Assembly: GCA_963822405.1 (NCBI GenBank)
Contig: CAWGHH010000002.1
Location: 107,703-171,702 of the forward strand
DNA length: 64,000 nucleotides
Direction of reading: 5' to 3'
Source: Candidatus Uhrbacteria bacterium
GTDB taxonomy: Bacteria > Patescibacteriota > Patescibacteriia > UBA9934
This document shows, piece by piece, positions 1 to 64,000 of the stretch (within the stretch, counting starts at the first letter, position 1; every line of letters starts with the position of its first letter). The translations under genes and the position numbers were made by a program. The notes beneath the pieces are model-generated. The model was not told where the DNA came from and did not search any database. It saw only the letters and a program-made list of their open reading frames with translations.

Positions 1-114
1 CTCGTCTGCTGATGATCGGAGTGCGCCTTGGAGGCTTCCGACAATTGCCGAGACAAGGAGGGCGAGGAACATTATACCGATCACCAAGGCGGCAATCGGA
101 AATGTGGACTTCAT
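1..114 (-). CDS. Partial CDS running off the window start; hydrophobic membrane-protein N-terminus (MKSTFPIAALVIGIMFLALLVSAIVG...)
   Basis: Reverse complement of 1-114 opens with ATG at 112-114 followed by a hydrophobic segment and has no stop before the window edge. No homology recognised. Confidence 0.3.
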   Translation of the reverse strand, partial: MKSTFPIAALVIGIMFLALLVSAIVGSLQGALRSSADE

Positions 115-411
115 AGCGATGCCGTGTGAGGCACTTGCGGGACGTTTGGACACGCGGGCTCCGGGGCGGAGAGGAATGAGCGGCGACTTTCGGGGATGAA
201 AGCGGCTGTTTTTATAGCATAAAATGGGATTTTGGGCAAGGTGAGGGGTTTGGCGGCGCCAAACCCGTACGCCGAGGAGCAAAAATAGGCGATAGTTGTC
301 CCCAAGTGGGGCAAAATGGCATTGAGTGGGCTAGAGTGGGATGGTATCATCGGCACAAGTACGAAGTGGGGTCGTGCGTTGATTTGTTATAGGCCTCATT
401 TCTAGCGCCAT

Positions 412-837
412 ATGTTTATAGGCGAATACCACATCACTTTAGACGACAAAGGTCGCTTTAGTGTTCCGGTAAAGTTTCGCGGGGCATTAGCGCAAGGAGC
501 GGTTGTCACCCGCGGCCTAGACAATTCACTGTTCGTCTTGCCCTTGGAAGAGTGGGGAAAGCTGGCTGACAAGATTGCCGGTTTGCCCTTGGGTCAAGCG
601 AACTCCCGTGCCTTTGCGCGCTTCATGCTTGCGGGCGCGATGGACGTTGAGTTAGATAGCCACGGACGGTTTGTAGTCCCCGAATATCTTCGGACATTCG
701 CTGGACTGAAAAAGACCGCGGTAGTGGTAGGTATACAGAATCGTTTGGAAATTTGGGACGAAGAGGCTTGGATCGTTTACGCCAAGAAGGCGGAAGCTGA
801 TTCAGGTTCGATCGCTGAGCAACTAGGAGGGATATAA
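412..837 (+). CDS. mraZ: Transcriptional regulator MraZ
   Basis: 141 aa with a duplicated MraZ-type domain (DDKGRFSVP... and LDSHGRFVVP). Sits directly upstream of rsmH, as in division/cell-wall clusters. Confidence 0.9.
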   Translation: MFIGEYHITLDDKGRFSVPVKFRGALAQGAVVTRGLDNSLFVLPLEEWGKLADKIAGLPLGQANSRAFARFMLAGAMDVELDSHGRFVVPEYLRTFAGLKKTAVVVGIQNRLEIWDEEAWIVYAKKAEADSGSIAEQLGGI

Positions 838-840
838 AAT

Positions 841-1689
841 ATGCATATCCCAGTTCTCGCGAAGGAGGTTTTGGAAGGACTCGCATTAAAGCCAGGTGAA
901 GTCGTAATTGACGGCACGCTCGGCGGGGGCGGTCACGCTGCGCTTATGTTAACGGCGACGGCACCAAACGGCCGGCTGATCGGTTTTGATCGCGATGCGC
1001 GAAACCTTGAGATAGCCTGTGATGGCATGAAGGGTTCGTCCGATCGGGTGACGTATGTCCATGATTCGTTTGCGAACATGAAGGCACACGCGCCAAAGGC
1101 AGATGCGATTTTGCTCGACCTAGGCTTTTCCTCGATGCACGTTGATGACGCTACTCGTGGTTTCTCCTTCATGAAGGACGGGTCACTCGACATGCGTTAT
1201 GACGCGTCAAAGGGTGAGACGGCTGCGGATATTGTGAACGGTTCGCCCAGAGAGGAGATTGCCGCTATGTTGCGAATTTACGGCGAGGAACCATTTGCGA
1301 ATCAGATTGCGAAGGCAATTACGGATCAGCGCAAGAAGAAAAAGTTTGAGACAACTCTTGAACTGGCCAACTTCATCGCTAGTCTGTCGAAGGGTCGCGG
1401 CAAAATTCATCCGGCGACCAAGACATTTCAAGCTTTGCGCATTGCGGTGAATGATGAACTTGGCGAGCTTGAACGCGGATTGAAAGCGGCCGAGGAAGTG
1501 CTTACGCCGGGTGGCAGAATCGCGGTTATCACCTTTCATTCGCTTGAAGATAGAATTGTTAAGCAATTTTTCAGAGACAGCAAAGTGTTGAAAGCGACGA
1601 CTAAAAAGCCGATCGAGGGGAGCGAAGAAGAGATTCGAAGCAACCCAAGATCAAGGAGTGCAAAATTACGAATTGCGGTTCGAACGTAA
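841..1689 (+). CDS. rsmH: 16S rRNA (cytosine1402-N4)-methyltransferase RsmH (MraW)
   Basis: 282 aa. N-terminus HIPVLAKEVLEGL...DGTLGGGGHA and an SAM-methyltransferase fold motif are typical of RsmH. Follows mraZ with a 3-nt gap. Confidence 0.92.
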   Translation: MHIPVLAKEVLEGLALKPGEVVIDGTLGGGGHAALMLTATAPNGRLIGFDRDARNLEIACDGMKGSSDRVTYVHDSFANMKAHAPKADAILLDLGFSSMHVDDATRGFSFMKDGSLDMRYDASKGETAADIVNGSPREEIAAMLRIYGEEPFANQIAKAITDQRKKKKFETTLELANFIASLSKGRGKIHPATKTFQALRIAVNDELGELERGLKAAEEVLTPGGRIAVITFHSLEDRIVKQFFRDSKVLKATTKKPIEGSEEEIRSNPRSRSAKLRIAVRT

Positions 1690-1704
1690 ACCATATCGGA
1701 GGAT

Positions 1705-2025
1705 ATGACAGAAGGAGGGAACAATTTATTGATCGGAACGGCTAAGCAGAATATTCTGCAGGCGGTTTTTGGTGTTGTGGCTCTCGTCTTTGGACTGCTC
1801 TACATTTTTCAAATGAACGAAGCCTCAATGAAGGCTTATACTATTAGAGATTTAGAAAATACTCGGTTAACACTTTCTCATGACAGTGACCGCTTGTTAA
1901 CGGAAATTGATCGTTTGCGTTCGCTTGCTAGTATTTCTGACCGGCAAGCATTTTTGGGCATGGTCGAGCCTGTGACCGTGAAATACATGAAGATTTCGTC
2001 AAATGAAGTCGCGTTGGGGAAGTAG
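1705..2025 (+). CDS. ftsL: FtsL-like cell-division protein (single transmembrane segment plus coiled coil)
   Basis: 106 aa with one TM helix (ILQAVFGVVALVFGLLYIF) followed by a coiled-coil-like region. Lies immediately after rsmH, the position FtsL occupies in division/cell-wall clusters. Sequence itself is only weakly diagnostic. Confidence 0.55.
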   Translation: MTEGGNNLLIGTAKQNILQAVFGVVALVFGLLYIFQMNEASMKAYTIRDLENTRLTLSHDSDRLLTEIDRLRSLASISDRQAFLGMVEPVTVKYMKISSNEVALGK

Positions 2026-2052
2026 TCTGGTTTCGTGCTAAAATAGTGCGGT

Positions 2053-3645
2053 ATGGATTCTCCCAATTCGGGTCGACCACGGCCGGTTGTACTTTTCGTC
2101 ATTGATGGTTTTGGTATTGCCCCTGATTCTGAAGGAAATGCGGTTACCAGAGCCAAGAAGCCTACTTTTGACATGTTGACTAGTCGTTATCCCGTAATGA
2201 CATTGCGAGCGTCGAGTGAGGAAGTCGGCCTTTCGTGGGGCGAGATGGGAAATTCGGAGGTTGGACACTTGGCTATTGGAGCTGGTCGAGTCTATTATCA
2301 AACTTTGCCAAGAATTAACAAAGCCGTATTAGACGGTTCTTTTGCGTCTAACCCAGCGCTTGCTAAAGCGATCTCGACGGTCAAAGCAAGCGGAGGCACT
2401 TTGCATCTCCTTGGTCTCGTGTCGAGCGGCAAAGTGCACTCGTACGACGATCATTGTTACGCCCTTTTGCGAATGTGTAAGGAGGCCGGCATTAAAAAAG
2501 TGGCGGTTCACGCAATCCTTGACGGTCGGGACACACTCTATAATTCGGGCATCGACTTCATTAAAAGCCTTGACGCAAAGATGAAGGAATACGGGGTGGG
2601 CGAGATTGCCTCGCTCATGGGTCGTTACTACGCCATGGATCGTGACAACCGTTGGGATAGAGTTGAAAAAGCTTATAACGCTGTTGCTCTAGGCAAAGCT
2701 GAAAAAACGTCTGAGGATCCATTCGTCGCTATTCAGGAAAGCTACGCCAAAGAAGTCTACGACGAAGAATTTGTGCCAACGGTGATTACTAGGGGTAACA
2801 AGCCAGTGGCAACGGTCAATTCTGGTGACGCCGTTCTATTTTTCAACTTCAGACCAGACCGTTCGCGCGAATTAACTCGAGCATTCGTTCTTCCGGCCTT
2901 CGAAAAATTCACTCGTGAGTACATTAAGGATTTAGTCTTTGTGACGATGACGGATTATGAAAAGGGTTTGCCGGTAGATGTTGCCTTTCCGCCAATTGTT
3001 ATTCAGAATACTTTGGCCGAGGTGGTGTCTACTGCTGGCTTGGTTCAGCTGCATATTGCGGAGACCGAGAAATACGCGCACGTCACTTTCTTCATGAACG
3101 GTACGCGTGAGGAGCCTTTTCCAAATGAGGATCGAGCTCTCATTCCTTCGCCCCATGTAGCGAGTTATGACACCGTGCCGGAGATGAGCGCGTTCGCGGT
3201 AACTGATCGGGTCATTGCTGAAATTGAGCGGGGGAATTACGACGTGATTATCGGCAACTTCGCAAATCCTGACATGGTTGGTCATACTGGAAACCTTGAG
3301 GCGACTATTAAGGGTGTTGAGGCAGTTGATACTTGTATAGGTAGAATTGTCGAGTCTGTACTGAAACACAACGGCGTTCTGCTTATTACAGCTGATCACG
3401 GAAACGCCGAAGAAGTTCTGAACCTCCAGACGCACGCCATGGATAAAGAACACAGTACAAATCCTGTTCCATTCTTTATCATTGGCAACCAGTTTGAGGG
3501 CAAGCCGTCTATTGCCGGTGACGTGCCAAATGGTGACCTCTCGCTCATGCCACCCGTTGGCATGCTGGCTGACGTCGCGCCAACCGTCCTAGCCATTCTT
3601 GGCCTCCCACAGCCGCCGGATATGACGGGAACGCCATTACTCTAA
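2053..3645 (+). CDS. gpmI: 2,3-bisphosphoglycerate-independent phosphoglycerate mutase
   Basis: 530 aa. N-terminus VVLFVIDGFGIAP and metal-site motif MGNSEVGHLAIGAGRV are characteristic of iPGM. Full-length protein. Confidence 0.9.
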   Translation: MDSPNSGRPRPVVLFVIDGFGIAPDSEGNAVTRAKKPTFDMLTSRYPVMTLRASSEEVGLSWGEMGNSEVGHLAIGAGRVYYQTLPRINKAVLDGSFASNPALAKAISTVKASGGTLHLLGLVSSGKVHSYDDHCYALLRMCKEAGIKKVAVHAILDGRDTLYNSGIDFIKSLDAKMKEYGVGEIASLMGRYYAMDRDNRWDRVEKAYNAVALGKAEKTSEDPFVAIQESYAKEVYDEEFVPTVITRGNKPVATVNSGDAVLFFNFRPDRSRELTRAFVLPAFEKFTREYIKDLVFVTMTDYEKGLPVDVAFPPIVIQNTLAEVVSTAGLVQLHIAETEKYAHVTFFMNGTREEPFPNEDRALIPSPHVASYDTVPEMSAFAVTDRVIAEIERGNYDVIIGNFANPDMVGHTGNLEATIKGVEAVDTCIGRIVESVLKHNGVLLITADHGNAEEVLNLQTHAMDKEHSTNPVPFFIIGNQFEGKPSIAGDVPNGDLSLMPPVGMLADVAPTVLAILGLPQPPDMTGTPLL

Positions 3646-3660
3646 TGTCACCGTCGGCTA

Positions 3661-3775
3661 GAGGAGGTAGAGGATATAGAGGCTCGCCCGTAGGGCTACG
3701 CCCGAGGGATGGAATGGATTCTTTAAAGAATTGGATCAATCCTCTCTCTCCTCTATCTCCTCATGCCGGCATTTT
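3661..3775. repeat. GC-rich palindromic intergenic element, copy A, occupying the leader of cca
   Basis: Arm gaggaggtagaggatatagagg; core ctcgcccgtagggctacgcccgag; an AT palindrome attctttaaagaat; inverted arm cctctctctcctctatctcctc; then the perfect palindrome atgccggcat, just before ATG 3776. Near-identical copies at 33883-33945 and 56733-56760. Confidence 0.6.
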
Positions 3776-5218
3776 ATGATGTCTCTCGACTCCATTTTAC
3801 AGACTGCTATTGGACGACTGGCTCACAAGGTGCCCAGGGCTCTTTTGGTTGGCGGGGCGGTTCGCGACTTGTTGCTCGGCGTGCCGACGAATGATGCTGA
3901 TGTAGAGGTCTACGGTATTAAGCCTGACGCGCTCGAAAAGATTTTGCGTGAACTGTTTACGCGGGTTGACGTCGTAGGTGCGTCGTTCGGCGTGTACAAA
4001 GTTACGCTCGACGAAGGCCGAATGCTCGACGTGGCCATTCCTCGAACCGAATCAAAAACCGGCAAAGGACATAAGGGTTTTGAAGTTATTGGTAACCCTT
4101 CGCTTGAAGTTGTCGAGGCCTTGCGTCGACGTGATTTTACGATCAACGCGATAGGCATGGATGCGTCAACGGGCGAGATCATTGATCCTTATAATGGTCG
4201 AGCTGACCTGGCCGACAAGTTATTGCGCGTGGTCGACGAGCGGACATTTGTCGAGGATCCTCTTCGGGTTTTTCGCGGTATCCAGTTTGTTGCGCGTTTT
4301 GGTTTGAAGGTCGAGCCGAAAACTTTCGCCCTCATGAAACAAATGGTCGAAAACGGCGATCTCGACGAGTTGTCAAAAGAACGCGTGACCGACGAATGGA
4401 AGAAATTACTTTTAAAATCGTCTTGTCCATCAACTGGCCTCTCAATGATGCGAGAGCTTGGCATTATTTCCCATTACTATCCCGAACTCGCCGCTTTAAT
4501 CAACACGCCACAGGAAAAAGATTGGCACCCAGAGGGGGACGTTTGGATTCATACGCTTTTGGTCGTCGACGAGTGTGTTCGAATTGGTGCGCAGTTTCCC
4601 CCTTCCAGGGGGATAAAGGGGGTCGAGAACCTCGTCGCGATGTTGGGGGCGTTGTGTCACGACCTCGGCAAACCTCTCGTCACGAAAATAATTGACGGCA
4701 AAATTCGCGCTCTCGGACATGAGGAGGCGGGTGTTGAACCGACAAAATCTTTTCTTAAAAGATTTACTTTTGGCGATGACGTTACTCATGACGTCGCTGC
4801 GATTGTTCCCAATCACCTCAAGCCAACGACACTTTATCGGTCCTTTCAAAAAGGCGAGCTAAACGAAAGGCAGTACGCTAACGCCGTTCGTCGTTTGCTA
4901 AAACGCCTCGGTGGCGTCCCGCTTGATATCTTCCTTGCAGTGACTGAGGCAGACACTCGTGGTCGGGGTTCGGCGAGTGACGTGGGTGAATACGAACCCG
5001 GCGCGTTCATGCGACAAATAATTACAAAGAATGATCTCGAAGTCGCCGCTAAGACTCCACTCGTCACCGGCGCGGAACTCATTGCCGAATTTGGTCTCGT
5101 CGAAGGGCCGAAGATTGGGGAAGTCATGAAAGCTGTCGAAGCTGCACGAGACGAAGGGGAAATTGAGACTCGTGATCAAGCGATTCGTTTTATAGAAAAT
5201 TATTTTTCCGCCCAATAA
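3776..5218 (+). CDS. cca: CCA tRNA nucleotidyltransferase (poly(A) polymerase head domain plus HD domain)
   Basis: N-terminus GGAVRDLLLG...NDADVEV is the NTase motif. An HD domain follows (HTLLVVDE...CHDLGKP). The tabulated ORF starts at 3731, but that start lies inside the repeat element; the in-frame ATG at 3776 (MMSLDS...) is more likely. Confidence 0.85.
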   Translation: MMSLDSILQTAIGRLAHKVPRALLVGGAVRDLLLGVPTNDADVEVYGIKPDALEKILRELFTRVDVVGASFGVYKVTLDEGRMLDVAIPRTESKTGKGHKGFEVIGNPSLEVVEALRRRDFTINAIGMDASTGEIIDPYNGRADLADKLLRVVDERTFVEDPLRVFRGIQFVARFGLKVEPKTFALMKQMVENGDLDELSKERVTDEWKKLLLKSSCPSTGLSMMRELGIISHYYPELAALINTPQEKDWHPEGDVWIHTLLVVDECVRIGAQFPPSRGIKGVENLVAMLGALCHDLGKPLVTKIIDGKIRALGHEEAGVEPTKSFLKRFTFGDDVTHDVAAIVPNHLKPTTLYRSFQKGELNERQYANAVRRLLKRLGGVPLDIFLAVTEADTRGRGSASDVGEYEPGAFMRQIITKNDLEVAAKTPLVTGAELIAEFGLVEGPKIGEVMKAVEAARDEGEIETRDQAIRFIENYFSAQ

Positions 5219-5386
5219 TTGTATGGAAAATCGCAAGAACCAATCCGACTCGTCTCTGAGAAAAGTGCGCGAGACGATAGCTTTGTTGAAGGCTATTTTG
5301 GCGAGGTGGGATTTGGATGACGCGCAATGGAAGATAAGAAAAGATTTAGATTCCTCCATACTTAGAGCTTCTCAAGTTCAGAATAA

Positions 5387-5704
5387 ATGATATACTTGTC
5401 ATATATGGAGAACGATATGACAGTTCGGGAGCTGGCCGAGATTCTTACTCATTTCGCGGAGAATATTGATCAGCGTTTTGATCGAATGGATCAACGCATG
5501 GACAGGATGGAGAATACTATAGTCACTAAGTCATACCTTGATGACAAGTTATTCGACAAAGAAAGTGACTCGGGTATGGCTTTGCGTAAAGAAGACAAAA
5601 AAGTTGACGCTGTTGTATTTAAACTCGAAGAAAAGAACATTATTAATAAACAAGAAGCAACGGTCATCACTGCTATGAGCCCGTTTGCTGTTTTACCGAA
5701 TTAA
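5387..5704 (+). CDS. Hypothetical protein
   Basis: 105-aa ORF in a gene-dense + strand run. No motif recognised. Confidence 0.3.
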   Translation: MIYLSYMENDMTVRELAEILTHFAENIDQRFDRMDQRMDRMENTIVTKSYLDDKLFDKESDSGMALRKEDKKVDAVVFKLEEKNIINKQEATVITAMSPFAVLPN

Positions 5705-6205
5705 ATGAAGTACTTCTTTGATGTTCGTGTAAGCGAGAAGATTCAGGCGTGGGGGAAGCCGCAATATAATATGTGGTACGTGTTTGCGGTTCATTTAATG
5801 TATGTTTACATTGCGAGTTGGATAATTTTTAGTGCGCTTGGTTGGCTGGTTTGGTGGACGGTGCCGGTCGTGGCGTTTTCAGCGTGGATTTTGACGTTGG
5901 GTACGCAGGTCATTGTGGCACGGGAGCGACCGAAATTCGAATCGACTACCGGGTATAAAATGTGGTGGAAGACTTACTCGTTGCCGAGCGGGCATGCGAC
6001 AATCTCCGCGGCCATAGCGACGGTGTTGCTTTTGACGACGCATTTTCCAAATTCAATTTGGTTGGTTGTTTTGGCGGTCGTTTATCTGATCATCGAAGTG
6101 CTAGTTGCTATCGGTCGAATCGTGGTCGGGGTGCATTATTTGGCTGACGTAATTGTCGGGTTTGTGCTGGGGATTGCGTTTGGGGTAATGTGGTCGGTGT
6201 TATGA
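5705..6205 (+). CDS. PAP2-family membrane phosphatase (undecaprenyl-diphosphatase / phosphatidate phosphatase type)
   Basis: 166 aa with several TM segments. PAP2 signature present: RERP...PSGH...GRIVVGVHYLADV (K/R-x6-RP, PSGH, SR-x5-H-x3-D). Confidence 0.75.
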   Translation: MKYFFDVRVSEKIQAWGKPQYNMWYVFAVHLMYVYIASWIIFSALGWLVWWTVPVVAFSAWILTLGTQVIVARERPKFESTTGYKMWWKTYSLPSGHATISAAIATVLLLTTHFPNSIWLVVLAVVYLIIEVLVAIGRIVVGVHYLADVIVGFVLGIAFGVMWSVL

Positions 6206-6936
6206 AAATTCAAGCAATCCTTCTCGCTGGTGGTCGAGGAACTAGACTAGCCCCAATAACCGACACGATGCCTAAACCGCTCGTGCCGATTTTGGGCAAG
6301 CCGATGATGAGTTACGTACTCGAACATCTGAAAGCGGCAGGGATTACTCGGGTGGCTATTTCGACAGCTTACCTCGGTCATTTAATCGAACAGACTTACG
6401 GCGATGGTTCCTTGATGGGCATGGAGTTGTCGTATATTGACGAACCGGAGCCGATGGGAACTGGCGGTTGGATGAAGCTGATCGACAAGTCGCAACTCGA
6501 CGAAAAGTTTATTGTGGCTAACGCTGATAATTTGTTTTGGATCGACGTCCCAGCCTTCTTGAAGAGACACGACGAAGTTGGCGGGATCGCGACAATCGCT
6601 GGCATTTCGATTCCGAGCGAGACTGCTAACAACTACGAGATTCTTGACGCGAACGACGAGAAGACTCGGTTAAACGCTTATGTTGATCGAAAAGATGCCG
6701 AGCCACTGCGAAATGCCTCACCGTCTGTGTTCGTTTCTTCGGGGTGGTATATTATGACACCGGCAGTGCTTGATATCGCGCCCGACGAGTTGCCACTATC
6801 GCACGAAACTCATGTTTGGCCAGCATTGTCGAAGTCTGGTCGCACGCTCGGGTTTTATCATGGTACTGAACCGTGGTTCGACTCGGGAACGCATGAGAGA
6901 CTTGCACGGGTTGAAGCGTTTTTGAAGAATCGTTGA
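6190..6936 (+). CDS. Sugar-phosphate nucleotidyltransferase (mannose-1-P guanylyltransferase / glucose-1-P thymidylyltransferase family)
   Basis: N-terminus MKIQAILLAGGRGTRLAPITDTMPKPLVPILGKPMM is the NTP-transferase G-rich loop. The likely start MKIQ at 6202 overlaps the PAP2 gene by 4 nt. Confidence 0.8.
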   Translation: MVGVMKIQAILLAGGRGTRLAPITDTMPKPLVPILGKPMMSYVLEHLKAAGITRVAISTAYLGHLIEQTYGDGSLMGMELSYIDEPEPMGTGGWMKLIDKSQLDEKFIVANADNLFWIDVPAFLKRHDEVGGIATIAGISIPSETANNYEILDANDEKTRLNAYVDRKDAEPLRNASPSVFVSSGWYIMTPAVLDIAPDELPLSHETHVWPALSKSGRTLGFYHGTEPWFDSGTHERLARVEAFLKNR

Positions 6937-6941
6937 TGGCT

Positions 6942-7308
6942 TCCACCCCGACGCCAGGAGGGGTCGCTTCCAGTATTCTATGGATGATCAAACATGCGGG
7001 GTATACATAATGGCTAACGATGGCAACCGGGTGATTTATGTTGGCATGAGCACGATGTTGCCGGAGCGCATTCAATCTCATAAAGACAAAATGATAGAGG
7101 GTTTTACGAAAAAATATAATTGTACCCGTTTGGTGTATTACGAAATTGTTCCGGATCGAGATTCGGCTCTTTATAGGGAGAAGGAGCTAAAGGGCTGGTC
7201 TAGAATGAAAAAGGCTGCACTAATTACTTCGACCAATCACGACTGGAAAGATTTGTTCGAAGAACTTATCATGCTCGCGTAGGAGCGACCCCTCCTGGCG
7301 TCGGGGTG
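6942..7308 (+). mobile_element. GIY-YIG nuclease gene (CDS 6980-7282) bracketed by a perfect 25-bp inverted repeat
   Basis: ccaccccgacgccaggaggggtcgc at 6944-6968 is the reverse complement of gcgacccctcctggcgtcggggtgg at 7286-7310. The left arm starts 6 nt after the upstream stop and the right arm 3 nt after the GIY-YIG stop. The 100-aa ORF carries GVYIMANDGNRVIYVGMSTMLPERIQSHKD (GIY-YIG / YhbQ-like). Confidence 0.6.
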
Positions 7309-7349
7309 GGAGAGAATCCGGATAGCATTAATGCCAATCGACAATCCAT

Positions 7350-8378
7350 ATGAACCTCCTTCGACTAATCGTTCGCTCGCTGGTTCTTGCTGCTGCTATT
7401 GGTCTTGTATGTCTCGTTGTCGCGATCAACCAAATTAACCGGATCTTTTTCCAATCGCCAAAACCTGGCGCCCAGGCAATTACTTTTACGGTTACGTCGG
7501 GTGATTCATTTTCAGAGGTCGACAAACGACTAAAAGAGCAGGGGATCATTGCAAACGGTTTGTGGTTTAGGGTCGCCGCCGAGTTTTCTGGTTTGACGGA
7601 TAACTTGCAGGCTGGTGTTTACTCGCTTACTCCAGATCAAAGTTACGGCGATATTCTGTCTCATCTGACTACGAGTGAAGTGACAGATATTTCGATCACT
7701 TTTCCAGAAGGTTTGACCATCGCGCAAATGGGCGAGCTCGTCCATACGAAGTTCGGTATTTCGACGGACGATTGGGCGAAGGCGACGGGTCAATATTCAA
7801 AGTTCGAAACTCATCCATTCGTTGTCCGCGCGAAGAAGCCGGATGATGTAGACCTTGAAGGCTATCTATTCCCAGATACCTATCGGTTTTTTGCTGATGC
7901 GACTGCTGACGACATTGTGAAGAAGATGATTGATACGATGGAGGCTCGTGTGGGCGAAATTTCTGCACCAACGGGAGACTCGAAAGACATGACATTTCAC
8001 GAGGTATTAACTCTAGCCTCGATCGTTCAGCGGGAAGTTCGCAAGCCTTCAGAAATGAAGAACGTGGCCGATGTTTTCTTGAAACGTTTGTCGATCGGTA
8101 TGGCACTCCAGGCAGACTCGACGGTGAACTATGTGACCGGTGGCAAGGATCCATCGATCTCTTTGAACGAGCGAGACATAATGTCTCCATACAACACCTA
8201 TAAAAATCCAGGTTTGCCTCCGGGACCGATTAGTAATCCAGGACTCGACGCATTAACGGCCGTGATTCATCCAGCAACAAATTCTTATCTATACTTTCTA
8301 ACAGACGATCTTGGAAACGTTTATTACGCGCAGACATTCGATCAACATATTCAAAATAAGGCGAGGTACCTCAAATAG
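7350..8378 (+). CDS. mltG: Endolytic murein transglycosylase MltG (YceG-like)
   Basis: 342 aa. N-terminal TM anchor, then a YceG domain with motifs LASIVQREV...ADSTVNYV...YNTYKNPGLPPGPISNPG. Confidence 0.85.
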   Translation: MNLLRLIVRSLVLAAAIGLVCLVVAINQINRIFFQSPKPGAQAITFTVTSGDSFSEVDKRLKEQGIIANGLWFRVAAEFSGLTDNLQAGVYSLTPDQSYGDILSHLTTSEVTDISITFPEGLTIAQMGELVHTKFGISTDDWAKATGQYSKFETHPFVVRAKKPDDVDLEGYLFPDTYRFFADATADDIVKKMIDTMEARVGEISAPTGDSKDMTFHEVLTLASIVQREVRKPSEMKNVADVFLKRLSIGMALQADSTVNYVTGGKDPSISLNERDIMSPYNTYKNPGLPPGPISNPGLDALTAVIHPATNSYLYFLTDDLGNVYYAQTFDQHIQNKARYLK

Positions 8379-8389
8379 ATTGTAAAAGA

Positions 8390-8773
8390 TTATTGCAACG
8401 TTTCAGTTACTTGAGTGACCGCAAAGGGACTTGTGTCCACATCTACCAGCACTCCGCGCGTGATATTGCTTTGAGTGAGTTTGATTAGACCAGAGCGAGT
8501 TGTTCCGTTCGTCGTTACAGTAAGAGTGCAGGTGGCTGTGCCGATTGGAATAGTAGCCGGTGCGTAGCTACTATTTTTCTTGATCTGAATTATAAACTCG
8601 TCAGTGCATCCCATGACAGAAGACCTTACTTTAAGGGCGATTACTTCGTCACTTGCGTCTATGAATCCTCCCATGCTCCCTTGAGCAAGAATAGAAAAAG
8701 CCAGTAGGCTGGCCGAGCCAATAATTAGCATGGTGTAGAGCAGGATAACGCCTTTGGGCGAGCGGACAAGCAT
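8390..8773 (-). CDS. Minor pilin / pseudopilin-like protein (last gene of the pilus operon)
   Basis: 127 aa. N-terminus MLVRSPKG-VILLYTMLIIG has a prepilin-like leader and hydrophobic helix but lacks Glu at +5. Abuts the upstream pseudopilin gene. Confidence 0.45.
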   Translation of the reverse strand: MLVRSPKGVILLYTMLIIGSASLLAFSILAQGSMGGFIDASDEVIALKVRSSVMGCTDEFIIQIKKNSSYAPATIPIGTATCTLTVTTNGTTRSGLIKLTQSNITRGVLVDVDTSPFAVTQVTETLQ

Positions 8774-8774
8774 A

Positions 8775-9326
8775 TTAATTTTCGGTAGTGTGTCCGGAGA
8801 GCGCGAACGTGGTATCAGCCGAGAAAGAAGAGTGACGATACGCGCCTACTCCAGGGTTCAGCATGGCCATATCATAACTGATTCTTAAACCGGATAATGT
8901 TGAACCAGTACGGATAACATCAATGCGCCATTGGGTTACGTCGATTTCTGGATCCGTCAGATAGGTTGCTGGGTTCGCACCTTTTTGCATCCGTAATCTC
9001 CGAACGTTTTGTGGCGCTCCAGTAAAAGTTACCGCCACAGTTGGTCGATCAATGGTCACGAGCTGACCAGTAGCATCCAGAAATTTCAAGACTCCATTGT
9101 CATTAGATAAAGTAGACGTACTAACATTAATCGCGTCAGCTTCAGTGAGTGAATTCTGCAACTCAAGAAACATGACTGAGGCAGTTTGTTCCATTCGAGA
9201 TCGGGCATCAAGAAGTGTATAAGTCTGCCAGAGGTTCACTAGAAACATTACGAAGGTCGGAAGAACGATCATGACAATCCCAACGTAGAGAATGGTTTCA
9301 AGCAGCGTTGTGCCTTTGTTGTTCAT
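8775..9326 (-). CDS. Type IV pilus minor pilin / pseudopilin
   Basis: Start placed at MNNKG-TTLLETILYVGIVMIVL (ATG at 9326), which is a class III signal with G-1 and E+5. It lies 1 nt after the upstream stop. The longer tabulated ORF (to 9374) adds a non-conserved extension. Confidence 0.55.
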   Translation of the reverse strand: MNNKGTTLLETILYVGIVMIVLPTFVMFLVNLWQTYTLLDARSRMEQTASVMFLELQNSLTEADAINVSTSTLSNDNGVLKFLDATGQLVTIDRPTVAVTFTGAPQNVRRLRMQKGANPATYLTDPEIDVTQWRIDVIRTGSTLSGLRISYDMAMLNPGVGAYRHSSFSADTTFALSGHTTEN

Positions 9327-9327
9327 A

Positions 9328-10209
9328 CTAAATTGGATTGAACGAGCCTGAGGTGAAGACAGAGCCATCCGCAAAAGTTACGGACATGGTCATTGAGGCA
9401 CCGGTCATTAGGTCTTCAAATTGTCCTTTGGTGATTTGCGAAGTTTGCCCAGGTGCCATGCTGAAATTTTGAATGTCGAGCACGGTTCCTGAGTGAACAC
9501 TATGGCCGGTTGGTGTGCCGGGGCCAGACGTTGACCAGACCTTAGAGTTATCAATAAAGAGTTGCTCAAATTCAGAACCGTTACTCCAGGTGAAGCTTAT
9601 TTTGTCGATTGTTACACTCGTCCCACCGGTGTTAGTAAAATATAGTTGTCTAAGCTGTTTACCTCCGTAGAATTGTGCAGCATCAACGGCAAAGCTTACT
9701 TGTCCCGCTTGTCTTGGGGCAAAGCAAGTTCCGGTCGGGTTCAGCCAGTTTGTTCGTAGCGTGGTGGTTGAAGTAGTGTGAGTTCTGCCGGCGGTATCAG
9801 TCCAGCTGGTTTCGCTGATAATTTTTTTGCTATCTGGATCAATGGTGCCGCCTGAAGCGACCACGCCACAAGAAGCATCTCGGTAGACTGAAGAGATTTT
9901 TACAATTCTGGTTGAGCCATCAGCTAATGTTTGCGGGCCGTTGGTCGTCAGCGTCCACGAGGGAGCAATAAAGGTCAAGGCGCCGGTTAGAGTATTCGTC
10001 AGACTTGCGAAAGAAATTGTTCTAAGCGCCTCTGCGCCTTCATTTGCACTCCATAGCGACTGTTGAATCTCTTGGGCTCGGTCACTACCGCGGTTAGTGA
10101 CGACCACAAAACCAATGAGAGCCGTCATGAAAGATGCGGTCACGCCAATTGCTACTATAGCCTCAAGAAGCAACGAACCTTTTTGAATAGCATTTCTTGA
10201 GTTACGCAT
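9328..10209 (-). CDS. Type IV pilus minor pilin / pseudopilin
   Basis: 293 aa. MRNSRNAIQKG-SLLLEAIVAIGV is a prepilin leader with E+5. Start and stop are coupled to neighbouring genes. Confidence 0.55.
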   Translation of the reverse strand: MRNSRNAIQKGSLLLEAIVAIGVTASFMTALIGFVVVTNRGSDRAQEIQQSLWSANEGAEALRTISFASLTNTLTGALTFIAPSWTLTTNGPQTLADGSTRIVKISSVYRDASCGVVASGGTIDPDSKKIISETSWTDTAGRTHTTSTTTLRTNWLNPTGTCFAPRQAGQVSFAVDAAQFYGGKQLRQLYFTNTGGTSVTIDKISFTWSNGSEFEQLFIDNSKVWSTSGPGTPTGHSVHSGTVLDIQNFSMAPGQTSQITKGQFEDLMTGASMTMSVTFADGSVFTSGSFNPI

Positions 10210-10212
10210 AGG

Positions 10213-10707
10213 TTATTGACGGTTAACAAAACCGTCCGGAGTAACGGTTAGCACACGCGTGGTGTCATACCAGCCGAGCGAGATCGAACCGTATTGAGCA
10301 GTGGCGCCGGACAGCGGGCTAAAAACTATCTCATGGTCATTTGTAGTATTTGGTGCCACTCCACTAAAATCGACGGCCAAAAAGTGGATGTTGTTGCTGA
10401 CTGTATAGATATCGTCACAAGCTATATCTCTGGTGGCGTAGGTGGCTCCGCAAAAAATAGTGACAGTCGTGGTTGCTCTGGTGCTTTCATTATAGGGTAT
10501 ATAAACCCCCCAAGAAGTACCTCCTAATCCGTGGCGAGCTTTGCGGGCGGCGGTCGACAGGATGTGGAGTATCTCGCGGTCGCTGGCACTTGAGGCTACG
10601 GATTGTTGAAATTTTGTTAAGGCTATTCCGGAGATCGAAAAAAGAATCCCAAATACACCAAGGGTGATAATGATTTCAAGAAATGTAAATCCTTTTGGGT
10701 TTTCCAT
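10213..10707 (-). CDS. Type IV pilus minor pilin / pseudopilin
   Basis: Start placed at MENPKG-FTFLEIIITLGVFGIL (ATG at 10707), the canonical N-methylation motif GFTxxE. It is 1 nt from the pilC stop. Confidence 0.6.
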   Translation of the reverse strand: MENPKGFTFLEIIITLGVFGILFSISGIALTKFQQSVASSASDREILHILSTAARKARHGLGGTSWGVYIPYNESTRATTTVTIFCGATYATRDIACDDIYTVSNNIHFLAVDFSGVAPNTTNDHEIVFSPLSGATAQYGSISLGWYDTTRVLTVTPDGFVNRQ

Positions 10708-10708
10708 G

Positions 10709-11791
10709 TTAGATTGAACCGACCACTTGATAGATAGGGGTAATGATCGAGAAGGCAAGTACAGCAACCATCAGTCCAATCCCGACAATCATAATAGGCT
10801 CAATAAGTGTGGTAACGTTTTTTGTGGCCTCGTCTATTTCTTGTTCGTAGAAATTCGCTAGATAGATGAGCATCTCTCCTAGGGTGCCAGTCTCCTCGCC
10901 GACGCGAATTAGACGCAAGGCAATAGGTGGAACTAGATAATTATTCGAGGTGAGAGCCAGGGTGATTGTTTTTCCTTCAGAAACGATAGTTTGCATTTTA
11001 GTAAAGAGACGCCTGTAATAGAAATTTTTAATCACGGACACGGTCACTGGTAGGGCTTCATCAAGTGGCATTCCGGTATTGAGTAAGGTACCGAGAAGTC
11101 GCATGATTCTGGCGAGGTTAGTATTTCTGACAATTTTTCCTAGAACTGGAACATGCAGTGTTAAGAAGTGGGTGATTGGTTTTACAAAAGAAAAATTCCG
11201 GATGAATAAGAAGATGATAGTTGAGGCGATCACTACGCCTGCGATTAAAATCCCATAATGTTGAACTACAAAGGCTATCCAAATCAGAACTTTTGTAGTC
11301 CAGGGCAGTGGCACGTCGAGAGATTTGAATAGCGCGGTAATATTTGGCAATACGAACACCACAATCCCGGTACAGATAATAATAGCGCTCATGAAAACAA
11401 TAGACGGATACATCATGGCGCTCCTAATTTTTACCCGGAGGTCATGTTCTTTCTGCATCTGATCGGCCAGTTGTTGAAGATTGCCTTGGAGAGTACCAGA
11501 GTTTTCACCAGCTCGAATGAGGTTTATGAAGGTGGTAGAGAAAACATGCGGAAACTTTTCAAGACCGTCAGCCAGTGTGTTGCCGCTTCTGACGGATTCT
11601 CTGAGGCTGGTTAAGATTGTTTTGAGGGAGCCTTTTGATTGACTCGAAAGAATCTCAATGGCGTCATCAATCGGTAGGCCAGATTTAAGGAGAACGGCTA
11701 AATATTTAGTAAGTAAAAGTTGCTCGGTTAGCGAAAGCTGAACCGACATTTTAGTGTATAGACTTACGGATGGGAGTTGTTTTTCGACCAT
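10709..11791 (-). CDS. pilC: Type IV pilus assembly platform protein PilC (GspF family)
   Basis: 360 aa with duplicated T2SS-F domains (LLKSGLPIDDAIEIL... and LLNTGMPLDEALPV) and 3 TM regions. Confidence 0.85.
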   Translation of the reverse strand: MVEKQLPSVSLYTKMSVQLSLTEQLLLTKYLAVLLKSGLPIDDAIEILSSQSKGSLKTILTSLRESVRSGNTLADGLEKFPHVFSTTFINLIRAGENSGTLQGNLQQLADQMQKEHDLRVKIRSAMMYPSIVFMSAIIICTGIVVFVLPNITALFKSLDVPLPWTTKVLIWIAFVVQHYGILIAGVVIASTIIFLFIRNFSFVKPITHFLTLHVPVLGKIVRNTNLARIMRLLGTLLNTGMPLDEALPVTVSVIKNFYYRRLFTKMQTIVSEGKTITLALTSNNYLVPPIALRLIRVGEETGTLGEMLIYLANFYEQEIDEATKNVTTLIEPIMIVGIGLMVAVLAFSIITPIYQVVGSI

Positions 11792-11794
11792 AAA

Positions 11795-13099
11795 CTATTC
11801 TTCCATGACGCGACTAAGTTCTTCTATGGTGGTTTCTTTGGATAATACTTTTCTCACGCCATCCTCCATGATAGTGGTCATGCCTTCTTTTTTTGCTAAC
11901 TCCTGAATTTCATCACTTGTTGCGCGCTTGTTGATTAGGCCTTGGATAGGCACGGAATTTTCTAGAACTTCATAAATACCAACTCGGCCTTTGTACCCGG
12001 TATCATTGCATTTTGTACAACCTTTTGCTTTTGCAATCTCGATTGTTTTTTTGTCTTTAAACAAGGCATCCGCCGTTTGTTTGTGCAGCATTTTCCTTCC
12101 TTCCTCGACGTTTAAGGTTTGTGTTTCGACACAATCTTTGCAGACGCGTCTAACTAGTCTTTGGGCGATAGCACAAATAAAAGTAGAAGAGATGAGGAAT
12201 GGTTCTACTCCCATATCAATAAGTCGAGGAATGCTGGTAGCCGAGTTATTAGTATGGAGAGTGGACAGGAGTTTGTGTCCTGTTAGCGCGGCGTTCACGG
12301 CAATCTTTGCTGTCTCTTCATCTCTAATTTCTCCAACCATGATGATGTCAGGATCTTGTCTTAATAGGGCTCGTAAACCGGTAGCAAAGGTTAATTTGGC
12401 CACGTGGTCAACTTGGCTTTGATTGACTCCTGGAATTTCAAATTCGACTGGATCTTCTATGGTAGCAATGTTTACTTCCCGTCTATTGATTACTTCAAGA
12501 ATGGCGTAAATACTAGTAGTTTTTCCGCTACCAGTTGGACCAGTAGCCAGAATCATGCCCCACGGTTTTTTAATAGCTCTTGTGATACGCGCCAAATCTT
12601 CTTCGCAGAAACCAAGCTGTTCAAGGGTTAATTGGTGCGATTGGCTCGAGAGAAGACGCAGAACTCCCTTTTCACCTAAGGAATCTGGGAGGATCGAGAC
12701 GCGAACGTCTACATCTCCAAGTGGGGAGGCGAATTTGAATCTGCCGTCTTGTGGGCCGTGATGCTCGTCAGTGCGCATTCTGGTTAAGATCTTGATACGA
12801 GCCACTAGCTGGGTATGGAGAGCTGTATCTAAAGTGAATTCATCATGAAGAATGCCGTCAATTCGAATACGAATAATGGCGTGATCTTTCCAGGGCTCAA
12901 GGTGGACGTCTGAGGCCCGAGCAGCATGGGCAAAGATCATGATCATTTCAAAGAGTCTGATGGCTGCATCTGAGGTGGTACCTGCGGTTGCCTTTACGAT
13001 GAGATCTTCAACATCTTTTTTTGACGGAAGTTTAGCAGTTGCAACTTTAGAGGTTTTTAAGGCTGGGGCGCTAATTTTAGTTTTTTTCTCGACGGCCAT
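11795..13099 (-). CDS. pilB: Type IV pilus assembly ATPase PilB (GspE family)
   Basis: Walker A GPTGSGKTT, Asp/His boxes, and a C-terminal tetracysteine motif (CKDC...CTKC). Likely start MAVEKK at 13099; the tabulated ORF extends to 13165. Confidence 0.9.
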   Translation of the reverse strand: MAVEKKTKISAPALKTSKVATAKLPSKKDVEDLIVKATAGTTSDAAIRLFEMIMIFAHAARASDVHLEPWKDHAIIRIRIDGILHDEFTLDTALHTQLVARIKILTRMRTDEHHGPQDGRFKFASPLGDVDVRVSILPDSLGEKGVLRLLSSQSHQLTLEQLGFCEEDLARITRAIKKPWGMILATGPTGSGKTTSIYAILEVINRREVNIATIEDPVEFEIPGVNQSQVDHVAKLTFATGLRALLRQDPDIIMVGEIRDEETAKIAVNAALTGHKLLSTLHTNNSATSIPRLIDMGVEPFLISSTFICAIAQRLVRRVCKDCVETQTLNVEEGRKMLHKQTADALFKDKKTIEIAKAKGCTKCNDTGYKGRVGIYEVLENSVPIQGLINKRATSDEIQELAKKEGMTTIMEDGVRKVLSKETTIEELSRVMEE

Positions 13100-13236
13100 A
13101 TATGCATTATTATAGTTGATCGACGGGCATTTTGTGATGGTGGGTGTGTATGAGGTTATGCACATTTAGTGATGGTTCGATCTCATGTTGGCAAATGTAG
13201 ATTATAATACGGTTATTCTTAACGAATGAATTTTCT

Positions 13237-13719
13237 ATGAAGAGCGCGCAAAGTGAGGCCAAAGGTTTTACACTTATCGAATTGTTGATCGTGATCGCTA
13301 TCATTGTAGTGCTCGCTGCTGCAGTTTTCGTGGCTTTGAACCCAGCTAAGCGTTTTGCTGATGCTCGTGATTCACGTCGTTCAAGCGATGTTACGAACAT
13401 TGTTGCGGCTTTGAAGACGGCGCAGGTTGATAACGGCGGAGCTTACATTGCTTCGGTGGTAGCTATGACCGCAGATACGGCCTATGTTATTGGTACTGAT
13501 GCTACCGGCTGTAATACAGGCTGCACTGCCCAGACAACTAATGCCGCGTGTGTTGATCTCACAGCTCTGCAGACGGCTGGTTACTTGGGTAGCATTCCGA
13601 TGGATCCTTCGAGCGGTGCCGCCACAAAGACAGACTACTATTTGATGAGAAACACTTCAGGCACGCTTACGGCTGGTGCTTGTGACCCAGAGAACGCACC
13701 TATCTCACTTAGCCGATAA
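13237..13719 (+). CDS. pilA: Type IV major pilin (PilA-like)
   Basis: MKSAQSEAKG-FTLIELLIVIAIIVVLAA is a textbook prepilin leader and N-methyl-Phe/Glu5 helix. Cys pairs could form a C-terminal disulfide loop. Divergent from pilB, with a strong downstream terminator. Confidence 0.8.
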   Translation: MKSAQSEAKGFTLIELLIVIAIIVVLAAAVFVALNPAKRFADARDSRRSSDVTNIVAALKTAQVDNGGAYIASVVAMTADTAYVIGTDATGCNTGCTAQTTNAACVDLTALQTAGYLGSIPMDPSSGAATKTDYYLMRNTSGTLTAGACDPENAPISLSR

Positions 13720-13741
13720 TACGCAAGTATAGTTTTAATGA

Positions 13742-13770
13742 GACGGAGCCTCATGGCTTCGTCTTTTTAT
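13742..13770 (+). terminator. Rho-independent terminator after pilA
   Basis: gacggagcc tcat ggcttcgtc forms a stem with one G-T wobble, followed by ttttt. Confidence 0.55.
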
Positions 13771-13792
13771 TTGTGTTAATCTGGGCGTATCT

Positions 13793-15937
13793 ATGAAGGA
13801 ATTTGTACTCTCTGGTGGTGGTGCTGTTAAGCTGAATATCGACTATAAGGCCGAGTTGAATGCCGAGCAGTACGCAGTTGTTGAGAATGGCGATGGGCCT
13901 TGCTTGGTGCTCGCCGGAGCAGGATCGGGCAAAACTCGAACTGTTACTTATCGGGTCGCTTGGTTACTTGAGCATGGTGTGCCGGCCGATAGAATTTTGC
14001 TTTTGACCTTTACTAACAAGGCGGCGAAAGAAATGATCACTCGCTCGGCCGCGGTTTTAAAAGTATTTCCTCAAGGACTTTGGTCTGGCACTTTTCATTC
14101 TATTGCGAACAGACTTTTGCGAATGTATGGGGACAGAACAGTTTTCGGTCGAGACTTTTCGATCCTCGACGAAGAGGACGCAAACGCGATGATGAAGCTT
14201 TGTATTAAAGAGCGACATGTAAAAGTGACGGGAGAGCGTTTTCCGTCGCCTGCGGTTTGTCGATCTATTGGCTCGTATGCGGTGAATGCGCGTCTATCAC
14301 CCGAACAGGTGCTTAATTGGAAGCATCCGGCGCTTGAACCGTTTAAGGAGGACGTGCTGGCGGTGATTGGTTTGTATGCCAAGGAGAAGGAGCGCCAGAA
14401 GTCCATGGACTTTGATGATTTGCTCGTGAAGCTGCTTGAGTTATTGCAGACTGATGATGATTTGCGCCAGAAACTTGGCAATAAGTTTGCGTATGTGCTA
14501 GTCGATGAGTTCCAGGACACGAACATGATTCAGGCGGAGATTGTTCATTTATTATCGAGTGTAAATCACAACTTGTTAGTAGTCGGTGATGACGCGCAGA
14601 GCATTTATTCTTTTCGAGCCGCCGAGATTAAGAATATTTTGGACTTTCCTAAGCGCTATGAGAATGCGCAGGTCTTTCGGCTTGTTACAAACTATCGGTC
14701 GACTCCAGAAATTCTCGATGTCGCAAACGCGGTAATCAAAAATAACAAGGAACAATTCGCAAAGGATCTGACAGCCGTAGTCGGTCACGGCGACAAACCA
14801 CTCGTTGTCCCAGCCGCCGACGAGAGACAAGAAGCGCAGTATGTCGCCGAGCAGATTCTCGAATTGATCGACGGGGGCGCGCCGATGAAAAGCATCGCGG
14901 TGCTTTTTCGAGCGGCGTTTCACTCGCAGTCACTTGAATTCGAGCTGATGCGTCGAGATATTCCGTATGAATATAGAGGGGGATTGAAATTCTTCGAGCG
15001 TGCGCACGTGAAAGATGCGATCGCTCACCTTCGAGTAATTCGAAACGTGAAAGATGGGATGGCTTGGATGCGTTCGCTCCAAATTCATCCAGGCATGGGA
15101 CTTGTTACTGCGAGTAAGGCTGCAAATTTTCTCGGCGAACTTCCCGATGCACAATCGGCCATTACAAGTTATCCGCCACTTGGTGCAAAGGCGACTATGG
15201 GTTGGCAGAAATGTGTGCAGATTTTTGGGGCCATGTTGGTCGAGTCGTCACCGGCCGGAATGCTTCGCGCCTTTGCGTCACATGACGTGTACAGGCAGTA
15301 CTTAGAAGCCGAGTTTCAAAATGCTCGTGAACGCCAGGAAGACCTTGAGCAGTTCGGTTTGTTCGCGGAGCAATATGACAAGCTCGGAGATTTTCTTGAT
15401 GCCGTGACACTAACCGGAGATTTCGGCACTACGTTGCAGGACCCCGAACGTGCGGTACGGGCCGACTTCAATGTCGGCCCCTCCGAAGACAAGCTCATTC
15501 TCTCGACGATCCATCAGGCAAAAGGTTTAGAGTGGGACAGCGTGTTTATTATTCGCTTGGCCGAAGGCGCATTTCCTCATTCGAGATCTTATAGCGAAGA
15601 AAATGGCATGGCTGAAGAACGGCGTCTCTTTTATGTCGCCGCAACAAGAGCTCGTCGAAACCTGTACTTCACTTATCCCGTCACCACCGGTTACGAGTCT
15701 ATCGACATCCGCCAGCCTTCCCAGTTCCTCGATGAGATCCCGAAAGAAATGGTTGAAGAGGTTCGTTTGCGTACCACCGTTCCATCCTGGGGCTCCTCGA
15801 CTGCATACCGACCATCAGCTCCTCGTCCCTCCGCTAATGTTTATGACGATGAACCAACGATAGTTCTAGACGACAACGGTGAGCGTACCCAAAAGAAAAT
15901 GCCTAGTAGCTTCTTGAGAAGTGTTGATGAACTATAA
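13793..15937 (+). CDS. uvrD: ATP-dependent DNA helicase, UvrD/PcrA family
   Basis: 714 aa. Motif I LVLAGAGSGKTRTVTYRVAWLL, plus DEFQDTN (II) and VGDDAQSIYSFR (III). Confidence 0.9.
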   Translation: MKEFVLSGGGAVKLNIDYKAELNAEQYAVVENGDGPCLVLAGAGSGKTRTVTYRVAWLLEHGVPADRILLLTFTNKAAKEMITRSAAVLKVFPQGLWSGTFHSIANRLLRMYGDRTVFGRDFSILDEEDANAMMKLCIKERHVKVTGERFPSPAVCRSIGSYAVNARLSPEQVLNWKHPALEPFKEDVLAVIGLYAKEKERQKSMDFDDLLVKLLELLQTDDDLRQKLGNKFAYVLVDEFQDTNMIQAEIVHLLSSVNHNLLVVGDDAQSIYSFRAAEIKNILDFPKRYENAQVFRLVTNYRSTPEILDVANAVIKNNKEQFAKDLTAVVGHGDKPLVVPAADERQEAQYVAEQILELIDGGAPMKSIAVLFRAAFHSQSLEFELMRRDIPYEYRGGLKFFERAHVKDAIAHLRVIRNVKDGMAWMRSLQIHPGMGLVTASKAANFLGELPDAQSAITSYPPLGAKATMGWQKCVQIFGAMLVESSPAGMLRAFASHDVYRQYLEAEFQNARERQEDLEQFGLFAEQYDKLGDFLDAVTLTGDFGTTLQDPERAVRADFNVGPSEDKLILSTIHQAKGLEWDSVFIIRLAEGAFPHSRSYSEENGMAEERRLFYVAATRARRNLYFTYPVTTGYESIDIRQPSQFLDEIPKEMVEEVRLRTTVPSWGSSTAYRPSAPRPSANVYDDEPTIVLDDNGERTQKKMPSSFLRSVDEL

Positions 15938-16373
15938 TTTATCCTGAAGAGATTCTTTTATAGGAGAAAAATTTCTGAGGATCTGATCATGAAAGTATTG
16001 GTCCCCGAGCGTAGGCGAGGGGCCTAGAGGTGGTGGATTGGATATGAGAAATAGGGTCAGGTCGGGGGATGGGAATTTGTCTTTCTTGGTGGGCGAGTAC
16101 TCTCTTCGTGGGCGCGAAGACGTCTATCGAAAACCGTTGAGCTGTGTTAAACCCCGCAGGGTGCCTCGGTGAGATGAAAATAGAACGGAGCTGATGCTTC
16201 TAGTGGCTTCGAGATAACAATTTAATTTTCTACAAACGGTCCTCCAGGTGTACACTTGCGGTACACCAATTCGTAGGTGCCATAAGGAACACATGGTTCT
16301 TCTTCTTATTTCGTTATTTCGCATCGCATTGAAATCCTTCTCATAATATAAGAATCACTTCAGGGTTAGCACT

Positions 16374-16604
16374 ATGGATACACTTTTTATCGGCATTAAG
16401 GAATTTCGCCAGAACATGGCCAAGGTCACTCAGGACGCTCTTGATAACAAAAGACGCATTATTATTCTCCGTAAGAACGAACCAATTTTTGAGCTCATCC
16501 CTCTCTCAAAGAAAGACCGCGAATGTTGGAAATTCGAAATAGATTATAAGGACGAAGGTCGCACTACCTCCTGGATGAAACCTCACAAACCGTCACTCCA
16601 TTGA
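16374..16604 (+). CDS. Phd/YefM-family antitoxin-like protein (orphan)
   Basis: 76 aa. N-terminal pattern IKEFRQNMAKVTQDALDNKRRIIILRKNEPIFELIPL fits the Phd/YefM fold signature. No toxin ORF is adjacent. Confidence 0.4.
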   Translation: MDTLFIGIKEFRQNMAKVTQDALDNKRRIIILRKNEPIFELIPLSKKDRECWKFEIDYKDEGRTTSWMKPHKPSLH

Positions 16605-16658
16605 ATGGTCACATCCTTCCTTTTAAAAGAATCACGATCAGAGTAAACTCTTCGCATT

Positions 16659-17810
16659 ATGGAAATCAAAAAAGACTACGCTGCTTTGTCATTGGCTGCT
16701 CATAAGGAAAAGAAGGGAAAATGGGCGATTACTTCAAAGATGCCGCTCGTGACCGTCGACGATTTGTCGATTGCGTATACCCCTGGCGTTGCTGCACCAT
16801 GTTTGGCGATTGCGGAGGATCCAGAACTCGCCTATGAGCTGACTATGAAGGGGAACTGCGTGGCGGTTATTTCTGACGGCACTTCCGTGTTGGGACTCGG
16901 CGACATTGGTCCAATGGCGGGCTTGCCAGTGATGGAAGGGAAAGCTGTTCTATACAAGAAGTACGCTGATATTGACGCGATGCCGATTGTCCTTGCGAGC
17001 AAGAATATCGACGATATTGTGCAGGCAGTGAAAATGATTGCGCCGACTTTCGGTGGCATCCATCTCGAAGATATCGCCGCTCCTGCTTGTTTTGAAATCG
17101 AGAGACAACTAACGGAAGCGCTCGACATTCCAGTGATGCATGACGATCAACACTGCACGGCAATTGTGGTAGTCGCCGGTTTGTTCAACGCTTTAAAAGT
17201 AGTTAGCAAGGAATTATCGAATGTCCGAATTGTCGTGAACGGCGCCGGTGCTGCCGGTATCGCAATCACTCAGTTGCTACTCGACGCTGGCGCGACTAAG
17301 ATCGATCTCGTCGACTCTGTCGGCATCGTCGCTCTCGGTCGGGAGAAGATGAACTCGGAGAAAGACAGACTCGCTAAAATAATAAATACTGTTGGCAAGC
17401 TCGGGACACTCGCAGAAGCAATGAGTGGTGCAGACGTATTCATCGGGGTTAGTAGACCGGGTCTTGTAACTAAAGAGATGGTCCAGACCATGGCAAAAGA
17501 TCCAATTATTTTTGCACTCGCCAACCCAACTCCAGAAATCATGCCAGAAGAGGCGCTCGCTGGGGGAGCGGCTGTAATAGCTACCGGACGTTCTGATTAT
17601 CCAAACCAAGTGAACAATGTACTCGTGTATCCAGGTCTATTTCGTGGGTTACTTGACGGTCGAATTCGGAAACTAACCGCGAAGATGAAACTAGCCGCTG
17701 CACAGGCTCTTGCCTCGTCCATAAAAAACCCAGAAAAACAGTGTATACTACCTAGTATCTTGGAGGAGAACCCTGCAGAGAGTATTAGAAACGCCATCCT
17801 TCAGGCTTGA
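16659..17810 (+). CDS. NAD(P)-dependent malic enzyme (malate dehydrogenase, oxaloacetate-decarboxylating)
   Basis: DDLSIAYTPGVAAPCLAI...SDGTSVLGLGDIGPMAGLPVMEGKAVLYK and the Rossmann motif VVNGAGAAGIAI match the small prokaryotic malic enzyme. Confidence 0.85.
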   Translation: MEIKKDYAALSLAAHKEKKGKWAITSKMPLVTVDDLSIAYTPGVAAPCLAIAEDPELAYELTMKGNCVAVISDGTSVLGLGDIGPMAGLPVMEGKAVLYKKYADIDAMPIVLASKNIDDIVQAVKMIAPTFGGIHLEDIAAPACFEIERQLTEALDIPVMHDDQHCTAIVVVAGLFNALKVVSKELSNVRIVVNGAGAAGIAITQLLLDAGATKIDLVDSVGIVALGREKMNSEKDRLAKIINTVGKLGTLAEAMSGADVFIGVSRPGLVTKEMVQTMAKDPIIFALANPTPEIMPEEALAGGAAVIATGRSDYPNQVNNVLVYPGLFRGLLDGRIRKLTAKMKLAAAQALASSIKNPEKQCILPSILEENPAESIRNAILQA

Positions 17811-18376
17811 TTATGACCAAACGCGTTTTTCGGCATACTCGCCGAAGACGAACCTCAGTTTTCCGGCCGCTCCTGTCCTCCGCTTTTCTAATTGTCCTTG
17901 GTGGCGGTTTATTTTGGGGTGGTATTAATTGGTTTAGAGCAAGCGGTGCCATGACAGAAAAACTCATGGCTGATTCTGGTAGCGTGGCTGATGTTATTGC
18001 GCCAGAGTCCGTTTCGGCCGCTGAACCATTTTTACTTCGGGCGGATATTCTTTCTTCGGCTGACGGTAAGGCAACCGGTAGCGCCAACAGAACTCCTGGG
18101 GAGAAGAGCGCGGATTATCACTTGATTGTTTTCTTGCCAGGTATAGACGCCGCATCAGAAACTTACGCAGTATGGCTTTTGAAAGACGGTTTGGCAGATG
18201 TGAAGCGAATGGGGGACCTGTCTCCGCGAGCAGACGGTAGTTGGGTGGCGGACTTTACGGCTGGCGCGCTTAGTGGTATTGCTGATCCAGACGCTTACCG
18301 AACCCTGGTTATTATGAAGGAGAACAAGGGGGAAGACAGCGAAAAAGGAGCTAAGATTGCCGAAGCTAAATTCTAA
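17807..18376 (+). CDS. Hypothetical membrane-anchored protein
   Basis: 189 aa with an N-terminal TM segment (LLSSAFLIVLGGGLFWGGINWF) and a soluble Ala/Asp-rich domain. No motif recognised. Confidence 0.4.
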   Translation: MIMTKRVFRHTRRRRTSVFRPLLSSAFLIVLGGGLFWGGINWFRASGAMTEKLMADSGSVADVIAPESVSAAEPFLLRADILSSADGKATGSANRTPGEKSADYHLIVFLPGIDAASETYAVWLLKDGLADVKRMGDLSPRADGSWVADFTAGALSGIADPDAYRTLVIMKENKGEDSEKGAKIAEAKF

Positions 18377-18381
18377 ACTTT

Positions 18382-19647
18382 GTGAAAGTCACTGTCGTTG
18401 GCGCTGGTTGGGTGGGGATTATCTCTGCGGCCACGCTCGCCCATTTTGGACACCAGGTTGTTTTAACAGACAACCGTGAAGAGAGGATCGTCGCCCTTAA
18501 GAGGGGCGATTTGCCGTTTTTTGAGCCAGGCCTACCCGAGCTACTTTTAGAAGGGGTGACTGCTGACCGATTGCACTACGCGGTTATGTCAGTTGAAGCC
18601 ATGGCTGAGACAGATATTGTTCTTTGCTCCGTTGGCACTCCGCCTTTACCAAATGGCGCCGCAGATTTATCCGCTGTCTTTGAGGTAGCGCGTGATTTTG
18701 GTCGAGGTATTGAGCGGGGAAGTGTATTCGTTATTCGCTCAACGGTTCCGCCTGGCACAGGAAAACTTTGCCAAGAAATTATTGGCGAGGAATTAAGACT
18801 TCGTGGGGTTACTCGACCATATGCCATTGGTTCAAACCCAGAATTTTTGGCCGAGGGTACCGCTATCCGAGATTCTCTTGAACCTGAGCGTATTGTTATC
18901 GGATCAGAAAGCGAAGCCGGCGAACAGGCGTTGAAAGAACTTTACGCTCCTCTTATTGCAAGTGGCGTGCCCTTGCTTTCGACGAATATTCCAACTAGCG
19001 AACTAACCAAATACGCCGCCAATGCATTTTTAGCGACGAAGATTAGTTTTATAAACGAAATTGCTAACTACGCGGAGTTGGTCGGCGCTTCAGCACACGA
19101 TGTAGCGAAGGGGATGGGTATGGATAGTCGAATCGGCCCAAAGTTTTTGAAGCCAGGCATTGGCTATGGCGGAAGTTGTTTACCAAAAGATGTCAGGGCG
19201 CTCGTGGCCGCTGGTAAAGAGGCCGGTTATCGTTTTCAAATTATTCCGGAGGTCGATCGCGTGAACGTTGGCCAGCGAGTACGTATGTATGAGGTACTTG
19301 TGAGCGCGCTTGGTACCGTACGCGGAAAGCAAATTGTTATTTGGGGAGTCTCTTACAAAGCCGGCACAGACGACACTAGGGAATCACCTGCGTTATATTT
19401 TATCGATCGCCTATCCCGCGAAGGGGCAACTGTTGTTACGTTTGATCCAAAAGTAGGTGATAAGATTCGTTTGCAGTTTCCTCAGGTTGAGGCTGCTGGC
19501 AGTCCCGAAGACTCTCTTCGAGGTGCTGACGCGCTAGTCCTGCTGACTGAATGGCCGGAATTCGCCCCATATACCTTAACAGAATTACGCACTCGATTAC
19601 GTGATGGAGTGGTGCTTGACGCTCGCGGGTACCTGAGGAAAAGATGA
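18382..19647 (+). CDS. UDP-glucose / nucleotide-sugar 6-dehydrogenase
   Basis: GTG start. Rossmann motif KVTVVGAGWVGI and catalytic Cys region GYGGSCLPKDVRAL. Confidence 0.85.
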   Translation: MKVTVVGAGWVGIISAATLAHFGHQVVLTDNREERIVALKRGDLPFFEPGLPELLLEGVTADRLHYAVMSVEAMAETDIVLCSVGTPPLPNGAADLSAVFEVARDFGRGIERGSVFVIRSTVPPGTGKLCQEIIGEELRLRGVTRPYAIGSNPEFLAEGTAIRDSLEPERIVIGSESEAGEQALKELYAPLIASGVPLLSTNIPTSELTKYAANAFLATKISFINEIANYAELVGASAHDVAKGMGMDSRIGPKFLKPGIGYGGSCLPKDVRALVAAGKEAGYRFQIIPEVDRVNVGQRVRMYEVLVSALGTVRGKQIVIWGVSYKAGTDDTRESPALYFIDRLSREGATVVTFDPKVGDKIRLQFPQVEAAGSPEDSLRGADALVLLTEWPEFAPYTLTELRTRLRDGVVLDARGYLRKR

Positions 19648-19677
19648 TTGACTTGAGATGCCAGTAAATGGTACAAG

Positions 19678-21273
19678 GTGCCGTACTTTGTACTATTTTT
19701 TGTGTCTATGAAAATGAAATTCGTCGCGTTCGTTTCGCTCGTCTTGATTTCTGGAATGCGTTTTTCAATACAGCCAGTTTACGCCAGGATATTTCCGCCT
19801 CCAGCGACTATTGTTTCCGCTACCATGCTTGATGTTGATAACAACGGAAAACTAGATCACGTCGATATTGTGTTTTCTGATGATATTAATAGTGCGTCAA
19901 TAGATTTGAGCGATTTTTCAGTAACGGCCTGTACATTTTTTTCAGCCGACTATGTAGTGAATGATTTGAGCCTTCCGTATGCCAATGTAATATCTTTGGC
20001 TATTACTGAAATTGCTGATGGGATGGACACCGGAGTTACTTGTTCAGTAAATGTTTCCGGGATTGCTGATATTTATGATAATGCGGTTGCTGGTTCAGTG
20101 GTTTCTGTCGATGGCGCAGCACCGGTCATCGAGCGGATTCGATACACTGATGACAATTACAACGGAAAGATCGATCGTCTAATCGTTGATTACTCTGAGG
20201 AGTTAGATGCTGAAACTATTGCAAGCTCAGATAATTTCTCGATTGCTAATGACGGCGACTTTGACGGCACTACTGTAGCTTCCAGCGGATCTCTAGAAGT
20301 TGGTGCTGAACTTGGCTGGATCAGCTTGCCACTTAACGAGGGAACCGTTATGGACACGCGTGATGATTCCGCTACTTTCACGCTAGCTACGAACGACGGT
20401 TACAGCATTCGTGACGTTGCCGGCAATACTGACGATCTGATTCGTGAACAGTCTTTGGCTACGATGGATGATATTGCCAAGCCAGAGATTAAGTCCGTTT
20501 CTTACGAGGATGAAAACGGTGACGGTAAAATTGACGGGCTAACCATGGCCTTCACTGAAACTGTTTCATCTGGAAGCTATCTTTGGCCAAATCAGTTGAC
20601 TATTGCTGAGGATGCTGGTTTTACGGATTTACAATTTACATCAGACTCCGAGGATTTGATTAGCGAGAATGCTGATTCGATTTATATTCCGATGACAAAA
20701 TCAAGCGTTGTTTCAACTCATACTGATCTACCAATCGTACTCGGCGTTGGGTCTGACGAAACTGGTTATTATCTACTGGACTTGGCGGGGAACGGTTCCG
20801 GATCTTCTCCTGAAAATTTTGCAGTTACGCAAACACTTGATGGAGCTGCACCGATTCTCGTTTCTTCTGTTCCGGCAGACGAGGGGACGATGAGAAATCT
20901 GAACGCTAATGTTACCTTGAAGTTTTCTGAAGATCTTGATCTAGAAACGGTTAATACGAGTACGGTATATTTCAATGAAGAGGGTGTGTCGTTTATAGTT
21001 GAAGATGCGGTTGATCATTCGGTAGTTACTTTAAATCCGGACGGAGCCTTGGATCCGTTAACTACTTATTACATTAGAATTGTTAGCACTCGTGGAATTG
21101 CTGATCCGGCTGGTAATTATGTCGGCGGTCAAACTCTCATGTTCACCACAACCGACGGTAAGACGAGCGGGTCTGCCGGCTACATCGCGCCGACCAACTT
21201 TGGTTCCAACGACGTAATTCCAGTATCTGAGCCAGCTGGTGAGGTGTCCTCGGAGCTACTGATACAGCTGTAG
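19678..21273 (+). CDS. Secreted repeat protein with Ca-binding-like DxNGKID motifs; likely N-terminal part of a frameshifted gene
   Basis: Signal peptide MKMKFVAFVSLVLISGMRFSIQPVYA. Three ~100-aa repeats containing DNNGKLDHVDIVFSDDI, DNYNGKIDRLIVDYSEEL and DENGDGKIDGLTMAFTE. The reading frame stops at 21273, but a different frame stays open from 21243 to 21764 and continues with homologous sequence. Confidence 0.55.
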   Translation: MPYFVLFFVSMKMKFVAFVSLVLISGMRFSIQPVYARIFPPPATIVSATMLDVDNNGKLDHVDIVFSDDINSASIDLSDFSVTACTFFSADYVVNDLSLPYANVISLAITEIADGMDTGVTCSVNVSGIADIYDNAVAGSVVSVDGAAPVIERIRYTDDNYNGKIDRLIVDYSEELDAETIASSDNFSIANDGDFDGTTVASSGSLEVGAELGWISLPLNEGTVMDTRDDSATFTLATNDGYSIRDVAGNTDDLIREQSLATMDDIAKPEIKSVSYEDENGDGKIDGLTMAFTETVSSGSYLWPNQLTIAEDAGFTDLQFTSDSEDLISENADSIYIPMTKSSVVSTHTDLPIVLGVGSDETGYYLLDLAGNGSGSSPENFAVTQTLDGAAPILVSSVPADEGTMRNLNANVTLKFSEDLDLETVNTSTVYFNEEGVSFIVEDAVDHSVVTLNPDGALDPLTTYYIRIVSTRGIADPAGNYVGGQTLMFTTTDGKTSGSAGYIAPTNFGSNDVIPVSEPAGEVSSELLIQL

Positions 21274-21764
21274 ATCCAATCTCAACAGATGTTCGAGTAG
21301 GCGCTGATGATAACGGCGTCATAGCCGGTGACTATATCCGTGGAACTTCTTGGACTACGGTTTATTACGTTGACGCTGACATGATTCGTCATCCAATCAT
21401 TGATCACCAGACATACTTTACTTACGAGAATTCATGGGACAAAGTGATTGTGTTGGCTGACGAGAAGTTACGCGATTACCCAATGGGGAGCTTATTGCTT
21501 CCTAAGGCGGGAACAGTTTTAGTGAAGTTTGCGTCTATGAATACGGTCTATGCACTTGAGGCTGGAGCGAACGGCGCGACAGTTTTGCGCCTTGTTCCTA
21601 GTGAGGCCATGGCAGCAACTGTGTTTGGTGGCCACTGGGTAGATTACGTGATTGATTTGCCTGTTGTTCTCTATCCGCACTTTAAGAAGGGAGCGGCGGT
21701 TGATTCAAACTTCGTTGTTGACCTGAGCAAGATGAAGACTCGTTTGTCACTAAACAATAATTAA
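21243..21764 (+). pseudogene. Frameshifted C-terminal portion of the 19678 gene (conserved C-terminal domain shared with the 1863-aa protein)
   Basis: The alternate frame is open from 21243 and reads ...IAGDYIRGTSWTTVYYVDADMIRHPIIDHQTYFTYENSWD...LLLPKAGTVLVKFASMNTVYALE...VLRLVPSEAMAATVFGGHWVDYVIDL. This aligns along its length with residues ~1690-1815 of the 27190-32733 protein (GDYMRAQNIDTVYCIDA...MLPKAGVTLVKFRSSPIVYRVIE...VLRPLASEAVAKLNYGENWSDYIIDV). A 1-nt shift near 21245-21270 would fuse the two ORFs. Confidence 0.55.
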
Positions 21765-21802
21765 GATTCTAGATAAAACAGCACTCCGAAAGGGGTGCTG
21801 TT

Positions 21803-22573
21803 TTGTGTTACAATATGTCTTGTATGGTTATCTTCCCGTCGCGTACGTCAAAAAATGTTGTACGCGAAGAATCTTCGGCTAGAATTCCTCTCACAGAGGA
21901 AGAGCGATTGCAATATAAGCAAGGATATAGACCGGCGCGGATGAGTGATATCACCTGGCGTATTTTTCGGATAATGGCGGAGTTTGTGGAGGGGTTTCAA
22001 TTTCTTTCGACTACTAGTAATGAAGTTTCGATCTTTGGTTCTGCTCGAATTCCACCTGGAAACAAGTGGTATGAGGAGGCGGTTAAGTTAGGTTCACTTT
22101 TAGGAAAGAATGGTTTTACGGTGGTGACCGGTGGGGGTCCTGGAATCATGGAGGCGGCTAACAAGGGGGCGTTTGAAGTCGGCGCTCGTTCGGTCGGCTT
22201 GAACATTCAGTTACCAAAAGAACAGCGTATTAATCCTTACGTGACAGAGTCTCGTGCTTTCTATTATTTCTTTACGCGCAAAGTAATGCTTGCAGCTTCG
22301 GCGCAGGCCTATGTCTATTTTCCCGGCGGTTTTGGAACGCTCGATGAAATGTTTGAAATTCTAACTTTGATTCAAACCGGTAAGTCGGAAAAAGTGCCAA
22401 TGGTGCTTGTGGGTAAGGAATATTGGGGCGAACTTTGGGACTGGCTTCGTGACCGGGTTTATGATAAGATGGATGCCATTGAGCGCGCGGATTTAGACCT
22501 CGTGCGCATCGTGGATACGGCAGAGGAGGCGTATGCGATTGTTTCTAAATCGACCGAACGACACTTCTTTTAA
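21803..22573 (+). CDS. LOG-family protein (cytokinin riboside 5'-monophosphate phosphoribohydrolase-like, TIGR00730)
   Basis: Motifs VVTGGGPGIMEAANKGA and YVYFPGGFGTLDEMFEILTLIQTGK. The true start may lie downstream of the tabulated one. Confidence 0.8.
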   Translation: MCYNMSCMVIFPSRTSKNVVREESSARIPLTEEERLQYKQGYRPARMSDITWRIFRIMAEFVEGFQFLSTTSNEVSIFGSARIPPGNKWYEEAVKLGSLLGKNGFTVVTGGGPGIMEAANKGAFEVGARSVGLNIQLPKEQRINPYVTESRAFYYFFTRKVMLAASAQAYVYFPGGFGTLDEMFEILTLIQTGKSEKVPMVLVGKEYWGELWDWLRDRVYDKMDAIERADLDLVRIVDTAEEAYAIVSKSTERHFF

Positions 22574-22576
22574 GCT

Positions 22577-24145
22577 ATGTCCGAACGCCTGATACGGCTT
22601 GCTCAGCATCTTGTCCCCGAAAAGGCTTTTGGCTCAACTGCGAGCGACGAGTTGATTGAGGTAAGCGCGCCAGCATCTACGGCAGCTTCTATCTACGAGC
22701 GCATCAGAAATTCGCTCGAGTATCAGGAGGAACATCTTCTGCGCCGTAACGCAATTTTACGAATTTTGAAACGCTACGTGGGCACTCACGCTACTTTAGA
22801 AAGCACGGCCGGAAATTTGTTGCGCGAACTAGTCTGGGCTAAGTATTTACCAAATAAAGTAGTACCAACATCTTTTGTAAATCAGCTCGCGCCAATTCTC
22901 GCGAAGTATGAGGTTCTGTTGAAGGCCGCTGAAGAAAACAAAGAAGATTCCGACACGCTTTTCTATATCGTTTTAGATATTTTAGCGACTGAGATTGAAT
23001 ACTTACTCCAGCCACCAAACGCAGATGAGGCGCTAGCCAGCTTCATGTATGAGGAGATGAAGGTTAGGACAGAATGGGATCCGTCGCTCGCTATTTCCGC
23101 TGAAGACAAAGATTTGCGGTTCTATGTGGCTGTGCACCGATCGCTCCTGAAATCTACATCCGCCACTCTTCGTTTTAGACTATTTACACTTTACTATCCG
23201 GCTTGGCGTGAGCTAGGCGCGGATGACTCACTGGTAGCTGAAATCGCCGCTAACTTGCCGGCTGTTGTTGGGGCTATCGAGGGCCAGATTGCCCATCCAC
23301 TGACTGAGAAACTGACGCGCTTGCTTCGTCGCCGGGCCGGTATATTCCGTGTGCTCGGGGATGTACTTAAGGGCGCAAAAGCGGAAATGTATGATGATCC
23401 GCATGATCTTGACGTAGCTGTTGCCGAGGCACTGGCGGTTAGAACCTCTGATTTTAAAGTTCGCCTCAGAAGAACTACGGTTCGTACTATTATCTTTTTG
23501 CTTATCACGAAGATGTTCTTAGCGTTGCTCCTGGAAGTTCCGTATGACACGCTGTTGATTAAAGAAAAAGTGGCGCTTTATCCGCTGTTTGTAAATATTC
23601 TTTTCCATCCTCTGTTCTTGGCCATTATTTCGCTCACCATTAAGATTCCAGAAAAAGAAAACTTAGCAGACTATAAAAATGCTATTCGTGCTTTGTCAGT
23701 TGGGGCAGATCATCCGGTTCTTCATGTTCGAGTAAAACGTGAAGTGCGTGGCAAGTGGCAGATTTTCTTTGACGCCATTTACGGTGCATTATTTGTTGCA
23801 GTTTACGGAGCTATCGGTTGGTTCCTTCACACTGTTCATTTCCATATCCTCTCGATCTCGCTTTTCTTGTTTTTCTTGTCGATTGTAACGTTCTTTGGTA
23901 TTCGCATTAGAACTAGTGCGAAGGATATTATCGCGTCCGACTCTCGCAGTGGTTTCTTTGGAACCGTTTTCGATATTCTTCTTTTGCCGATCGTCCGGGC
24001 CGGCTCATGGTTGTCTGAAAAAGTTTCCAAGATCAATGTGTTTATTTACTTCTTTGACTTCATCCTTGAAGCTCCGCTTAAAGTCGCCATTCAATTTATT
24101 GAGGGCTGGCTAGCGTACATCCGTGAAAAACGCGAACAAATTTAA
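22577..24145 (+). CDS. Hypothetical integral membrane protein (soluble N-terminal domain plus 4-5 TM C-terminal domain)
   Basis: 522 aa. N-terminal ~300 aa is hydrophilic; C-terminal part has several hydrophobic helices. No motif recognised. Confidence 0.45.
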   Translation: MSERLIRLAQHLVPEKAFGSTASDELIEVSAPASTAASIYERIRNSLEYQEEHLLRRNAILRILKRYVGTHATLESTAGNLLRELVWAKYLPNKVVPTSFVNQLAPILAKYEVLLKAAEENKEDSDTLFYIVLDILATEIEYLLQPPNADEALASFMYEEMKVRTEWDPSLAISAEDKDLRFYVAVHRSLLKSTSATLRFRLFTLYYPAWRELGADDSLVAEIAANLPAVVGAIEGQIAHPLTEKLTRLLRRRAGIFRVLGDVLKGAKAEMYDDPHDLDVAVAEALAVRTSDFKVRLRRTTVRTIIFLLITKMFLALLLEVPYDTLLIKEKVALYPLFVNILFHPLFLAIISLTIKIPEKENLADYKNAIRALSVGADHPVLHVRVKREVRGKWQIFFDAIYGALFVAVYGAIGWFLHTVHFHILSISLFLFFLSIVTFFGIRIRTSAKDIIASDSRSGFFGTVFDILLLPIVRAGSWLSEKVSKINVFIYFFDFILEAPLKVAIQFIEGWLAYIREKREQI

Positions 24146-25145
24146 ACAGTTTAGGATTCCACATTTTATCGGAGGACTATTCTTCGTCCTTGTTTTTCTC
24201 GTCATCACTATTCTTTTTACTAAAGTTTTTTTATTGCCAAGACAGACAAATTTTGGGGTAACGTTTTCTGCCCCTCAAGCTAGATATTTGAAGCTGAACG
24301 CTTGGGAGACGTATATCAGTATGATGGATGATCTTGGCATTAGGCTAATTCGTTTGCCGGTGTATTGGAACGAAACGGAAAAAGTTAGAGGGGTTTTTGA
24401 TTGGAAAGAAACGGATTACTTCATGAATGAAGCGGCTTTGCGAGGTGCTCAAGTGACTCTTGTGTTGGGCCAAAAAGTTCCGCGTTGGCCGGAGTGTCAT
24501 ATTGCGGATTATGCTTTGGGCGAAGTTGGAACTGACGCATATAGTGATGATCTAGTAAGTTTTGTTAAGACGACGGTTGAGCGTTACAAGGATCACCCAG
24601 CGTTGTTACGTTATCAAGTTGAAAACGAACCGTTGTTTCCTTTTGGCGAATGTCCTCCGCCTAATCTCGCCTTGTTAAATCGGGAGATTGACGCGGTTAG
24701 AGCCGCTGATTCGAACCACGATATTCAACTAACTGTTAGCGGTGAAAGTGAATCCTGGCTTGATCTTGCTAAGCGGGCGGATGTAATTGGCGTCAGTCTT
24801 TATCGAGTAGTTTGGAACAAAACTATCGGGCCAATAGTTTATCCGCATTCAGCTGCTTGGTACGCGGTAGAACGTCAGATGATCGCTCCTTGGGTGAAAC
24901 ACTCGATCATTTCTGAGTTGCAGGCAGAGCCGTGGTTTGACGCCGGTGCCATTCCTTCTGGCTTGGGTAGTGCGTACGGGTCTTTTACGGCTGAACGTCT
25001 CCGTGATCACGTGGCCTTTGCCAAGCGAACCGGTTTTTCTGAGGTATATTTGTGGGGCGTGGAGTGGTGGTATTACATGAAAGCCCATGGCGACTCCCGA
25101 TTGTTTGATGAGGCTAGAGTAATTTTTCGATCGAGCAGTTTATGA
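24123..25145 (+). CDS. Membrane-anchored glycoside hydrolase-like protein (GH-A clan / cellulase-like TIM barrel, tentative)
   Basis: N-terminal TM segment, then RLPVYWNETEKVRGVFDW...AQVTLVLGQK...YQVENEP. The NEP catalytic-acid motif resembles GH5/GH42-type hydrolases. Overlaps the preceding gene by 23 nt. Confidence 0.45.
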   Translation: MKNANKFKQFRIPHFIGGLFFVLVFLVITILFTKVFLLPRQTNFGVTFSAPQARYLKLNAWETYISMMDDLGIRLIRLPVYWNETEKVRGVFDWKETDYFMNEAALRGAQVTLVLGQKVPRWPECHIADYALGEVGTDAYSDDLVSFVKTTVERYKDHPALLRYQVENEPLFPFGECPPPNLALLNREIDAVRAADSNHDIQLTVSGESESWLDLAKRADVIGVSLYRVVWNKTIGPIVYPHSAAWYAVERQMIAPWVKHSIISELQAEPWFDAGAIPSGLGSAYGSFTAERLRDHVAFAKRTGFSEVYLWGVEWWYYMKAHGDSRLFDEARVIFRSSSL

Positions 25146-26557
25146 CAAAACGGACAAGGCCTTCGAAGTCTACGCCCTACTCCCTACACGCTACACCCTT
25201 TGATGTGGTAATCATCGGTGGCGGTGGTGCTGGTATTGCAGCCGCTGAAGGGGCAAAAGCCGCTGGGGCAAAAAAGATTTGTTTGATTGAACCAGCTGAA
25301 CTTGGTGGCGAATGTCCGTACAGGGCCTGCGTGCCGACGAAGTCATTGCTTGCTTCGGCGAAAATGTTTCGAGTTCTTCGCGAACACGGCGCCGAGTTCG
25401 GAGTGATTGCGCGAGGCGTTCGATTCGATCTGAAGAAAGCCATGGCGCGAAAAGAATCAGTTATTGAGGCTATTACTGGTGACGACCGGATGACAAAATA
25501 TCTGGCTAGTTTAGGGGTTGACGTGATAAAGGGCAAAGCAGTTTTTGAAGATGCTCATACTATTCGAGCTGCTTCTCGAGTGATTAAGGCAAAGGCTATT
25601 GTTATTGCGACCGGAACCGTCGACGCCATTCCGCCGATTGCCGGAATCGACGAGGTTGAGGTTCTTGGGTATGCCGACGTTGTGAATCTCCCACGTTTGC
25701 CTAAATCAATTGCCATTATCGGCGGTGGTCCGGTTGGTTCAGAGTTCGCTACTTTCTTTGGTTCGGTTGGCGTGAAAACTACGTTGTTCGAGCCAGCCGA
25801 TCACATCTTGTCGCGCGAAGAAGAAGAGTTGTCGCTTTTGGCCGAGACGTCACTTCGCGAGACTGGTGTGACCGTACTAACAAAAACTAAAGTACTTGGC
25901 TTACAAAATGAAAAACGGGGAACGCGCGTCACATACCAAACCGGTCGCCGGCCACGCCAGTACATTTGGGTAGAGGCTGTTATGCTCGCCGCCGGCAAAA
26001 AACCGAACCTTGCTAATCTCGCTATCGAGCGCGCCAAAGTTAAGGCCGACAAAACTGGTCGAGTCGTCATTAATAGCAAACTACAAACAAACGCCAAACA
26101 CATCTTCCTGGCCGGCGACGTTTCCGGCCGAATGATGTTCACGCATACCGCGCATTACGAGGGCTACATCGCAGGCTGGAATGCGGCTGGCGGTTCCGCC
26201 CTCGACACAGACCTTTCCGTCATTCCTCGCGTCACCTTCGTTGACCCCGAACTCGCCTCCGTCGGTCTCACTCAGGCCGAGGCGGTTACGGCCGGGTTCG
26301 AGACGATTGCGTACCGCACGCCTATGCATGTCCTCGCGCGTTCGGCGATCGATGGCAAACAAACCGGTTTGCTAAAAGTAGTCGTCGACAAAAAAACTGA
26401 TCAAATTCTCGGCGCCCATCTACTCGGCGAACGGGCAGGGGAGGTGATTCATGAGCTTGCCATCGCCATGCGTCATTCATTGCCGTTCAATGAAGTTCGT
26501 TCCGGCCTTCGGGCGTACCCAACTTATTCGGAAGCGATTTCTGCGCTCGACGTATGA
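25142..26557 (+). CDS. FAD-dependent pyridine nucleotide-disulfide oxidoreductase (dihydrolipoyl dehydrogenase / mercuric reductase family)
   Basis: FAD motif FDVVIIGGGGAGIAAA, redox-active CPYRACVPTK, a second Rossmann motif IAIIGGGPVGSEFA, and a C-terminal dimerisation domain with HxxxxE. Confidence 0.8.
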   Translation: MTKRTRPSKSTPYSLHATPFDVVIIGGGGAGIAAAEGAKAAGAKKICLIEPAELGGECPYRACVPTKSLLASAKMFRVLREHGAEFGVIARGVRFDLKKAMARKESVIEAITGDDRMTKYLASLGVDVIKGKAVFEDAHTIRAASRVIKAKAIVIATGTVDAIPPIAGIDEVEVLGYADVVNLPRLPKSIAIIGGGPVGSEFATFFGSVGVKTTLFEPADHILSREEEELSLLAETSLRETGVTVLTKTKVLGLQNEKRGTRVTYQTGRRPRQYIWVEAVMLAAGKKPNLANLAIERAKVKADKTGRVVINSKLQTNAKHIFLAGDVSGRMMFTHTAHYEGYIAGWNAAGGSALDTDLSVIPRVTFVDPELASVGLTQAEAVTAGFETIAYRTPMHVLARSAIDGKQTGLLKVVVDKKTDQILGAHLLGERAGEVIHELAIAMRHSLPFNEVRSGLRAYPTYSEAISALDV

Positions 26558-27096
26558 AGAAACTTCTGCACCTCGAAGAGGAGAAACTGGCTAGACTTAA
26601 AGAACAAAATGCAAAAATTTGGTTGACGTTTACTAGGACTCGACCAGCCTGGGGCATGATCCCGGTGCGTATTGTATTCGGGGTTGTTTTGATACTCGAG
26701 GGCATCTCGCGCTTTACGTTTGTTCGACATAACAAGGATAGCTTGCTCGCTCAGCTGCCACACGAATGGCAACTTCCGTTGATTGTCATATTTTCGGTTA
26801 TCGAAATTGTCGGTGGAGCAATGACTATTCCCGGCGTTATGACCCGTTTTGTTGGCATGGCAATTCTGATCGAGATGTTCTTTGCGATCATGTTCGAGCG
26901 TATTCCGTTGGCTTTCAGCGGTGACCTGCAAACGCAAATTTTATTGTTCGGCATTGCCTCACTTCTTATGTTTTCCGGCCCCGGACGATACTCCGTCGAC
27001 GGGGCGATTGCTCGTTACATTTTGCAGAGATACCCAATCGAGAAATGGCGTCTTTATGTTTACGCCGAAACGCCGATAACCAAGTGGTGGGAATGA
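26554..27096 (+). CDS. DoxX-family membrane protein
   Basis: 180 aa with 4 TM segments and a C-terminal GPGRYSVDG motif typical of DoxX. Overlaps the oxidoreductase by 4 nt, suggesting translational coupling. Confidence 0.6.
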   Translation: MKKLLHLEEEKLARLKEQNAKIWLTFTRTRPAWGMIPVRIVFGVVLILEGISRFTFVRHNKDSLLAQLPHEWQLPLIVIFSVIEIVGGAMTIPGVMTRFVGMAILIEMFFAIMFERIPLAFSGDLQTQILLFGIASLLMFSGPGRYSVDGAIARYILQRYPIEKWRLYVYAETPITKWWE

Positions 27097-27189
27097 AGTC
27101 GATTTCTCGTTCAGTCATCCTGAGCTTCGCGAAGGATCTGATTGGATAACTCCCATAATCTTGATGAATATACGCTATACTATTCGCAT

Positions 27190-30100
27190 ATGCGTCTAGT
27201 ATTTTTTCGTTGGAAAAGCAAGGTCGTAGCTGTCTTGGCGCTCGTCGCCATGCTTGGCCTCATGACTTCATCTCCTCAACCAGCCTTTGCAGCTGTTATC
27301 ACCTGGGATAACGGCGGGGGAGATGGACTTTGGAGTACTTGTACAAACTGGCTAGGAGACGTTTGTCCAGGCACCGGTGATATTGCTACATTTAATCCAG
27401 CCGTATCGGATACCTCGTCAACAATTGATACACTATTCGGTGATTTCTTTTCGGCCACTGTCGGTGGTGTAAATATAATGACGGGTTTTACTGGAACTAT
27501 CACTCAGGCTCGGGCGGTCAATATTGGGACTAGCGGTTGGTCGCAGGATGGAGGGACACTTAGTGGAAGTGCTGATCCAGCTCATTATTTTGCGGTGAAT
27601 AACGGAACCTTTACACTTTCTAACGGTACATTCACTGCTCCGTCGGCTACGGCTCTTGAGCTGAATACTGCGGCTTTTGTAATCACTGGCGGTACGTTTG
27701 ATCCGAATGGTGGAACGTTGGAGGTTGTGGGTACGGCCAGTTCAGTGGATGTTCTGAACTCCTTTACCTTTTCAAACCTGACTGTACAAATGACCGGTTC
27801 GTCGAATATTTTTACGATTGCGGCTGGTGACACACTTATTGTTCCAGGGACGTTTGCTTTTATGAACGGTAAGATTAACGGCGGAACGGTTGAAACTCAG
27901 GCTGCTATGAGTACGGGCAGTCACCCTGTTTACCCTGACGGTGGTACGGGGACCATCATTATTGACGGACCAGCCGTCAGAACAATTACTTTGTCGACCA
28001 ATGCAGCTGGCGGTGTTTCATTGCCGAATGTTGTTTTGAATGCTGCGGATGTAACCATATATTCAGGAGCGAACGCGGCATTTACCAGCCTAACAATTCA
28101 GGCCGGAGCTATTCTCACGGAAGCTCGTGCCAGAAGTTTCTCGGTAGCTGGTAACTATCTGCAAAGTGGTGGCTCCGTAGACCTGAGTAATCTCCTTAAC
28201 GTTAACCTTTCCACTTTTTCAGTTACTGGTTTATTGTCAGTGACTGGGGCGACAGCTAGCCTTATTTTGGGAGAGACAACTCAAGTAGCTGGAGGTTGGA
28301 CACATACCGGAACGTCTACGATTAACGTTGGAACTGGACTTGTGACCATGCGACTGACTTCCGATATTAATCTTACCGGCGATGCTACATTTAATGACCT
28401 CATCATCAATTTTTGCTCGCCGAGCTTAGTGAATCATGCTGTTACGGTTGCTACTGGAGTCAACAATCAATTCATCGTGAATGGCAAGGCTTGGATAGAG
28501 GGTTGCGGATTCAATAACTTACTATTTTTGCAGAGCAACTCAAGCGGAGTGCAGGCAGACGTTGATTTTGCTGGTCGTACCACTATGTCTCGCGTAGTCA
28601 TGAAGGACATTAACAATTACGACGCAACTCCTGTTCAGTGTGTCAATCGATGTATGGATCGGGGAGATAACGCAGGTGTTACTTTTCTTCCCGAGAATCG
28701 GTTTATTTCCGTCGGAGCTGCTTACGCCGCGGCCGGGAACGCAACCACTGATACTTCGGAAAGTGGCGATTCAGTTCGAGTTGATGTTGTTTTGCGGTTA
28801 GCACCAACAGCCACAGTGACTATTCCAGTTGCTACTTCTGATGCAACAGAAGCTGAGTCGAACGTTAGTTCGTTAATTTTTACCACGGACAACTGGAATG
28901 TTCCGCAGACCGTTACTGTGACAGGTATAGAAGATTTGATCGACGATGATAGTATCTCCTACTCGCTAAATATCGGTTCGGCCACTTCTACCGATTTGGG
29001 ATATGACGGCCTTTCGATTAGTGTTCCTTTGAAAAATCGTGACAATGATACGACCGAGGGAAGGGTCGATTTCCAGAATGGTGAAGACTTAAATATCCTG
29101 TCTGGAGACATTCTTTCAGATGGCAGCAGTTTGAAATATAAAAATTGGAGCTCTTCGGATGTATATGATTCCAACGGCGCACTTGCCACGGTTCATGACA
29201 ATGTGATTTTCGATCCAGATGCCAATATGTTCTGGGAAGCTGATCAATCCAATAATCGGCTTCTAAAATTTGATCCGACTGGCGTGATAGATGTTACAGC
29301 TCCAATTGCCTCGCCAGCCAGTCCTTCTAAAGTTGTATATGACTCAACTCATTTAGCTATTTGGACTACATTTTCTGGTAGCTCAAACATTGTTAAGCTG
29401 GAATCTTTAAACGGAACGCCTTTTGATACCGATCTAGCTACGAGCACCTATCCAGTTGGTGGCATACCGGCATTTATAGCGTACGACGCAACTCAAGATT
29501 CAGTTTGGATTTTGACTGATGCCTCAGTACTTGTAGAGATTGATGCGGCGACTGGTGGTGTGTTGCATTCGTACGCAACATTAGTAAATGCAAGTGAACT
29601 AGTTTATGACAGCGTGAATAATAAACTTTGGACATTGACCAGGCCATTTAATTCATATTATGTTCTCGAGAAGATTGATCCTTTGACCGGGCTGACAACT
29701 AATACGTATCCGCTCCCAACGGTGACTGGAGATATTCAGGGGACAGTTCGTTTAGCTTTTGATGTAACGAATAACATAGTTTGGGTTTCAGATGCTCCGA
29801 GCAATGAGAGTGACGGTGCGGCTTGGGATAGCGTGGATTTTTTGATGGGTATTAATGGAGTTGATGGGACAGTTCGAGGAGTCTACGATTCAGACTTTTT
29901 AAGCCTAGGTTACCCAGTGGTGAATGAATATGATCAATTGGTGCATTACGGCTTACATTCATTCGCCATCACCGATGGGAGTCGACAAGGTGTGATAGGT
30001 GCTGAGATTGAAGCTGTTTCCGGTACTGGAGAAATGTGGAGTAATGGTAATTTGTACTATCACACGCTCTATTGGCCAAATGCTTATACAACAGCTACAA

Positions 30101-32733
30101 CAGAATATGGTGGTTTACTTCCTACCACTCTTTGGAGCACGTTAACGGAATATCCAAATGCAGAAATTACCAACGGTTCCTCTCTTTACACTTTTTCATT
30201 TAATAGTGGTTCAAGCTACTACATTTGGACCGGTTCAGTCTGGCGCGTGATCGCTTCTAGCTTAGCGGCTGATCATGGCAATGGAGACGGGGATTGGTAT
30301 TATAGAGATTCTGCCAACGGGTGGACATTCGACGCTACGGCAACTGCAACTAGTGCTATTCAGAACGCCATTCGTTACGCCAACGGAAGCAATGATATGA
30401 CTGGTGCAACAGCCCAGTCCTTGGCGCCCGGTACTTGGGAAAGTGCGCCCGGTTGGGTTGCATTGACTCCATTTCTTGCCTCTACCTCTTACTACACTCC
30501 AGACACGCTTATCTACACGGATACTTGGGCTAGTTTAACTGATGTTACGCTGAACGAAACTCTGGCTGGGCAAGGAGCTTATTACGCATTTTCATTTACG
30601 GACAGTGAAAAATTCTCCATTTGGACCGGTTCCGCTTGGCGAGTCATTGCCAGTTCTCGGACGGCTGATCACGGAGGAGCTGAATGGACCTGGTATTTCC
30701 GTGATGGTGCTAACGGCTGGGTAAATACTTTTGATACAAGTGGCTTTGACGACGCCATTCATTCTTTGAATTATGCAATTAGCGGTGTTGGATTCACGGG
30801 AGTAGTCCAAAATCAAATGACGGGCACTACGGTCAATGCATTGACCCAGGCTAACTTGAACGCGGCCGGTGGTTGGACTTTAGCTATGCCAATAGATGTG
30901 AGCGCCACACTTAAGACAACAAGCAGGCTCGTCACACCGTCCGTTCAGGATGCGACCTTCTCGTTTACTACTGGTTCGACTCCTGGAGTAGCAATTTCTG
31001 AGACCGCGAGTTCAACGGATGTCACAGAAGGCGGGGCGACGGACACGTATTCCGTTGTTTTAGATTCTTTGCCAACCGATAGTGTTGTAGTCACGGCCAC
31101 AGGCAACGCGGATGTTTCCGTTTCTGGACCATTGACCTTTACCGTTGGCAACTGGAACGTTCCGCAGGACATAACTGTTACCGCAGTTAATGATTCTATA
31201 GACGAGGTAAGTCTTGAGAATGCAACTATTACTCACGCTGCGGCTTCAACCGATGTTAATTATGATAGTGGTCTCTCGGTGGCTAGCGTAACGGCACACG
31301 TGACTGATAATGATGTTGCCGGTATTACGGTTGGCGCGATTTCTGGCCATACAACTGAGGCGCTCGTTACAGCAACATTTACTGTGGTTCTTGATACGCA
31401 GCCAACCGCTGATGTTTCAATCGGCGTCACGTCTGATGATACTTCTGAGGGCACGGTCTCACCGGCTTCACTCACGTTCACAAGCGGTAATTGGTCAACT
31501 CCTCAAACTGTTACCGCGAGTGGTGTAAATGATTCTCCGGTTGACGGCGATATCACATATCACATTGTTCTTGCGGCTGCTACTTCAGCCGACACGTTTT
31601 ATAGCGGAATAAACCCAGCTGACGTAACCGTGATAAATGATGATAACGACGTTCCATCGTCTGGAGGTAGTTCGTTTGTGCAGTTGCCATCGCCTACGTC
31701 TCCAGATTCTCATGCAGTTTCTGCGCCTACTTGTACGTCGGCCAGCTTGGTTAATGTGCTCATGTCGGCTCATAACGCAACTTCGTACATGCTCTCTATC
31801 GATGGGGCATTTGATACGGAATCGTGGCTCACATTCACACCCAACGTAAATGATTCAACTTGGGTAATCCCAACCATGAATCTTGGCGTGATGTTGCCGG
31901 AACCAGATGGGGAATACCTTATCTCTGTTCGGTATCGATCATCATCAGGAAACGTTTCATCGACTGTTTCAACTCAGGTACAGCGGGATATCGCTGGCGG
32001 TTGCGTGAATCCTTCCGTCATTCCTACGCCAGCAGAGCCAGCACCAACCGAAAATCAACCAACTCCAGGTGAGCCGGGTACTGGCACTACAATAATCGAA
32101 TATCAACCAGGATGTTTAAACATCAGCCGTCCAAAAGACCTAACAAGAAACATTATTGGTCGAGGTCTCTCGCCAATTACCGGCAAAGAAGAAGACATTA
32201 TTCAGCCTCTCCCGGGTGATTACATGCGCGCCCAGAATATCGACACTGTCTACTGTATTGATGCCTCGTCACGTCGACGACCATTTATTGACGAGACCAC
32301 TTATTTTACCTTCGAGCGTTCATTTGACCCGGTAGTTTTTGTGACAGACGCTACTCTCCCTACTCTGCAAATGGGTCCGCCAATGTTGCCTAAGGCCGGA
32401 GTGACATTAGTTAAATTCCGTTCCTCCCCAATTGTTTATCGAGTAATTGAAAACCCAGGAGATACAGATCATCGTGTGCTCAGGCCTCTCGCAAGTGAAG
32501 CTGTGGCCAAACTTAACTACGGCGAAAACTGGTCAGACTATATTATTGACGTAGACGAAAGTCTGAATGCCTGGTTCATTATCGGCGAGCCCATCACTGG
32601 CCTAGAACAAGAAAGCCTCAGCACCTTCCGTCCCCGAGATCTCCTCAATGAAGTCAGTAAATCAGTCGAGCAACAGCTCTCAAACTTCACTAACTTCCTC
32701 GGCGCAATTTACAATCGTATATTTGCGCACTAG
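27190..32733 (+). CDS. Very large secreted surface/adhesin-like protein (1847 aa from M17) with β-propeller-like and Ig/Calx-β-like tandem repeats and a conserved C-terminal domain
   Basis: Signal peptide MRLVFFRWKSKVVAVLALVAMLGLMTSSPQPAFA. Blade-like ~40-aa repeats around residues 680-900 (VYDS...W motifs). A duplicated ~95-aa unit (Y[TA]FSF...IWTGS[VA]WRVIASS..ADHG...W[YT][YF]RD[SG]ANGW). Three consecutive ~110-aa repeats (TVTA[TV]NDS..D) near residues 1290-1620. The C-terminal 125 aa are homologous to the 21243-21764 frame. Confidence 0.7.
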   Translation: MRLVFFRWKSKVVAVLALVAMLGLMTSSPQPAFAAVITWDNGGGDGLWSTCTNWLGDVCPGTGDIATFNPAVSDTSSTIDTLFGDFFSATVGGVNIMTGFTGTITQARAVNIGTSGWSQDGGTLSGSADPAHYFAVNNGTFTLSNGTFTAPSATALELNTAAFVITGGTFDPNGGTLEVVGTASSVDVLNSFTFSNLTVQMTGSSNIFTIAAGDTLIVPGTFAFMNGKINGGTVETQAAMSTGSHPVYPDGGTGTIIIDGPAVRTITLSTNAAGGVSLPNVVLNAADVTIYSGANAAFTSLTIQAGAILTEARARSFSVAGNYLQSGGSVDLSNLLNVNLSTFSVTGLLSVTGATASLILGETTQVAGGWTHTGTSTINVGTGLVTMRLTSDINLTGDATFNDLIINFCSPSLVNHAVTVATGVNNQFIVNGKAWIEGCGFNNLLFLQSNSSGVQADVDFAGRTTMSRVVMKDINNYDATPVQCVNRCMDRGDNAGVTFLPENRFISVGAAYAAAGNATTDTSESGDSVRVDVVLRLAPTATVTIPVATSDATEAESNVSSLIFTTDNWNVPQTVTVTGIEDLIDDDSISYSLNIGSATSTDLGYDGLSISVPLKNRDNDTTEGRVDFQNGEDLNILSGDILSDGSSLKYKNWSSSDVYDSNGALATVHDNVIFDPDANMFWEADQSNNRLLKFDPTGVIDVTAPIASPASPSKVVYDSTHLAIWTTFSGSSNIVKLESLNGTPFDTDLATSTYPVGGIPAFIAYDATQDSVWILTDASVLVEIDAATGGVLHSYATLVNASELVYDSVNNKLWTLTRPFNSYYVLEKIDPLTGLTTNTYPLPTVTGDIQGTVRLAFDVTNNIVWVSDAPSNESDGAAWDSVDFLMGINGVDGTVRGVYDSDFLSLGYPVVNEYDQLVHYGLHSFAITDGSRQGVIGAEIEAVSGTGEMWSNGNLYYHTLYWPNAYTTATTEYGGLLPTTLWSTLTEYPNAEITNGSSLYTFSFNSGSSYYIWTGSVWRVIASSLAADHGNGDGDWYYRDSANGWTFDATATATSAIQNAIRYANGSNDMTGATAQSLAPGTWESAPGWVALTPFLASTSYYTPDTLIYTDTWASLTDVTLNETLAGQGAYYAFSFTDSEKFSIWTGSAWRVIASSRTADHGGAEWTWYFRDGANGWVNTFDTSGFDDAIHSLNYAISGVGFTGVVQNQMTGTTVNALTQANLNAAGGWTLAMPIDVSATLKTTSRLVTPSVQDATFSFTTGSTPGVAISETASSTDVTEGGATDTYSVVLDSLPTDSVVVTATGNADVSVSGPLTFTVGNWNVPQDITVTAVNDSIDEVSLENATITHAAASTDVNYDSGLSVASVTAHVTDNDVAGITVGAISGHTTEALVTATFTVVLDTQPTADVSIGVTSDDTSEGTVSPASLTFTSGNWSTPQTVTASGVNDSPVDGDITYHIVLAAATSADTFYSGINPADVTVINDDNDVPSSGGSSFVQLPSPTSPDSHAVSAPTCTSASLVNVLMSAHNATSYMLSIDGAFDTESWLTFTPNVNDSTWVIPTMNLGVMLPEPDGEYLISVRYRSSSGNVSSTVSTQVQRDIAGGCVNPSVIPTPAEPAPTENQPTPGEPGTGTTIIEYQPGCLNISRPKDLTRNIIGRGLSPITGKEEDIIQPLPGDYMRAQNIDTVYCIDASSRRRPFIDETTYFTFERSFDPVVFVTDATLPTLQMGPPMLPKAGVTLVKFRSSPIVYRVIENPGDTDHRVLRPLASEAVAKLNYGENWSDYIIDVDESLNAWFIIGEPITGLEQESLSTFRPRDLLNEVSKSVEQQLSNFTNFLGAIYNRIFAH

Positions 32734-32853
32734 GTGGATAACGATGTGCGTCTTACCCCCCCTGGTATGATTGTCACATGTATCGGCTTCGTCATTGCGA
32801 GGGTGTCGTCCGACGACAGCCCGAAGCAACCTAATAAATAATTTAATCGCATT

Positions 32854-33576
32854 ATGAAACATCTCTTCGCTCTTCTTCTCCTCTCCCTCTCCTTCGCTCC
32901 TCTCGCCGCGCAGGCGGATATGTTGCCGGATGGAGAGCATGGCGTGAATAACTGCGTAAGTATTGACAACGTTGCTTCGTTTCCAGAATATACTTTTTTT
33001 GTTCACGTTCAAGCGAACTTTCCCGGTACATTCGAAATCGGCACTAAGCCGACCTGTTTCTTGCGGGGGAGAGCGGGTATTTTTGGCGTTCTAACTGAGG
33101 ATTTGTCTAAGATAGTTAAGCTTTCGCCGGATGACGAACAGTTTGGCGATTGGCCAAGCCAGGGTTCTAATCCGCCACTGTTCTACGTCGCTCCAAGATT
33201 TTCTGTCGATCTTCCTTCGAGTTTGCCGGACACAGGTAGAACCGCCAAAATTGATTATTTGATTCACGTGCGTGACATTGGCATTGGTCAAGGCAATAAA
33301 TCATCGTTTAAGTATTTATCTGCTTCCATTGTCAACACAAGTTATTTCGATACAGAAGGCAATAGAGTCGATGAATTTGATCATCTAGCTTCGCTTGCTT
33401 CAGGCGTCGACAACTCTTTAGTTAATGATACAATTTTGCCAAATCCACCAGCCTTCACGACCACAGAGTCCTCAGAGCTAGTGTCATCAACTTCTCCTCT
33501 CGCCCTCATCTGGATTGTGATCGTTTGTATGGGCGCATGTGTCCTCGCGATCGGTATCAAAACATGGAAGAAGTAA
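32854..33576 (+). CDS. Secreted protein with signal peptide and C-terminal TM anchor plus basic tail
   Basis: Signal peptide MKHLFALLLLSLSFAPLAAQA. C-terminus ...SSTSPLALIWIVIVCMGACVLAIGIKTWKK is a hydrophobic helix followed by KTWKK, i.e. a sortase/exosortase-substrate-like tripartite tail without LPXTG. Confidence 0.5.
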   Translation: MKHLFALLLLSLSFAPLAAQADMLPDGEHGVNNCVSIDNVASFPEYTFFVHVQANFPGTFEIGTKPTCFLRGRAGIFGVLTEDLSKIVKLSPDDEQFGDWPSQGSNPPLFYVAPRFSVDLPSSLPDTGRTAKIDYLIHVRDIGIGQGNKSSFKYLSASIVNTSYFDTEGNRVDEFDHLASLASGVDNSLVNDTILPNPPAFTTTESSELVSSTSPLALIWIVIVCMGACVLAIGIKTWKK

Positions 33577-33869
33577 AGTTTCTCATTTTTACGTTACTTG
33601 CTGAACTGCCTGTCGCTTTGTTGTTACTCCAAAAGGAGGACTGGCGACAGGTTTGTTTGGTTGTTCTTGGCGTCAACATGATTTCGCATCCAATAGTTTG
33701 GCAGTTAATTTTTTTCCATCAATTAAACTGGTTTGTGGCCGAGTTCGGGGTAGCTGCTTTCGAGGGTCTCGTCTTCGCCGCTGTATTCAAAAACCGACGA
33801 CTGTTAGCCGGTATTGTTGCTGTGGCGATGAACGTCTTTTCAGCTGCTATTGGATACATATTCTTTTGA
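33525..33869 (+). CDS. Small hypothetical membrane protein
   Basis: 114 aa with 3 hydrophobic helices. Overlaps the previous gene in another frame. Weak support. Confidence 0.3.
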   Translation: MYGRMCPRDRYQNMEEVKFLIFTLLAELPVALLLLQKEDWRQVCLVVLGVNMISHPIVWQLIFFHQLNWFVAEFGVAAFEGLVFAAVFKNRRLLAGIVAVAMNVFSAAIGYIFF

Positions 33870-33882
33870 TCTCCTTCCTTCC

Positions 33883-33945
33883 GTCGGGCGTAGCCCTACA
33901 GGCGAGCCTCTATCTCCTCTATTTCCTCATGTCGGCATTGGGTGT
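33883..33945. repeat. GC-rich palindromic intergenic element, copy B (reverse orientation of the core), abutting the start codon at 33961
   Basis: ccgtcgggcgtagccctacaggcgagcctctatctcctctatttcctcatgtcggcatt. Its reverse complement matches 3661-3709 at 43 of 48 positions. The tail ctctatttcctcatgtcggcatt matches 3753-3775 at 21 of 23. Confidence 0.6.
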
Positions 33946-33960
33946 TAAGATACTCTCACT

Positions 33961-34536
33961 ATGAGCAACGAAGTCGTCTTGGACATTGAAACGCAGAATA
34001 CTTTTGATGAAGTTGGCGGATATTTTACGGATAAACTTAAGGTTTCATTGGTTGGCGTGTACTTTTACGAAACTGATACTTACGAGTCATTCCTGGAGCC
34101 AGATTTGCCAAAGCTATTTGCAAGACTTGAAAAGTCTGGTCGAATTATTGGCTACAATTCAATTGGTTTCGATATGCCGGTACTGAATAATTACTACACG
34201 GGCGATCTTTTGAATTTGCCCCAGCTCGACATGCTTGCTCACATCAACAAAGCACTTGGCTATCGAATTAAACTAGACGCTGTAGGTCATGCAACTGTTG
34301 GCATCGAAAAGTCCGCTCATGGTTTGCAGGCAGTTGCTTGGTGGAAAGAGGGGAACATTGATGCTATCCGCGAGTATTGTTTGCAGGACGTGAAAGTGAC
34401 CAAAGAAGTGTACGAATTCGGCAAAAAGAACGGCTACTTGTTGTTCGACGACCGCAAAGGTGAACGCCAAGCCATCCCAATCAACTTTGCCGAAGTAAAA
34501 CCAACGACGACGGTTAATATGACCCTTGGATTTTAA
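33961..34536 (+). CDS. 3'-5' exonuclease, DEDD (DnaQ-like) superfamily
   Basis: Exo I VVLDIETQN, Exo II IGYNSIGFDMPVL, Exo III YCLQDVKVT (Y-x3-D). Confidence 0.5.
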   Translation: MSNEVVLDIETQNTFDEVGGYFTDKLKVSLVGVYFYETDTYESFLEPDLPKLFARLEKSGRIIGYNSIGFDMPVLNNYYTGDLLNLPQLDMLAHINKALGYRIKLDAVGHATVGIEKSAHGLQAVAWWKEGNIDAIREYCLQDVKVTKEVYEFGKKNGYLLFDDRKGERQAIPINFAEVKPTTTVNMTLGF

Positions 34537-35299
34537 TTACATGCGCAAATTATTCGTTTTCATTCTTGCTCTCTTATTTCTGTCCGTTGTTTGTGGATCA
34601 ATTTTACTCGTGGGCGAGCAACTGCCAAGGGGTTTAACTCGACGAACACTGAATATTGACGATCGTCATATTGTGTTAGACGTCATGAATCTCACCGCGC
34701 AGAACCTGTCCATGAGCCTTCTGAACGAACCGTCAAACGCGCGGAACGTTAAAGAATGGCGAGCGTCCACGAACGCCGATCTCGTGATTAACGGCACTTA
34801 CTTTGACGAAAAGAATACGCCAACTGGTTTTTATTCTTTAAACGGTTCAGCCAGTGCCACGCCTTGGCCAAGGGCTGAGGATCAGCTGGCAACCGCTAGT
34901 TATTCTTTCTTGGTCGAGGTAGTGGACGGTAAGCTCAAGCTTTCGTACTTGCCAGACAATCCACGCACCGAACCGTCAGTGAACGGTTTTTTGTCATTTC
35001 CAACTTTAATCGCTGATGGCAAGTCGCTCGTCACCGCGGATACTGGCTTGCGTGCCCAACGCACCATGTTGGCCCAGGATGCTTCGGGTGGCGTCTACTT
35101 GATCACTATTGAAAAGGGCAGCGTATCCTTGTTTGAGGCCGCTACTTGGCTTCTCGCGCAACCCGAAGGCTTCGTCCTCGCGGGGAACCTCGATGGTGGA
35201 CCGTCGACTGGCATTTCATACACAGATGGCAAGCGAGTTTTTGACGAATTTTCGGCTCCGATTCCAAATGTTATTATAGGTCAATCGTATGGAAAATAA
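34526..35299 (+). CDS. Phosphodiester glycosidase-like (DUF2233-like) secreted/membrane-anchored protein, tentative
   Basis: N-terminal TM/signal segment. Motifs LVINGTYFDEKNTPTGFY and LAGNLDGGPSTGISY resemble the phosphodiester glycosidase family. Judged from memory of the family consensus only. Confidence 0.4.
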   Translation: MDFNYMRKLFVFILALLFLSVVCGSILLVGEQLPRGLTRRTLNIDDRHIVLDVMNLTAQNLSMSLLNEPSNARNVKEWRASTNADLVINGTYFDEKNTPTGFYSLNGSASATPWPRAEDQLATASYSFLVEVVDGKLKLSYLPDNPRTEPSVNGFLSFPTLIADGKSLVTADTGLRAQRTMLAQDASGGVYLITIEKGSVSLFEAATWLLAQPEGFVLAGNLDGGPSTGISYTDGKRVFDEFSAPIPNVIIGQSYGK

Positions 35300-37376
35300 T
35301 GGTTATAGAGAGCTTAAGATGAATCCCGAGGCTAAAGATTTTAGAAAGTCATTAGCCGATTCTTTGATTAGGGCTAGGAACTATGATGGGTCGGAGGCTT
35401 CTTACGAAAGCCTGATGTCGTCTCTGGAGGTTTTAGAGGAAACAATTGAAACATCCCCATCTGTTGCTGGTCATACGGTTCGGGAGAAGGAGATTGACGC
35501 AGCGTTTAGATTTGCTCCCATTAGACCAAAAGAAATTAATGATGTTTTAGAAATAGCTGAGCAAGCGGGTCGACGCCGACTCCATAAAAGCTTGCAAGCG
35601 TCTCTTGAAGATGGCTCTGATATACCAAATGGAGCTTTTGTTATTCACAGACTAGATGGGGTTATTCTCCCGCCCGGTAATATTCCTGGGCCGATAGCCA
35701 CGAATGAGTCGGGTCATGGGTTTGACGCTGTTTCCTTTGAACCTAGGCTAGAAGAAATAATAAGATTATTGACTCAAATTCAGATATTTTCTGACGATGT
35801 TTTGATCAGCATCGGGGAAGTATCGAAAGATGTAGTACGTAGCAAGAGTTATGCAGTGATAGAAATTCCTAGGCTTAATAAAACAATCCTAGTTTGTGAT
35901 GAAGTTGGCGAGGCGACCTTTATAGTTAAATCTTTGGCGTCAGCGGCAAACTTCTTGTCCACTAGAAAGCAAGACCTAACCGAACATTTTGGCGAAGACA
36001 AGGTTGTTAGAATAATTAGAAATCAAGCCTGGGAGAAAAATATTTTAGCAGTTTTGAATGATGAAGAACTGAGATCCGGCAAGCCTCTCAATAAAGTTGA
36101 TGTTAAAGAATACGAGCTTGATCAAGTGCGAGCGGCGGTAATTAAGCAGTGTCCGCTTGATGAATGGTTGCACATGAACCAGACCGAGCGTGAGCAGAAG
36201 AGAATTGACGGCCTTAGCTTACGTATCATTGCAACTATTTTTAATGTTCCGAAGCCCAAAAATGAGTATTTAAAAATAACTCATTTCAATTTAGGAAAAG
36301 AAATATTCGGTCCAGATCAAAAACTAATTAAGGAAATTGACCTGTTAACTAGAAGTGCAGAAGATTGGAAAGCTAGCGTAAAGAAAAAACTACCAACCGC
36401 TGAGGAGTGGTTGCGCATCAGTGGTCCTAAAAGGCGAGAACTCGATTTCGATGGAAAGAAGATGTCTGCTCTTCAGGGGGCATTTGGAATTCAAAATAGC
36501 GTACTATCGAGCACAAAGGCCTTTGTTCAATTGGGAGCCGAGATTTATGGCCAGGATGATCCGGCTATTAAATCTGCTTACACCGCGGCCATCTTGAAGG
36601 AGTCGGCTCTAGAACGAACTCCGGAAGAATGGCGACAGGTTATCAGGGGCAGGATGGATGCCGGTGTGTGGCTTCAAAAAATGAGTGAGTCCGGTTTAGA
36701 GCTCAATATCGACGGCATCGGGATGCGAAAATTGGCAAAAAAATTTAGTGTTCAAATCGGTTCGCCTAAGGTCACTATGTTTAAATTAGGTTTCAATATA
36801 TACGGACTAGATAATGAGCAACTATCTACGGCGTATGAATTGTTCAATAAAGAGCAAGAGAGAATTACGTGGTCAAAGGAGCAGTGGAGGGAGCATTTAT
36901 TGATTAAGTGTCCTGATTTTGCGACTTGGATTGAAGATGGAAAAAATCTAAAAGTATTTAATAGCAAAGTTGGATATTTGCCGTGGATAGCTAAAAGTTT
37001 TGGTTTTCCGTGTGACGGAATTCATGATCGAAACACTTTTTCCTTGTTATCAAAAGAGCTCTACGGAGTAGATCCTAGGAATACGGAATCAGCCGTGGTT
37101 TGGCGAAAGAAGGCCGATGCGGAGACCTTGAATCGAACAACAGATGATTGGCGAGCCCGAATTAAGCAGGAATTTCCTACGGCGCAAGACTGGTTGGGTA
37201 TGACAAAAGAGCAGAAACGTCATTTTTATGTCGATAAACTGAGCATGCGAAGATTATGGAGAGCATTCGGCCTTAAAGATATTCCTTCGGACAGTAACAT
37301 CCATACGAACGCTAATTTTTTGGTTCTCGGTGAACAGATTTACGGAGTTGATGATCCAACCATTGTCAGCCGCTAA
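35289..37376 (+). CDS. Hypothetical 695-aa protein with five ~90-aa tandem repeats
   Basis: From ~residue 270 there are five repeats. Each begins with a Trp-containing basic segment (VRAAVIKQCPLDEWL / DWKASVKKKLPTAEEWL / EWRQVIRGRMDAGVWL / EQWREHLLIKCPDFATWI / DWRARIKQEFPTAQDWL). Each ends with a [FL]xLGxEIYGxD[DP] motif (FNLGKEIFGPDQ, FVQLGAEIYGQDDP, FKLGFNIYGLDNE, LLSKELYGVDPR, LVLGEQIYGVDDP). Confidence 0.55.
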   Translation: MENNGYRELKMNPEAKDFRKSLADSLIRARNYDGSEASYESLMSSLEVLEETIETSPSVAGHTVREKEIDAAFRFAPIRPKEINDVLEIAEQAGRRRLHKSLQASLEDGSDIPNGAFVIHRLDGVILPPGNIPGPIATNESGHGFDAVSFEPRLEEIIRLLTQIQIFSDDVLISIGEVSKDVVRSKSYAVIEIPRLNKTILVCDEVGEATFIVKSLASAANFLSTRKQDLTEHFGEDKVVRIIRNQAWEKNILAVLNDEELRSGKPLNKVDVKEYELDQVRAAVIKQCPLDEWLHMNQTEREQKRIDGLSLRIIATIFNVPKPKNEYLKITHFNLGKEIFGPDQKLIKEIDLLTRSAEDWKASVKKKLPTAEEWLRISGPKRRELDFDGKKMSALQGAFGIQNSVLSSTKAFVQLGAEIYGQDDPAIKSAYTAAILKESALERTPEEWRQVIRGRMDAGVWLQKMSESGLELNIDGIGMRKLAKKFSVQIGSPKVTMFKLGFNIYGLDNEQLSTAYELFNKEQERITWSKEQWREHLLIKCPDFATWIEDGKNLKVFNSKVGYLPWIAKSFGFPCDGIHDRNTFSLLSKELYGVDPRNTESAVVWRKKADAETLNRTTDDWRARIKQEFPTAQDWLGMTKEQKRHFYVDKLSMRRLWRAFGLKDIPSDSNIHTNANFLVLGEQIYGVDDPTIVSR

Positions 37377-37538
37377 AGAGGCGGTCAGGACTAAATGAGA
37401 GGCGTGTATTTTTGCGACGCAATGGAGGAGTCTGCGCTCACCTTCGCGCTGTATTTGCCTTATCCCCAAAGTGAGTCTATTTACTAGCTGTAGTGGTATA
37501 CTAATCCAGCTATACACAATATGTAGTGTGCCGGAGAA

Positions 37539-38540
37539 TTGAATATGCAACAGACAACGCTTGAATCGTTTGCGATCGTTGAGAAAGATAAACCGTCTAC
37601 GTTGTTGATTCCTAGGAAGGTCTATAGACCGTTTGAATATCCTCAGTACTACGAGTACTTTCAGAAACAGAACCAGGCTCACTGGCTGCCAACTGAAGTG
37701 CCAATGGAGAGTGACATCGCAGATTACAGATTCCGGTTAAGCAAAGAAGAATCGAACTTGATTATTCAAATTCTTCGTTTCTTTACTCAGGGAGATATTG
37801 AGGTAAACAACAATTACAACCAGAAACTGATTCCTGCGTTTCCTAAGCCGGAGATTAAGATGATGTTGTCGGCTTTTGCAGCCATGGAAAGTGTGCACGT
37901 GTGGGCTTACTCGTACTTGAATGATTCGCTCGGTTTACCAGAAAAAGAATACTCGGCCTTTCTGGACTTCTCGTCGATGAAAGCTAAGTACGACTATATT
38001 CAGAAGTTCGACGTTCATAATGTTGAAGAATTGGCTACTAATCTGGCGGTGTTTGGTGGGTTCATGGAAGGCGTGAGTTTATTCTCGTCCTTTGCTATTT
38101 TGATGAACTATCCGCGCATGGGCAAGATGAAAGGCGTCGGCCAAATTGTCACCTGGAGTATTCGTGATGAAAGCTTGCATAGTAAGGGCGTTTGTCATTT
38201 GTTCCGTGACTTGATCTCTGAGAATAAATATCTGTGGACGCCGGCTTTCAAGCAGACTTTGTTTGATGCTTGTGATGACATGGTGAAGCTTGAAGATGCG
38301 TTTATTGATACATGTTTTGATATGGGGCCAGTACCGGGATTAACGCCGGCGCAGGTGAAGCAGTACATTCGGTTTATTGCTGATCGTCGACTGAATGATT
38401 TGGGCCTCGACGCCTTGTACGAAGTGACAAACCCGCTCGAATGGTTGGACACCATGATAAACGCCAAAGAGCACGCTAACTTTTTTGAAAGTCGGGCGAC
38501 GGAATACTCGAAGGGAACCGTACTTGAAGATTGGACGTAG
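37539..38540 (+). CDS. nrdB: Class I ribonucleotide reductase small (beta, R2) subunit
   Basis: Di-iron ligand motifs MESVHVWAY and IRDESLHS (ExxH) within a ferritin-like fold, with a conserved aromatic C-terminal tail. Immediately upstream of nrdA. Confidence 0.85.
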   Translation: MNMQQTTLESFAIVEKDKPSTLLIPRKVYRPFEYPQYYEYFQKQNQAHWLPTEVPMESDIADYRFRLSKEESNLIIQILRFFTQGDIEVNNNYNQKLIPAFPKPEIKMMLSAFAAMESVHVWAYSYLNDSLGLPEKEYSAFLDFSSMKAKYDYIQKFDVHNVEELATNLAVFGGFMEGVSLFSSFAILMNYPRMGKMKGVGQIVTWSIRDESLHSKGVCHLFRDLISENKYLWTPAFKQTLFDACDDMVKLEDAFIDTCFDMGPVPGLTPAQVKQYIRFIADRRLNDLGLDALYEVTNPLEWLDTMINAKEHANFFESRATEYSKGTVLEDWT

Positions 38541-38563
38541 ACCATAAAAAATCTATAAAAGCT

Positions 38564-40468
38564 ATGAACTACCCTAGTGTAATTGATGCTCTCTCGGCGA
38601 ACGATCTGGTGGCTGCTCGTGATATGTTGTTGGCCGAGATTTTAGCCTCGACTAAAGGTAAAGGAAGCTGGGATTCTGAATATTACTTGCCGGAGTGTAA
38701 GGAGATTCAGCAGTCTCTCGTCCTCGTACCAGAACGCAATCAGAACTTCACCTATTTCGGTCTTGAGAATTTCCGAGATCGTTATGCGTTGCGTAATATT
38801 GCCGGAGAGGTGATTGAGGATCCGCAAATGTTCTTTGCGCGTATTGCTACTGGGCAAGCGCGAGGCGATAAGGAGCTGGCGCAGTACCTGTATGACATCA
38901 TGAGTAAGAACTGGTATTTGCCGTCTTCGCCTACGCTCATGAACATCGGAACCAAGAAGGGTTTGCCGATTTCATGTTTCTTAAACACGGTACCGGACGA
39001 TCTTGGCGGCATCTTTGATATTTATCGAGAGAATGCGTTCCTTGCTAAGTACGGGGGAGGAATCGGCACCGATTGGTCGCAGCTCCGTGGCCAAAACGCG
39101 CCGCTTCTTTCGTCGGGTCTTAGATCGAGTGGTGTCATTCCGTTTTTGAAGATCATGGACTCTGAAACTATTGCGATTGCGCGTAACGGTGTGCGTCGTG
39201 GTGCGGCCGCGGCTTATTTGCGAATCGATCACCCAGATATTGAAGATTTCCTTGAGATGCGTAAGCCGGGTGGCGATCAGGACCGTAAGTGCATGAACAT
39301 TAATAACGGAATCGTCATCACTGACGAGTTCATGCAGGCCGTTGAAGCCGGTAAGCCGTACAATCTTGTTGACCCACATTCAAAACTAGTGACAAGGGAA
39401 CTCGACGCTTTGACCATGTGGCGCAGATTGCTGTCTATGCGAGCGGAAACAGGGGAGCCATATCTGATTTTCATCGATACCGTGAATCGAGCTCGACCAC
39501 AGCACCACAAAGACCTCGGACTAATCGTTCGCCAAAGTAATTTGTGTACAGAAATTGTTTTGCCAACGGATGAGAAGCGCACGGCCGTTTGTTGCTTGGG
39601 CTCGATCAACCTAGAACGTTGGGACGAGTTCGCTGATCAGATTGACGCTGTTGCGTACGCTTGCGTGAAGGCACTCGACAATAATTTGGAGACTTTCATC
39701 GAACAGGCTAACGCGAAAGAATATACTAAGGCGTTAAATTCAGTCAGGAGCGAACGCTCTATTGGCTTTGGGGTGATGGGCTATCATGGATATTTGATGA
39801 GCAAGGGCATTCCGTTTGAGTCAGTTCAAGCTCGACTGATCAACAAACAGATTTTTGAGAAGTTCGGCACAGCCGCTCGTGAAGCGTCAAAGAAGTTGGG
39901 CGAGGAGCGCGGACTTCCACTTGATGGCGGAACCCAACGAAATAGTTATGTGACTAGCATCCAGCCAACTGCGTCGACCGCGTTCTTGTGCGGTGAAGCT
40001 ACACCGGCGATCGAACCAATTGCGGGTAATGCATACTTGCAAAAGACATTGTCGGGCAGCTTCCTTGTAAAGAACAAGCATCTGGAAAGATTCCTAGAAA
40101 CAAAAGGCCAGAACACGGTTGATGTCTGGAAGAGAGTGATTGCGGACAAGGGGAGCGTTGAAAATCTCAGCTTCCTGACCCCAGAAGAGAAGGCTATTTT
40201 CCGCACTGGTTATGAGATGAACATGCGGGAAATTGTTCAACAGGCAGCTGACAGACAGCCGTATATCGACCAAGCTCAGTCACTAAATGTGTTCTTCCAA
40301 ACTCCGGTTTCGGGTAAATACATGAACGAGGTGCACATGATGGCTTGGAAACTTGGCCTCAAGTCCCTTTACTATCTTCGCTCGGCTTCACCAATTAGTG
40401 CTGATTCTATTGGGATTGCTACAGAAAAGCGCGACGTTGCCAATGAAGAATGTGCCGTTTGCCAATAA
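38564..40468 (+). CDS. nrdA: Class I ribonucleotide reductase large (alpha, R1) subunit, without ATP-cone
   Basis: Motifs PTLMNIGT, SCFL, SNLCTEIVLPT, and a C-terminal Cys pair ECAVCQ. No N-terminal ATP-cone is visible. Likely start MNYPS at 38564; the tabulated ORF starts at 38531, overlapping nrdB. Confidence 0.88.
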   Translation: MNYPSVIDALSANDLVAARDMLLAEILASTKGKGSWDSEYYLPECKEIQQSLVLVPERNQNFTYFGLENFRDRYALRNIAGEVIEDPQMFFARIATGQARGDKELAQYLYDIMSKNWYLPSSPTLMNIGTKKGLPISCFLNTVPDDLGGIFDIYRENAFLAKYGGGIGTDWSQLRGQNAPLLSSGLRSSGVIPFLKIMDSETIAIARNGVRRGAAAAYLRIDHPDIEDFLEMRKPGGDQDRKCMNINNGIVITDEFMQAVEAGKPYNLVDPHSKLVTRELDALTMWRRLLSMRAETGEPYLIFIDTVNRARPQHHKDLGLIVRQSNLCTEIVLPTDEKRTAVCCLGSINLERWDEFADQIDAVAYACVKALDNNLETFIEQANAKEYTKALNSVRSERSIGFGVMGYHGYLMSKGIPFESVQARLINKQIFEKFGTAAREASKKLGEERGLPLDGGTQRNSYVTSIQPTASTAFLCGEATPAIEPIAGNAYLQKTLSGSFLVKNKHLERFLETKGQNTVDVWKRVIADKGSVENLSFLTPEEKAIFRTGYEMNMREIVQQAADRQPYIDQAQSLNVFFQTPVSGKYMNEVHMMAWKLGLKSLYYLRSASPISADSIGIATEKRDVANEECAVCQ

Positions 40469-40585
40469 TCAATAAACAAGGTATTACTGACGCCTTATTG
40501 TTTGGCTTGTGGAAAACAAGTTTGCTGGGAAGAGATGATGGGTATAATCAGGCCGTTATCTCTTTTTGGTTTTTCTTCTATCTCT

Positions 40586-41014
40586 ATGAAAATATCAGCC
40601 GCACTTGAAGTTTTGGGTAATGACAGTCCAATTGTTGTTCGCGATAAAACCTTCGTTCCACGCGGGGTAGAATCTGTTTCACTTGAGACCGGTGAAAAAG
40701 TATACTGGGTACCAAGCGTTGAGGGCGTTTGGTTGTCTCTTGACCCAGAGGGGGAGGAGATTGTTCTCTTTGAGGATATTGACGAAGAAATTGAGGTTGA
40801 GGATGACATTGTTGTTTACGGTGGCGAGGATCATGAATTGGCCTATGAGGGTACCGCGACTATGGCTGCTGAAGATGGTGGTAAGACTATGGTCTTTAAA
40901 GACTACGCATCTTCTGACGGCGAGATCATTCGCATCATGGAAGATGAAACAACTGGAGACAAGTCTTCAGCCTACGGTGTTAAATTGACAGAGGAAGATT
41001 TGCAGGAGGCTTAG
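40586..41014 (+). CDS. Hypothetical acidic protein
   Basis: ~140 aa, rich in Asp/Glu (EDIDEEIEVEDDIVVYGGEDHELAYEG). No motif recognised. Sits between nrdA and ftsI. Confidence 0.3.
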   Translation: MKISAALEVLGNDSPIVVRDKTFVPRGVESVSLETGEKVYWVPSVEGVWLSLDPEGEEIVLFEDIDEEIEVEDDIVVYGGEDHELAYEGTATMAAEDGGKTMVFKDYASSDGEIIRIMEDETTGDKSSAYGVKLTEEDLQEA

Positions 41015-41031
41015 GCTTTCAAAAAGGCCTT

Positions 41032-42936
41032 ATGAAAAATAACGCCTCGGGGCGCAATTGGAGAATAGGCGCCATTCGGCTCTTATTTCTAGCGTTCCTG
41101 GGCGTTATTGGTTTTAAATTATTTTCTATCCAGGTGCTTGGCGCTAGTTTTTATTCTGCCCTGGCTGACGGTAAACACACTTTGTACGAGGAACTGGTGC
41201 CGGAGCGCGGTAAGATCTTAGTTAAAGATTTTAATGATCCAACAGAATATCCAATTGCGACTACTACGCAAAAAGGATTTGTATACTCTGATCCCAGAAA
41301 AGTAAAAGATCCGGTACTTTTGGGAACCAGTATTGCTAAAATTTTGTCATTGCCTGGGCTTAATGAAGGTGACCAGCTTGATTTGATTAGAAGTCTTGAG
41401 AAGGCTGACAGAATTACTGACGCAAAGGATGTAAAGAAGCAAATTTTGGAAGCTCGTGGAGTAACTTTGCCAGAAAATGTCGACGATATTCCGGCCTTGT
41501 TCGACCAAGAAATGAAAGATCATCCGAATGCCGTGCAAGCGTTGATTGCTCGACTATCTAAAAAAGACGATCCATATGAGCCAGTAGCTCATGCCGTACC
41601 TCAGTCACAGCTCGAGCTTATAGAGGGATTGCATGACCCAGCCATATTCTACGATCTTGAAAATGCTCGGTCATATCCTGAGCCAGATTTTGGCGGACAC
41701 GTTTTGGGTTTTCTTGGTAAAGATGATGCCAGCAAGCCTAAGGGTTATTACGGGATAGAAGGATTCTTTAATGACTTTTTGTCTGGCACTATTGGGACTT
41801 TGTATTCTCAAGTTTCTCGTTCTGGAGCGTTGCTTGGAGTTGGCGGCCGGCAGTTTACGCCGGCGGTTGACGGGGGAGATGTTTTGTTGACGATCGATAG
41901 GACCATCCAGGTGAAAGCGTGTGCTATGTTAAAAACAGCCGTTGACGATTATCAGGCCAAAGGGGGAGTGCTCGTGATCATGGAGCCAAAGACAGGAGCG
42001 ATTATTGCAATGTGCGGATTTCCAGATTTTGATCCGATAAATTACGGGAAAGTAAACGATTTTTCCGACTACAACAATCCAGCAATTTTTACGCCGTACG
42101 AACCAGGCTCGATCATCAAGCCGCTAACCATGGCCGCCGGTATTGATGTTGGCGCAGTAACTCCTGACAGTACATTCACTGATACCGGAACGGTCGAGGT
42201 TGACGACGTAACGATTCACAACGCCAACAATAAAATTTTTGGTCTAGCGTCCATGATTGATGTGCTCGATCAATCGATTAATACAGGCATGGTGTGGGTG
42301 ATGCGCCACATGGGGCGTGATGTTCTGCGCGAGTATTTCACTCGTTACGGCTTCGGTTCGTTGACCGGCATTGAGCTTAAGAGCGAGGCCACCGGGACCA
42401 TCGCCCCACTTAATGAGTCGGCCGAGGTGTATTCAGCTACAGCTGCCTTTGGTCAGGGCGTAACTATGACGCCGTTACAGATCGTGGCTGCGTTTGCCGC
42501 TATTGCGAATGGCGGTACGTACATGAAACCGCACATTGTCAGCGAGCTCAGATACGCTGATGGTACTGTAGACAAGATTGAACCGGAGCCAGTTCGTCAA
42601 GTAGTTTCTGCACACACTTCTACAACCATGGGAGCCATGTTAATTTCCGTAGTCGAGTATGGTCACGGAAAGAGAGCCGGCGTGCCTGGCTATTACATTG
42701 CCGGTAAAACAGGAACAGCTCAGGTGGCTGAGCGTGGAAAATATTCAGAAACTGCGTTTAACGGTTCATTCGCTGGTTACGGTCCTGTTCGTGATCCAAA
42801 GTTTGCCATGATCGTGAAGATCGAAGAACCAAAGGACGTCTTATTCGCAGAAACTACCGCCGCTCCCGTCTTTGGAAAAATTGCTAAGCTACTCCTAGAA
42901 TATTACGGGGTAGCACCTGAAAGAAAGATAGAGTAA
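41032..42936 (+). CDS. ftsI: Peptidoglycan D,D-transpeptidase (penicillin-binding protein 2 / FtsI class)
   Basis: N-terminal TM anchor, dimerisation domain, then transpeptidase motifs S-x-x-K (PGSIIKP), S-x-N (QSINTG) and K-T-G (AGKTGTA). Confidence 0.85.
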   Translation: MKNNASGRNWRIGAIRLLFLAFLGVIGFKLFSIQVLGASFYSALADGKHTLYEELVPERGKILVKDFNDPTEYPIATTTQKGFVYSDPRKVKDPVLLGTSIAKILSLPGLNEGDQLDLIRSLEKADRITDAKDVKKQILEARGVTLPENVDDIPALFDQEMKDHPNAVQALIARLSKKDDPYEPVAHAVPQSQLELIEGLHDPAIFYDLENARSYPEPDFGGHVLGFLGKDDASKPKGYYGIEGFFNDFLSGTIGTLYSQVSRSGALLGVGGRQFTPAVDGGDVLLTIDRTIQVKACAMLKTAVDDYQAKGGVLVIMEPKTGAIIAMCGFPDFDPINYGKVNDFSDYNNPAIFTPYEPGSIIKPLTMAAGIDVGAVTPDSTFTDTGTVEVDDVTIHNANNKIFGLASMIDVLDQSINTGMVWVMRHMGRDVLREYFTRYGFGSLTGIELKSEATGTIAPLNESAEVYSATAAFGQGVTMTPLQIVAAFAAIANGGTYMKPHIVSELRYADGTVDKIEPEPVRQVVSAHTSTTMGAMLISVVEYGHGKRAGVPGYYIAGKTGTAQVAERGKYSETAFNGSFAGYGPVRDPKFAMIVKIEEPKDVLFAETTAAPVFGKIAKLLLEYYGVAPERKIE

Positions 42937-42948
42937 AATAAGGTTAAT

Positions 42949-44241
42949 ATGAAAAAGCTCGTCCAAAAAGTTATTGCTGGTGTGGCTAAGCGTAAGTTAG
43001 CCAAGTTCCATCCGACCGTTATTGCAGTTACTGGTTCAGTCGGTAAGTCGTCAACGTGCGCGGCAATAGCAATTGCTCTTGGGGCGAAATATCGTGTTCG
43101 CAGTCCGTTGAAAAACTACAACAATGAATTCGGTTTGCCTTTAGCAATTTTAGGCGAGAAGAGTCCAGGTAAAGATGCGTGGGAGTGGTTTAAGCTTTGG
43201 AAACGCGCCGTCATGATGAAGGACATGCCGGAGTACTTGGTGCTCGAGTACGGTGCTGACAAGCCAGGAGACATTTCCTATCTCGCGTCTATTGCTAAAC
43301 CAGACATTGCGGTGATTACGGCTATTTCGTCGGTTCATCTTTCAAACTATCCGGCTATCGAAGCGTTGATCGAGGAGAAAGCTTCACTCGGCGATTTTGT
43401 AAAAGTTGGCGGGCTAGTTTTGTTAAACGCCAATGACGATATTGTTTCTCTTCTTTCGAGCAGATACTCTGACGCCTCGGTCATGATGTACGGCATAGAG
43501 GCTGGAGATGTTCGAGCGGAGAATGTGAGGATCGAAACTAAACTTGAAGAAAGCTTTGACCCAGGCGAAACGTTTGCAGTTTTAAAAGCAACGATCAAGA
43601 CGAAAACCGATGAGATCGAAATCACTTTGAAGAATTGTATTTCAATGGGCGCTTTGTCAGCTGCGGTTGTCGCTGTGGCCGTAGCGACTAAACTCGGCGT
43701 TCCACTTTCTGACGCGGTTAGAGCACTTGAGCAGGGAATGAAGCCAATTAATGGTCGACTCAACCCAATCCCGGGAATCAAAGGTGCACTCGTGCTTGAT
43801 GACTCATATAACGCCGCCCCGGCATCCGTTAGTGTTGCGCTCGACGCTCTTATGCGTTTCACTCCGGGGGAGGAACGAGATCGCCGTATTGCTGTTCTTG
43901 GCGACATGGCCGAGCTTGGTCCTCGAACAGAATCTGAGCACCGTGCCATTGGCAGACATGTAGCTAGAGCTTGCGATCTGTTCGTTGCCGTTGGTCCGCA
44001 AATGGGTTTGGCTGCTGAAGAAGCTATTGCTGCTGGTTTGCCCAAAGACAAGGTTGAGCGTTTCAGTACTTCTGTCGAAGCTGGCCGTTACCTTGATGCC
44101 AACATCCAGAAGGGCGACGTTGTTCTCGTTAAGGGTTCGCAATCTATGCGAATGGAAAAAGCCGTAAAAGACATCATGGGCGAGCCACTCAAGGCCGCTG
44201 ACATACTCGTGAGACAGGAGGAATACTGGTTGGAGAGATAG
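42949..44241 (+). CDS. murF: UDP-N-acetylmuramoyl-tripeptide--D-alanyl-D-alanine ligase
   Basis: Mur ligase P-loop VIAVTGSVGKSST and MurF-specific C-terminal region LDDSYNAAPASVSVALDAL. Adjacent to ftsI. Confidence 0.9.
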   Translation: MKKLVQKVIAGVAKRKLAKFHPTVIAVTGSVGKSSTCAAIAIALGAKYRVRSPLKNYNNEFGLPLAILGEKSPGKDAWEWFKLWKRAVMMKDMPEYLVLEYGADKPGDISYLASIAKPDIAVITAISSVHLSNYPAIEALIEEKASLGDFVKVGGLVLLNANDDIVSLLSSRYSDASVMMYGIEAGDVRAENVRIETKLEESFDPGETFAVLKATIKTKTDEIEITLKNCISMGALSAAVVAVAVATKLGVPLSDAVRALEQGMKPINGRLNPIPGIKGALVLDDSYNAAPASVSVALDALMRFTPGEERDRRIAVLGDMAELGPRTESEHRAIGRHVARACDLFVAVGPQMGLAAEEAIAAGLPKDKVERFSTSVEAGRYLDANIQKGDVVLVKGSQSMRMEKAVKDIMGEPLKAADILVRQEEYWLER

Positions 44242-44262
44242 CAAATAATCAACAGAGACAGG

Positions 44263-44296
44263 CAAAAGTTGACTTCCGGTCAACTTTTGTGTATAT
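44263..44296 (+). terminator. Rho-independent terminator after murF
   Basis: Perfect 11-bp stem caaaagttgac / gtcaacttttg with a ttccg loop, followed by tgtatattt. Confidence 0.6.
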
Positions 44297-44622
44297 TTGG
44301 AACTGGTCTGCCGGACCGGGAAACGAACGTCTCACTGATTGCTTCAGGCAATCCCAAAGTCATCAAGCTGACGGCAAAAAGGTACAAAAGCGGGCGGGGA
44401 CCATGTACCTTCCAGCTGTGATGTGCCCGTGTGGGGACGGGTCGTTGTTGGGCTGAGCCGTTGAGGTTCGCCTGATAAGACTAGGAGTCGTGGGACTTAT
44501 TTCTCGCCCGGCAGGCCTCATTTTTACTCACTCGTGTTTCTTCGCTTATATTCCCCCTTCCAGGCTTTCCTGGAGGGGGGTTTGCTTTTGGCTAAAATTA
44601 GCTATGAAACGCCATTTTCGGC

Positions 44623-44651
44623 TTGACAAAAGTCGATTTTTTTGCTATGAT
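44623..44651 (+). promoter_or_regulatory. Consensus sigma70-type promoter with no downstream ORF
   Basis: TTGACA at 44623-44628, a 17-nt spacer (aaagtcgattttttttgc), then TATGAT at 44646-44651. Nothing coding follows on the + strand before the convergent glmS. Confidence 0.5.
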
Positions 44652-44657
44652 AGAAAG

Positions 44658-45047
44658 GTTACTTTGGAGGTTGAGATGCTCTTATGTTGATATGCCGTCG
44701 CTGACGGCTTCGAGTGTCCATCGGCACTCCTCCCTACGGGGAACCCACCGATGGCCGGCCCCCGCATCTGAGGATATGCGAGATATGCCGGGTTGAATCC
44801 TCGCCGCTATTTAACTCTGTGTTCGCCGCAATGAGAGGACGAACAAAACCCCGACTGATCAAGTCGCTGGAGGAAGTCCACTAACCAAATAACGAGTTCA
44901 GCGGATTTCTCACTAATCCGTGGGACGTCGCCAACACGTCCCGTCCAAATTGGCACGCCGAAGCTGTACCGACGAACACGGGAGTCGCGCCCCGAGTCAG
45001 CACGTGAACCCGCCCCATCCCTTGAGATGGTGGCGGGTTTTCATTTT
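44658..45047 (+). ncRNA. Candidate structured ncRNA (~390 nt) of unknown class
   Basis: Bounded upstream by the consensus promoter and at 45009-45047 by a stem cccgcc(c)catc ... gatggtggcggg plus ttttcatttt. Internal hairpins include gccgtcgctgacggc, cgcatctgaggatatgcg, gggacgtcgccaacacgtccc and the long-range pair ccatcgg...ccgatgg. No credible ORF. Could not be matched to RNase P, tmRNA, SRP or glmS-ribozyme consensus by eye. Confidence 0.3.
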
Positions 45048-45109
45048 GCTTAGAATTGGTTCGCTTCTCCCTCTCCTCGAAGAGGAGAGGGTCGGGGTGA
45101 GGATCAGGG

Positions 45110-46939
45110 TTAATCTACCGTCACTGCCTTGGCTAAATTCCTCGGCTTATCAGGGTTTATTCCCTTCAGGACCGCCAGCTCATACGCCAGAAATTGCAAC
45201 GGCACCGCCGCGAGCAATCCCGTCAGTACTCCGTCTGGTGGAATCACGATCACATCATTTGGATCGGCGATGCCTCTTGCGAGTGATGGTTCATCGGTGA
45301 TGATAATGTTTCTTGCTCCGCGAGCCTTCACTTCTTCGGCCGCGGTTTTCATGAGTCCCGAGTGTCGATCGTTTAGAATAAGCAGGATGACCGGTGTCCC
45401 TTCGGCAATGAGTGCGAATGGGCCATGTTTGAGCGCGCCACCTGGATAGCCTTCCGCGTGTAAGTAGGTAATTTCTTTTATTTTCAAAGCTCCTTCGCGC
45501 GCGATTGGTTCGCCGGCACCTTTGCCAAGGACAAATAGATGTTCGGCACTTACAAGAGTCGACGCGATGCGTTGGCACTGTTCCCGAACGGAGAAGGTCA
45601 TTTGAATGTTCGTCGAGAGTCGTCTCAAGTCCTCGAGTAGCGTTCGGCGGCGGTTTACTTCCATGTCGCGTTTTTCCGCAAACCAAGTGGCGACTAGTTC
45701 AAGCGCGGTCACTTGCGTCACGAACGCTTTAGTCGAGGCTACCGCGTGCTCGCGGCCAGCGTTTAAGTACACGCCACACTTCGTCGACCGAGCAATCAAT
45801 GAACCGACGGCGTTGACGATAGAATATGACGGGATGCCAAGGTTCTCGGCCATCATGACGGCGCGGTGTACGTCTTTGGTTTCGCCAGATTGTGAAATAA
45901 CGAGCAAGCCAGCGCCATTCATGGGGAAGTGGTGCAGTGTAAGTTCGGACGCGTCGACGACTTGTACAGTCTGAAAAGACTTCATCGCCCGCATCGCGAG
46001 CGCACCATAGAGTCCAGCGTGATAACTCGTCCCGCACGCGGCAATGACTAGGTGACGGATCGATAGTAATTCTTCAGCTCGACTTTCTAGTCCGCCGAGT
46101 TTGACGCTGACATCGTCTTTTAGTCGAGCACCGTGGTTGAGTGTGCGCTTGATTGCTTCTGGTTGTTCTAGAATTTCTTTGATCGTCCAATGAGGGAATG
46201 GCGCTGGACTGGCGGCGATTATGTCGTCCGACGCTTTCTCGACGCGTGTGAGGTCGAGCCCGCTTCCGTCCGCTCGCACAAAAGCCATTTCACCATTTTG
46301 CAATGAGATGAAGTCGCGAGTTGCCATTCCGAAAGCGGCCGGTTCGGATGCAATAAACGCTTTGCCTGGGGCGAGTCCAATAACAATCGGACTTCCGTTG
46401 CGCGCGGTGATGATTGTGTCCGGCATGAGGGGGGAGAGAACGCCAATCCCCCAAGTACCTTCGAGTTTTTGCAACGTCGATTTCACCGCGTCGGCGAGTA
46501 CCAAACCGTCGTCGAGAAACTTACCAATAAGTTGAGCGATTACTTCAGTATCAGTTTCTGACCGGAAGGTGATTCCGGTTTGTTCGAGCGACGACCGTAG
46601 TTCTTGGTAGTTTTCGATCACGCCATTATGAACAACAGCCACGCGGTTTTTTGCGTCAATATGTGGGTGCGCGTTCGCGTCCGTTTTGCCCCCGTGCGTA
46701 GCCCAGCGGGTATGCCCGATTCCGAGCTTGTGGCCTACGTGGGCGGCACCGTGTTCTTTTAGCGTCGCGATTGCATCGGATGTGCCTCGACTAGCAAATT
46801 TTGTAGTAGTTAACGTTTTGTCTGGTCCAATAGTGGCAATACCCGCTGAATCGTATCCTCGATTTTCCAAAATACTTAGCCCGTCAATTAAATAATTGAC
46901 ACTGTCCTCATTGCCAACGAAGCCAATAATGCCACACAT
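45110..46939 (-). CDS. glmS: Glutamine--fructose-6-phosphate aminotransferase (isomerising)
   Basis: MCGIIGFVGNED (N-terminal Cys nucleophile), two SIS domains, and C-terminus ...NLAKAVTVD. Confidence 0.93.
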   Translation of the reverse strand: MCGIIGFVGNEDSVNYLIDGLSILENRGYDSAGIATIGPDKTLTTTKFASRGTSDAIATLKEHGAAHVGHKLGIGHTRWATHGGKTDANAHPHIDAKNRVAVVHNGVIENYQELRSSLEQTGITFRSETDTEVIAQLIGKFLDDGLVLADAVKSTLQKLEGTWGIGVLSPLMPDTIITARNGSPIVIGLAPGKAFIASEPAAFGMATRDFISLQNGEMAFVRADGSGLDLTRVEKASDDIIAASPAPFPHWTIKEILEQPEAIKRTLNHGARLKDDVSVKLGGLESRAEELLSIRHLVIAACGTSYHAGLYGALAMRAMKSFQTVQVVDASELTLHHFPMNGAGLLVISQSGETKDVHRAVMMAENLGIPSYSIVNAVGSLIARSTKCGVYLNAGREHAVASTKAFVTQVTALELVATWFAEKRDMEVNRRRTLLEDLRRLSTNIQMTFSVREQCQRIASTLVSAEHLFVLGKGAGEPIAREGALKIKEITYLHAEGYPGGALKHGPFALIAEGTPVILLILNDRHSGLMKTAAEEVKARGARNIIITDEPSLARGIADPNDVIVIPPDGVLTGLLAAVPLQFLAYELAVLKGINPDKPRNLAKAVTVD

Positions 46940-47378
46940 AGGCGATTGTTCTAAATAGTGACAGGAGTAATATTGTCACGTCAGGTCTAGACTGGGCAAG
47001 TTCTACGTGTTAATATCTTGTCGTAGTTAACGTCTGTGTTCCGAGCTCGTCTCCTGGTTCTTGCGTCTCCTCCATAGATTGCCGGCCCGGAACAGCCGGT
47101 TGCAATCTCCAATAGAGGTTGAGCTCGGAACACCCCCTCTGCTCCGGTGATAGCGCGCGACGTAATTTTGGCTTGACGGTCTCCTCGCACCTCCCCCTGT
47201 AGGACGATCTGTCGGCCATTCACGCGTACGGCGCTATCTCCGGAGCTCCTCTTCGCCACCCTTTGCGCCAAGCGCACTGGGTGGCGATTTCTTTAATTCA
47301 ATACAAAAAGCGCACTAACGGGCTACGCTCTCTGCAACGATTAAACGTTGAGGGCACGCAGCCGCGCTAGTGCGCAAG

Positions 47379-48314
47379 CTAATGACTAAGGTTGGACACG
47401 TCTCCCGTTAGGTTGTTGATGTCGCCTTCAAGGTGGCTGACGTCGCCCTTAATGTTCGTGACGTCGCCATTGATGTAGGTGACCGTACCCCTGATGTTCG
47501 TTGTATCTCCGTAGAGGTACATCACGTAACCAGAGATGTTCGTCACGTTGCCACGCAGGTTTCCAATGCTACCGCCGAGGTCGCCCACGTCGCCAGAGAT
47601 GTTCGTGACTTTTCCCTTGATGTTCGTGACGTCGCCAGAGATGTTTGTTGCGTCACCGTGAATGTTCGTCGCATCGCCAGAGATGTTCGTCACGTTGCCA
47701 CGCAGGTATTCAACGTTACCTTTGAGATCGCTGACGTTGCCCCTGATGTTCGTCACGTTGCCGTTGATGTTGCTGACGTCACCAGAGACCTGTGTCACGT
47801 GTCCGAAGATAACGCCTGCAAAGCCCGAGATGTTGGTTACGTTGCCTCCCAGGTTCCCAACGTCGCCACTGAGGCCGCTGACGTTGCCCCTGATATTCGT
47901 CGTGTCGCCGGTGATGTTGGTGACGTCGCCGGTGATTTTCGTCGCATCACCGTAGATGTTCGTCGTATCGCCGGTGATATTCGTCACGTTGCCCCGCAGG
48001 TGTTCAACGTTGCCTTTGAGACCGCTTACGTCGCCCGTGATGTTCTTGACGGTGCCGTAGATGTTAGTGACGTCACCCGAGAGTTGTGACACATCTCCGT
48101 AAATACTGCCTGCGTTTCCGCAGACATGGGACATGTCACCGCGGATGTTGGGTGTGACCCCGCGGAGGGTACACGCCTTAGTGGACGTAGCCGGCGCGGA
48201 CGGGGCGGCAACCGTGGCCTCGGGCATGTTGCTCGTGGGCGCAGAGGTCGCCTTAGGCGTCTCGCCCCCACAGGCAACAAGCGAAAGGAGAAACAGCAAG
48301 CTGAAGGAACGCAT
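47379..48314 (-). CDS. Lipoprotein built from 37 uninterrupted heptapeptide repeats ([DN]-V-[ST]-N-[IL]-x-G)
   Basis: Start placed at MRSFSLLFLLSLVACGG (ATG at 48314; strong SD ggggagg 7 nt upstream; lipobox LVAC). A Pro/Ala/Thr linker follows. From ~residue 52 to the C-terminus every 7th residue is Gly (TPNIRG DMSHVCG ... DVTNITG DTTNIYG DATKITG ... DVSNLSH). The repeats are also visible at DNA level. Confidence 0.65.
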   Translation of the reverse strand: MRSFSLLFLLSLVACGGETPKATSAPTSNMPEATVAAPSAPATSTKACTLRGVTPNIRGDMSHVCGNAGSIYGDVSQLSGDVTNIYGTVKNITGDVSGLKGNVEHLRGNVTNITGDTTNIYGDATKITGDVTNITGDTTNIRGNVSGLSGDVGNLGGNVTNISGFAGVIFGHVTQVSGDVSNINGNVTNIRGNVSDLKGNVEYLRGNVTNISGDATNIHGDATNISGDVTNIKGKVTNISGDVGDLGGSIGNLRGNVTNISGYVMYLYGDTTNIRGTVTYINGDVTNIKGDVSHLEGDINNLTGDVSNLSH

Positions 48315-48455
48315 GAAACCTCCCCAATAGGGTGAACGAATGGCACCAAAAGTGGCGCCGTTCGACCAACTAAAATAACAGAAAATTAGCACTCCGTCAA
48401 CGTAAGACGCCTGCGGTGTATTATAGATATGGATATTTTGTTAAATCATTAATAC

Positions 48456-48487
48456 AAAAAGCCACTTCATGGCTGAAGTGGCTTTTT
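48456..48487. terminator. Bidirectional rho-independent terminator hairpin
   Basis: aaaaa-gccacttca-tggc-tgaagtggc-ttttt. Perfect 9-bp stem with symmetric A/T flanks, directly abutting the 3' end of the minus-strand tRNA. Confidence 0.55.
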
Positions 48488-48561
48488 GGTGATCTCACCG
48501 GGAATCGAACCCGGATCTGCACCGTGAGAGGGTGCCGTCCTAACCGTTAGACGATGAGACC
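48487..48561 (-). tRNA. tRNA-Glu (anticodon CUC), CCA encoded
   Basis: Reverse complement is GGTCTCA TC GTCTAACGGTTAGGAC G GCACC CTCTCAC GGTGC AGAT CCGGG TTCGATT CCCGG TGAGATC A CCA. 7-bp acceptor stem (one G-U), D arm, anticodon loop cuCUCac with U33/A37, T-arm GGTTCGATTCC. Confidence 0.8.
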
Positions 48562-48668
48562 AAATTAATGTCTGTAAAATGCGGGAAAAGTGTAGCAGAC
48601 AAGACCTTCGTAGTCAAAAAGGCTGATAGTATCTCAATCATGGTAAAATTTGGCCTCGAACATAGCAC

Positions 48669-49574
48669 ATGACCATTTTGCAATACAGAAGTGATTGGAG
48701 GGCTTGTCGGAAATTTTTGCGGGTGCATAGTAAACAGTACGCATTTATTACGTATTTTTTTCCGTCAAAAACTCGAAAAGCAGTAGAGATTCTTTATGCG
48801 TTTATTACTTTGCCGGAAGGTATAGTTGATAACCCAATTCTAGAGAAGACAGATGACGTTAAGAAGCATCTTGAACATTGCAAAGAGGTTTGGCGTCAGG
48901 CTTATGACGGTGTGGCTAGATGGTCAGAAAAAGTTGATGTTCCTAGTCATTGGATTCCGGTTTTGAGAGCCTCGGCCAAAGTATTTCATGAGTACGGCAT
49001 TCCCTATAAATATAGTGAAGAATATTTCAACGCTGCTATTCAAGATACAGAAAAATCAGAATATCAGACGTACAGCGAGCTTGAAAAACGGATGTACGGC
49101 GCTTCATCGGTAGTCTGTTTGATGATGGCGTACGCTATTGGTTTTACGGACAAGCGAGCACTGTTATTTGCGGAAGAGTTCGGTTATGCGTTAGAGCTTA
49201 CAAATGTTTTGCGGAACATCAAGAAAGATTTAGAAGAACGGGGAGGCATGTATCTGCCAAAGGCTGAACGAGATTCTTTTGGGATTACTAAAGAGAGTCT
49301 TCTCGCTCATACGGTAGATGAAACATTTACCAGATTCATGGGTTTCCAAATGAGCAGAGCGCGGGCGTTGTATGTGAGTGCAGATGAGGGGATAGACTTG
49401 CTCCGCGAAGAAGGGAGATTTCCGGTGCGTCTATTCGCAACTTTTTGTGAATCAGTTCTGGACGAGATCGAATCAAATAAAAGCGACGTGTTCACAAAAG
49501 ATCCGCGCACTTCTTTTTCAAAGAATATTTCGCTGGCGTATAGCGTGTGGCGAGCGGAGAAGACTAGGCGATAA
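48669..49574 (+). CDS. Squalene/phytoene synthase-family protein (head-to-head isoprenoid synthase fold) with degenerate Asp-rich motifs
   Basis: AVEILYAFITLPEGIVDN aligns to the first conserved region ALYAFCRxADDIVD. NVLRNIKKDLEERGGMYLP aligns to NILRDVGEDxxxGRxYLP. The catalytic DxxxD/DxxED acids are partly replaced (EGIVDN; RNIKKDLEE). Confidence 0.55.
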   Translation: MTILQYRSDWRACRKFLRVHSKQYAFITYFFPSKTRKAVEILYAFITLPEGIVDNPILEKTDDVKKHLEHCKEVWRQAYDGVARWSEKVDVPSHWIPVLRASAKVFHEYGIPYKYSEEYFNAAIQDTEKSEYQTYSELEKRMYGASSVVCLMMAYAIGFTDKRALLFAEEFGYALELTNVLRNIKKDLEERGGMYLPKAERDSFGITKESLLAHTVDETFTRFMGFQMSRARALYVSADEGIDLLREEGRFPVRLFATFCESVLDEIESNKSDVFTKDPRTSFSKNISLAYSVWRAEKTRR

Positions 49575-49606
49575 ATAACGGCTCAGTCTGCTATCATTGT
49601 AAGTAT

Positions 49607-50185
49607 ATGACGACTCTACAGAAAAATACCTTACTATTTCTAGGTTTATTAGGTTTCGCTCTAGTTATTGACGTAATTGCGGTGAAGACAGGTTTTCCTT
49701 ACGGGTACTTTTGGTATGGGGAAGGCTTTGGACCGGCTATTTTCCAGGTGCCAGTCGCTTTTATCTTTGGTTTCCCGGTTTTGTATCTTGGAGCAAGTGC
49801 GGTGGCTAACCGCGCAGGTGTCTCGCCGGGCATTCCGTTTATGCTAACTGTAGCTTGTATAACGTTGGCCGTGGCGTTGATAGTCGAGCCGTGCGCCGTA
49901 GCCCAAGGTCTTTGGTCTTATAGAAATGGGGGAGAATATTTAGGCGTGCCAATTGGAAACCTCGCTGGTTGGTTGTTCGTTGGCTCGCTCGCCGCCTCTT
50001 TGTTTCCGAATAAATGGAGAAGTGAAAAAGCTGTGGCGATGTTGTTACTCGTGGTTATCGGCTCGACACTTCTCGCGATTCTGCATGGCTTAATTATTCC
50101 CGCAATCATCGGCCTACTTTTCGCTTTAGTAGTTTCTTGGTTCGATCTACGAAAGCATGGTTGGCAATCTGGTAATCAAGTATGA
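49607..50185 (+). CDS. Hypothetical polytopic membrane protein adjacent to the isoprenoid synthase homolog (possibly carotenoid/isoprenoid-associated)
   Basis: 192 aa with 5-6 TM helices and motif FPYGYFWYGEGFGP. The link to carotenoid-associated membrane families rests on gene context only. Confidence 0.35.
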   Translation: MTTLQKNTLLFLGLLGFALVIDVIAVKTGFPYGYFWYGEGFGPAIFQVPVAFIFGFPVLYLGASAVANRAGVSPGIPFMLTVACITLAVALIVEPCAVAQGLWSYRNGGEYLGVPIGNLAGWLFVGSLAASLFPNKWRSEKAVAMLLLVVIGSTLLAILHGLIIPAIIGLLFALVVSWFDLRKHGWQSGNQV

Positions 50186-50760
50186 GCAAGGCGCAGCAGA
50201 AAAAAATAATTAGTGCAGTTGTTGGTTTTGTAATTTTATTATTGGGCGCGTGGCAAGTTTCATTAAACCAAAGTTCGAGTTCTACGTCTTCGACTGACGC
50301 CCAACAAGAGCAAGCCTCGGCGAACATTCCAGAGGGTTACGCGCCTTTTTCTCGGGTAGTTGACGGTGACACGATCGAGGTCGCTTTCAGCTCGACAGAT
50401 AAATATAAAGTTAGAATGATTGGCATTAATTCGCCGGAAAGCGTTGATCCGCGTAAGCCAGTTGAGTGTTTCGGCAAAGAGGCGAGTGAGCACCTAAAAC
50501 AACTGCTGAACGTGAAATATATTCGTTTATCCACTGATCCGTCACAGATGGGTGAGGATAAATACGGCCGGTGGTTGCGTTACGTGTATCTAGAAGATGG
50601 CACAGACGTGAATTTGCAGATGATTAAAGATGGCTACGCGTACGAGTACACATATGACTCGGCATATACTCATCAAGCAGCGTATCGCGCGGCTGAAAAA
50701 GTTGCGCAAGAAAATAAAATTGGTTTGTGGTCACCTGAGACATGTAACGGAAAACCATAA
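50182..50760 (+). CDS. Thermonuclease (staphylococcal nuclease-like, SNase)
   Basis: N-terminal TM/signal segment, then VVDGDTIEV...KVRMIGINSPES...CFGKEASEHLKQLL...RYVYLEDGTDVNLQMIKDGYAYEY, which are SNase-fold motifs. Confidence 0.75.
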   Translation: MSKAQQKKIISAVVGFVILLLGAWQVSLNQSSSSTSSTDAQQEQASANIPEGYAPFSRVVDGDTIEVAFSSTDKYKVRMIGINSPESVDPRKPVECFGKEASEHLKQLLNVKYIRLSTDPSQMGEDKYGRWLRYVYLEDGTDVNLQMIKDGYAYEYTYDSAYTHQAAYRAAEKVAQENKIGLWSPETCNGKP

Positions 50761-50863
50761 GGGACGAAGAAAGTTTTTGGAGTCCCGATAAAATTTACGT
50801 CCGTCAAGATGTGTGTGCACATGTGCATGAACCATCTTGTGACTCTTCGCGCACGCAACTATC

Positions 50864-51364
50864 ATGCGAAGAGATATGCGCATCTCATCTCCCGAATTTA
50901 AAAACGGTGATCGGATTCCTCCTCAATTTACTTGTGACGGTGACGACGTAAATCCAGAACTAAGGATTGACGCCGTTCCCGCCGCGGCTAAAAGTTTGGT
51001 GCTCATCGTTGATGACCCGGACTCGCCAAGCGGTAATTGGTTGCATTGGTCAGTTTGGAATATTTCTCCAGACACGCGCGTGATAAAAGAAGACTCAGTG
51101 CCGGCTGGCGCTCGTGAAGGGGAGACTGATTTCTCAGAAGTCGGTTACGGCGGACCATGCCCAAGCTACGGCGAACATGTTTATCGTTTTGGTGTTTACG
51201 CTCTTGATAAAGAGCTAGACGTTTTACCTGAATCTACACGTCCGGTGCTTGAAAAAGCCTTTGAAGGACATATTTTGAGCTCGGCTTTTCTAACCGGTCG
51301 TTATCAGCGCATTAAGAAAGAAGCTCGCGTTAGCAAGACAGCTAAGGCAACTGTCAGAGCCTAG
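50864..51364 (+). CDS. YbhB/YbcL-family Raf-kinase-inhibitor-like (PEBP) protein
   Basis: SSPEFKNGDRIPPQFTCDGDDVNP...DDPDSPSG..WLHW...GYGGPCP...HVYRFGVYALD is the bacterial PEBP signature. Confidence 0.8.
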   Translation: MRRDMRISSPEFKNGDRIPPQFTCDGDDVNPELRIDAVPAAAKSLVLIVDDPDSPSGNWLHWSVWNISPDTRVIKEDSVPAGAREGETDFSEVGYGGPCPSYGEHVYRFGVYALDKELDVLPESTRPVLEKAFEGHILSSAFLTGRYQRIKKEARVSKTAKATVRA

Positions 51365-51368
51365 TAAT

Positions 51369-51584
51369 ATGGAATCAGAACCTTTCACTCCCGAGGAACA
51401 GACGCGTATTAATGAAATTGCGTCGAGGATTAAGACTGATCCGAACAGTGTCACCTGGAATAAACCCGAGCCAGGAGAATGGACGGGAAGAACAATGATT
51501 GAGGATCGAGGAACGATTGATGTCGTTGCTGAAGGAGCGGGAATACCAGAGCATCTCAAGAGAAAACCCGAAGAGAAAAAATAA
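51369..51584 (+). CDS. Small hypothetical protein
   Basis: 71-aa ORF tightly packed between neighbours. No motif recognised. Confidence 0.25.
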   Translation: MESEPFTPEEQTRINEIASRIKTDPNSVTWNKPEPGEWTGRTMIEDRGTIDVVAEGAGIPEHLKRKPEEKK

Positions 51585-51586
51585 TT

Positions 51587-52330
51587 ATGGAAACTTCGTT
51601 CAAGAGTCCGATCGTCATCGCCTCGGCAGTTGTTGGATTGTCGATACTTTTATCAGTTTCACTCGGCGCGGTTACATTTGCGAAGTCAAAGACACTCGGT
51701 AACACAATGACGGTGACGGGCAGCTCGGATAAAGTAGTTGATTCTGACACGGTGAAGTGGAGTGTGTATTTGTCGCGTGGCGGTTCGGCTAGTCAAAGAG
51801 CCATAGTCGGTAAGGGTTTGAATGATGACCGACAAGCATTCATGAAATTGTTGAGCGGTATTGGCATTGATGCTTCAAGCGTCAGCATTCAGCCACTAAG
51901 CATAAATCCGGATTATCAGTACAACAATCAAACCGGTGAAAATATCCTGACTGGTTATACGGCTGCGCAGAATCTTGTCATTGAGTCGTCGAAGGTGGAT
52001 GAGATAGGGACGCTCGCTCAATCAGCTTCAGGCACACTCGCCGAACAGGGCGTGAATATGTCGACTAACTCGCTTGAGTACTATTACAACAAGCTCGCTG
52101 ATGTGAAGCTCGAGTTATTGACGGCGGCTACACAGAATGCACGAGATCGCGCTCAAGCTATTATTAAGGGCGGTGGTGGCAATCTCGGTGCAGTCCGGAG
52201 CGCCGATACTGGCGTGTTCCAGGTCACCGGCGTCAATTCGGCCGACTTGTCAGATTACGGCACTTACGACACTTCGTCACCAAAGAAAAAAGTAACGGCA
52301 GTCGTTCATATTTCGTTCGGCTTGAAGTAA
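51587..52330 (+). CDS. SIMPL/DUF541-domain secreted protein
   Basis: N-terminal TM/signal segment. C-terminal region LELLTAATQNARDRAQAIIKGGGGNLGAVRSADTG...VTAVVHISF resembles SIMPL-domain proteins. Confidence 0.6.
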   Translation: METSFKSPIVIASAVVGLSILLSVSLGAVTFAKSKTLGNTMTVTGSSDKVVDSDTVKWSVYLSRGGSASQRAIVGKGLNDDRQAFMKLLSGIGIDASSVSIQPLSINPDYQYNNQTGENILTGYTAAQNLVIESSKVDEIGTLAQSASGTLAEQGVNMSTNSLEYYYNKLADVKLELLTAATQNARDRAQAIIKGGGGNLGAVRSADTGVFQVTGVNSADLSDYGTYDTSSPKKKVTAVVHISFGLK

Positions 52331-52337
52331 TGAGCGT

Positions 52338-52904
52338 ATGCAGGCAAATTCGCCAGCAACAAAACTAATTGTCGGGCTGGTAATTTTGGCGAGCGTCGTC
52401 GTAGGAATCGTTTTGATACAAAAGAATAATCACAAACCGGCTGAGCAGGCGGTCGAGTCGACAAGCCAAACTCCTGATCGCTTTCACTCGGCTTTTGATC
52501 TGTTGGCCGAGGCTGCTTTGAAAAACAAAACCAGCGTTGATGTCGTGATCTCGCCCGACAGTTCTAGGGGCGTACTACATCAAATAACTGATACTGGTGT
52601 TGAACTCGGGCTTCTTGATTATGTTGGTGGTAGAGTAACCTCAACCATGACCATTCCAAATAAAACAGTCGGACAGATGGTGACAACATTCGTGCCATTT
52701 TCTTGGGCGCTCGATAATCGGGTTATTGTGTTCAAGGAAGTAATCGTTAGTTGTGGCGACGCATGTGATAACTTCGTGCAACGATATTACGCGCTAGATG
52801 TTAAGACACTTGAACGCGTGTCTGGTAACCATTCGCTAGATTTGGTGCTGATCAAGAATCCATTAGATAATAACGAGCTCCGCCTTAAGTTTCCACAACC
52901 ATAA
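52338..52904 (+). CDS. Hypothetical membrane-anchored/secreted protein
   Basis: 188 aa with an N-terminal hydrophobic anchor (LIVGLVILASVVVGIVLI). No motif recognised. Confidence 0.4.
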   Translation: MQANSPATKLIVGLVILASVVVGIVLIQKNNHKPAEQAVESTSQTPDRFHSAFDLLAEAALKNKTSVDVVISPDSSRGVLHQITDTGVELGLLDYVGGRVTSTMTIPNKTVGQMVTTFVPFSWALDNRVIVFKEVIVSCGDACDNFVQRYYALDVKTLERVSGNHSLDLVLIKNPLDNNELRLKFPQP

Positions 52905-52972
52905 ACAGTCGTAATCGTTGGATGCGGAATCGTCGTTGACTGTCGTGTGATTATCTTTTACGATTAAACTAT

Positions 52973-53227
52973 ATGAAGAAGACTCGGGTAAATCATAGAA
53001 ATTCGTCGTACTCGGCAGTTTTTGAGGAAGACGCCGAACGTGGGGGATTCACGGTAACAATTCCTGCTTTGCCTGGGTGTATCTCCGAAGGGGATACGTT
53101 CGAAGACGCGCAAGCGAATATCAAGGAAGCCGCCGAGTTATATCTAGAAGTAGCAACTAATACACGTCGTTCACGGGCGTGGAGAGATGCTCGAGTGATT
53201 GTAGCTCCAGTTAGTGTGGCAGCATAA
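52973..53227 (+). CDS. hicB: HicB-family antitoxin (UPF0150)
   Basis: YSAVFEEDAERGGFTVTIPALPGCISEGDTFEDAQANIKEAAELYLE is the HicB N-terminal RNase-H-like fold signature. Two nt separate it from hicA. Confidence 0.7.
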   Translation: MKKTRVNHRNSSYSAVFEEDAERGGFTVTIPALPGCISEGDTFEDAQANIKEAAELYLEVATNTRRSRAWRDARVIVAPVSVAA

Positions 53228-53229
53228 TT

Positions 53230-53448
53230 GTGACCAGACTTCCGTCGCTAACTTCGGCTGACGTCGTGCATGCGCTCGAGAAGTTGGGTTTTAGATTTAT
53301 TCGCCAACGGGGGAGTCACCGAATATACGTTAAGAGCAAGATAGCGATAACGGTTCCTATGCATTCCGGAGATCTGCGAAGAGGTACGTTGTATCATATA
53401 ATCAAACAAACAGGGTTGAGTATTGAAGAATTTTTGCTCCACGCATAA
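53230..53448 (+). CDS. hicA: HicA-family mRNA interferase toxin
   Basis: ADVVHALEKLGFRFIRQRGSHRIYVK....GDLRRGTLYHIIKQTGLSIEEF is the HicA/YcfA dsRBD-like signature with the catalytic GSH. Confidence 0.75.
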   Translation: MTRLPSLTSADVVHALEKLGFRFIRQRGSHRIYVKSKIAITVPMHSGDLRRGTLYHIIKQTGLSIEEFLLHA

Positions 53449-53512
53449 CGGTTGATTTATTCGTGAACAGGTTCGGTTGCGGGGGCGGGGGACTATAGTC
53501 TAGGATGAGGCC

Positions 53513-55405
53513 ATGGACGCTAAAGAGGAGATAAAACAGAAGCTCGACATTGCTGAGGTGATTGCCGAGTATGTGACGCTCAAGCCAGCTGGCTCGGGCG
53601 CTTTTAAGGGTTTGTGCCCGTTTCATGCTGAGCGCTCGCCGAGCTTTCATGTTTCTCGTGAGCGACAAATTTTTAAGTGTTTTGGTTGTGACAAGGGCGG
53701 GGACGTATTTTCTTTTGTCATGGAGATGGAGGGTTTAACTTTTATAGACGCACTCAAGATGCTGGCTCGTCGTGCGGGTGTCGACCTTCCTGAATACAAA
53801 CCAACCGAAGCGGGGAATAGAGCCGACGTGATTTACAAGATTCATGAAGAGGCCACAAAGTTTTATGAATCGGTGCTGGCCGAGTCTTCGTTGACGGGCA
53901 TTACTAGAAATTATTTACTTTCTCGCAAACTGACGCCGGCTATTCAGTTGAAGTTTCGTTTGGGTGCGTCAACTAATGATTGGGATGCACTCGCCCTTCA
54001 TTTGCAGAGGAAAGGTTTTGCCGAGGGACCACTTGTTGAGAGCGGTTTGTGCCACAAGCGAAAGAACGGCACGGGACTGATCGATAGATTCCGCAATCGC
54101 ATGATGGTGCCATTGTGTGATCCGAATGGTCGAGTCGTCGGGTTCACTGCTCGAATATTGCCAGGAGGACTTCCAGATGAAGCGAAGTACATAAACTCAC
54201 CGGAAACGCCGATCTATCATAAGGGCGCAGTGCTCTACGGTTTGCATTTAGCTAAAGGTGGAATTCGAAAAGCCGGTGAGGTTATTATTGTCGAGGGCAA
54301 CCTTGACGTCATTGCGTCCCACATGGCTGGGGTCGAAAATGTTGTTGCTAGTTCTGGCACCGCGCTCACCGAAACTCAACTTCGAACTTTATTCCGCTAT
54401 ACGAAGCGACTGGTATTTTGTTTGGACGACGATGCCGCCGGATTTGCCGCAGCCAAGCGCGTGTTTGCTCTTGCACTCGAGATTCAAAAGAAAGAGCCGA
54501 CACTCGATGTGTCGATTAGATGTCTGGTGATTCCGACCGGAGCCGGGAAGGATCCGGACGATGTAGTTCGAAAGGACCCCGAGCTCTGGAAGAACATTGC
54601 CGCTCATTCCATTGAGATCGTCGAGTATTATTTCGAAAAAACTCTTCGAGTATTCAATGACAAACAAGATGTGAGTGTCGAGGCCCGTCGTCGGCTGGTC
54701 GACGAGCTCCTACCGCAAGTCGCATTACTCGCCCGTGAGGACGAGCGCCACTTGTATTTCATGCGCCTTTCAGACGCCACTCACGTCAGCGTCGATATTT
54801 TGAAGACAATGGCTCAGGGTTATCAAGTGGTCAAAACCTTCCCCGATAAATCCGCTCCAAATAGAATCGCAAGTACGGGTTTGGCGGCGCCAAACTCCTA
54901 TCGCCAACCGAACGCAATTCCTCCCGATCTCGACAAACCTACCCAGGCCGCCGTGTTTCTTCTGGGTGTTTGCTTCAAGTACGAGAAAGCTGCCGGCGAG
55001 ATTCTGGCGCGCGTTCCAAAGGAGATTCTGAATGATCCTTGGAAGTCACTTTACACTCATGTTGAGGTAGTATATAATTCCGCGCAAACGCAACTAAGTG
55101 CCGCACCAATAAAGCCATCGCTTTTTTCACGACTACGCGCCCATCTCGAGAGTGTGAACGCGCCCGAGCTCCTAACCGTGCTCGACGCCCTTGCGCTCAA
55201 GATAGACGAGATGCTGGCCCGTCTGCCGCCAAAAGACGTGCGTGCCGAAGTTGATAGACATCTTATTCTATTTAAGGACGAGCGAGAGAAATCCCGCCGG
55301 AAGGCACTTGAGGCAGAGATCCGCGAAGCAGAAATCGCCGGAGATAATGCCCGCCTAACCGAGCTCATGGATAACTACGCTCTCTTACTGCACCCCCGCG
55401 AATAA
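53513..55405 (+). CDS. dnaG: DNA primase
   Basis: CHC2 zinc finger [34 protein letters not shown], a TOPRIM domain ([13 protein letters not shown]...DDDAAG), and a C-terminal helical domain. Confidence 0.9.
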
Positions 55406-55428
55406 CATCACGGGCTAGCGGTCTTTTT

Positions 55429-56700
55429 ATGGCGATGAAAAAAGTTGAACCTTCAAAGAAAGTTATTTCTAAGAAACCAGTCGCTAAGGGCAAGGTTGCC
55501 CCAGCCAAGAAAATTGCTCCTGCGCCAAAAAAAGCACAGAAGCCTGTTAAGGCGATAGAGGCGATTAAGAAACCACCAGTTAAATTGATCGTCGACAAGA
55601 AGAGCCCACCACCCACAGAAGAGGTGATGGCTCGTTTGGTTGAACGTGGTATGACCCGCGGTTTCGTGACTGAGAGCGAAGTGCTTTTTGCCTTTAATTA
55701 TATTGAGGATCACTTGGAGCTGTTTGAAGAATTTTTAGAGCGCCTTGAAAAGAAAGGTCTGCACTTTGTTGAAATGCAAGGCGGGCTACTTGGCGGTGGT
55801 AAGTCTCGTGATGATGTTTACGAGAAGCTACGCATGACCGTAGACAAGAAGAATGACAGCGTCCTGTCTTCTGAGCTGACTCAAGATTCTATTCAGATGT
55901 ACTTGCGCGAAATTGGTAAGATTCCTCTGTTGAACGCTGAAGAAGAAGTTGCGCTTGCTAAGCGTAAAGAGCGAAACGAGAAAGAGGCCGAGCGCCGTTT
56001 GATCGAAGCAAACCTGCGTCTCGTGGTTTCGATTGCTAAGAAGTTCGTTGGTAAGCAATTATCATTACTCGATTTGATTCAGGAAGGTAACGTTGGCCTC
56101 TTCCGCGCGGTGAAGAAGTTCGAGTACAGAAAGGGCTATAAGTTTTCAACTTACGCCACCTGGTGGATTCGCCAAGCGATCACTCGTGCGCTCGCTGACC
56201 AATCCAGAACTATCCGCATTCCGGTTCACATGGTCGAGACGATCAACCGTTATAAGCAGGTTGAACGTCGCCTAATCCAGGACCTCGGTCGCGAGCCATT
56301 ACTTGAGGAACTCGCCGCTGAAATGGGACTCGCTCTTGAAAAGGTTCAGCACATCCAAAAGATTTCGCAGGAAACTGTTTCGCTCGATACTTCTGTCGGC
56401 GACGACGACGATGACTCTACTCTCGGCGACTTCGTAGTTGACGTAAAGAACCTATCTCCGGATAAGGCCGCAGCTCGTCAGTTGCTTAAGGACTACGTGA
56501 ATGAGGCAATGCGCGATCTTACTCCTCGCGAACAAAAGATTCTCGAAATGCGTTTCGGCCTCGAAGACGGTGTTTCTCATACTCTCGAAGAAGTCGGCCG
56601 CGAATTTGACGTTACTCGCGAGCGCATCCGCCAAATCGAAGCCAAGGCCCTAGAAAAGATTCAGCAGAAAGAAATCATCCAGAAGTTGCGAGACTATTAA
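55429..56700 (+). CDS. rpoD: RNA polymerase primary sigma factor (sigma-70)
   Basis: Basic/Lys-Pro-rich N-terminus. Region 2 [13 protein letters not shown], region 3, and a region 4 helix-turn-helix. Sits directly after dnaG, the conserved dnaG-rpoD arrangement. Confidence 0.92.
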
Positions 56701-56795
56701 GATATAGCCCGCCTCCCGGTTCCTGAGCGAAGGTTCGCCCGTAGGGGCTACGCTCGAGGAACCTAGAGGTGGGTTATTGAGTTGTTCCCATTTTG
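56701..56795. repeat. GC-rich palindromic intergenic element, copy C variant, in the leader of the Bro-N gene
   Basis: ggttcctgagcg...aaggttcgcccgtaggggctacgctcgaggaacc contains the cgcccgtagggGctacgc core inside a 12-bp inverted repeat. Then cctagaggtgg (also at 16016-16026) and hairpin gttccca tttt gggaac. Confidence 0.5.
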
Positions 56796-56818
56796 GGAAC
56801 AGTTGAACATAACTATTT

Positions 56819-57655
56819 ATGTCTGACGATCAAAACAAGTATATTGCGATCTTCAAGAGCAAGGAAATTCGGAGGATCATTCATAAAAATGAATGGTGGT
56901 TTTCGGTTATCGACATCATCGAAGCCTTAACTGGCACTGACAGAGGTAGGAAATATTGGAGCGATTTAAAGAAAATGCTCATCGATGAAGGATTTATTGA
57001 ACTGTCCGAAAAAATCGGACAGTTGAAAATGATGGCATTGGACGGCAAGATGCGAGATACCGATTGTGCCGATACGGAAACAATGTTTCGCATTATTCAA
57101 TCCGTCCCATCACCGAAAGCCGAACCTTTCAAGCGTTGGTTAGCGAAGGTCGGCTATGAACGTATTCAAGAGATTGAAAATCCCGAGCTAGCGTCAAAAC
57201 GCGCTAAGCTACTATACAAGCTCAAGGGCTATCCCGAGCAGTGGATCGAAAAACGAATGCGTGGTATTGCGGTTCGAAATGAACTGACCGATGAATGGGA
57301 TAAGCGCGGCGCGAAAAAACAAAAAGAGTACGAGATACTCACTGCTGAAATTTCGAAGGCATCATTTGGCGTAACGCCCGCGGAGTATAAGAAATTGAAG
57401 GGACTCAAGCGGGAGAATCTACGTGATCACATGGATGACCTCGAACTGATCTTGACCATGCTCGGCGAACAGACGACAACGGAAATTCACCGCAAGAATG
57501 ATTCTCAAGGATTGCCAAAGTTGAAGGGCGACGCAAAGGCGGGAGGAGCTATCGCTGGCTCTGCTAGAAAGCAAATCGAGAAGAAACTCGGCAGACCAAT
57601 TGTTTCAAAAGATAACTTTCTGGCAAACGACAAGAAGAAAAAGATAGGGAAGTAA
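56819..57655 (+). CDS. Bro-N domain protein (phage anti-repressor-like DNA-binding protein)
   Basis: IAIFKSKEIRRIIHKNEWWFSVIDIIEALTG... DGKMRDTDCADTETMFRIIQSVPSPKAEPFKRWLAKV fits the Bro-N consensus (F.F....IR......wFva.DvaeaLg ... dg.....r...fi.e.glY.li..S..P.A..FkrWv). C-terminal half is Lys-rich. Confidence 0.55.
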   Translation: MSDDQNKYIAIFKSKEIRRIIHKNEWWFSVIDIIEALTGTDRGRKYWSDLKKMLIDEGFIELSEKIGQLKMMALDGKMRDTDCADTETMFRIIQSVPSPKAEPFKRWLAKVGYERIQEIENPELASKRAKLLYKLKGYPEQWIEKRMRGIAVRNELTDEWDKRGAKKQKEYEILTAEISKASFGVTPAEYKKLKGLKRENLRDHMDDLELILTMLGEQTTTEIHRKNDSQGLPKLKGDAKAGGAIAGSARKQIEKKLGRPIVSKDNFLANDKKKKIGK

Positions 57656-57660
57656 ACAAA

Positions 57661-57686
57661 AATCCACCATTACGGTGGATTTTTGT
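57661..57686. terminator. Bidirectional terminator between the convergent Bro-N gene and typA
   Basis: aaaaatccaccattacggtggatttttg: 8-bp stem tccaccat / ccgtggat (one mismatch), loop tacgg, with flanking A- and T-runs. Confidence 0.5.
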
Positions 57687-57692
57687 TGTGGC

Positions 57693-59504
57693 TTACACAT
57701 CATTAGCATTGGATCGTCCCGAGCGCTTGCGCTCAGTCTCGGTCAAGTACTTCTTGCGCATGCGGACGTTCTTTGGGGTGACTTCTACGTATTCATCGGA
57801 GTCGATGTATTCAAGAGCACGTTCCAAGTTCATGTCGATAGCTGGGGTGATGACTACGATGTGATCAGCAGAGGAAGCGCGCATGTTAGTCAGCTGCTTT
57901 TCCTTGACTGCGTTCACGGTCATGGTTTCCTTGGCGCTAGCACCAATCACCATGCCCTCATAGATTTCTGTTCCAGGAGCTACGAACATGTCGCCACGTT
58001 CCTGAATCATGGCTAGAGCATAAGGAGTAGTCTTGCCCTGTTCACCGGAAATGATTGAACCAGCAGTTCTGCGGCTGATTTCTCCCTTGTGTTCTGCGTA
58101 ACCAGAGAAGATGTGAGAGAAAGTTCCTTGGCCTTTAGTGACCGTCATGAATTCAGTTCGGAAACCCAGGATACCGCGAGTTGGCATGGTGTACTCAAGA
58201 CGGGTTGAACCGTTCTCGCTCATCATGTTCGTCATGTCGCCCTTGCGTTTGCCGAGTTTTTCAATAACTGCACCAGCGAATTCATCAGGCACGTCAATGA
58301 CGACAGATTCCATTGGTTCCATTTTTACGCCGTTTTCTGTCTTCATGATCACCTGTGGCTGGGAAACCTGGAGTTCAAACCCTTCGCGACGCATCTGTTC
58401 GATCAAAATAGCTAGGTGCATTTCACCACGTCCGGAGACGCGGAATTCACCGTCACTAAGTGGAAACTCGACCTGCAATCCAACGTTGATTTCAAGCTCG
58501 CGTTCCAAGCGTTCACGAATCTGGCGAGAAGTAACGAGTGAGCCTTCGCGTCCCGCAAATGGGGAAGAGTTAGGCATGAAGTTCATGGTCAAGGTAGGAC
58601 CGTCAATGGCCAATGTTGGAAGTGCTTCAGCGTCAGGAGATTCGGCGATAGTTTCACCTACGTAAATTTCTGGGAATCCAGCTACCTGTACAATATCTCC
58701 AGCCACTGCCTCATTTACCTCAACCTTGGTTAGACCCTGGTGAGTGTAAAGCTTAGTGATTTTACCGGTGTAGCGTGTTCCGTCTTGTTTGATGACAGTG
58801 ACAGTTGAGTTCATTTTGACGATGCCCTCTACGATACGACCTACAGCGATACGGCCAACGTAGTTGTCGTATTTGAGGTTAGCCACTTGCATGCGCATTG
58901 GCTTTTCTGTTTCACTCTTAGCTGGAGGAACGGTCTTTAGAATGAGGTCAAACAATGGGCGAAGGTCTTTGCTTTCATCCTTGAGATCCATTTTTGCAAT
59001 ACCGTCTCGGCCAATTGTGTAGATGTGCTGGAAATCTAGCTGTGCATCAGTTGCGCCAAGTTCTACGAATAGATCAAAGATCTGGTTATGTACCCAGTCT
59101 GGGCGAGCCGTTGGCTTATCGATCTTGTTGATGACAACAATCGGCTTAAGACCAAGAGCGAGTGACTTACGCAAAACGAACTTAGTTTGTGGCATCGGGC
59201 CTTCGTAGGCGTCGACCAAAAGAAGAACTGAATCAACCATTCTAAGAACGCGCTCAACTTCTGAACCGAAGTCAGCGTGCCCTGGGGTATCAACAATGTT
59301 GATTTTAACGCCATCTACCACGATAGCCGTGTTTTTTGCGTAAATGGTAATCCCGCGCTCGCGTTCGAGTTCGTTAGAATCCATGACACAATCCTGAATA
59401 ACGTCACGTTCATTAAACGTGCCAGACTGTTTGAGCATGGCGTCCACTAAAGTGGTTTTGCCGTGGTCAACGTGGGCAATGATAGCAATATTTCGGAATT
59501 CCAT
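57693..59504 (-). CDS. typA: Translational GTPase TypA/BipA
   Basis: [24 protein letters not shown] is the G1 motif. Followed by DTPGHADF and NKIDKP, then EF-G-like domains over 603 aa. Confidence 0.93.
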
Positions 59505-59705
59505 AAGTGGGCGGAAGTATATAGGAAGGATTGAAATTAGTCAAAGTTTTTGGCACCCTTTTTGACAAACCCTAGCGTTTTTTGTAAGGTCACCCGTTCC
59601 TTGAATGTTTATCGAACACATTCCGGGTCCAAGTTAGCGGGGAGAAAGTTCGAGACAGTGAAAGTGACTAACATCTATTGGCGAATTCTCGCCAAGGAGG
59701 ACGTG

Positions 59706-61691
59706 ATGAAGGTTCAATTGTTTGCACTCATGGGCCTGATGCTCATGGGATCGTGTGGCCCTGCCGGCGTGAGCCTGCAGGAAGACTCCGGCGACAGCGC
59801 CGTGTCGAGCGGCTTCTACGCGCTCGACGGGACCGAAGAAGCTCGCTTGAGCTGTAACGGTACGATCGAGGTCCACAACTTCGACCAGGACTCGTTCGGT
59901 CGGGAATACTGCGTGGCGCTCGGTACCTCGAGCCTCCCGTTCTTCGCGACCACCGTCGGCGACTGCAACGACGGCGACCCGCTCATCTACCCCGGCGCCC
60001 CAGACCCTACGGTCGATGGCGTCGATCAGAACTGCGACGACGTCGACGGCCCTTTGCAGAACGGAACCTTCTACAGGGACCTCGATGGCGACGGGTACGG
60101 CAAAGCGTCGAGCGGCACGAGCACGGTTCAGGGTACCGGCTTCGTGACGAGCAACACGGACTGCGATGACACGAGCAACCTCGATCACCCGAACGCGGCC
60201 GAGGCCTGCGACGGCATCGACAACGACTGCGACCACCTCGTGGACAACGGTGCGCCGGGGAGCGCGACGTGGTACGGGGACGCCGACAAGGACAACTACG
60301 GGATCTCCACGCAGACCGTGGTGGCGTGCATGAAGCCGGCGAACTACGCGGTTCAGGCCGGTGATTGCAAGGACGACGACATCACGATCCACCCCGGCGC
60401 GGCGGAAACCTGCGACGGCAAGGACAACAACTGCGACAACCTGGTGGACAACGGCGCAACGGGCGCCAGCACCTGGTACGCGGATGTGGACGGTGACACG
60501 GCCGGCAGTAGCGTGCACGGTACCGTCACGGCGTGCGCCCAGCCCCAGGGGTTCGCCGCGAGCAACAACGACTGCGACGACAACAACTTCGCGCGGACGC
60601 CCGGCAAGACCGAGGTCTGCGACGCCATCGACAACGACTGCGACAACGTCGTGGACGAGGGCGCGGGCAGCGTGTACTTCGCGGACAAGGACGGCGATAC
60701 GATCGGCAGTTCGGTGTACGGCACCACCACGGCGTGCGCCCAGCCCACGGGGTACGTCACGACGAGCACCGATTGCGACGACAACAACTTCGCGCGGACG
60801 CCCGGCAAGGCCGAGATCTGCGACGGCGTCGACAACAACTGCAACGGTGTCGTGGATGATGGTGCGACTGGCATCATCATCTGGTACCTGGACGTGGACG
60901 GCGACAGCTACGGCGTGAACGGGCTCATCTCGAACGCCTGTGCCAAGCCGAGCAACTACGCCATCCAGGGCGGTGACTGCAACGACGCGAACGGAGCGAT
61001 CAAGCCCGGCGCGTCCGAGTCCTGCAACGGCGTGGACGACAACTGCAACGGGCAGGTCGACGAAACGTGCAACTCCGTCACCTACTACAAGGACAACGAC
61101 AACGACGGTCACGGGAGAGCGAGTAGCGGAACGAGCACCTCTTCGGGCAACGGGTTCGTCACGAGCAGTGATGACTGCAACGACGGCGACGCCCAGACCT
61201 ACCCCGGCGCGCCTGAGACCCGGGTCAACGTCGACAGCAACTGCGACGGCACGGCTTACACCGGCTCGAACAGCGGTTCGTGTCCGACCGGCCAGAGCAA
61301 GTTTGCGGGTTCGTTCGTCGGCTCGGGCACGGGAAACATCATCCTGTCCGATTCGTACTTCGACATCCGGGACACCGTGAACGGCGTCAACTACCTGCCT
61401 TGGGCTCACGTCAGCACCGGTACGCCTTCGGGCATGACGGTGTCGACGAGCGGCAACAAGGTGACGTTCGCGTATGACGTGTGTCTGCCGGACACCGTGA
61501 TCAAGACGGTGTCGTTTACCTACTACTACTCGAACGACTCCCAGGTTCGCTACAGCTGTGAAGGCGGCGCGAACAACACGCCGACGAACTTCACTGGCGT
61601 GTGGACCATGACGAGCGACGGCTTCTCGACCCCCGTGTCGAAGGCGCTCAGCGGAAACCCCGTGACGGGCTGCGTCGGCACCTACTACTAG
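59706..61691 (+). CDS. Secreted Cys-rich repeat protein with seven 'putative metal-binding' (Myxococcus MopE-type) motifs; compositionally foreign (~65% GC)
   Basis: Start MKVQLFALMGLMLMGSCGP with SD aaggagga. Seven repeats of DC[DNK]D....[YH]PGA.E.CDG.DN[DN]C[DN]..VD[DE]G. These alternate with WY.D.DGD.[YI]G loops (WYGDADKDNYG, WYADVDGDTAG, YFADKDGDTIG, WYLDVDGDSYG, YYKDNDNDGHG). GC content is visibly far above the flanks. A 714-aa antisense ORF (59634-61778) is a high-GC shadow. Confidence 0.7.
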   Translation: MKVQLFALMGLMLMGSCGPAGVSLQEDSGDSAVSSGFYALDGTEEARLSCNGTIEVHNFDQDSFGREYCVALGTSSLPFFATTVGDCNDGDPLIYPGAPDPTVDGVDQNCDDVDGPLQNGTFYRDLDGDGYGKASSGTSTVQGTGFVTSNTDCDDTSNLDHPNAAEACDGIDNDCDHLVDNGAPGSATWYGDADKDNYGISTQTVVACMKPANYAVQAGDCKDDDITIHPGAAETCDGKDNNCDNLVDNGATGASTWYADVDGDTAGSSVHGTVTACAQPQGFAASNNDCDDNNFARTPGKTEVCDAIDNDCDNVVDEGAGSVYFADKDGDTIGSSVYGTTTACAQPTGYVTTSTDCDDNNFARTPGKAEICDGVDNNCNGVVDDGATGIIIWYLDVDGDSYGVNGLISNACAKPSNYAIQGGDCNDANGAIKPGASESCNGVDDNCNGQVDETCNSVTYYKDNDNDGHGRASSGTSTSSGNGFVTSSDDCNDGDAQTYPGAPETRVNVDSNCDGTAYTGSNSGSCPTGQSKFAGSFVGSGTGNIILSDSYFDIRDTVNGVNYLPWAHVSTGTPSGMTVSTSGNKVTFAYDVCLPDTVIKTVSFTYYYSNDSQVRYSCEGGANNTPTNFTGVWTMTSDGFSTPVSKALSGNPVTGCVGTYY

Positions 61692-61780
61692 GTGAATGGG
61701 TGAGTCGGTGACTCTTGGGCGCCTTTGGACTTCGGTCCAGGGGCGCCTTTTACTATGTTGTGATAATCTGTTCGGCATCT

Positions 61781-62986
61781 ATGCGACATAAACACGTTCT
61801 TCCTTCTTTTGCAGACTTATCACAAGACATTGCTGGCGAGATTCCGGTAGGGATTATTGAGGACTGGATTCAGAGCGACGGTAGTGAAGAATCGCACGCC
61901 AAAATTTTGAAACCCTTCGAACGCCAAGGGACTTTTGTTTCTTCGGACTCTGCGGGACTGTCTAAACTATCACTCGGCAAGTCATTGATCGAGGTCATGA
62001 AGCTAGTCAGCCAACCAAAAGAAATTATTCACGCTTTTGGCAAAGCTATTGGCGGGCAGGCGATTGGTGTTTGGATTGCGGACAATACGCAGATGTTCTA
62101 TCCGTCGAGTGTTCCAGTCGAAGATGTAGTCGGTCAGATGCTCGCTGTGCAAGCTGAGGCGTCGAGGTGCCTCGTTAAAGTTGGACTCGGCATACATACT
62201 GGTGTGGCATATGAAATCGGCGGAGGATTATATGGGGCAGATGCTGATAGCGTCGAGCATGTGACCGAAGAGGATTCTAAGGCGGGGGAGGTTATGGTTT
62301 CGGCGGAAGTGAAGAAGGTTATAGGTGATAAGTGGAAGGTTAGGACAGAGCGTGAAGGCTATTTTGTGCTCGAACAACCAACGGAAGCGTTGCCGGTGAA
62401 GGCTGGCAATGATATTCGTTATCCGGCGCCTTTTGACGGTAAGTTTTTCGACGAACTTCAAGCTCTTGACCTAAATAACAAGCAAATGGTAGAGGCGCTC
62501 GAACAGGCTCGTCTACAAGCTAGAACGGTAGTTCTCATTCGAGTTTTTCATACTCACGAGGAATTGCTTTTGAATACACTCGTTAAAGGAGTCGCGACAA
62601 ACTCGCTCATGAATAATGTGTTGAAACGATACGACTGCAATCTCATTAACATGAATGGCAGCATCATGATTGTAACGCTTGAGCAATCTGCTGAAGCTGT
62701 AGATTTAGCGCTCGCTCTGCATGAAGCGACTCGAAAAAATGAATTGACTGCTAACGTTTCAGTAGTAGCTGGCGAGGTATTAATCTTCGATCTTGGCCAA
62801 GGCAAAGAGCAAATTGCTGGTTCACCGGTGAATGTTGCATCAAAGCTCGCGGAAGATACTGATGAACGTAACGCCTTATTCCTTGAGTCGTCAGTGATCG
62901 AGCACGCGCCTCAACACGGATTGCAAATGCCATTTACTGTGGTGAAGTCGGGAGTTACATTATCTGGAATTCGGGTAACTTTTTAG
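61781..62986 (+). CDS. Hypothetical protein
   Basis: ~400 aa from MRHKHV. GC content returns to the window norm. No motif recognised. Confidence 0.4.
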   Translation: MRHKHVLPSFADLSQDIAGEIPVGIIEDWIQSDGSEESHAKILKPFERQGTFVSSDSAGLSKLSLGKSLIEVMKLVSQPKEIIHAFGKAIGGQAIGVWIADNTQMFYPSSVPVEDVVGQMLAVQAEASRCLVKVGLGIHTGVAYEIGGGLYGADADSVEHVTEEDSKAGEVMVSAEVKKVIGDKWKVRTEREGYFVLEQPTEALPVKAGNDIRYPAPFDGKFFDELQALDLNNKQMVEALEQARLQARTVVLIRVFHTHEELLLNTLVKGVATNSLMNNVLKRYDCNLINMNGSIMIVTLEQSAEAVDLALALHEATRKNELTANVSVVAGEVLIFDLGQGKEQIAGSPVNVASKLAEDTDERNALFLESSVIEHAPQHGLQMPFTVVKSGVTLSGIRVTF

Positions 62987-63041
62987 GCACAATTAGCGGA
63001 ATATTTGAGTTCTGGCGTGCTATACTATTCTCGTATCAAGT

Positions 63042-63548
63042 ATGAGAATTAGCACTAAACTTGCTGGGGCCGCACTGCTTCTGATATTTATCAGCTCTGT
63101 TTTTTCTATTTCCGTTTTTTATTGGTCGACTAAGATTCCGGACGATCAAGCGTTAATTGCTTTTAAAATCGCTTCCATCATAATTTTATTTTCTGTTTTC
63201 GGGGTAGCATTTTTCTTTTTTGTGACGAGCAATAGAATGAGTGAGTCGTTCGCTTTACTTAAAACTGAATGCATCCAGCTTGCTAATCAGGATTTTTTGA
63301 AGGTGAAAATTAATACCGGTGCAATTATCAAATCATCAGATGAAATAGGGGAATTGGCGGACGCTTTTTACAAGATGGCGGGTAAGATACAGAAGTTTCA
63401 GAAAAATATGGAGCGGGTAATTGCGGAGAGAACCATTAATTTAGAGCGAAGTGTAGAGGAACTTGAGAGGATGAATAGAATCATGGTGGACAGAGAAGTA
63501 CGAATGGCGGAATTAAAAGAGGAAATTAGAAGTTTGCGGAAGGAATAA
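63042..63548 (+). CDS. Membrane-anchored HAMP-domain protein (sensor N-terminal module)
   Basis: Two TM helices, then a HAMP-like segment DEIGELADAFYKMAGKIQKFQKNMERV and a coiled coil. Stop TAA at 63546-63548 is 1 nt from the next ATG. Confidence 0.5.
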   Translation: MRISTKLAGAALLLIFISSVFSISVFYWSTKIPDDQALIAFKIASIIILFSVFGVAFFFFVTSNRMSESFALLKTECIQLANQDFLKVKINTGAIIKSSDEIGELADAFYKMAGKIQKFQKNMERVIAERTINLERSVEELERMNRIMVDREVRMAELKEEIRSLRKE

Positions 63549-63549
63549 C

Positions 63550-64000
63550 ATGAATACCATTCTCCAAAATCAAATAAATACATATCTTGGGAAGCATTTT
63601 GTATTTTCCGCAAACATGCAGGATTTATTCCAGGTGATCAGTGAGACTTATGAACGCGCAGAAAAAGAAAAGTTGTCGATTGAGCAGTCTCGAGAATTAG
63701 TATTAGCCGATTCATTGAAGAACAATGAGAGTCTCAAGCAGTCTGTTTTAGAACTTTCAAAAACAAAAATTGGGATGATGAACCTGTTAGAGGATTTGGA
63801 CATTGAAAAACAGGGCATTGAGCAAATAGTTCATGAGCGTACTAAACAATTGAGCGATGAAAAAGATAGAATAGAAACTCTGGTAGAGGGCATGGGAGAG
63901 GGTGTGGTGGCGGTTGATCGTTTTGGGAAGATTGTACTTTGGAATAAAACTGCCATTAGTTTGACCGGTTGGAAGGCGGAAGAGGCGACCGGTAAACCGT
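63550..64000 (+). CDS. PAS-domain sensor protein, N-terminal part (runs off the window)
   Basis: Coiled-coil linker, then TLVEGMGEGVVAVDRFGKIVLWNKTAISLTGWKAEEATGKP, the start of a PAS fold. No stop before 64000. Confidence 0.5.
   Translation, partial: MNTILQNQINTYLGKHFVFSANMQDLFQVISETYERAEKEKLSIEQSRELVLADSLKNNESLKQSVLELSKTKIGMMNLLEDLDIEKQGIEQIVHERTKQLSDEKDRIETLVEGMGEGVVAVDRFGKIVLWNKTAISLTGWKAEEATGKP

Follow-up and report, generated by a model that had tools for sequence, protein, structure and literature searches.

The REP superfamily comprises tagged palindromes of 20 to 40 bp that lie mostly downstream of ORFs and form dimers and mosaics (Di Nocera et al. 2013, PMC3733652). The tag is an unpaired GTAG or CGTC/TGTC/CCTC at one end of the stem-loop, and the CGTC families have A/T as their first two stem pairs and a CCA tail (PMC3733652). 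CGTC-type REPs are without a dedicated transposase, the range of many REP families does not extend beyond a single species, genus, or order, and a minority class of intragenic REPs is concentrated in uvrA, uvrB, polA, recBCD, and the genes for tRNA synthetases and pseudouridine synthases (PMC3733652). In our best reading, these intragenic REPs are the closest known kind to the element described here. The element itself is undescribed as far as the searched literature shows: 13-mers of its core and four peptides encoded by it were not found in papers, nor were peptide strings for the related GTCATCCTGAGC...GAAGGATC hairpins, and the search returned nothing linking Patescibacteria to REP, MITE, or RAYT.

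Palindromes of other kinds enter genes as well. Rickettsia palindromic elements, reportedly described by Ogata et al. in 2000, are selfish repeats said to lie in frame in housekeeping protein genes and in RNA genes and to be translated as additional surface segments, with RPE-1 measuring about 100 to 150 bp. The GC clusters of yeast and fungal mitochondria and the "byp" elements of Magnusiomyces are short GC-rich palindromes that invade compact, AT-richer genomes, where they are nested and also found inside coding sequence; ribosomes skip the byp inserts. The genomes of Patescibacteria are tiny and densely packed with genes, and are generally regarded as repeat-poor. The window, i.e., the whole stretch of 64,000 nucleotides from a Candidatus Uhrbacteria bacterium that was analyzed here, contains three copies of a short palindromic core in its 64 kb (copies A, B, and C). 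We interpret the copies as nested selfish palindromic repeats of a REP-like kind and not as a dedicated regulator, and assign a probability of roughly 70% to this reading. The first-pass annotation, which had called the elements REP/MITE-like or regulatory RNAs, chose the right general class with the former.

Copy A is a composite element in the spacer between gpmI and cca, which starts at the gpmI stop codon at position 3645 (read from the sequence). On the evidence of its sequence, fold, and arms and of an empty homolog in contig L018 of a related genome, it occupies positions 3653 to 3772 of the forward strand. GTCGGC at 3653-3658 forms a closing stem with GCCGGC and is followed by the purine-rich 5′ arm of the host palindrome, GAGGAGGTAGAGGATATAGAGG (3661 to 3682; three matches in the window, with none expected by chance), the mini-element (3681 to 3708), an imperfect inner palindrome GGATGGAATGGATTC TTTAAA GAATTGGATCAATCC (3707 to 3742; a homologous stretch is present in L018), the pyrimidine-rich 3′ arm CCTCTCTCTCCTCTATCTCCTC (3741-3762), and, after this arm, the terminal ATGCCGGCAT (3763-3772). 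The mini-element of copy A is a perfect consensus copy of the 28-nt conserved block GGCTCGCCCGTAGGGCTACGCCCGAGGG, whose boundaries were derived from 37 copies; it includes the 24-nt quasi-palindrome CTCG..CGAG, CTCGCCCGTAGGGCTACGCCCGAG, at 3683-3706 and the core 21-mer at 3685-3705, for which no match is expected in shuffles. Positions 3661-3682 agree with the reverse complement of 3741-3762 at 19 of 22 positions, and the region from 3653 to 3770 folds into one hairpin of -61.1 kcal/mol (z -3.88, with 0 of 200 shuffles as good), which confirms the proposal that the two arms are mutually reverse complementary and close one long hairpin. The opposite strand folds about equally well. Without the core, the host palindrome measures about 95 nt, with the 27-nt mini-element inside its 5′ half.

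The cca gene probably starts with the tandem ATG codons at 3776 and 3779, as judged from its ORF and from the public homolog P0001, whose start is called at the position equivalent to 3779. The terminal ATGCCGGCAT of copy A ends 3 nt upstream of the ATG at 3776, and the hairpin ends 5 nt before this codon rather than 1 nt before the cca start as first proposed. The closest public homologs of the cca protein are all from Patescibacteria (CPR), and an exact look-up of the window's gpmI protein gave no record. A GAGGAGG motif in the purine arm was considered as a Shine-Dalgarno sequence for cca and rejected on account of its distance (about 100 nt upstream) and its pairing in the hairpin. Obvious Shine-Dalgarno sequences are likewise absent from genes neighboring the copies.

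The core proved to be part of a discrete block, GGCTCGCCCGTAGGGCTACGCCCGAGG(G), which we refer to as a mini-element of 26 to 27 nt. Across 37 copies, the conserved block consists of GGCT, the 21-mer, and GGG; positions -4 to +3 are 92 to 100% conserved, and outside these limits conservation drops immediately to background, the flanks being unrelated. In 36 of the first 37 copies a G follows directly 3′ of the unit, and the orientation of the unit is fixed relative to this G and to tRNA 5′ ends. The net size of the insert outside ORFs appears to be 26 rather than 27 nt in some comparisons, at tRNA-Ala sites and in the host hairpins of the genome JBAZWW. Copies decay by point mutation, with two changes in copy B, three in copy C, and one synonymous change in P0125. 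Contrary to the initial view of the core as a GC-rich palindrome in its own right, the core alone is a weak palindrome, because the fold of the 24 nt CTCG-CC-CGTA-GGGC-TACG-CC-CGAG, ((((..((((....))))..)))), reaches just -6.7 kcal/mol and is no better than that of shuffled sequences (z -0.4). A 28-bp site of the dif/Xer type (11+6+11 layout) was considered as an identity for the conserved sequence and set aside: its arms show symmetry at just 7 of 11 positions, and it is inserted as a block.

Copy B, at positions 33870 to 33938 of the reverse strand, consists of half of copy A's host element plus the mini-element (core 21-mer at 33884-33904), recognizable by the arm, ATGTCGGCAT, and a GGAAGGAAGG tail that abuts the stop codon of the upstream ORF. 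Positions 33875-33928 correspond to the reverse complement of copy A 3661-3714 (54 nt, 89%), the right end TCCTCATGTCGGCAT matches the right end of copy A, and the two changes in the mini-element are substitutions. Copy C, at 56705 to 56777 of the forward strand downstream of a sigma-70 gene, is a long hairpin (z -6.84) of a second host family, the TAGAGGTGG family, with the layout GGTTCCTGAGCGAAGG[diverged core]GGAACC-TAGAGGTGGG. One of the three differences in its mini-element (56734-56758) is an extra G. The first-pass annotation had listed near-identical pieces at 33883-33945 and 56733-56760; the former is real and longer than described, and the latter is real but diverged and set in a different hairpin.

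Site D, at 16000 to 16033 of the forward strand (GGTCCCCGAGCGTAGGCGAGGGGCCTAGAGGTGG, with the layout GGTCCCCGAGCGTAGGCGAGGGGCC-TAGAGGTGG), belongs to the TAGAGGTGG family of host hairpins but is empty, with no mini-element. A related fragment of the repeat had been suspected here, at 15995-16030. In a formal comparison with chance, the core and the arms are above the chance level, but the only string common to site D and copy C, CCTAGAGGTGG, is near it, with at least two matches in 12 of 100 shuffles. Site D is the empty version of copy C's host hairpin. Filled homologous hosts were found at L020, L033/L053, L059, and L144; the one at L059 reads GACCCTGAGCGTAGGCGAAGG[core]GGGGTCTAGAGGTGG, which can also be written GACCCTGAGCGTAGGCGAAGG[core]GGGGTC-TAGAGGTGG, and its host part matches site D.

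The host palindrome of copy A also has an empty counterpart. In the related MAG JBAZWW01, whose cca gene is 72% identical to that of the window, an arm-type palindrome without the core, GACGGCA GAGGAGGGAGAGGAGGTAGAGG ATTGAATAAATTCTTTAAAGAATATTCCAA CCTCTCCTTCCTCACTC, lies upstream of nrdB (L018, about 5960-6040). Alignment of copy A with this homolog places the mini-element between the purine arm and the inner palindrome. Since the unit inserts as a 27-nt block elsewhere, copy A is a MITE-like palindrome that was invaded by the mini-element. A third hairpin family of JBAZWW is filled in L017, L025, and L039 and empty in the gpmI-cca spacer of the relative L003. In the spacer orthologous to that of copy B (flanking proteins 76% and 94% identical), a core is also present, but it is inverted and sits within another host hairpin.

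The core motif was then searched for in one genome per prokaryotic species (185,579 genomes), requiring the exact 21-mer with C or T allowed at one position; the species of the window is outside this reference set, and its only other representative is a 10-kb Logan contig. The scan yielded 35 stretches from about two dozen genomes, and a scan of metagenomes gave 109 further stretches with the exact 21-mer, with unrelated flanks everywhere. The reference records are labeled Parcubacteria, Saccharibacteria, Nomurabacteria, Staskawiczbacteria, Paceibacterota, and others. A few carry, in their titles, the names Edwardsbacteria, Gammaproteobacteria, or Diapherotrites archaeon; one contig labeled "Gammaproteobacteria" encodes a coupling protein 58% identical to a Patescibacteria MAG protein. 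Viral contigs (IMG/VR), phage records, and plasmid records gave no real match to the core. The core is thus not specific to the lineage of the window, as had been assumed; these stretches are mostly from Patescibacteria, and the core is common to many unrelated lineages of this group and nearly invariant.

The 119 non-redundant copies were sorted by context: 42 lie in ORFs (defined by a reading frame that stays open for 60 codons or more to either side), 28 lie within another hairpin (core between mutually complementary flanks), 9 adjoin tRNAs, and 40 are in other contexts. All nine tRNA-adjoining copies have the same orientation, with the mature 5′ end 2 to 3 nt inside the terminal GGG. The element is therefore not the purely intergenic one initially described: about a third of the copies stand in frame inside long ORFs, in both orientations, and coding sequence of related genomes is among their locations. 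The frames used are exclusively the four without a stop codon, which encode SPVGLRPR, LARRATPE, LGRSPTGE, and SGVALRAS. Host genes include gatB, folA, and the SAH hydrolase gene; priA, ileS, and valS, named from conserved motifs; uvrA (by motif reading) and uvrB (by Pfam), where two sites are separated by 99 nt; and a gene for a type IV secretion coupling protein (by Pfam). Genes for ClpB, an RluD-like pseudouridine synthase, a penicillin-binding protein, and a flavoprotein were named by reading of the sequence. GatB compared with PDB 3al0_B shows a gap of exactly 9 residues, and dihydrofolate reductase (DHFR) reads FES|LGRSPTGEP|IGK across the insert. In-frame units are probably translated as a loop of nine residues, and not spliced or bypassed, because they are tolerated only in stop-free frames. 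Ribosomal bypass or splicing was rejected on the absence of copies in stop-containing frames and the insert size of exactly 27 nt; when the unit was deleted, a long open frame reappeared in just 2 of 117 cases, neither of them gene-like.

The window hairpins might be intrinsic terminators or 3′-end stabilizers of the upstream genes, their similarity reflecting reuse of a convenient hairpin. Copies A, B, and C and site D each lie just 3′ of a co-directional ORF (gpmI, a 114-aa ORF, rpoD, and uvrD, respectively), copy A is followed by ATTTTAT, and its L018 homolog is followed by TTTTTCTCTTT. REPs, too, are found mostly 3′ of ORFs and are thought to stabilize mRNA (PMC3733652). Promoter and terminator scans, however, were negative at copy A (3400-4000) and, on the coding strand, at copy B (33700-34100), and the fold of copy B is no better than that of shuffled sequence (z +1.57). 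The organism appears to use ordinary terminators, because canonical hairpins with T-runs occur elsewhere in the window (13740-13770, 21777-21802, and 57656-57686). As the in-frame intragenic copies are also left unexplained, we regard a terminator or stabilizer function as unlikely to account for the family.

A cis-regulatory RNA structure in 5′ leaders that tunes translation or mRNA stability, e.g., by occluding the cca start, was the function favored in the first-pass annotation. The hairpin of copy A is very stable and lies close to the cca ATG with no Shine-Dalgarno sequence between, the pyrimidine arm faces the downstream gene in all three arm-type copies (A, B, and L018), and strong hairpins (z -3.9 to -5.3) occupy all four orthologous gpmI-cca spacers of relatives whose cca genes are 72 to 86% identical. 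These spacer hairpins are, however, mutually unrelated in sequence. A constant hairpin at this site fits either an insertion hot spot or a loose need for any hairpin as a 3′ barrier, and three copies in the same orientation are statistically meaningless. Tabulation against start codons revealed no fixed distance from the hairpin end, with about 5 nt for copy A, 22 nt for copy B, 41 nt for copy C, and more than 600 nt for site D, and the core lies on the +, -, and + strands in A, B, and C, with all flanking genes on the + strand. Placement in a 5′ leader is thus not a common feature of the copies; in many genomes the core is found inside ORFs and in tRNA leaders, and the host of copy A stands without the core upstream of nrdB. 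In Rfam 15, a single tRNA was the only match in the entire window to reach the gathering score, relaxed scanning of 3600-3820 yielded just far sub-threshold matches to microRNA precursors (best 21.9 bits versus a gathering score of 120), and 16 related loci yielded tRNAs only. A leader RNA that modulates cca translation or mRNA stability is therefore unsupported, and we consider it quite unlikely that the copies are regulators of this kind. A side effect of the RNA hairpin on the expression of gpmI or cca is possible.

The history of one site was followed in folA. Among 119 close homologs of DHFR, 12 carry the nine-residue insert, and the carriers are scattered in a neighbor-joining tree from which the insert was left out. 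Most of their nearest relatives, at up to 93% identity, are insert-free, and the mean identity is 76.3% between carriers versus 76.9% between carriers and non-carriers. A single ancestral insertion was rejected, as carriers are not each other's closest relatives. Two filled/empty pairs of folA, chosen by protein similarity and not by DNA pattern, are 88.8% and 84.3% identical in DNA; in each pair the alleles are distinguished by exactly 27 nt, located at one and the same position, with a one-base (C/G) ambiguity at the boundary; the site is thus polymorphic for presence and absence of the unit. Because the inserts are 26 to 27 of 27 nt identical across genes that are 72 to 77% identical, with one synonymous change as the sole difference, the copies are much younger than their host genes or have been homogenized. 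The scattered carriers and the youth of the copies together point to a folA site that was hit or cleared more than once. A pattern of recurrent sites is also visible for gatB, priA, uvrA, and uvrB, the tree-based analysis covering folA alone. In several genes the unit would have entered the same codon more than once although no shared target sequence is obvious, and an ancient insertion with gene conversion or a strong constraint at the nucleotide level could mimic such recurrence.

The same observations could be read as selection that keeps an invariant 27/28-mer as a functional DNA or RNA signal without any mobility, e.g., a site bound by a conserved protein of Patescibacteria or one of the uptake or recombination type. 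The near-perfect identity in hosts with much more diverged genes, the recurrence at the same codon in the gatB, folA, priA, uvrA, and uvrB orthologs, and the strict orientation at tRNA 5′ ends would be expected of such a signal. We nevertheless judge it very improbable, since filled alleles differ from their 84 to 89% identical empty counterparts by insertion of a 27-nt block and not by point substitutions, the unit is distributed sporadically, with exact copies in some two dozen of the 185,579 species genomes scanned, it occurs in both orientations and four reading frames within genes, and its copies decay. That the 28-mer is an artefact, i.e., an adapter, a spike-in oligonucleotide, or an assembly chimera, as its presence in many projects, all on uncultured organisms, and its absence from plasmids of cultured organisms and from the phage and viral sets might suggest, is effectively refuted by the in-frame and taxon-restricted pattern, as in-gene copies add exactly 9 codons and avoid the two stop-containing frames, point variants exist, independent assemblies, produced by different centers and assemblers, carry the insert at the same site, the sequence is restricted to one kind of organism instead of appearing across all metagenome contigs, and the window copy is reproduced in the independent Logan assembly L001.

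Compared with REPs, the mini-element is likewise a short, GC-rich, imperfect palindrome within the 20- to 40-bp range, although the stem-loop of its 24 nt is a weak one. As in REPs and the BIMEs of Escherichia coli, it occurs as a single unit, as tandem units, or nested with further hairpins, and its intergenic copies lie mostly 3′ of co-directional ORFs. Its in-frame copies in uvrA, uvrB, and the genes for aminoacyl-tRNA synthetases and a pseudouridine synthase parallel the intragenic REPs, and, as with CGTC-type REPs, no dedicated transposase adjoins it. It differs in its stem, which is made up of 4+4 bp with a CC/CC mismatch; GTAG is central and, with CTAC, forms the inner stem instead of an unpaired terminal tag, and CCTC, which is among the listed variants of CGTC, begins the reverse strand, but the stem has neither A/T as its first two pairs nor the CCA tail of the CGTC families. 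Perfect copies per genome are few: exact copies number at most 10 in one reference genome (JBAZWW01) and 1 or 2 in the others, and the window holds 3 copies, compared to tens to hundreds of REPs per genome. Further differences from REPs are the presence of the exact sequence in genomes labeled as many candidate phyla, the precise abutment on tRNA 5′ ends, the large intragenic share (42 of 119 copies) in place of a predominantly extragenic location, and the lack of a RAYT (HUH-Y1) gene flanked by repeats at about 150 loci.

Other known elements are less close in one respect or another. Rickettsia palindromic elements are similar in behavior alone, as in-frame palindromic inserts in housekeeping genes of small, host-dependent genomes with insert-free homologs; they are 100 to 150 bp long as opposed to 27 nt, have no sequence relation to the mini-element, and are confined to Rickettsia, whereas the mini-element extends across Patescibacteria lineages. 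The mitochondrial GC clusters belong to another domain of life and are unrelated in sequence, and the mini-element, unlike byp, appears to be translated normally, given the lack of stop-frames and the strict 27 nt. The arm-type host of about 95 nt is MITE-like, with 22-nt terminal arms, closing stems, and a non-coding, dispersed occurrence (A, B, and JBAZWW). It alone falls within the MITE size range of 50 to 500 bp, the 27-nt core being far smaller, and it differs from MITEs in that no target-site duplication can be defined and no parent IS with matching ends was found around the loci. The mini-element inserts strand-specifically and leaves no clear target duplication, which recalls IS200/IS605 and PATE, but no Y1 transposase was found near its copies.

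Clustering of the ORFs within 2.5 to 3 kb of about 150 copies revealed no linked transposase, the recurring ORFs being mainly host genes; the recurrent neighbors were a type IV secretion coupling protein, with the copy in or beside its gene (7 loci), and a small GIY-YIG nuclease (6 loci of one orthologous tRNA-Ser site). Approximate RAYT and IS608 TnpA probe sequences gave no tblastn match with E < 0.4 in 1.17 Mb of sequence. Around copies A and B and the L018 copy no consistent direct repeat was seen as a target-site duplication, and the folA pairs leave at most 1 nt of ambiguity.

On the reading of the copies as nested selfish repeats, a MITE-like palindrome of about 95 nt would have landed first in the gpmI-cca spacer, and the mini-element would then have inserted between the purine arm and the inner palindrome of copy A. 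Copy B would be a half copy of this composite, and copy C an older insertion into the second host-hairpin family, with site D representing that host without the insert. The mini-element has entered loops and shoulders of other hairpins, positions just 5′ of mature tRNA ends, and in-frame sites within housekeeping genes, with precise gain or loss at some of them. It may move in trans by way of a nuclease or transposase that recognizes its single-stranded or hairpin form, in a REP-like, strand-specific manner and without target duplication, but we regard this specific enzymatic route as doubtful. Any effect on gpmI or cca would be a by-product of the stable RNA hairpin, acting as a 3′-end barrier or by start occlusion, as has been proposed for REP/BIME.

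A more far-reaching version, which we put forward tentatively and think somewhat unlikely, takes the 27-mer as a currently active, horizontally spreading mini-element and the shortest known invader of essential genes. It would use an undescribed mechanism that requires no linked transposase, with precise excision, strand-specific insertion next to a G, recognition of the exact tRNA 5′ boundary, and repeated hits on the same permissive codons of repair and translation genes. The seven loci with type IV secretion coupling proteins raise the idea that it might spread between Patescibacteria lineages on elements encoding such proteins.

How the unit is mobilized is a puzzle, given its targeting of tRNA 5′ ends with neither a linked transposase nor a clear target duplication. 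Such inserts inflate apparent "lineage-specific" protein insertions and are prone to being mistaken for regulatory RNAs, as in the cca leader. The in-frame copies show which protein loops tolerate insertion, and the 27-base unit offers a sharp marker by which recent exchange of DNA between uncultured lineages can be traced. Our results suggest that the spacers of Patescibacteria hold layered selfish palindromes, and that one 27-base unit is common to many of their lineages.

The hairpins in the gpmI-cca spacers of two relatives, L003 and L004, are made of the same module types, GTCATCCTGAGC..GAAGGATCTGA and GTCATTGCGAGG..CGAAGCAAC, that occur as hairpin modules in the window at 27097-27141 and 32790-32840. 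The genome of the window contains several small palindromic module families that combine as mosaics. A further palindrome hosting a nested copy of the mini-element, the conserved GC-rich core of ~27 nt, was found in activated-sludge and other metagenomes and has the structure CCTTCTCCCC-NNN-GGGGAGAAGG[core]GGGTG.AGGATGAGGGG (loci L043, L052, L058, L067, L070, L090, L105, L110, L115, L117, L127, L134, and others). Some single contigs carry 2 or 3 copies of the core nested in this host palindrome. One core copy in L003 (13088-13140) is itself interrupted centrally by 17 nt, with TAGGG on either side (GCTCGCCCGTAGGG-ACTGATAGATGTACT-TAGGGCTACGCCCGAG); either extra sequence inserted into the mini-element itself or a variant form whose loop is larger could account for it.

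Within coding sequence, the uvrB gene offers two sites. Two in-frame copies of the mini-element lie 99 nt apart in L048 (1834 and 1933) and in L074 (785 and 884), and in L095, L106, L114, and L116 a copy is present at one of the two sites but not at both, which suggests that each site gained or lost the mini-element independently. At tRNA-Ser loci, the mini-element abuts the tRNA gene, and a gene for a small GIY-YIG protein ends ~26 nt upstream of it; this order is conserved at six loci, among them L015, L022, L071, L084, and L141.

The window also encodes a GIY-YIG nuclease, a 100-aa ORF at 6980-7282 located inside a unit spanning 6937-7349. The ORF is bracketed by 29-nt inverted repeats (6940-6968 and 7284-7312) that are 97% complementary and both contain the hairpin CCCCGACGCCAGGAGGGG. 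Since the orthologous NTP-transferase/YceG junction in L003 has a 4-nt spacer and lacks this ~410-bp unit, the unit appears to be a small mobile cassette in its own right.

Several other features of the window were recorded. A 27-nt palindrome with the core GGGTTTGGCGGCGCCAAACC is present twice in opposite orientation, at 244-270 and, 54.6 kb away, at 54873-54899, the latter copy falling within a 630-aa ORF (53513-55405). Long tandem coding repeats are found at 47383-48113 and 59942-61265 inside large ORFs, with ORFs called on both strands. One of the two consists of four 147-nt units, with copies listed at 290 nt, and the other of about six 200-nt units rich in Cys and Asp, in which the pattern C..D.DNDC is abundant. 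Three stretches of 720 to 870 nt (15938-16658, 44242-45109, and 61779-62553) are unusually long for lacking a long ORF, the rest of the window being tightly packed, and no Rfam family reached the gathering score in any of them.

The mini-element is located inside, or at most ~100 nt from, a gene for a TraG/VirD4-like coupling protein of type IV secretion at seven loci: L010, L025, L030, L034, and three from metagenomes. Such coupling protein genes are a possible vehicle by which the mini-element could spread from one lineage to another.

Follow-up and report, generated by a model that had tools for sequence, protein, structure and literature searches.

Within the window, that is, the whole 64-kb stretch of DNA analysed here, a nucleotidyltransferase gene (NTP_transferase) is followed by a gene for a small GIY-YIG nuclease and by a YceG/MltG gene, the nuclease gene lying between two inverted copies of one sequence (Table 1). 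The perfect 25-mer CCACCCCGACGCCAGGAGGGGTCGC occurs at 6943–6967 on the plus strand and at 7285–7309 on the minus strand; it was encountered in none of 100 dinucleotide-preserving shuffles, and no third copy was found in the 64-kb window with up to three mismatches allowed. The perfect 25-bp inverted repeats around a 100-aa GIY-YIG ORF, which the initial annotation had described, are thus real, and the coordinates given there are too high by 1. The repeat grows to 29 nt over the full length of the arms, with one T:G position. Also in line with that description, both repeats start close to stop codons, the left arm 3 nt after the TGA of the NTP_transferase gene and the right arm 1 nt after the TAG of the GIY-YIG gene (7280–7282). 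The public annotation lists a truncated 90-aa product for the latter gene, whose ORF starts with the ATG at 6980. Altogether, 413 nt separate the NTP_transferase stop codon from the mltG start. Since the cassette with both perfect arms recurs in an independent assembly (Logan ERR12037365 contig, L111), the repeat is not an assembly artefact or a fold-back. Type IV pilus genes (T2SSE, T2SSF and pilin-like ORFs) adjoin at 8390–13165 on the minus strand.

Table 1. Features of the nuclease locus and a solitary hairpin, in window positions.
Feature	Position	Strand	Remarks
NTP_transferase gene, upstream neighbour	6190–6936		stop codon TGA at 6934–6936
Segment without counterpart in the NTP_transferase/mltG junction of sister genomes	6937–7349	.	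cassette plus 3 nt on the left and 37 nt on the right (7313–7349)
Left arm, SRM hairpin	6940–6968	+	head TCC; inverted-repeat search, DNA fold, covariation of 17 copies
ssn gene, 100-aa single-domain GIY-YIG nuclease	6980–7282	+	Pfam PF01541; similarity to Neisseria SsnA
Right arm, SRM hairpin	7284–7312	-	head CCC in place of TCC
YceG/MltG gene, downstream neighbour	7350–8378		
Solitary SRM-like hairpin GTCATCCTGAGCTTCGCGAAGGATC, other sequence class	27114–27138	+	generic hairpin scan

The nuclease and its family

The sole Pfam domain of the 100-aa protein is GIY-YIG (PF01541; residues 6–76, E 2e-15), as the initial annotation had it. The relevant characterised protein is SsnA of N. meningitidis (NMV_0044), a monomeric 94-aa single-domain GIY-YIG protein of CDD cd10448 (GIY-YIG_unchar_3) and the founding member of Ssn, a family of site-specific ssDNA endonucleases (Chenal et al. 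2025, Nat Commun 16:2388, PMC11893778). SsnA binds the NTS hairpin repeat CGTCATTCCCGCGMAVGCGGGAATCYRG solely as ssDNA and on one strand, cuts a few nt upstream of it, is inactive on dsDNA and RNA, and does not bind RNA; the C directly 3' of the NTS palindrome is critical for binding, and in Neisseria the three bases 5' of the palindrome (GTC) are critical for cleavage (PMC11893778). The residues mutated in SsnA were Y6, Y17 and E64. As a rule, ssn genes have copies of their own hairpin recognition repeat (NTS/SRM) on their flanks, at least one SRM being found near 71% of the homologues and 42% being flanked on both sides, and the degenerate search pattern HGTCWYN(0-2)YYVSBRHN(0-5)WNVSBRGN(0-2)RNCYNB has been published for the SRM (PMC11893778). 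The authors called the NTS-ssnA-NTS layout "identical to" that of an IS, compared it with REP/RAYT, themselves raised the hypothesis of IS-like mobility by Ssn, and proposed an ssDNA-cutting toolbox (PMC11893778).

The protein encoded here was compared with the N. gonorrhoeae orthologue of N. meningitidis SsnA, which came from a tblastn search of a plasmid collection in which two N. gonorrhoeae chromosomes are filed (one match in each) and whose gene has canonical NTS repeats on its flanks. Over 92 aa without gaps, the two proteins are 45% identical with 68% positives (E 5e-31). Moreover, the predicted catalytic residues Y9, Y20 and E67 align with Y6, Y17 and E64 of SsnA at identical spacing (11 and 47 residues), and in an alignment of 29 homologues Y20, R30, H34, E67 and N86 are invariant and Y9 nearly so (at least 90%). 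The only PDB relative was the UPF0213 protein BH0048 (1zg2), which shares with our protein a stand-alone GIY-YIG domain of about 100 aa but belongs to a subfamily other than cd10448/Ssn. Because this match is marginal (E 0.006), as against 45% identity to the SsnA orthologue, the label "YhbQ/YazA-like" that had been attached to the protein is imprecise. No family-specific NCBIfam model matched, the output consisting of sub-threshold UvrC and intron-endonuclease fragments; the PADLOC library indicated no defence-system membership, with only partial matches to the GIY-YIG core of UzuA and PDC-S14; and the viral collection, with four distant matches, provided no phage link. Judged from these alignments, the protein is an orthologue-level relative of Neisseria SsnA and very probably a member of the Ssn family.

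The arms as local hairpins

Each arm has the layout TCC-A-CCCC-GA-C-GCCA-G-GA-GGGG-T-C (with the head CCC in the right arm), in which an A-CCCC/GGGG-T stem is followed by a tandem G.A/A.G and by a C:G pair closing a GCCA loop. In the predicted DNA fold, each arm forms this hairpin on the strand with the YCCA head at -6.2 kcal/mol, an energy that is inseparable from shuffles for a single arm (z-scores -0.6 and -1.2). The evidence for the stem comes from its covariation. In a curated alignment of 17 copies of this subclass, which were picked without regard to stems, 97% of the cells are paired and compensatory double changes occur at three of the six pairs (CCCC/GGGG, TCCC/GGGA and TGCC/GGCA in the stem, C:G to G:C at the apex), whereas the loop bases vary freely; the covariation score was reached by none of 500 shuffles. 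With all hairpin classes taken together, in a test anchored on the head only, a head was followed by the complement of its own stem 374 times, in contrast to 90 times on average for foreign stems. Anchoring the covariation on the 3' CGAA motif was uninformative, as one repeat class only (TTGC/GCAA) was caught in this way.

The base directly 3' of the palindrome (GGGGT-C) is C in both arms and A in the related cassettes L001 and L006 (loci are designated by L numbers). The 5' head is TCC or CCC, compared with GTC in Neisseria, and copies with the identical core and GTC as their head occur in L007, L011 and L019. The published SRM pattern, which is a search heuristic and not a definition, matched neither arm, its sole match in the 64-kb window being located elsewhere (21317–21349). 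Among about 100 loci, it matched ssn-flanking hairpins only in those of the TTCCCGCG class (L048, L084, L091 and L097), and three further matches (L090, L102 and L108) sit away from ssn-flanking hairpins. Each arm is an SRM-type hairpin with a covarying stem, belonging to a divergent sequence class that the published pattern misses.

Several other identities of the motif were considered and rejected. As for a terminator, the scan listed a weak 5-bp hairpin at 6957–6971, overlapping the left arm; a T-run is absent from the right arm, and few terminator-like sites lie nearby. For a Shine–Dalgarno role, the AGGAGG of the arm lies 18 nt from the start codon here, and at a solitary copy (L012) the ATG 6 nt downstream opens a short frame only. 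No Rfam family matched the motif, either at gathering thresholds in the whole window or at E values up to 10 in 6850–7400 and 11 related loci; a "COG2827 RNA motif" likewise corresponded to no matching family, and the attC, HDV-like, twister and riboswitch consensus sequences neither fit the solitary copies nor are backed by Rfam.

Bracketing of homologous genes

The closest homologues of the protein are 73, 71 and 66–67% identical (P0002, P0003 and P0004) and are encoded in other gene contexts, the cassettes L001 and L006 having a PMSR gene on one side and a hypothetical gene, then greA, on the other, and the L002 cassette separating a DUF4349 gene from the C-terminal half of a transketolase gene. 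All three are bracketed by inverted repeats homologous to the arms described above; the arms of L001 and L006 share the core CCACCCCGACGCCAGGAGGGG, and those of L002 have diverged with matching changes on both sides. A metagenome scan with the 29-member family alignment added 80 loci at 45–58% identity, and the survey sample comprised about 87 homologue loci. In 50 of 86 loci examined, the best inverted repeat across ssn clearly outscored all shuffles, and the loci surveyed contained 361 SRM-like hairpins, about five-fold more than the shuffles (about 66). The bracketing repeat that had been considered unusual in the initial annotation is thus a published hallmark of the Ssn family (PMC11893778), and flanking hairpins were common in the present survey as well.

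The orientation of the nearest flanking hairpins (upstream, downstream) could be compared in 49 two-sided loci. It is (+,-), as at this locus, in 33 of them and differs from this in the other 16, namely (-,+), as in Neisseria, in six, (-,-) in six, and (+,+) in four. The arms fall into the classes GTCATTGCGAG...CGAAGCAATC, GTCATCCTGAG...CGAAGGATC, GTCATTCCCGCGAAGGCGGGAATC and GTCATCTCGACCGAAGGGAGAGATC, all built on a common plan to which the arms described above conform. After a three-base head comes a palindrome A...T with a class-specific four-base stem; this encloses a GA...GA(A) internal loop and an apex that varies, and the first base beyond the palindrome is C. One of the classes around the homologues, that of L048, L084, L091 and L097, coincides exactly with the NTS consensus. 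The solitary hairpin of Table 1 belongs to the GTCATCCTGAG class, which flanks many ssn homologues, and is intergenic, with a DoxX-like gene on one side and a 1863-aa ORF on the other.

Evidence for gain, loss and dispersal of the cassette

By way of the closest MltG homologues, we found four syntenic sister loci carrying the genes for the CCA-adding enzyme, PAP2, NTP_transferase and MltG. In L105/L106 (MltG 82% identical), the NTP_transferase and mltG genes are 4 nt apart, and in L108 (79%) they overlap by 4 nt (ATGA), so that the junction is empty in both cases. In L107 (77%), the 81-nt spacer consists of a left arm, 11 nt and a right arm (about 3932–4001) and contains no ORF. The two arms of L107 differ from each other (CCCC...GGGG versus TCCC...GGGA), each keeping its own stem. 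A similar ORF-less remnant is found at 2937–2990 of L001, just upstream of the full cassette there. The tails of the L107 arms, TAGCAT and TAGAAT (the left tail of the pair being GGGGTAGCAT), match, left with left and right with right, those of the L001 cassette at another locus, and the tails at the present locus are TCGC. Since the L107 tails match L001 and not this locus, they argue that the NTP_transferase/mltG junction was occupied independently by two subtypes. In a single-gene neighbour-joining tree of the four genomes, this locus grouped with the empty L105, and the ORF-less L107 with the empty L108. Such a topology would imply either that gain happened twice or that a single gain was followed by precise loss on two occasions; it is only suggestive, because the tree carries no support values and the nearest neighbours come out differently with the other two genes.

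The repeat, for which the initial annotation had proposed a search for solo copies, is dispersed. A scan of 185,579 species genomes located its 20-nt core at 14 places, as solitary or paired hairpins, and no ssn gene was present near these copies in the stretches inspected. Seven of the 14 are on contigs (at least seven) of GCA_964348985.1, the sister MAG that carries L107, and the others are in MAGs labelled Anaerolineales, WOR-3, Hyphomicrobiales and Saccharibacteria. The high genomic copy number was thus seen in the sister MAG, whereas two copies of this class are present here in 64 kb. No target-site duplication was recognised by eye at any junction, and no excision product was seen, mobility being read from the comparative states only. 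In these comparisons, the cassette, the ORF-less pairs and the single hairpins behave like a REP/RAYT-like (IS-like) family whose members come and go at junctions between genes.

Several earlier proposals are modified by these results. A mobile mini-cassette had been suggested, and the unit does behave like one that comes and goes, the junction being empty in two sister genomes, but not as a homing endonuclease-like element (see below). The comparison with MITEs agrees with the ORF-less arm pair at the same junction in L107, and is at odds with the lack of target-site duplications at the junctions inspected. As for the 25-mer being a common REP element unrelated to the gene, it is REP-like, yet tied to the ssn gene.

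Interpretation of the locus and alternative explanations

We consider it very probable that the locus is an SRM-ssn-SRM cassette of the Ssn family, whose arms are two inverted copies of the hairpin that the enzyme most likely recognises. In single-stranded DNA, each arm folds alone into the hairpin with the 5-bp stem described above, which is the step observed here. By analogy with the enzymes of Neisseria, N. elongata, N. wadsworthii and Wolbachia, from which we infer the binding and cutting steps, Ssn would bind the hairpin only on the strand 5'-YCC-ACCCC...GGGGT-C and cut a few nt 5' of it. The (+,-) orientation would then place two predicted cut sites just outside the cassette, on opposite strands. 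Orientation-dependent steps may not transfer between the systems, because the Neisseria locus is (-,+). As the hairpin copies are inverted, the long-range complementarity of the arms, including the 29-bp RNA stem, is a by-product of the same site being present twice in opposite orientations, and not a selected stem.

This complementarity had led to the proposal of a large RNA stem that sequesters the ORF. In a read-through transcript, the arms would pair as a stem of 29–31 bp, which could either sequester the ORF or make an RNase III site, and such a long-range stem is indeed present in the predicted minimum-energy RNA fold of 6930–7325 (z-score -5.5). Moreover, both genes have their stop codon right next to an arm, the AGGAGG of the left arm has its complement, CCTCC, in the right arm, and in L006 the complementarity covers both the start and stop codons. 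However, the stem follows trivially from a perfect inverted repeat, and the compensatory changes fall within the arms and not between them. Arm-to-arm mismatches in 32 loci with strong inverted repeats (33 G:T versus 38 A:C) reveal no wobble bias expected of sense RNA, the flanking hairpins often differ apically, and the orientation is other than (+,-) in 16 of the 49 two-sided loci. The motif also occurs singly, away from any ssn gene, and is unmatched in Rfam at E values up to 10, and SsnA does not bind RNA (PMC11893778). An RNA device is thus very unlikely, and arm-to-arm RNA pairing may act as a secondary influence on expression.

A more closely related reading, which overlaps the SRM-ssn-SRM explanation and adds to it movement catalysed by the nuclease, is that of an autonomous transposon. 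Ssn would then be the transposase of an IS-like unit ending in hairpins and moving by an IS200/IS605-style "peel and paste", with the mini pairs and single hairpins as non-autonomous derivatives. This hypothesis, raised in PMC11893778, agrees with the empty, filled and mini states at one junction, the occurrence of the same element type at different loci, the dispersed solitary copies, and the predicted cuts outside the cassette in the dominant (+,-) orientation. On the other hand, the cassette encodes no ligase or recombinase partner, and its inverted cleavable sites are on opposite strands, whereas IS200/IS605 elements process both ends on one strand. We know of no strand-transfer chemistry for a GIY-YIG hydrolytic nuclease. 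In addition, neither a target-site duplication nor a conserved target was seen at the junctions inspected, and host recombination at the repeats could explain gain and loss. We therefore regard an autonomous transposon as unlikely on the whole, and it is somewhat more doubtful still that SRM-ssn-SRM elements form an active mobile-element family in candidate-phyla-radiation bacteria, with the GIY-YIG nuclease driving excision or insertion. Were nuclease-driven movement true, it would represent a new transposition chemistry, in which the ORF-less pairs and solitary hairpins are non-autonomous derivatives and the occupation of one junction by two subtypes, here and in L107, reflects site-preferential insertion.

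The GIY-YIG fold is common to homing enzymes of the I-TevI type, and a free-standing homing endonuclease, as implied in the initial annotation, would cut the empty dsDNA allele and be copied in by repair, the repeats being incidental. The presence/absence polymorphism at one site and a weak match to the NCBIfam group I intron endonuclease model (residues 7–37, E 0.0015, far under the cut-off) agree with such an element. Yet the 100-aa protein has no DNA-binding domain, so that the second domain of I-TevI-type enzymes is absent, and the gene is intergenic and not, as is usual for such enzymes, inside an intron or intein, no intron having been recognised with Rfam. Furthermore, the repeats are conserved, covarying and family-wide, hence not incidental, and the characterised relatives, SsnA included, do not cut dsDNA (PMC11893778). 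Homing is accordingly extremely improbable.

Comparison with known systems

Returning to the SRM-ssn-SRM cassette, its likeness to the Neisseria system extends from the single-domain GIY-YIG protein (about 94–100 aa) with the same Tyr/Tyr/Glu spacing to the oriented hairpin, which flanks the gene inversely on both sides and has a palindrome A...T followed by C, and to the solitary repeat copies dispersed in related genomes. The systems differ in the hairpin class, which is here YCC-ACCCC-GA-C-GCCA-G-GA-GGGGT-C and unmatched by the published pattern, with a shorter stem and tandem G.A in contrast to the 8-bp ATTCCCGC stem of Neisseria, a TCC/CCC head instead of GTC, and the orientation (+,-) instead of (-,+). 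Furthermore, the host here is, as indicated by the names of the closest MltG homologues, a member of the Patescibacteria (CPR), with few copies in 64 kb, and the activity is a predicted one.

REP/BIME repeats with RAYT (REPtrons, of the IS200/IS605 superfamily) are similar in that a small gene is bracketed by inverted hairpin-forming repeats, in that the repeat also occurs singly and in inverted pairs across intergenic regions, and in that the characterised relatives of the enzyme act on hairpins in ssDNA. The enzyme here, however, is a GIY-YIG hydrolytic nuclease without a HUH/Y1 transposase domain, and no GTAG-type cleavage tetranucleotide is present at this cassette; to our knowledge, neither a covalent intermediate nor strand transfer has been described for an Ssn-type enzyme, unlike RAYT. 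The ORF-less two-arm derivatives (L107, L001) resemble MITEs, from which they differ in that no target-site duplication was seen and that the arms are individual hairpins also found singly; nor do we know of a classical transposase for SRM-ssn elements.

Collectively, the locus is, by every test run on its sequence, a member of the Ssn/SRM system, and its bracketed architecture was already explained in 2025. In its Patescibacteria host, the system may, speculatively, serve to control incoming or exposed ssDNA, for example in natural transformation, a role for which the adjacency of the pilus genes alone proves nothing. Only with the comparative evidence for mobility do the results extend past PMC11893778, and this evidence is indirect: the finding of one junction empty, full or with the mini form, together with that of one element subtype at different loci, represents natural-history evidence for the IS- or REP-like mobility hypothesised there. 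The Ssn/hairpin system reaches into the Patescibacteria with a hairpin class that the published pattern misses, and surveys using this pattern therefore undercount the Ssn family, in which each distinct pair of hairpin and enzyme, the present one included, could add a new specificity to the ssDNA-cutting toolbox.

Translation start of the ssn gene and sequence of its flanks

In both the public protein entry (P0001) and the gene call of an independent assembly of the cassette (L111), the ssn gene of the window was taken to start at the internal ATG at 7010, yielding a 90-residue protein (7010-7282) from which both the first strand and Y9, the catalytic tyrosine of 'GIY', are missing. The 100-residue form (6980-7282) is the one supported by alignments of homologues. 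One of the hairpin arms contains a perfect Shine-Dalgarno-like AGGAGG (6956-6961), of which the complement CCTCC is found in the opposite arm (7291-7295). A stretch of 37 nt (7313-7349), which separates the right arm from the start of mltG, lacks an equivalent in the sister junctions that are empty. No second ssn gene occurs anywhere in the window. The solitary window hairpin, which belongs to a different class of Ssn-related motif (SRM), lies inside a 45-nt spacer with a DoxX/DoxD-like gene (26554-27096) on one side and a 1863-aa ORF on the other.

Hairpin pairs, arrays and solitary copies at other loci

Inverted hairpin pairs enclosing no ORF (mini-elements) were found at two loci, the syntenic sister locus L107 and L001, which carries a related ssn cassette. 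The L107 pair occupies the same NTP_transferase/mltG junction as the full cassette of the window, and its arm tails are of the L001 subtype. Moreover, L007 and L019, from MAGs labelled as different phyla (Anaerolineales and Hyphomicrobiales, respectively), have in common two unlike hairpins in inverted arrangement, which share their interior and are set apart by a variable stem (GTCA-CCCC...GGGG-TC versus GTCA-TGCC...GGCA-TC), a pattern that resembles BIME-type pairs.

Features located in the window and at related loci
Feature	Locus	Position	Strand	Remark
Inverted hairpin pair (mini-element)	L107	3932-4001		ORF-less
Inverted hairpin pair (mini-element)	L001	2937-2990		ORF-less
Inverted pair of different hairpins	L007	848-915
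Inverted pair of different hairpins	L019	246-327
Tandem SRM arrays	L025	156-369 and 2454-2625
Solitary hairpin	window	27114-27138	+	GTCATCCTGAGCTTCGCGAAGGATC
Type IV pilus-like cluster	window	8390-13165	-	directly downstream of mltG

The ssn homologue of locus L025 has on either side a tandem array of 4-5 SRM hairpins, all in direct orientation and recurring regularly about every 46 nt. In L018, from a MAG that bears the label Saccharibacteria, a solitary copy (2913-2948) agrees at all 36 nt with the right arm of the cassette in L001 (3349-3384). Among L008-L017, solitary copies from a sister MAG have ...AGGAGGGGTAGCATGG at their end and an ATG 6 nt further on; in L012 the frame opened by this ATG is only short and lies upstream of the real start. 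The assembly GCA_964348985.1 (L008, L010, L012-L014, L017 and L107) is titled 'uncultured Gammaproteobacteria'; this label is probably wrong, because in gene order and in protein identity (77-85%) the assembly agrees with the Patescibacteria-type window.

Genomic surroundings of ssn genes

Approximately 2 kb downstream of the L001 ssn cassette, a complete group I intron was detected (5514-5764; Rfam RF00028, 86 bits, E 1.7e-20). The ssn homologue on plasmid p1 of Planktothrix agardhii (L110, NZ_LR882964.1 18847-19131; 51% identity) lies in a defence island, with an MmeI restriction-modification gene of type IIL on one side and the DISARM helicase gene drmA on the other. An SsnA orthologue is carried by N. 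gonorrhoeae strain 2022NG-0032 (L109, NZ_CP119142.1 1881113-1882588), where the orthologue's frame (601-876) lacks a start codon of its own and the ATG close by, at 600, belongs to another frame, which makes the 5' end of the gene look frameshifted. The record, 2.17 Mb long, is classed as a plasmid.

The pilus-like cluster of the window, comprising pilin-like ORFs, T2SSF (10709-11791) and the T2SSE ATPase (11795-13165), is also kept in the sister locus L105, and may be relevant to DNA uptake.

Follow-up and report, generated by a model that had tools for sequence, protein, structure and literature searches.

The 64-kb stretch of Candidatus Uhrbacteria DNA analysed here (64,000 nucleotides, referred to below as the window) carries two convergent genes, murF (42949-44241, + strand) and glmS (45110-46939, - strand, stop codon 45110-45112), which are separated by a spacer of 868 nt (44242-45109), raising the question of what is encoded there. 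Gaps in the window have a median length of 30 nt at a coding density of 90% (crude gene call) and no truly non-coding gap is longer than the murF-glmS spacer, with a nominally longer gap (61778-63042) being occupied by a 423-aa ORF and two other nominal gaps holding small antitoxin-like genes. An earlier note on this DNA had called the gap unusually long, which it is, although its length was given as 830 nt, and had proposed that an orphan promoter drives a highly structured, ORF-less transcript of about 390 nt, either a divergent housekeeping RNA or a novel sRNA. The spacer was found to hold two tandem RNA units, A (44305-44590) upstream and B (44623-45047) downstream, with unit A, the REP-like palindrome between the B terminator and glmS and the mosaic make-up of B having been overlooked previously. 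Elsewhere in the window, 15938-16330 comprises about 390 nt of apparently non-coding, partly G-rich DNA, a further long spacer for so compact a genome, ahead of a small antitoxin ORF (Phd/YefM-like by eye), and positions 60001-61000, at 65% G+C against a background of about 47%, have an AT skew of +0.30 inside a 714-aa ORF (59634-61778, - strand), which suggests a compositionally biased, probably repetitive protein region. The features of the spacer are as follows:

44262-44297, + strand: murF terminator hairpin lying over the RNA A promoter TTGACT-17-TATATT (44269-44297), found by the promoter scan
44305-44517, + strand: core of RNA A (213 nt), with a 16-bp closing helix P1, a 9-bp helix P2 and covarying hairpins
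44518-44590, + strand: 3' tail and terminator of RNA A, with the U/C-rich ACTCGTGTTTCTTCG, a stem at 44553-44580 and a T-tract to about 44590
44603-44651, + strand: promoter of RNA B, with an A/T-rich AATTAGC block, the -35 TTGACA (44623-44628), a 17-nt spacer and the -10 TATGAT (44646-44651)
44658-44689, + strand: 5' segment of RNA B, common to L215, with the putative transcription start about 7 nt past the -10
44690-44866, + strand: middle cassette of RNA B, unique to the source genome, with the ccatcgg/ccgatgg helix
44867-45006, + strand: 3' module of RNA B, with the hairpins CGGATT..AATCCG and GGGACGT..ACGTCCC and the strand ATTGGCAYGCCGAAGCTGTACCGAC
45007-45047, + strand: intrinsic terminator of RNA B, a bulged 13-bp GC stem with a 6-nt loop and TTTTCATTTT
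45067-45104, + strand: REP-like palindrome and GGGGTGAGG, lying outside the RNA, past the B terminator but short of the glmS stop

From its MurF relatives among GTDB genomes the window was placed in Candidatus Uhrbacteria (Patescibacteria/CPR), and more relative contigs were obtained through exact-protein look-ups of MurF and GlmS relatives. The convergent murF-glmS synteny is kept in the closer relatives, with the content of the spacer varying from 0 to about 3000 nt. The loci, denoted by L numbers and given with their identity to the window, hold the following:

L215 (GlmS 97%, flanking DNA 80-85%): A and B
L202/L203 (MurF 90%): A only, then glmS
L204 (MurF 85%): A and palindromes, B absent
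L002 (MurF 83%): A and the B promoter, where the contig ends
L003 (MurF 79%): an A-like RNA and two palindromes, B absent
L205 (MurF 72%): a short RNA resembling A, then the same B promoter with a body of about 500 nt that has its own terminator
L004 (MurF 71%): two unrelated-looking structured units and a third element common to L210
L210/L211 (MurF 70%): the third element of L004 only
two more loci (GlmS 79-80%): a gap of 202-348 nt, in which B would not fit
L213/L214 (MurF 64%): two different non-coding units, each with promoter and terminator
more distant Uhrbacteria: spacer lacking, or occupied by small protein genes

RNA-like units would seem to have a hotspot in the murF-glmS spacer of this clade. 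In L004 a unit of about 490 nt (11525-12015) folds with z = -7.1, mostly as one long imperfect hairpin, and an element of about 240 nt adjoining glmS (12019-12259) is common to L210 (5412-5642) and L211 (E = 1e-47), neither having an Rfam match. The non-coding units of L213 (5378-5847 and 5878-6244), bounded by promoter and terminator, are unrelated in sequence to A or B, and Rfam at E ≤ 10 matched no family in the gaps of L205, L004 and L213. Strings resembling 16S rRNA (GGCGAACGGTGAGTA) were seen in L205, a likeness that was dismissed on there being no SSU model match at E ≤ 10.

Unit A was aligned from five genomes (the window, L215, L002, L202 and L204), and the consensus fold obtained with RNAalifold and pair counts has 53 pairs, of which 22 show changes on both sides, and 89% of its cells are paired, none of 500 column shuffles equalling the real fold and slid controls being 30-39% paired. 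The fold energy of the unit (about 290 nt) has z = -3.6, its tail and its strong terminator, the latter listed by the terminator scan, are kept in L002, L202, L204 and L215, and a promoter of the form TTGAC(T/C)-17-TAT(A/T)(T/A)T inside a hairpin recurs in L202, L204 and L003. A profile of A matches the murF-glmS locus only and no Rfam family was matched, SRP included. On this comparative evidence unit A is a bona fide structured RNA, and with a structured RNA so well supported the spacer does host RNA genes. Tandem duplication of A was rejected as the origin of B, the likeness between the two being one of promoter and terminator shape only.

The promoter of B was placed in context by a scan of the 64 kb on both strands, in which a site had to match the -35 at 5/6 positions or more and the whole consensus at 10/12 or more. 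Seven sites scored at least 10/12 and two of these 11/12, with only the B promoter adding an extended -10, its T-rich 17-nt spacer ending in TG. TTGACA-17-TATGAT is a near-consensus sigma-70 promoter (11/12), where the earlier note spoke of a perfect consensus, and its ranking as the strongest promoter-like site of the window holds. The 1.7-kb region analysed has four promoter-like sites against 0.8 expected. The block CTTGACA(A/G)AAG..ATTTTTTTGCTAT, together with the upstream AATATTAGC, is kept in the window, L002, L215 and L205, about 60 nt around the promoter being retained in these relatives, and between the window and L205 the promoter is 87% identical over 39 nt (E = 1e-8) with transcribed bodies that are unalignable. 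The tRNA genes in L052 and L205 are preceded by similar promoters, indicating that the B promoter is of the stable-RNA type of this lineage.

A 7-bp hairpin (44618-44636) overlaps the -35 of B. Both unit A (44262-44290) and unit B (44618-44636) have the -35 inside a hairpin that is followed by a T-run doubling as the promoter spacer, which is to say a terminator-promoter overlap, and in L002 the B -35 hairpin stays paired via a C-G to U-A change. The same promoter type (TTGACC-N-TTTTTTTGCTATATT) was seen in L013 (2841-2920) before a GC-rich start that does not look like tRNA (GCGCGGTCCGTCATCCCGACGG...), which may be another stable RNA gene in a more distant Uhrbacteria genome.

Counting from the -10, transcription of B would start at about 44658, and in the 5' segment that follows the window reads GGTTACTTTGGAGGTTGAGATG where L215 has GGTCATTTG, a three-position gap and TTGAGATA. 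At the other end the GC hairpin (45007-45039) is followed by TTTTCATTTT to 45047, 62 nt from the glmS stop, much as the earlier note had described the terminator. The hairpin appears in the MFE fold and its stem is identical in L215, with L205 having a different terminator at this position; a simple terminator scan missed it because of its one-base bulge. The long-range pairing of ccatcgg (44718-44724) with ccgatgg (44748-44754) was likewise confirmed in the sequence, and a pseudoknot with GAGTG/CACTC is possible in the middle cassette, the structure of these 177 nt being purely a single-sequence prediction because the cassette has no homologue. Over the whole of B the fold energy has z = -2.4 on the + strand, with 2 of 100 shuffles folding as well, and z = -2.9 on the antisense strand, so that the description of the transcript as highly structured receives moderate support. 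Judged by its sequence, B would qualify as an independent RNA gene with an intrinsic terminator, having its own promoter, its own Rho-independent terminator and no conserved ORF.

The REP-like palindrome at 45067-45104 produced the sole near-match to Rfam, a weak one to whalefall-1 (19.4 bits, the gathering score being 37). Two similar copies occur in the L003 gap (11609-11681), and a different palindrome family occupies the same place in L204 (about 3230-3310) and in L215 (about 1320-1440 in reverse-complement coordinates), such that palindromes of two families, carrying the G-rich tails GGGGTGAGG or GGGGGAAGTC, are found across the relatives between the last RNA gene and glmS. An IS200/RAYT-like transposase flanked by inverted repeats lies in this gap in L018. 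On the far side of glmS, about 30 nt upstream of its start (46940-47020, - strand), lies an inverted repeat GTGACAATATTACTCCTGTCAC that is present with small changes in L215, L205 and L004 and could be an operator or promoter part.

Comparison with L215 and L205 revealed B to be a mosaic. The promoter, the first 30 or so transcribed nt and the 3' 180 nt or so with the terminator are common to the window and L215, the 3' module and terminator (44867-45048) being homologous by nhmmer (E = 1.8e-30 to 1.6e-31) with identical runs of 25-45 bases separated by replaced hairpin tips and indels, whereas an nhmmer search with 44658-44866 against 1.4 Mb of related loci matched itself only. At the middle position L215 has about 265 nt that are unrelated to the middle of the window copy and homologous to the L205 body (E = 2e-6 for the body alone, 3e-18 including the promoter). 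Given that the window and L215 share 80-85% DNA identity in the flanking genes and have a wholly dissimilar middle, the middle has been replaced rather than drifted. No second copy of any part of B was found in the 64-kb window or in the 1.4 Mb of related loci, and a REP/MITE-type repeated element was rejected on account of this single-copy state.

Conservation in a related genome, by which the earlier note had set store, thus extends to the promoter, 5' end and 3' module of B and not to its middle. Full copies of the window-type 3' module number two (the window and L215), and because these agree at about 85% of positions, no different from the flanking genes, the module shows essentially no covariation (two weak double changes between two sequences), its fold being predicted rather than proven with only two full copies. 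In the middle domain of L215 and L205 the structure was hand-drawn from the two sequences themselves, the pair counts therefore being biased. It has 24 pairs, of which 95.8% are paired and five carry changes on both sides; slid controls were 27-52% paired, with 0-1 double-changed pairs. The drawing joins a GAGA/UCUC stem, a 7-bp stem, an internal-loop arm and a hairpin, with a GAAC/(U/A)AGUA internal loop and a UYCCG-GUGA-CGGRA hairpin as its elements, and is suggestive of a three-way-junction fold in the L215/L205 version of B. G-U pairs in the helices of both the 3' module and this domain fit the + strand only.

When the window and 87 loci were searched with a covariance model of the L215/L205 domain, nothing was recovered besides the two sequences that the model was built from. 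Window B and the B' unit of L004 gave collinear short matches only, at chance E-values, with a folding term of only -7 kcal/mol in their joint fold. A metagenome scan with the pattern CTCGCCGC-N40-70-GGAAGTCCAC, taken from the window and L004 motifs and too loose with its degenerate 5' bases dropped, returned at least 120 chance matches with no nhmmer homologue among the matches listed, and searches of phages, plasmids and viral contigs gave no match.

The reading that we favour, and consider probable, is that 44623-45047 is a real though dispensable, clade-restricted, modular and independent gene for a putative ncRNA of about 390 nt. B would be transcribed from about 44658 to about 45047 and would probably act as a free, structured, trans-acting RNA, as a protein-binding or regulatory scaffold, in which the conserved 5'/3' framework would hold an internal domain exchanged between lineages. 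B is absent at the syntenic site in L202, L204, L003 and L210 (MurF 90%, 85%, 79% and 70%), and a unit missing from the first three of these relatives is dispensable and could be decaying, such that B would be accessory rather than essential.

This patchy content among close relatives is also what would be seen if the spacer were non-functional, with the promoter, hairpins and terminator being relics or by-products in a recombination-prone landing pad and any transcript functionless, an explanation that we regard as unlikely. The mosaic body with a middle segment that lacks a homologue, the REP-like elements in the same gap with small genes there in other relatives, and the modest z-score that is similar on both strands are in its favour. 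Such a spacer would not be expected to keep the promoter block at 72% MurF identity when the surrounding spacer is unalignable, nor to have compensatory changes in the L215/L205 domain or long perfect runs beside replaced hairpin tips in the 3' module, and a genome this compact, its gaps measuring 30 nt at the median, should tend to shed junk.

An extension of the independent-gene reading, which is quite speculative and in our judgement a poor bet, is that A and B together represent an undescribed class of modular stable CPR RNAs with a strongly conserved tRNA-type promoter, a 5'/3' scaffold and an independently folded internal domain, in L215/L205 the three-way junction, that lineages would swap by recombination. 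For such a class, patchy and fast turnover would fit a conflict or partner role, as in phage defence or the host-cell interaction of episymbionts, and not housekeeping.

That the B promoter is far better kept than the body, that in L205 and L213 the last RNA has its terminator right against the glmS stop and that B always points at glmS raise a different explanation, in which the promoter and convergent transcription toward the 3' end of glmS have been selected, through antisense or interference control of glmS should the terminator be leaky or regulated, or through insulation of the convergent units, with the RNA body being largely irrelevant. This seems improbable, however, in that a strong conserved terminator stands before glmS, glmS is unchanged in relatives that lack B, and B is predicted to pair with the glmS translation-initiation region no better than shuffled sequences do, while the conservation and covariation of the body argue that the RNA itself matters. 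Long complementarity of A or B was likewise not found elsewhere in the window.

The suggestion of a strongly diverged RNase P RNA, tmRNA, 6S or SRP RNA drew on the size of about 390 nt, which fits together with the stable-RNA-type promoter, and on GGAAGUCC at 44872, which looks like the 5' strand of helix P4 in RNase P RNA. With gathering thresholds, Rfam 15 matched tRNA-Glu only over the whole window, and at E ≤ 10 on 44200-45150 gave matches at chance level with no RNase P, tmRNA, 6S, SRP or large ornate RNA (OLE, GOLLD, ROOL, raiA and HEARO) among them, leading to the rejection of each of these families. In the case of RNase P RNA, GGAAGTCCAC (44872-44881) aligns to GGATATCTTC in L215, where GGAAGTCC has changed to GGATATCT, so that the GGAAAGUCC-type P4 strand is not retained, and the gene for an essential RNA would not be expected to be missing at the syntenic site in four relatives (L202, L204, L003 and L210). 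In the case of tmRNA, ARAGORN found only the tRNA-Glu in the window, with no tRNA-like acceptor/T-arm and tag frame, and no tmRNA in the 1.4 Mb of related loci. The MFE and MEA folds of B are multi-branched and not a 6S-type rod, as single-sequence folds counting as weak evidence, and SRP RNA, in its 4.5S or long form with domain IV/helix 8, had no Rfam match for A or B. A unit lacking in several of the nearest relatives is at odds with an essential role, and the wholesale swap of the RNA middle speaks against a housekeeping RNA as well. Unit B is not RNase P RNA, tmRNA, 6S or SRP RNA, even a strongly diverged form being hardly credible, and of the identities offered by the earlier note it is the fallback of a novel sRNA that stands, B being an ORF-less promoter-to-terminator unit that resembles an RNA gene.

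With regard to coding potential, ORFs downstream of the promoter are at most 66 aa, besides a 126-aa antisense shadow of glmS, in agreement with the earlier view that no plausible ORF follows. Pfam at E ≤ 1 matched none of 10 ORFs tested, and no reading frame is conserved on either strand of B, the frames being broken by indels between the window and L215 with no sORF kept. A pseudogene was rejected, tblastn of the gap-filling proteins of other relatives against all RNA-type gaps having given noise, as was a riboswitch or attenuation leader, the next gene being glmS on the opposite strand and the mini-ORF start codon not being kept. A small protein or leader peptide, either the Met-Leu-Leu-Cys mini-ORF at 44668-44689 with a Shine-Dalgarno-like GGAGG 5 nt ahead of its ATG (GGAGG-N5-ATG CTC TTA TGT TGA) or an antisense sORF like the 57-aa opposite-strand gene called by JGI in L215, is extremely improbable, for the ATG is ATA in L215, a leader would have no target because no same-orientation gene lies downstream, the similarity of the L215 antisense ORF to the window falls in two different frames and Pfam has no matches.

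The independent RNA gene that we favour would be compared most naturally with the orphan structured bacterial RNAs that have come from comparative genomics (Weinberg/Breaker-type motifs such as whalefall-1 and Polynucleobacter-1). Like these, B is a stand-alone, ORF-less promoter-to-terminator unit of narrow range with a predicted multi-hairpin fold, known only from metagenome-derived genomes. Unlike them, it has no match among the 4227 models of Rfam 15, and unlike most of them its middle differs completely between near relatives. From these searches B would appear to belong to no Rfam family and to be restricted to a small clade of the ultra-small Candidatus Uhrbacteria, and the accessible parts of the literature on structured and non-coding RNAs and on RNase P RNA in CPR/Patescibacteria/Uhrbacteria describe no RNAs like A or B.

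RNase P RNA (type A/B) is similar to B in length, in having a strong promoter of the stable-RNA type and in its CR-I (P4), which GGAAGUCC recalls. In E. coli M1 RNA, the CR-I/P4 motif lies about 60 nt from the 5' end, whereas the B motif lies about 215 nt from it and no P4 3' strand was found. B shares with 6S RNA a variable sequence, an abundant look and a housekeeping-type promoter, and divergent 6S RNAs are known to escape Rfam models; B differs in its multi-branched predicted folds that lack a rod with a central bubble, in being twice the usual length and in being missing from near relatives. The L215/L205 version recalls the ornate RNAs (OLE, GOLLD, ROOL, raiA and HEARO) in its three-way junction, its hairpin with a GUGA (GNRA) tetraloop and its two internal loops of GAA opposite AGUA, which we take to resemble loop E/sarcin-ricin motifs. 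None of these motifs was seen in the window's own copy of B, which is much smaller than GOLLD or ROOL and was seen with no associated protein gene or prophage context. Two tandem or related ncRNAs by glmS, each with promoter and terminator, are also reminiscent of the trans-acting, Rho-independent sRNAs GlmY/GlmZ, which regulate glmS in enterobacteria, but A and B have no sequence relation to these, B is convergent to glmS rather than upstream of it and the pairing with the leader was not above shuffles.

The analysis removes a tempting wrong annotation, that of a divergent RNase P RNA or tmRNA, for which the GGAAGUCC string alone is no evidence. The genomes of the CPR/Patescibacteria are extremely compact and their ncRNA content is almost unexplored. 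If expression is confirmed, A and B would be new Rfam families and would provide a tractable example of accessory-RNA turnover in reduced genomes.

Follow-up and report, generated by a model that had tools for sequence, protein, structure and literature searches.

The two adjacent genes at positions 48669 to 50185 of the 64-kb stretch of DNA that was analysed (the window) are the two survivors of a five-gene C50-carotenoid operon of the bacterioruberin type. ORF A is a former phytoene synthase (PSY) that has probably been exapted or become a pseudoenzyme, and ORF B is a truncated CruF. The catalytic residues of ORF A and the partner enzymes have been lost and yet the genes have been kept intact by selection, and therefore both leftover genes probably now serve some role other than pigment synthesis. 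Taken as a whole, the likely explanation is that a degenerate PSY and a short CruF, the remnant of this operon, are kept by selection and have likely been exapted. The interval consists exactly of these two ORFs on the same strand, and since the pair was recovered at 100% identity in a separate assembly from another run (L001) it is not an assembly artefact. The features of the region are as follows.

48669..49574, + strand: ORF A (PSY*), 301 aa, squalene/phytoene-synthase fold, derived from crtB of a bacterioruberin-type cluster, catalytically degenerate
49607..50185, + strand: ORF B (CruF*), 192 aa, Caroten_synth/CruF-family membrane protein with six predicted helices
48795..48830, + strand: first metal-binding motif region, ORF A residues 43-54, YAFITLPEGIVD versus family consensus YAFFRLPDEIVD
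49089..49091, + strand: R141 codon of ORF A, at the position of the catalytic Tyr (Y129) of CrtM
49194..49259, + strand: second metal-binding motif region, ORF A residues 176-197, ELTNVLRNIKKDLEERGGMYLP versus consensus QLTNFLRDIxEDxExRGRIYLP
50182..50760, + strand: gene for a membrane-anchored staphylococcal-type nuclease (SNase), from PF00565 (E 2e-26) and synteny
48487..48561, - strand: tRNA-Glu(CTC), the left boundary; in relatives a polyprenyl (GGPP-type) synthase is found there directly upstream of PSY

Family and fold of ORF A

ORF A matched the SQS_PSY profile PF00494 with an E-value of 2.4e-42 and 145.9 bits (gathering cut-off 26), residues 17-282 covering profile positions 1-258 of 263, and its AF2 model (pLDDT 92.1, pTM 0.90, 14 helices) has the all-alpha prenyl-synthase fold. 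When the model was searched with Foldseek it superposed on the CrtM-like structure 8is8 with TM scores of 0.84/0.92 and it also matched CrtM, the phytoene synthase 5iys, HpnC (4hd1), the carbazole prenyltransferases 7vws, and YisP (3we9; E 3.5e-7, TM 0.68/0.82). The squalene/phytoene-synthase fold that the initial annotation had recognized by eye was thus borne out. The same annotation had allowed for an unrelated all-alpha protein, or for motifs that are in fact intact and had been misplaced. There is next to no probability left for either, as nothing was found in support of them, the Pfam match spans the whole domain, four independent alignments to solved structures agree with the by-eye placement, the predicted structure superposes on a CrtM-like enzyme, and synteny shows ORF A to be orthologous to canonical PSYs. 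ORF A scored far under the cut-off of every NCBIfam equivalog: the scores were 104.2, 78.5, and 67.5 against CrtB cut-offs of 550, 500, and 480, respectively, 115.1 against 278.6 for HpnD, and 91.9 against 250.45 for HpnC. The best match in the sequence search of solved structures was HpnC 4hd1 (E 3e-12), and YisP was not among the sequence matches in that search.

Catalytic residues lost and kept in ORF A

The motifs were placed in ORF A by alignment to the CrtM-like 8is6, the phytoene synthase 5iys, S. aureus CrtM, and HpnC 4hd1. In these four alignments YAFITLPEGIVDN of ORF A is opposite YAFCRRADDIVDE and therefore DDxxD corresponds to E50-G51-x-x-D54; likewise, NVLRNIKKDLEE is opposite NILRDIGEDLDN and therefore DxxED corresponds to N183-x-x-K186-D187. 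This is where the initial annotation had placed the motifs (EGIVD and NIKKD), and the partial loss of Mg-binding acidic residues that it described is real (E50/D54 and N183/K186/D187). In the first region, with CrtM numbering given first, R45 is changed to T47 and D48 to E50, and D52 is kept as D54. In the second region, Q165 is changed to E176, D172 to N183, E175 to K186, and the R of GRxYLP to G193, and N168, R171, and D176 are kept as N179, R182, and D187 together with YLP, that is, three of the set of six (Q165, N168, R171, D172, E175, and D176) are altered. At the position of Y129 ORF A has R141. This Tyr and Q165 have been implicated in catalysis (PMC13304436); the changes at R45, Y129, and Q165 had gone unnoticed before.

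Among 1.84 billion proteins, the 150 nearest to ORF A were 87-100% conserved at the key catalytic positions (93% or more at all but E175), with R at the R45 position in 139, D at the D48 position in 139, and Y at the Y129 position in 141 and F in 7, and therefore the deviations in ORF A are far from chance. Over the whole protein 23 of 69 family-invariant residues are lost, R45, D48, Y129, Q165, D172, and E175 being among them, compared to 0-2 in intact PSYs. ORF A is among the most deviant homologues, and D172N, Q165E, and Y129R are unique to the window lineage. The marks of a functional CrtB or CrtM, namely both Asp-rich motifs, R45, the catalytic Tyr, and a score above the NCBIfam cut-off, are missing from ORF A.

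ORF B is a short and degenerate CruF-family protein

The membrane neighbor had been taken for a carotenoid- or isoprenoid-associated partner and it does indeed belong to a carotenoid-pathway family. ORF B matched PF04240 (Caroten_synth) with an E-value of 7.8e-25 and 88.5 bits (gathering cut-off 25), residues 5-175 covering profile positions 24-208 of 209, its structure model has six long helices, and its FPYGYFWYG is the conserved TGxPYGxFxY motif of the CruF family. What had not been noticed is that ORF B is truncated and degenerate. The N-terminal 40 or so residues of full-length CruF, which form the first helix, are missing and ORF B deviates at 18 of 42 positions that the family conserves, compared to 0-7 in intact CruF, the changes including E to D22, D to A90, D to E94, W50, W56, and W153. 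The scores were under the NCBIfam CruF cut-offs (72.3 versus 154.7 for TIGR03460, 72 versus 300 for NF041333, and 27.4 versus 400 for NF045693). The short CruF* forms a subfamily of nine distinct sequences with 35 invariant columns in common. A Foldseek search of the CruF* model against PDB gave no matches at E <= 0.001, so the CruF family is without an informative solved structure. No link to CruF was found in the paper on the Lipocone superfamily.

The ancestral cluster and its decay

The order polyprenyl_synt-PSY-Amino_oxidase(CrtI)-UbiA(-)-Caroten_synth was found by tblastn and Pfam in L043, L004, and about 75 of 88 loci, and the carriers of this cluster of polyprenyl synthase, PSY, CrtI, LyeJ-like UbiA, and CruF, about 75 relatives, are Uhrbacteria, other Patescibacteria, Margulisbacteria, and Pyrinomonadaceae. 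Bacterioruberin genes in Patescibacteria have already been published (PMC9948471), and complete clusters are common in Patescibacteria MAGs, so the view in the initial annotation that head-to-head synthesis would be unexpected in a reduced-genome symbiont is not supported. The relatives share the syntenic frame glmS...SNase-PEBP-DnaG-sigma70, within which P0006 and L083 have full clusters. In a Patescibacteria (Uhrbacteria-like) lineage the ancestral operon had glmS on one side and the SNase-PEBP-dnaG-rpoD block on the other, and the window carries the operon's stump, which the initial annotation had missed. The SNase gene is the constant right-hand anchor of the cluster in all relatives; it shares 4 nt with the end of ORF B, overlapping its stop, and is probably co-transcribed.

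Within this frame the remaining loci form a series. L084 and L085 have polyprenyl synthase-PSY*-orf178-CruF* and L088 has CruF-polyprenyl synthase-PSY*, CrtI and UbiA being gone from all three; the window and L082 have PSY*-CruF* only, the polyprenyl synthase being gone as well; and L090 and L092 have the short CruF* alone, PSY also being gone. The desaturase and elongase are thus lost first, the substrate synthase next, and the committed synthase after that, with the membrane hydratase homologue last, and the locus is an unusually clean natural series of operon dismantling in reduced-genome CPR/Patescibacteria. In the window lineage the C20-substrate synthase, the desaturase, and the elongase were deleted from the operon: the search for upstream isoprenoid genes that had been suggested was run within the 64-kb window, and tblastn with the proteins of L043, L004, L010, and L083 along with Pfam analysis of the other genes found no polyprenyl synthase, CrtI, or UbiA there. 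None of the 120 best CrtI homologues (at least 57% identity to the CrtI of L083) is on a contig of 352,527 bp, the length of the one that holds the window. Pseudogene fragments of PSY, CrtI, and UbiA were sought by tblastn with the low-complexity filter off in L090, L092, L082, L084, and L088 and none were found. In L084 and L085 a 178-aa ORF on the minus strand separates PSY* from CruF*; it was considered as a remnant of UbiA and rejected, there being no similarity (E about 1). This ORF is itself conserved (omega 0.085).

The PSY tree and the SNase, PEBP, and GlmS distances favor one loss in the ancestor of the window, L082, L084/L085, L090, and L092, with L083 outside. DnaG identities, unlike these, put L083 near L092. 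The degenerations in L088 and L087 are clearly separate events. When 48.3-51.5 kb was scanned for promoters and terminators the result was not above shuffled expectation and there was no plus-strand promoter upstream of ORF A, and no obvious Shine-Dalgarno sequence was found. By eye there is an extended -10-like element, TGgTAAAAT, about 20 nt upstream of the ATG of ORF A, to which we attach no evidential weight.

Motif loss follows the loss of pathway partners

The ten key positions read RDDYQNRDED in every PSY that adjoins CrtI, with one exception (D52N), whereas the PSYs with 4-7 changes at these positions are all without CrtI and UbiA (Fisher p = 2e-5 for motif state versus cluster context, counted by lineages). 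This confinement of motif loss to lineages that have no desaturase was not part of the initial annotation, and neither was the purifying selection described below. Measured from P0006, the window PSY is at a distance of 0.72 and that of L083 at 0.47, and the respective branches come out at about 0.37 and 0.12 (NJ). The acceleration is specific to this gene, SNase and PEBP being equidistant from the outgroup L088. These branch lengths put the rate of ORF A at about 3 times that of its sister in an intact cluster, after the loss of the pathway partners. Between the PSY* of the window and that of L082 the key sites differ at 6 of 11 compared to 18% of the other sites (p = 0.008); the former catalytic positions of PSY* are still drifting.

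When L084 and L085 PSY* were compared, dS was 0.435 and dN was 0.018, which is an omega of 0.04. Between the window and L082 pN was 0.118 for PSY* and 0.135 for CruF* versus a pS of about 0.75-0.8, and the SNase neighbor behaved alike; since this pS is saturated, pN << pS is stated in place of omega. The amino-acid identities of these two ORFs were 81% and 79%, respectively. In the short CruF* of L090 and L092 pN was 0.149 versus a pS of 0.70. These substitution patterns indicate that both genes are under strong purifying selection, and as they have stayed open under it while synonymous sites became saturated they are probably more than dead relics. The catalytic-site decay of PSY tracks the loss of pathway partners almost perfectly while the fold is under purifying selection, which is the signature of the birth of a pseudoenzyme.

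Possible present state of the two genes

How did this locus arise? In the window lineage the desaturase, the elongase, and the C20-substrate synthase were deleted from the operon. After that the PSY homologue sped up and replaced a third of its otherwise invariant residues, among them the Arg that binds diphosphate, an Asp in either Mg-binding motif, the second motif's Glu, the catalytic Tyr, and the catalytic-side Gln. In CruF the first helix was lost along with nearly half of the conserved positions. ORF A would then no longer make phytoene and the locus would yield no carotenoid. The most likely state of ORF A would be that of an exapted pseudoenzyme or a protein of altered chemistry that has kept the fold and the hydrophobic cavity and may bind or hydrolyse, and not condense, an isoprenoid or lipid, analogous to YisP, HpnC, and NDUFAF6. 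Because the short CruF* persists where PSY* is gone, it may act in the membrane largely independently of PSY*. Any new function of this kind is wholly an inference. In its most specific form, which we put forward tentatively and consider unlikely, PSY* and the short CruF* would be a new module for the handling of lipids or isoprenoids that selection maintains. PSY* would bind polyprenyl or carotenoid lipids that have been scavenged from a host, or dephosphorylate them as YisP does, and CruF* would modify or insert them. The independently degenerate PSY of L087, which adjoins a lipocalin, and that of L088 fit the same theme.

It is unlikely that both ORFs are functionless pseudogenes-in-waiting from reductive evolution that are open only for want of time, even though PSY disappears completely at the end of the stepwise series (L090 and L092), a third of the invariant residues of ORF A are gone, its changes at D172, Q165, and Y129 are private to one of the most deviant homologues, and the enzymes that supply the substrate and act downstream are absent. 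Against this reading, the motifs had already been lost before L084 and L085 reached an omega of 0.04, the window and L082 have kept their identity despite saturated synonymous sites to the same extent as SNase, both reading frames are unbroken over their 301 and 192 codons, the AF2 model predicts with confidence an intact fold for ORF A, and at least nine sequences make up the short CruF* subfamily. The outright loss of PSY* in L090 and L092 means that it is dispensable in close relatives, which is as compatible with slow decay as with exaptation. It may also be that constraint was lost very recently and in the window lineage alone, since the synonymous sites of the window and L082 are saturated and D172N, Q165E, and Y129R are found only there.

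The initial annotation had left it between a divergent but active enzyme and a non-catalytic homologue, and it is the second that is favored, as the loss of ancestral catalysis is indicated by the 23 changed invariants and the missing GGPP synthase, desaturase, and elongase. That ORF A is still an active head-to-head synthase of phytoene or dehydrosqualene, with E50/D54 and N183/D187 as Mg ligands and with the other genes elsewhere or their products supplied by a host, is therefore very unlikely. The retention of the last Asp of both motifs, N168, R171, and YLP and the purifying selection on the gene speak for it, and since the genome was inspected directly over 64 kb and CrtI indirectly on one contig, a GGPP synthase or crt genes may lie elsewhere. 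However, about 75 PSYs with a neighboring CrtI show essentially no variation at the ten key positions and ORF A changes six of them, the equivalents of Y129 and Q165 included; no close CrtI is on the 352.5-kb contig; and the equivalog scores are far too low. The key positions of PSY* differ even between the window and L082, which would be unexpected if the active site still worked. Mg2+ can also be ligated by Glu and Asn, as the NSE/DTE motifs of class I terpene synthases illustrate, and because these two residues stand here beside the retained D54, D187, N179, R182, and YLP, residual or altered catalysis by the degenerate PSY is possible.

Comparison with known systems

ORF A is a direct orthologue of the CrtB/PSY of crtE-crtB-crtI-lyeJ-cruF clusters (35-64% identity and synteny), with the same fold and length and the same place upstream of cruF and the SNase gene, but unlike them it has lost a third of the invariants, has no adjacent polyprenyl synthase, CrtI, or UbiA, and has evolved about 3 times faster. 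YisP of Bacillus subtilis lacks the second Asp-rich motif, the first being intact. In ORF A both motifs and the catalytic Tyr are damaged. YisP converts FPP to farnesol, that is, it is an FPP phosphatase (PMC10148934), and ORF A would resemble it as a PSY fold that no longer carries out head-to-head condensation. In NDUFAF6, a eukaryotic complex I assembly factor with an SQS_PSY domain, and in HpnC the fold has also been recruited to non-condensing roles; however, these have separate origins, whereas ORF A clearly came from CrtB within the last few tens of percent divergence, and HpnC keeps its acidic motifs (DIDRD) and ORF A does not. The carbazole prenyltransferases (7vws) are a further precedent for a non-condensing member of the SQS/PSY fold. 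CruF of Haloarcula japonica is a C50 carotenoid 2'',3''-hydratase (PMC11946383). Like CruF and the carotenoid 1,2-hydratases, ORF B is in PF04240 and its ancestor is the cruF found as the last gene of the cluster in relatives, but it has 192 aa compared to 219-285 aa, its first helix is deleted, acidic and Trp residues are among its changed positions, and the short form persists at loci without any PSY.

If the retained pair does have a new lipid role, this would be relevant to the way in which CPR bacteria deal with lipids from their hosts, and if it is a lipid-handling module it would be a bacterial terpenoid synthase exapted for lipid acquisition in organisms unable to make their own lipids. 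The labels phytoene synthase and carotenoid biosynthesis protein in such MAGs would be wrong for this lineage, and so would any metabolic reconstruction that reads a capacity for pigment, retinal, or bacterioruberin from them.

A degenerate phytoene synthase homologue beside a truncated CruF

The two genes at 48669-50185 and their immediate neighbours are as follows.

48669-49574, + strand: ORF A (PSY*, the asterisk marking a degenerate form), 301 aa; Pfam SQS_PSY across the whole length, E 2.4e-42
49607-50185, + strand: ORF B (CruF*), 192 aa; Pfam Caroten_synth PF04240, E 7.8e-25
50182-50760, + strand: staphylococcal-type nuclease (SNase) ORF (Pfam), sharing 4 nt with the ORF B stop
immediately upstream of ORF A, - strand: tRNA-Glu(CTC)

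A second assembly, made independently from another run (L001), carried identical genes (100% identity). Against the NCBIfam models, ORF A reached about 1/5 to 2/5 of the curated cut-offs of HpnD, CrtB and HpnC, and ORF B less than 1/2 of those of the CruF hydratases. The initial annotation had proposed a squalene/phytoene-synthase fold with a carotenoid-type membrane partner, and the Pfam matches of both ORFs bear this out. In the AlphaFold2 model of ORF A (pLDDT 92.1, pTM 0.90) the fold is intact, and Foldseek placed it closest to the CrtM-like 8is8 (TM 0.84/0.92), followed by carbazole prenyltransferases, CrtM, 5iys, HpnC and YisP; that ORF A is an unrelated protein is refuted. Foldseek of the CruF* model against the PDB gave no match at E <= 0.001, leaving CruF without a solved structure as a guide.

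When ORF A was aligned by phmmer with the solved structures 8is6 (CrtM-like) and 5iys (phytoene synthase), S. aureus CrtM and HpnC, YAFITLPEGIVDN paired with YAFCRRADDIVDE and NVLRNIKKDLEE with NILRDIGEDLDN. This agrees with the initial placement of the damaged Asp-rich motifs at EGIVD and NIKKD, an observation that is real and accurately described, although the loss was understated. In CrtM numbering the changes are R45T, D48E, D49G, Y129R, Q165E, D172N and E175K, those at R45, Y129 and Q165 being additional to the earlier description, whereas D52, N168, R171 and D176 are unchanged. D48 and D52 are metal-binding aspartates, and Y129, Q165 and N168 of CrtM are catalytic or Mg-coordinating (PMC13304436). 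Conservation was examined in the first 13 homologues and in the 150 cluster representatives that came nearest in a set of 1.84 billion proteins. Out of 150, R45 and D48 were each kept in 139, D52 in 140 and the tyrosine in 141; in the second motif region Q165 was kept in 145, N168 in 143, R171 and D172 in 147 each, E175 in 130 and D176 in all 150.

The ancestral operon and its decay

A word-indexed search gave only 13 close homologues of ORF A. Most have canonical DE(I/L/M)VD and D(I/L)xED motifs, and in that alignment degenerate motifs were found only in the window, in P0002 (81% identity) and in P0004/P0005. A scan of GTDB species genomes gave 80 loci from Candidatus Uhrbacteria and other Patescibacteria, Saccharibacteria, Peribacteria, Margulisbacteria and Pyrinomonadaceae, where the PSY gene is followed some 2.4 kb downstream by a CruF homologue. 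In the relatives a polyprenyl synthetase gene is upstream of PSY, and the stretch between PSY and CruF encodes a desaturase of the Amino_oxidase/CrtI type, about 500 aa long, and, on the - strand, a UbiA prenyltransferase. This is the bacterioruberin pathway gene set, in which the functions of crtI/crtD, lyeJ and cruF have been described (PMC11946383). The initial annotation held head-to-head isoprenoid synthesis to be unexpected in a reduced genome, but full clusters are present in Patescibacteria relatives and bacterioruberin genes have been reported from this group (PMC9948471); such synthesis in small genomes is therefore unsurprising in itself. In the most complete syntenic cluster, on the P0006 contig (JGI 3300050046), a DNA photolyase gene, not present in the window, lies between cruF and the SNase gene, which fits a light/UV-protection role of the ancestral pigment cluster.

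The window and its closest relatives have a common frame, RNR - PBP - Mur ligase - glmS(-) ... SNase - PEBP - (SIMPL) - dnaG - rpoD - bipA(-) - MopE-repeat protein, within which the cluster takes the following forms.

Gene content of the cluster in the window and its relatives
P0006 contig, L083: polyprenyl synthase-PSY-CrtI-UbiA-CruF (229-233 aa), motifs canonical
L084, L085: polyprenyl synthase-PSY*-orf178(-)-CruF* (188 aa)
L088: CruF-polyprenyl synthase-PSY*
Window, L082: PSY*-CruF*, without polyprenyl synthase
L090 (897-kb contig, Patescibacteria group bacterium), L092: lone CruF* (188-190 aa) ahead of the SNase gene

At the L090 and L092 loci no PSY remnant was detectable. In the 64-kb window, tblastn with the polyprenyl synthase, CrtI and UbiA proteins of the relatives gave no match, and Pfam annotation showed no isoprenoid genes besides ORF A and ORF B. 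The best 120 homologues of the L083 CrtI (at least 57% identity) also include none on a contig of 352,527 bp, the length of the contig of the window. Three of the five operon genes have been deleted at this locus, and the pair derives from a bacterioruberin-type operon. In L084 (10909-11445, -) and L085 (4302-4838, -) the place of CrtI and UbiA is taken by orf178, a conserved (omega 0.085 between the two), Arg-rich, membrane-like protein of 178 aa with no Pfam match; comparison with UbiA gave no relationship, and its being a UbiA remnant was rejected.

Residue loss and neighbouring genes

When motif state was compared with gene neighbours at 88 loci, all PSYs adjoining CrtI had RDDYQNRDED at the ten key positions, the lone exception being one D52N. 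All PSYs with 4-7 deviations (window/L001, L082, L084/85, L088/89 and L087) were without nearby CrtI or UbiA, and three canonical PSYs also lacked a nearby CrtI (Fisher p = 2e-5, independent lineages counted). The same was seen at 69 positions chosen for conservation of 90% or more among 78 PSYs of intact clusters.

Altered positions out of 69 conserved PSY positions
Intact PSYs: 0-2
Window PSY*: 23
L082 PSY*: 20
L084/85 PSY*: 23-24
L088 PSY*: 31
L087 PSY: 11

Some alterations are common across lineages (G150C, E186K) and others are lineage-specific. The short CruF forms are without the first helix and are altered at 17-21 of 42 positions whose conservation among 48 intact-cluster CruFs reaches 85% or more, compared to 7 in the L083 CruF and 0-4 in the others; among the altered positions are conserved acidic residues (E22D, D90A, D94E) and Trp residues. 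Both ORF A and ORF B have thus undergone massive loss of family-invariant residues. The PSY homologue of L087 (7457-8897) is independently degenerate (R45Q, D52N, D172R, E175K) and is directly downstream of a lipocalin gene, with no carotenoid genes nearby; L087 and the 897-kb contig of L090 come from the same JGI sample, 3300037810.

Tempo, selection and possible function

In a neighbour-joining tree the window and L082 formed one clade with L084 and L085 (200/200 bootstraps), sister to L083/L002 (93.5%). The PSY distance to P0006 was 0.72 for the window and 0.47 for L083, with branches of about 0.37 and 0.12, respectively, which is about 3-fold faster in the window. This acceleration is gene-specific because the SNase and PEBP of the window, L083 and L084 are all equidistant from the outgroup L088. 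That both ORFs are functionless leftovers is supported by L090 and L092, which have lost PSY altogether, but it is contradicted by the omega of 0.04 for PSY* between L084 and L085 (dS 0.435, dN 0.018). Between the window and L082, pN was 0.118 for PSY*, like that of the neighbouring SNase (0.118), and 0.135 for CruF*, with pS about 0.75-0.80, synonymous sites being so saturated that omega for the window branch is not computable. CruF* of L090 and L092 gave pN 0.149 and pS 0.70, and nine distinct short CruF* proteins have 35 invariant columns in common. These data show that purifying selection continues on both survivors. However, 6 of 11 key sites differ between the window and L082 compared to 18% of other sites (p = 0.008). 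A conserved scaffold with a drifting active site would be expected if ORF A were a pseudoenzyme or had changed its activity; neither a working phytoene synthase nor a neutral pseudogene would show it. That ORF A is still an active synthase could be argued from the retention of D54, D187, N179 and R182, but it is contradicted by the absence of the partner enzymes and by changes at residues that are perfectly invariant wherever the gene context is a working one.

We infer that ORF A has ceased to condense GGPP and that no carotenoid is made at this locus. Reductive evolution probably left a former phytoene synthase and a truncated CruF, both still selected, which have probably been exapted after loss of the pathway. 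ORF A is a degenerate protein of a kind already known: YisP has the PSY fold and is an FPP phosphatase (PMC10148934), and HpnC, carbazole prenyltransferases and the complex I assembly factor NDUFAF6 are other members with non-condensing uses. By analogy with these, the most plausible guess is that ORF A may have a lipid- or prenyl-binding or a hydrolytic role. CruF* is kept without PSY* in L090 and L092, and they are therefore unlikely to be an obligate pair. The locus illustrates cleanly how an operon decays, and probably how a pseudoenzyme arises, in CPR bacteria; it also calls for caution in annotation.

L084 (10001-12684) and L085 (3393-6077) are near-identical strains, yet dS between them is mosaic, 0.44-0.66 in polyprenyl synthase and PSY* and 0.04-0.07 in orf178, CruF* and SNase; this drop suggests that a recombination breakpoint lies immediately 3' of PSY*.

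Other features of the window

The slot between glmS and the cluster is variable, with KilA-N in L082 and unknown ORFs in L084 and L090. In the window it holds a predicted lipoprotein of 337 aa (47379-48392, -; lipobox-like LSLVAC|GG) made up nearly entirely of heptad repeats G-[DN]-[VAT]-[TS]-N-I-x, with long antisense ORFs and weak spurious matches to many coiled-coil Pfam families. A HicB/HicA toxin-antitoxin pair (52973-53227 and the next ORF; Pfam on L001) separates the SIMPL-like gene from dnaG, and a Bro-N domain gene (56819-57655) separates rpoD from bipA; both are probably mobile insertions because they are missing from the syntenic L083, L084, L090 and L092. A GC-rich island at 59550-61778 (61.6% vs about 47% background) encodes a protein of 713 aa with at least 7 Cu-binding_MopE repeats (E 1.5e-64), syntenic in L090 and L092; a 714-aa antisense ORF there has no family match and is probably an artefact of the GC-rich repeats. 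ORFs of 1863 aa (27142-32733, +), without a Pfam match at E <= 1e-5, and of 522 aa (22577-24145) and 695 aa (35289-37376), also without matches, are giant/orphan proteins typical of CPR genomes. Among the genes of the window only one, for a PAP2 phosphatase (5705-6205), was seen to relate to lipid phosphates; its product may act on undecaprenyl-PP. Type IV pilus genes are present at 10709-13719 (PilC-like T2SSF, PilB-like T2SSE ATPase and a prepilin with an N_methyl motif). Over positions 1-64000, nearly all 2-kb bins have a positive GC skew, cumulative skew climbs monotonically and the plus strand carries most genes, which fits a location of the whole window on the leading strand of one replichore.
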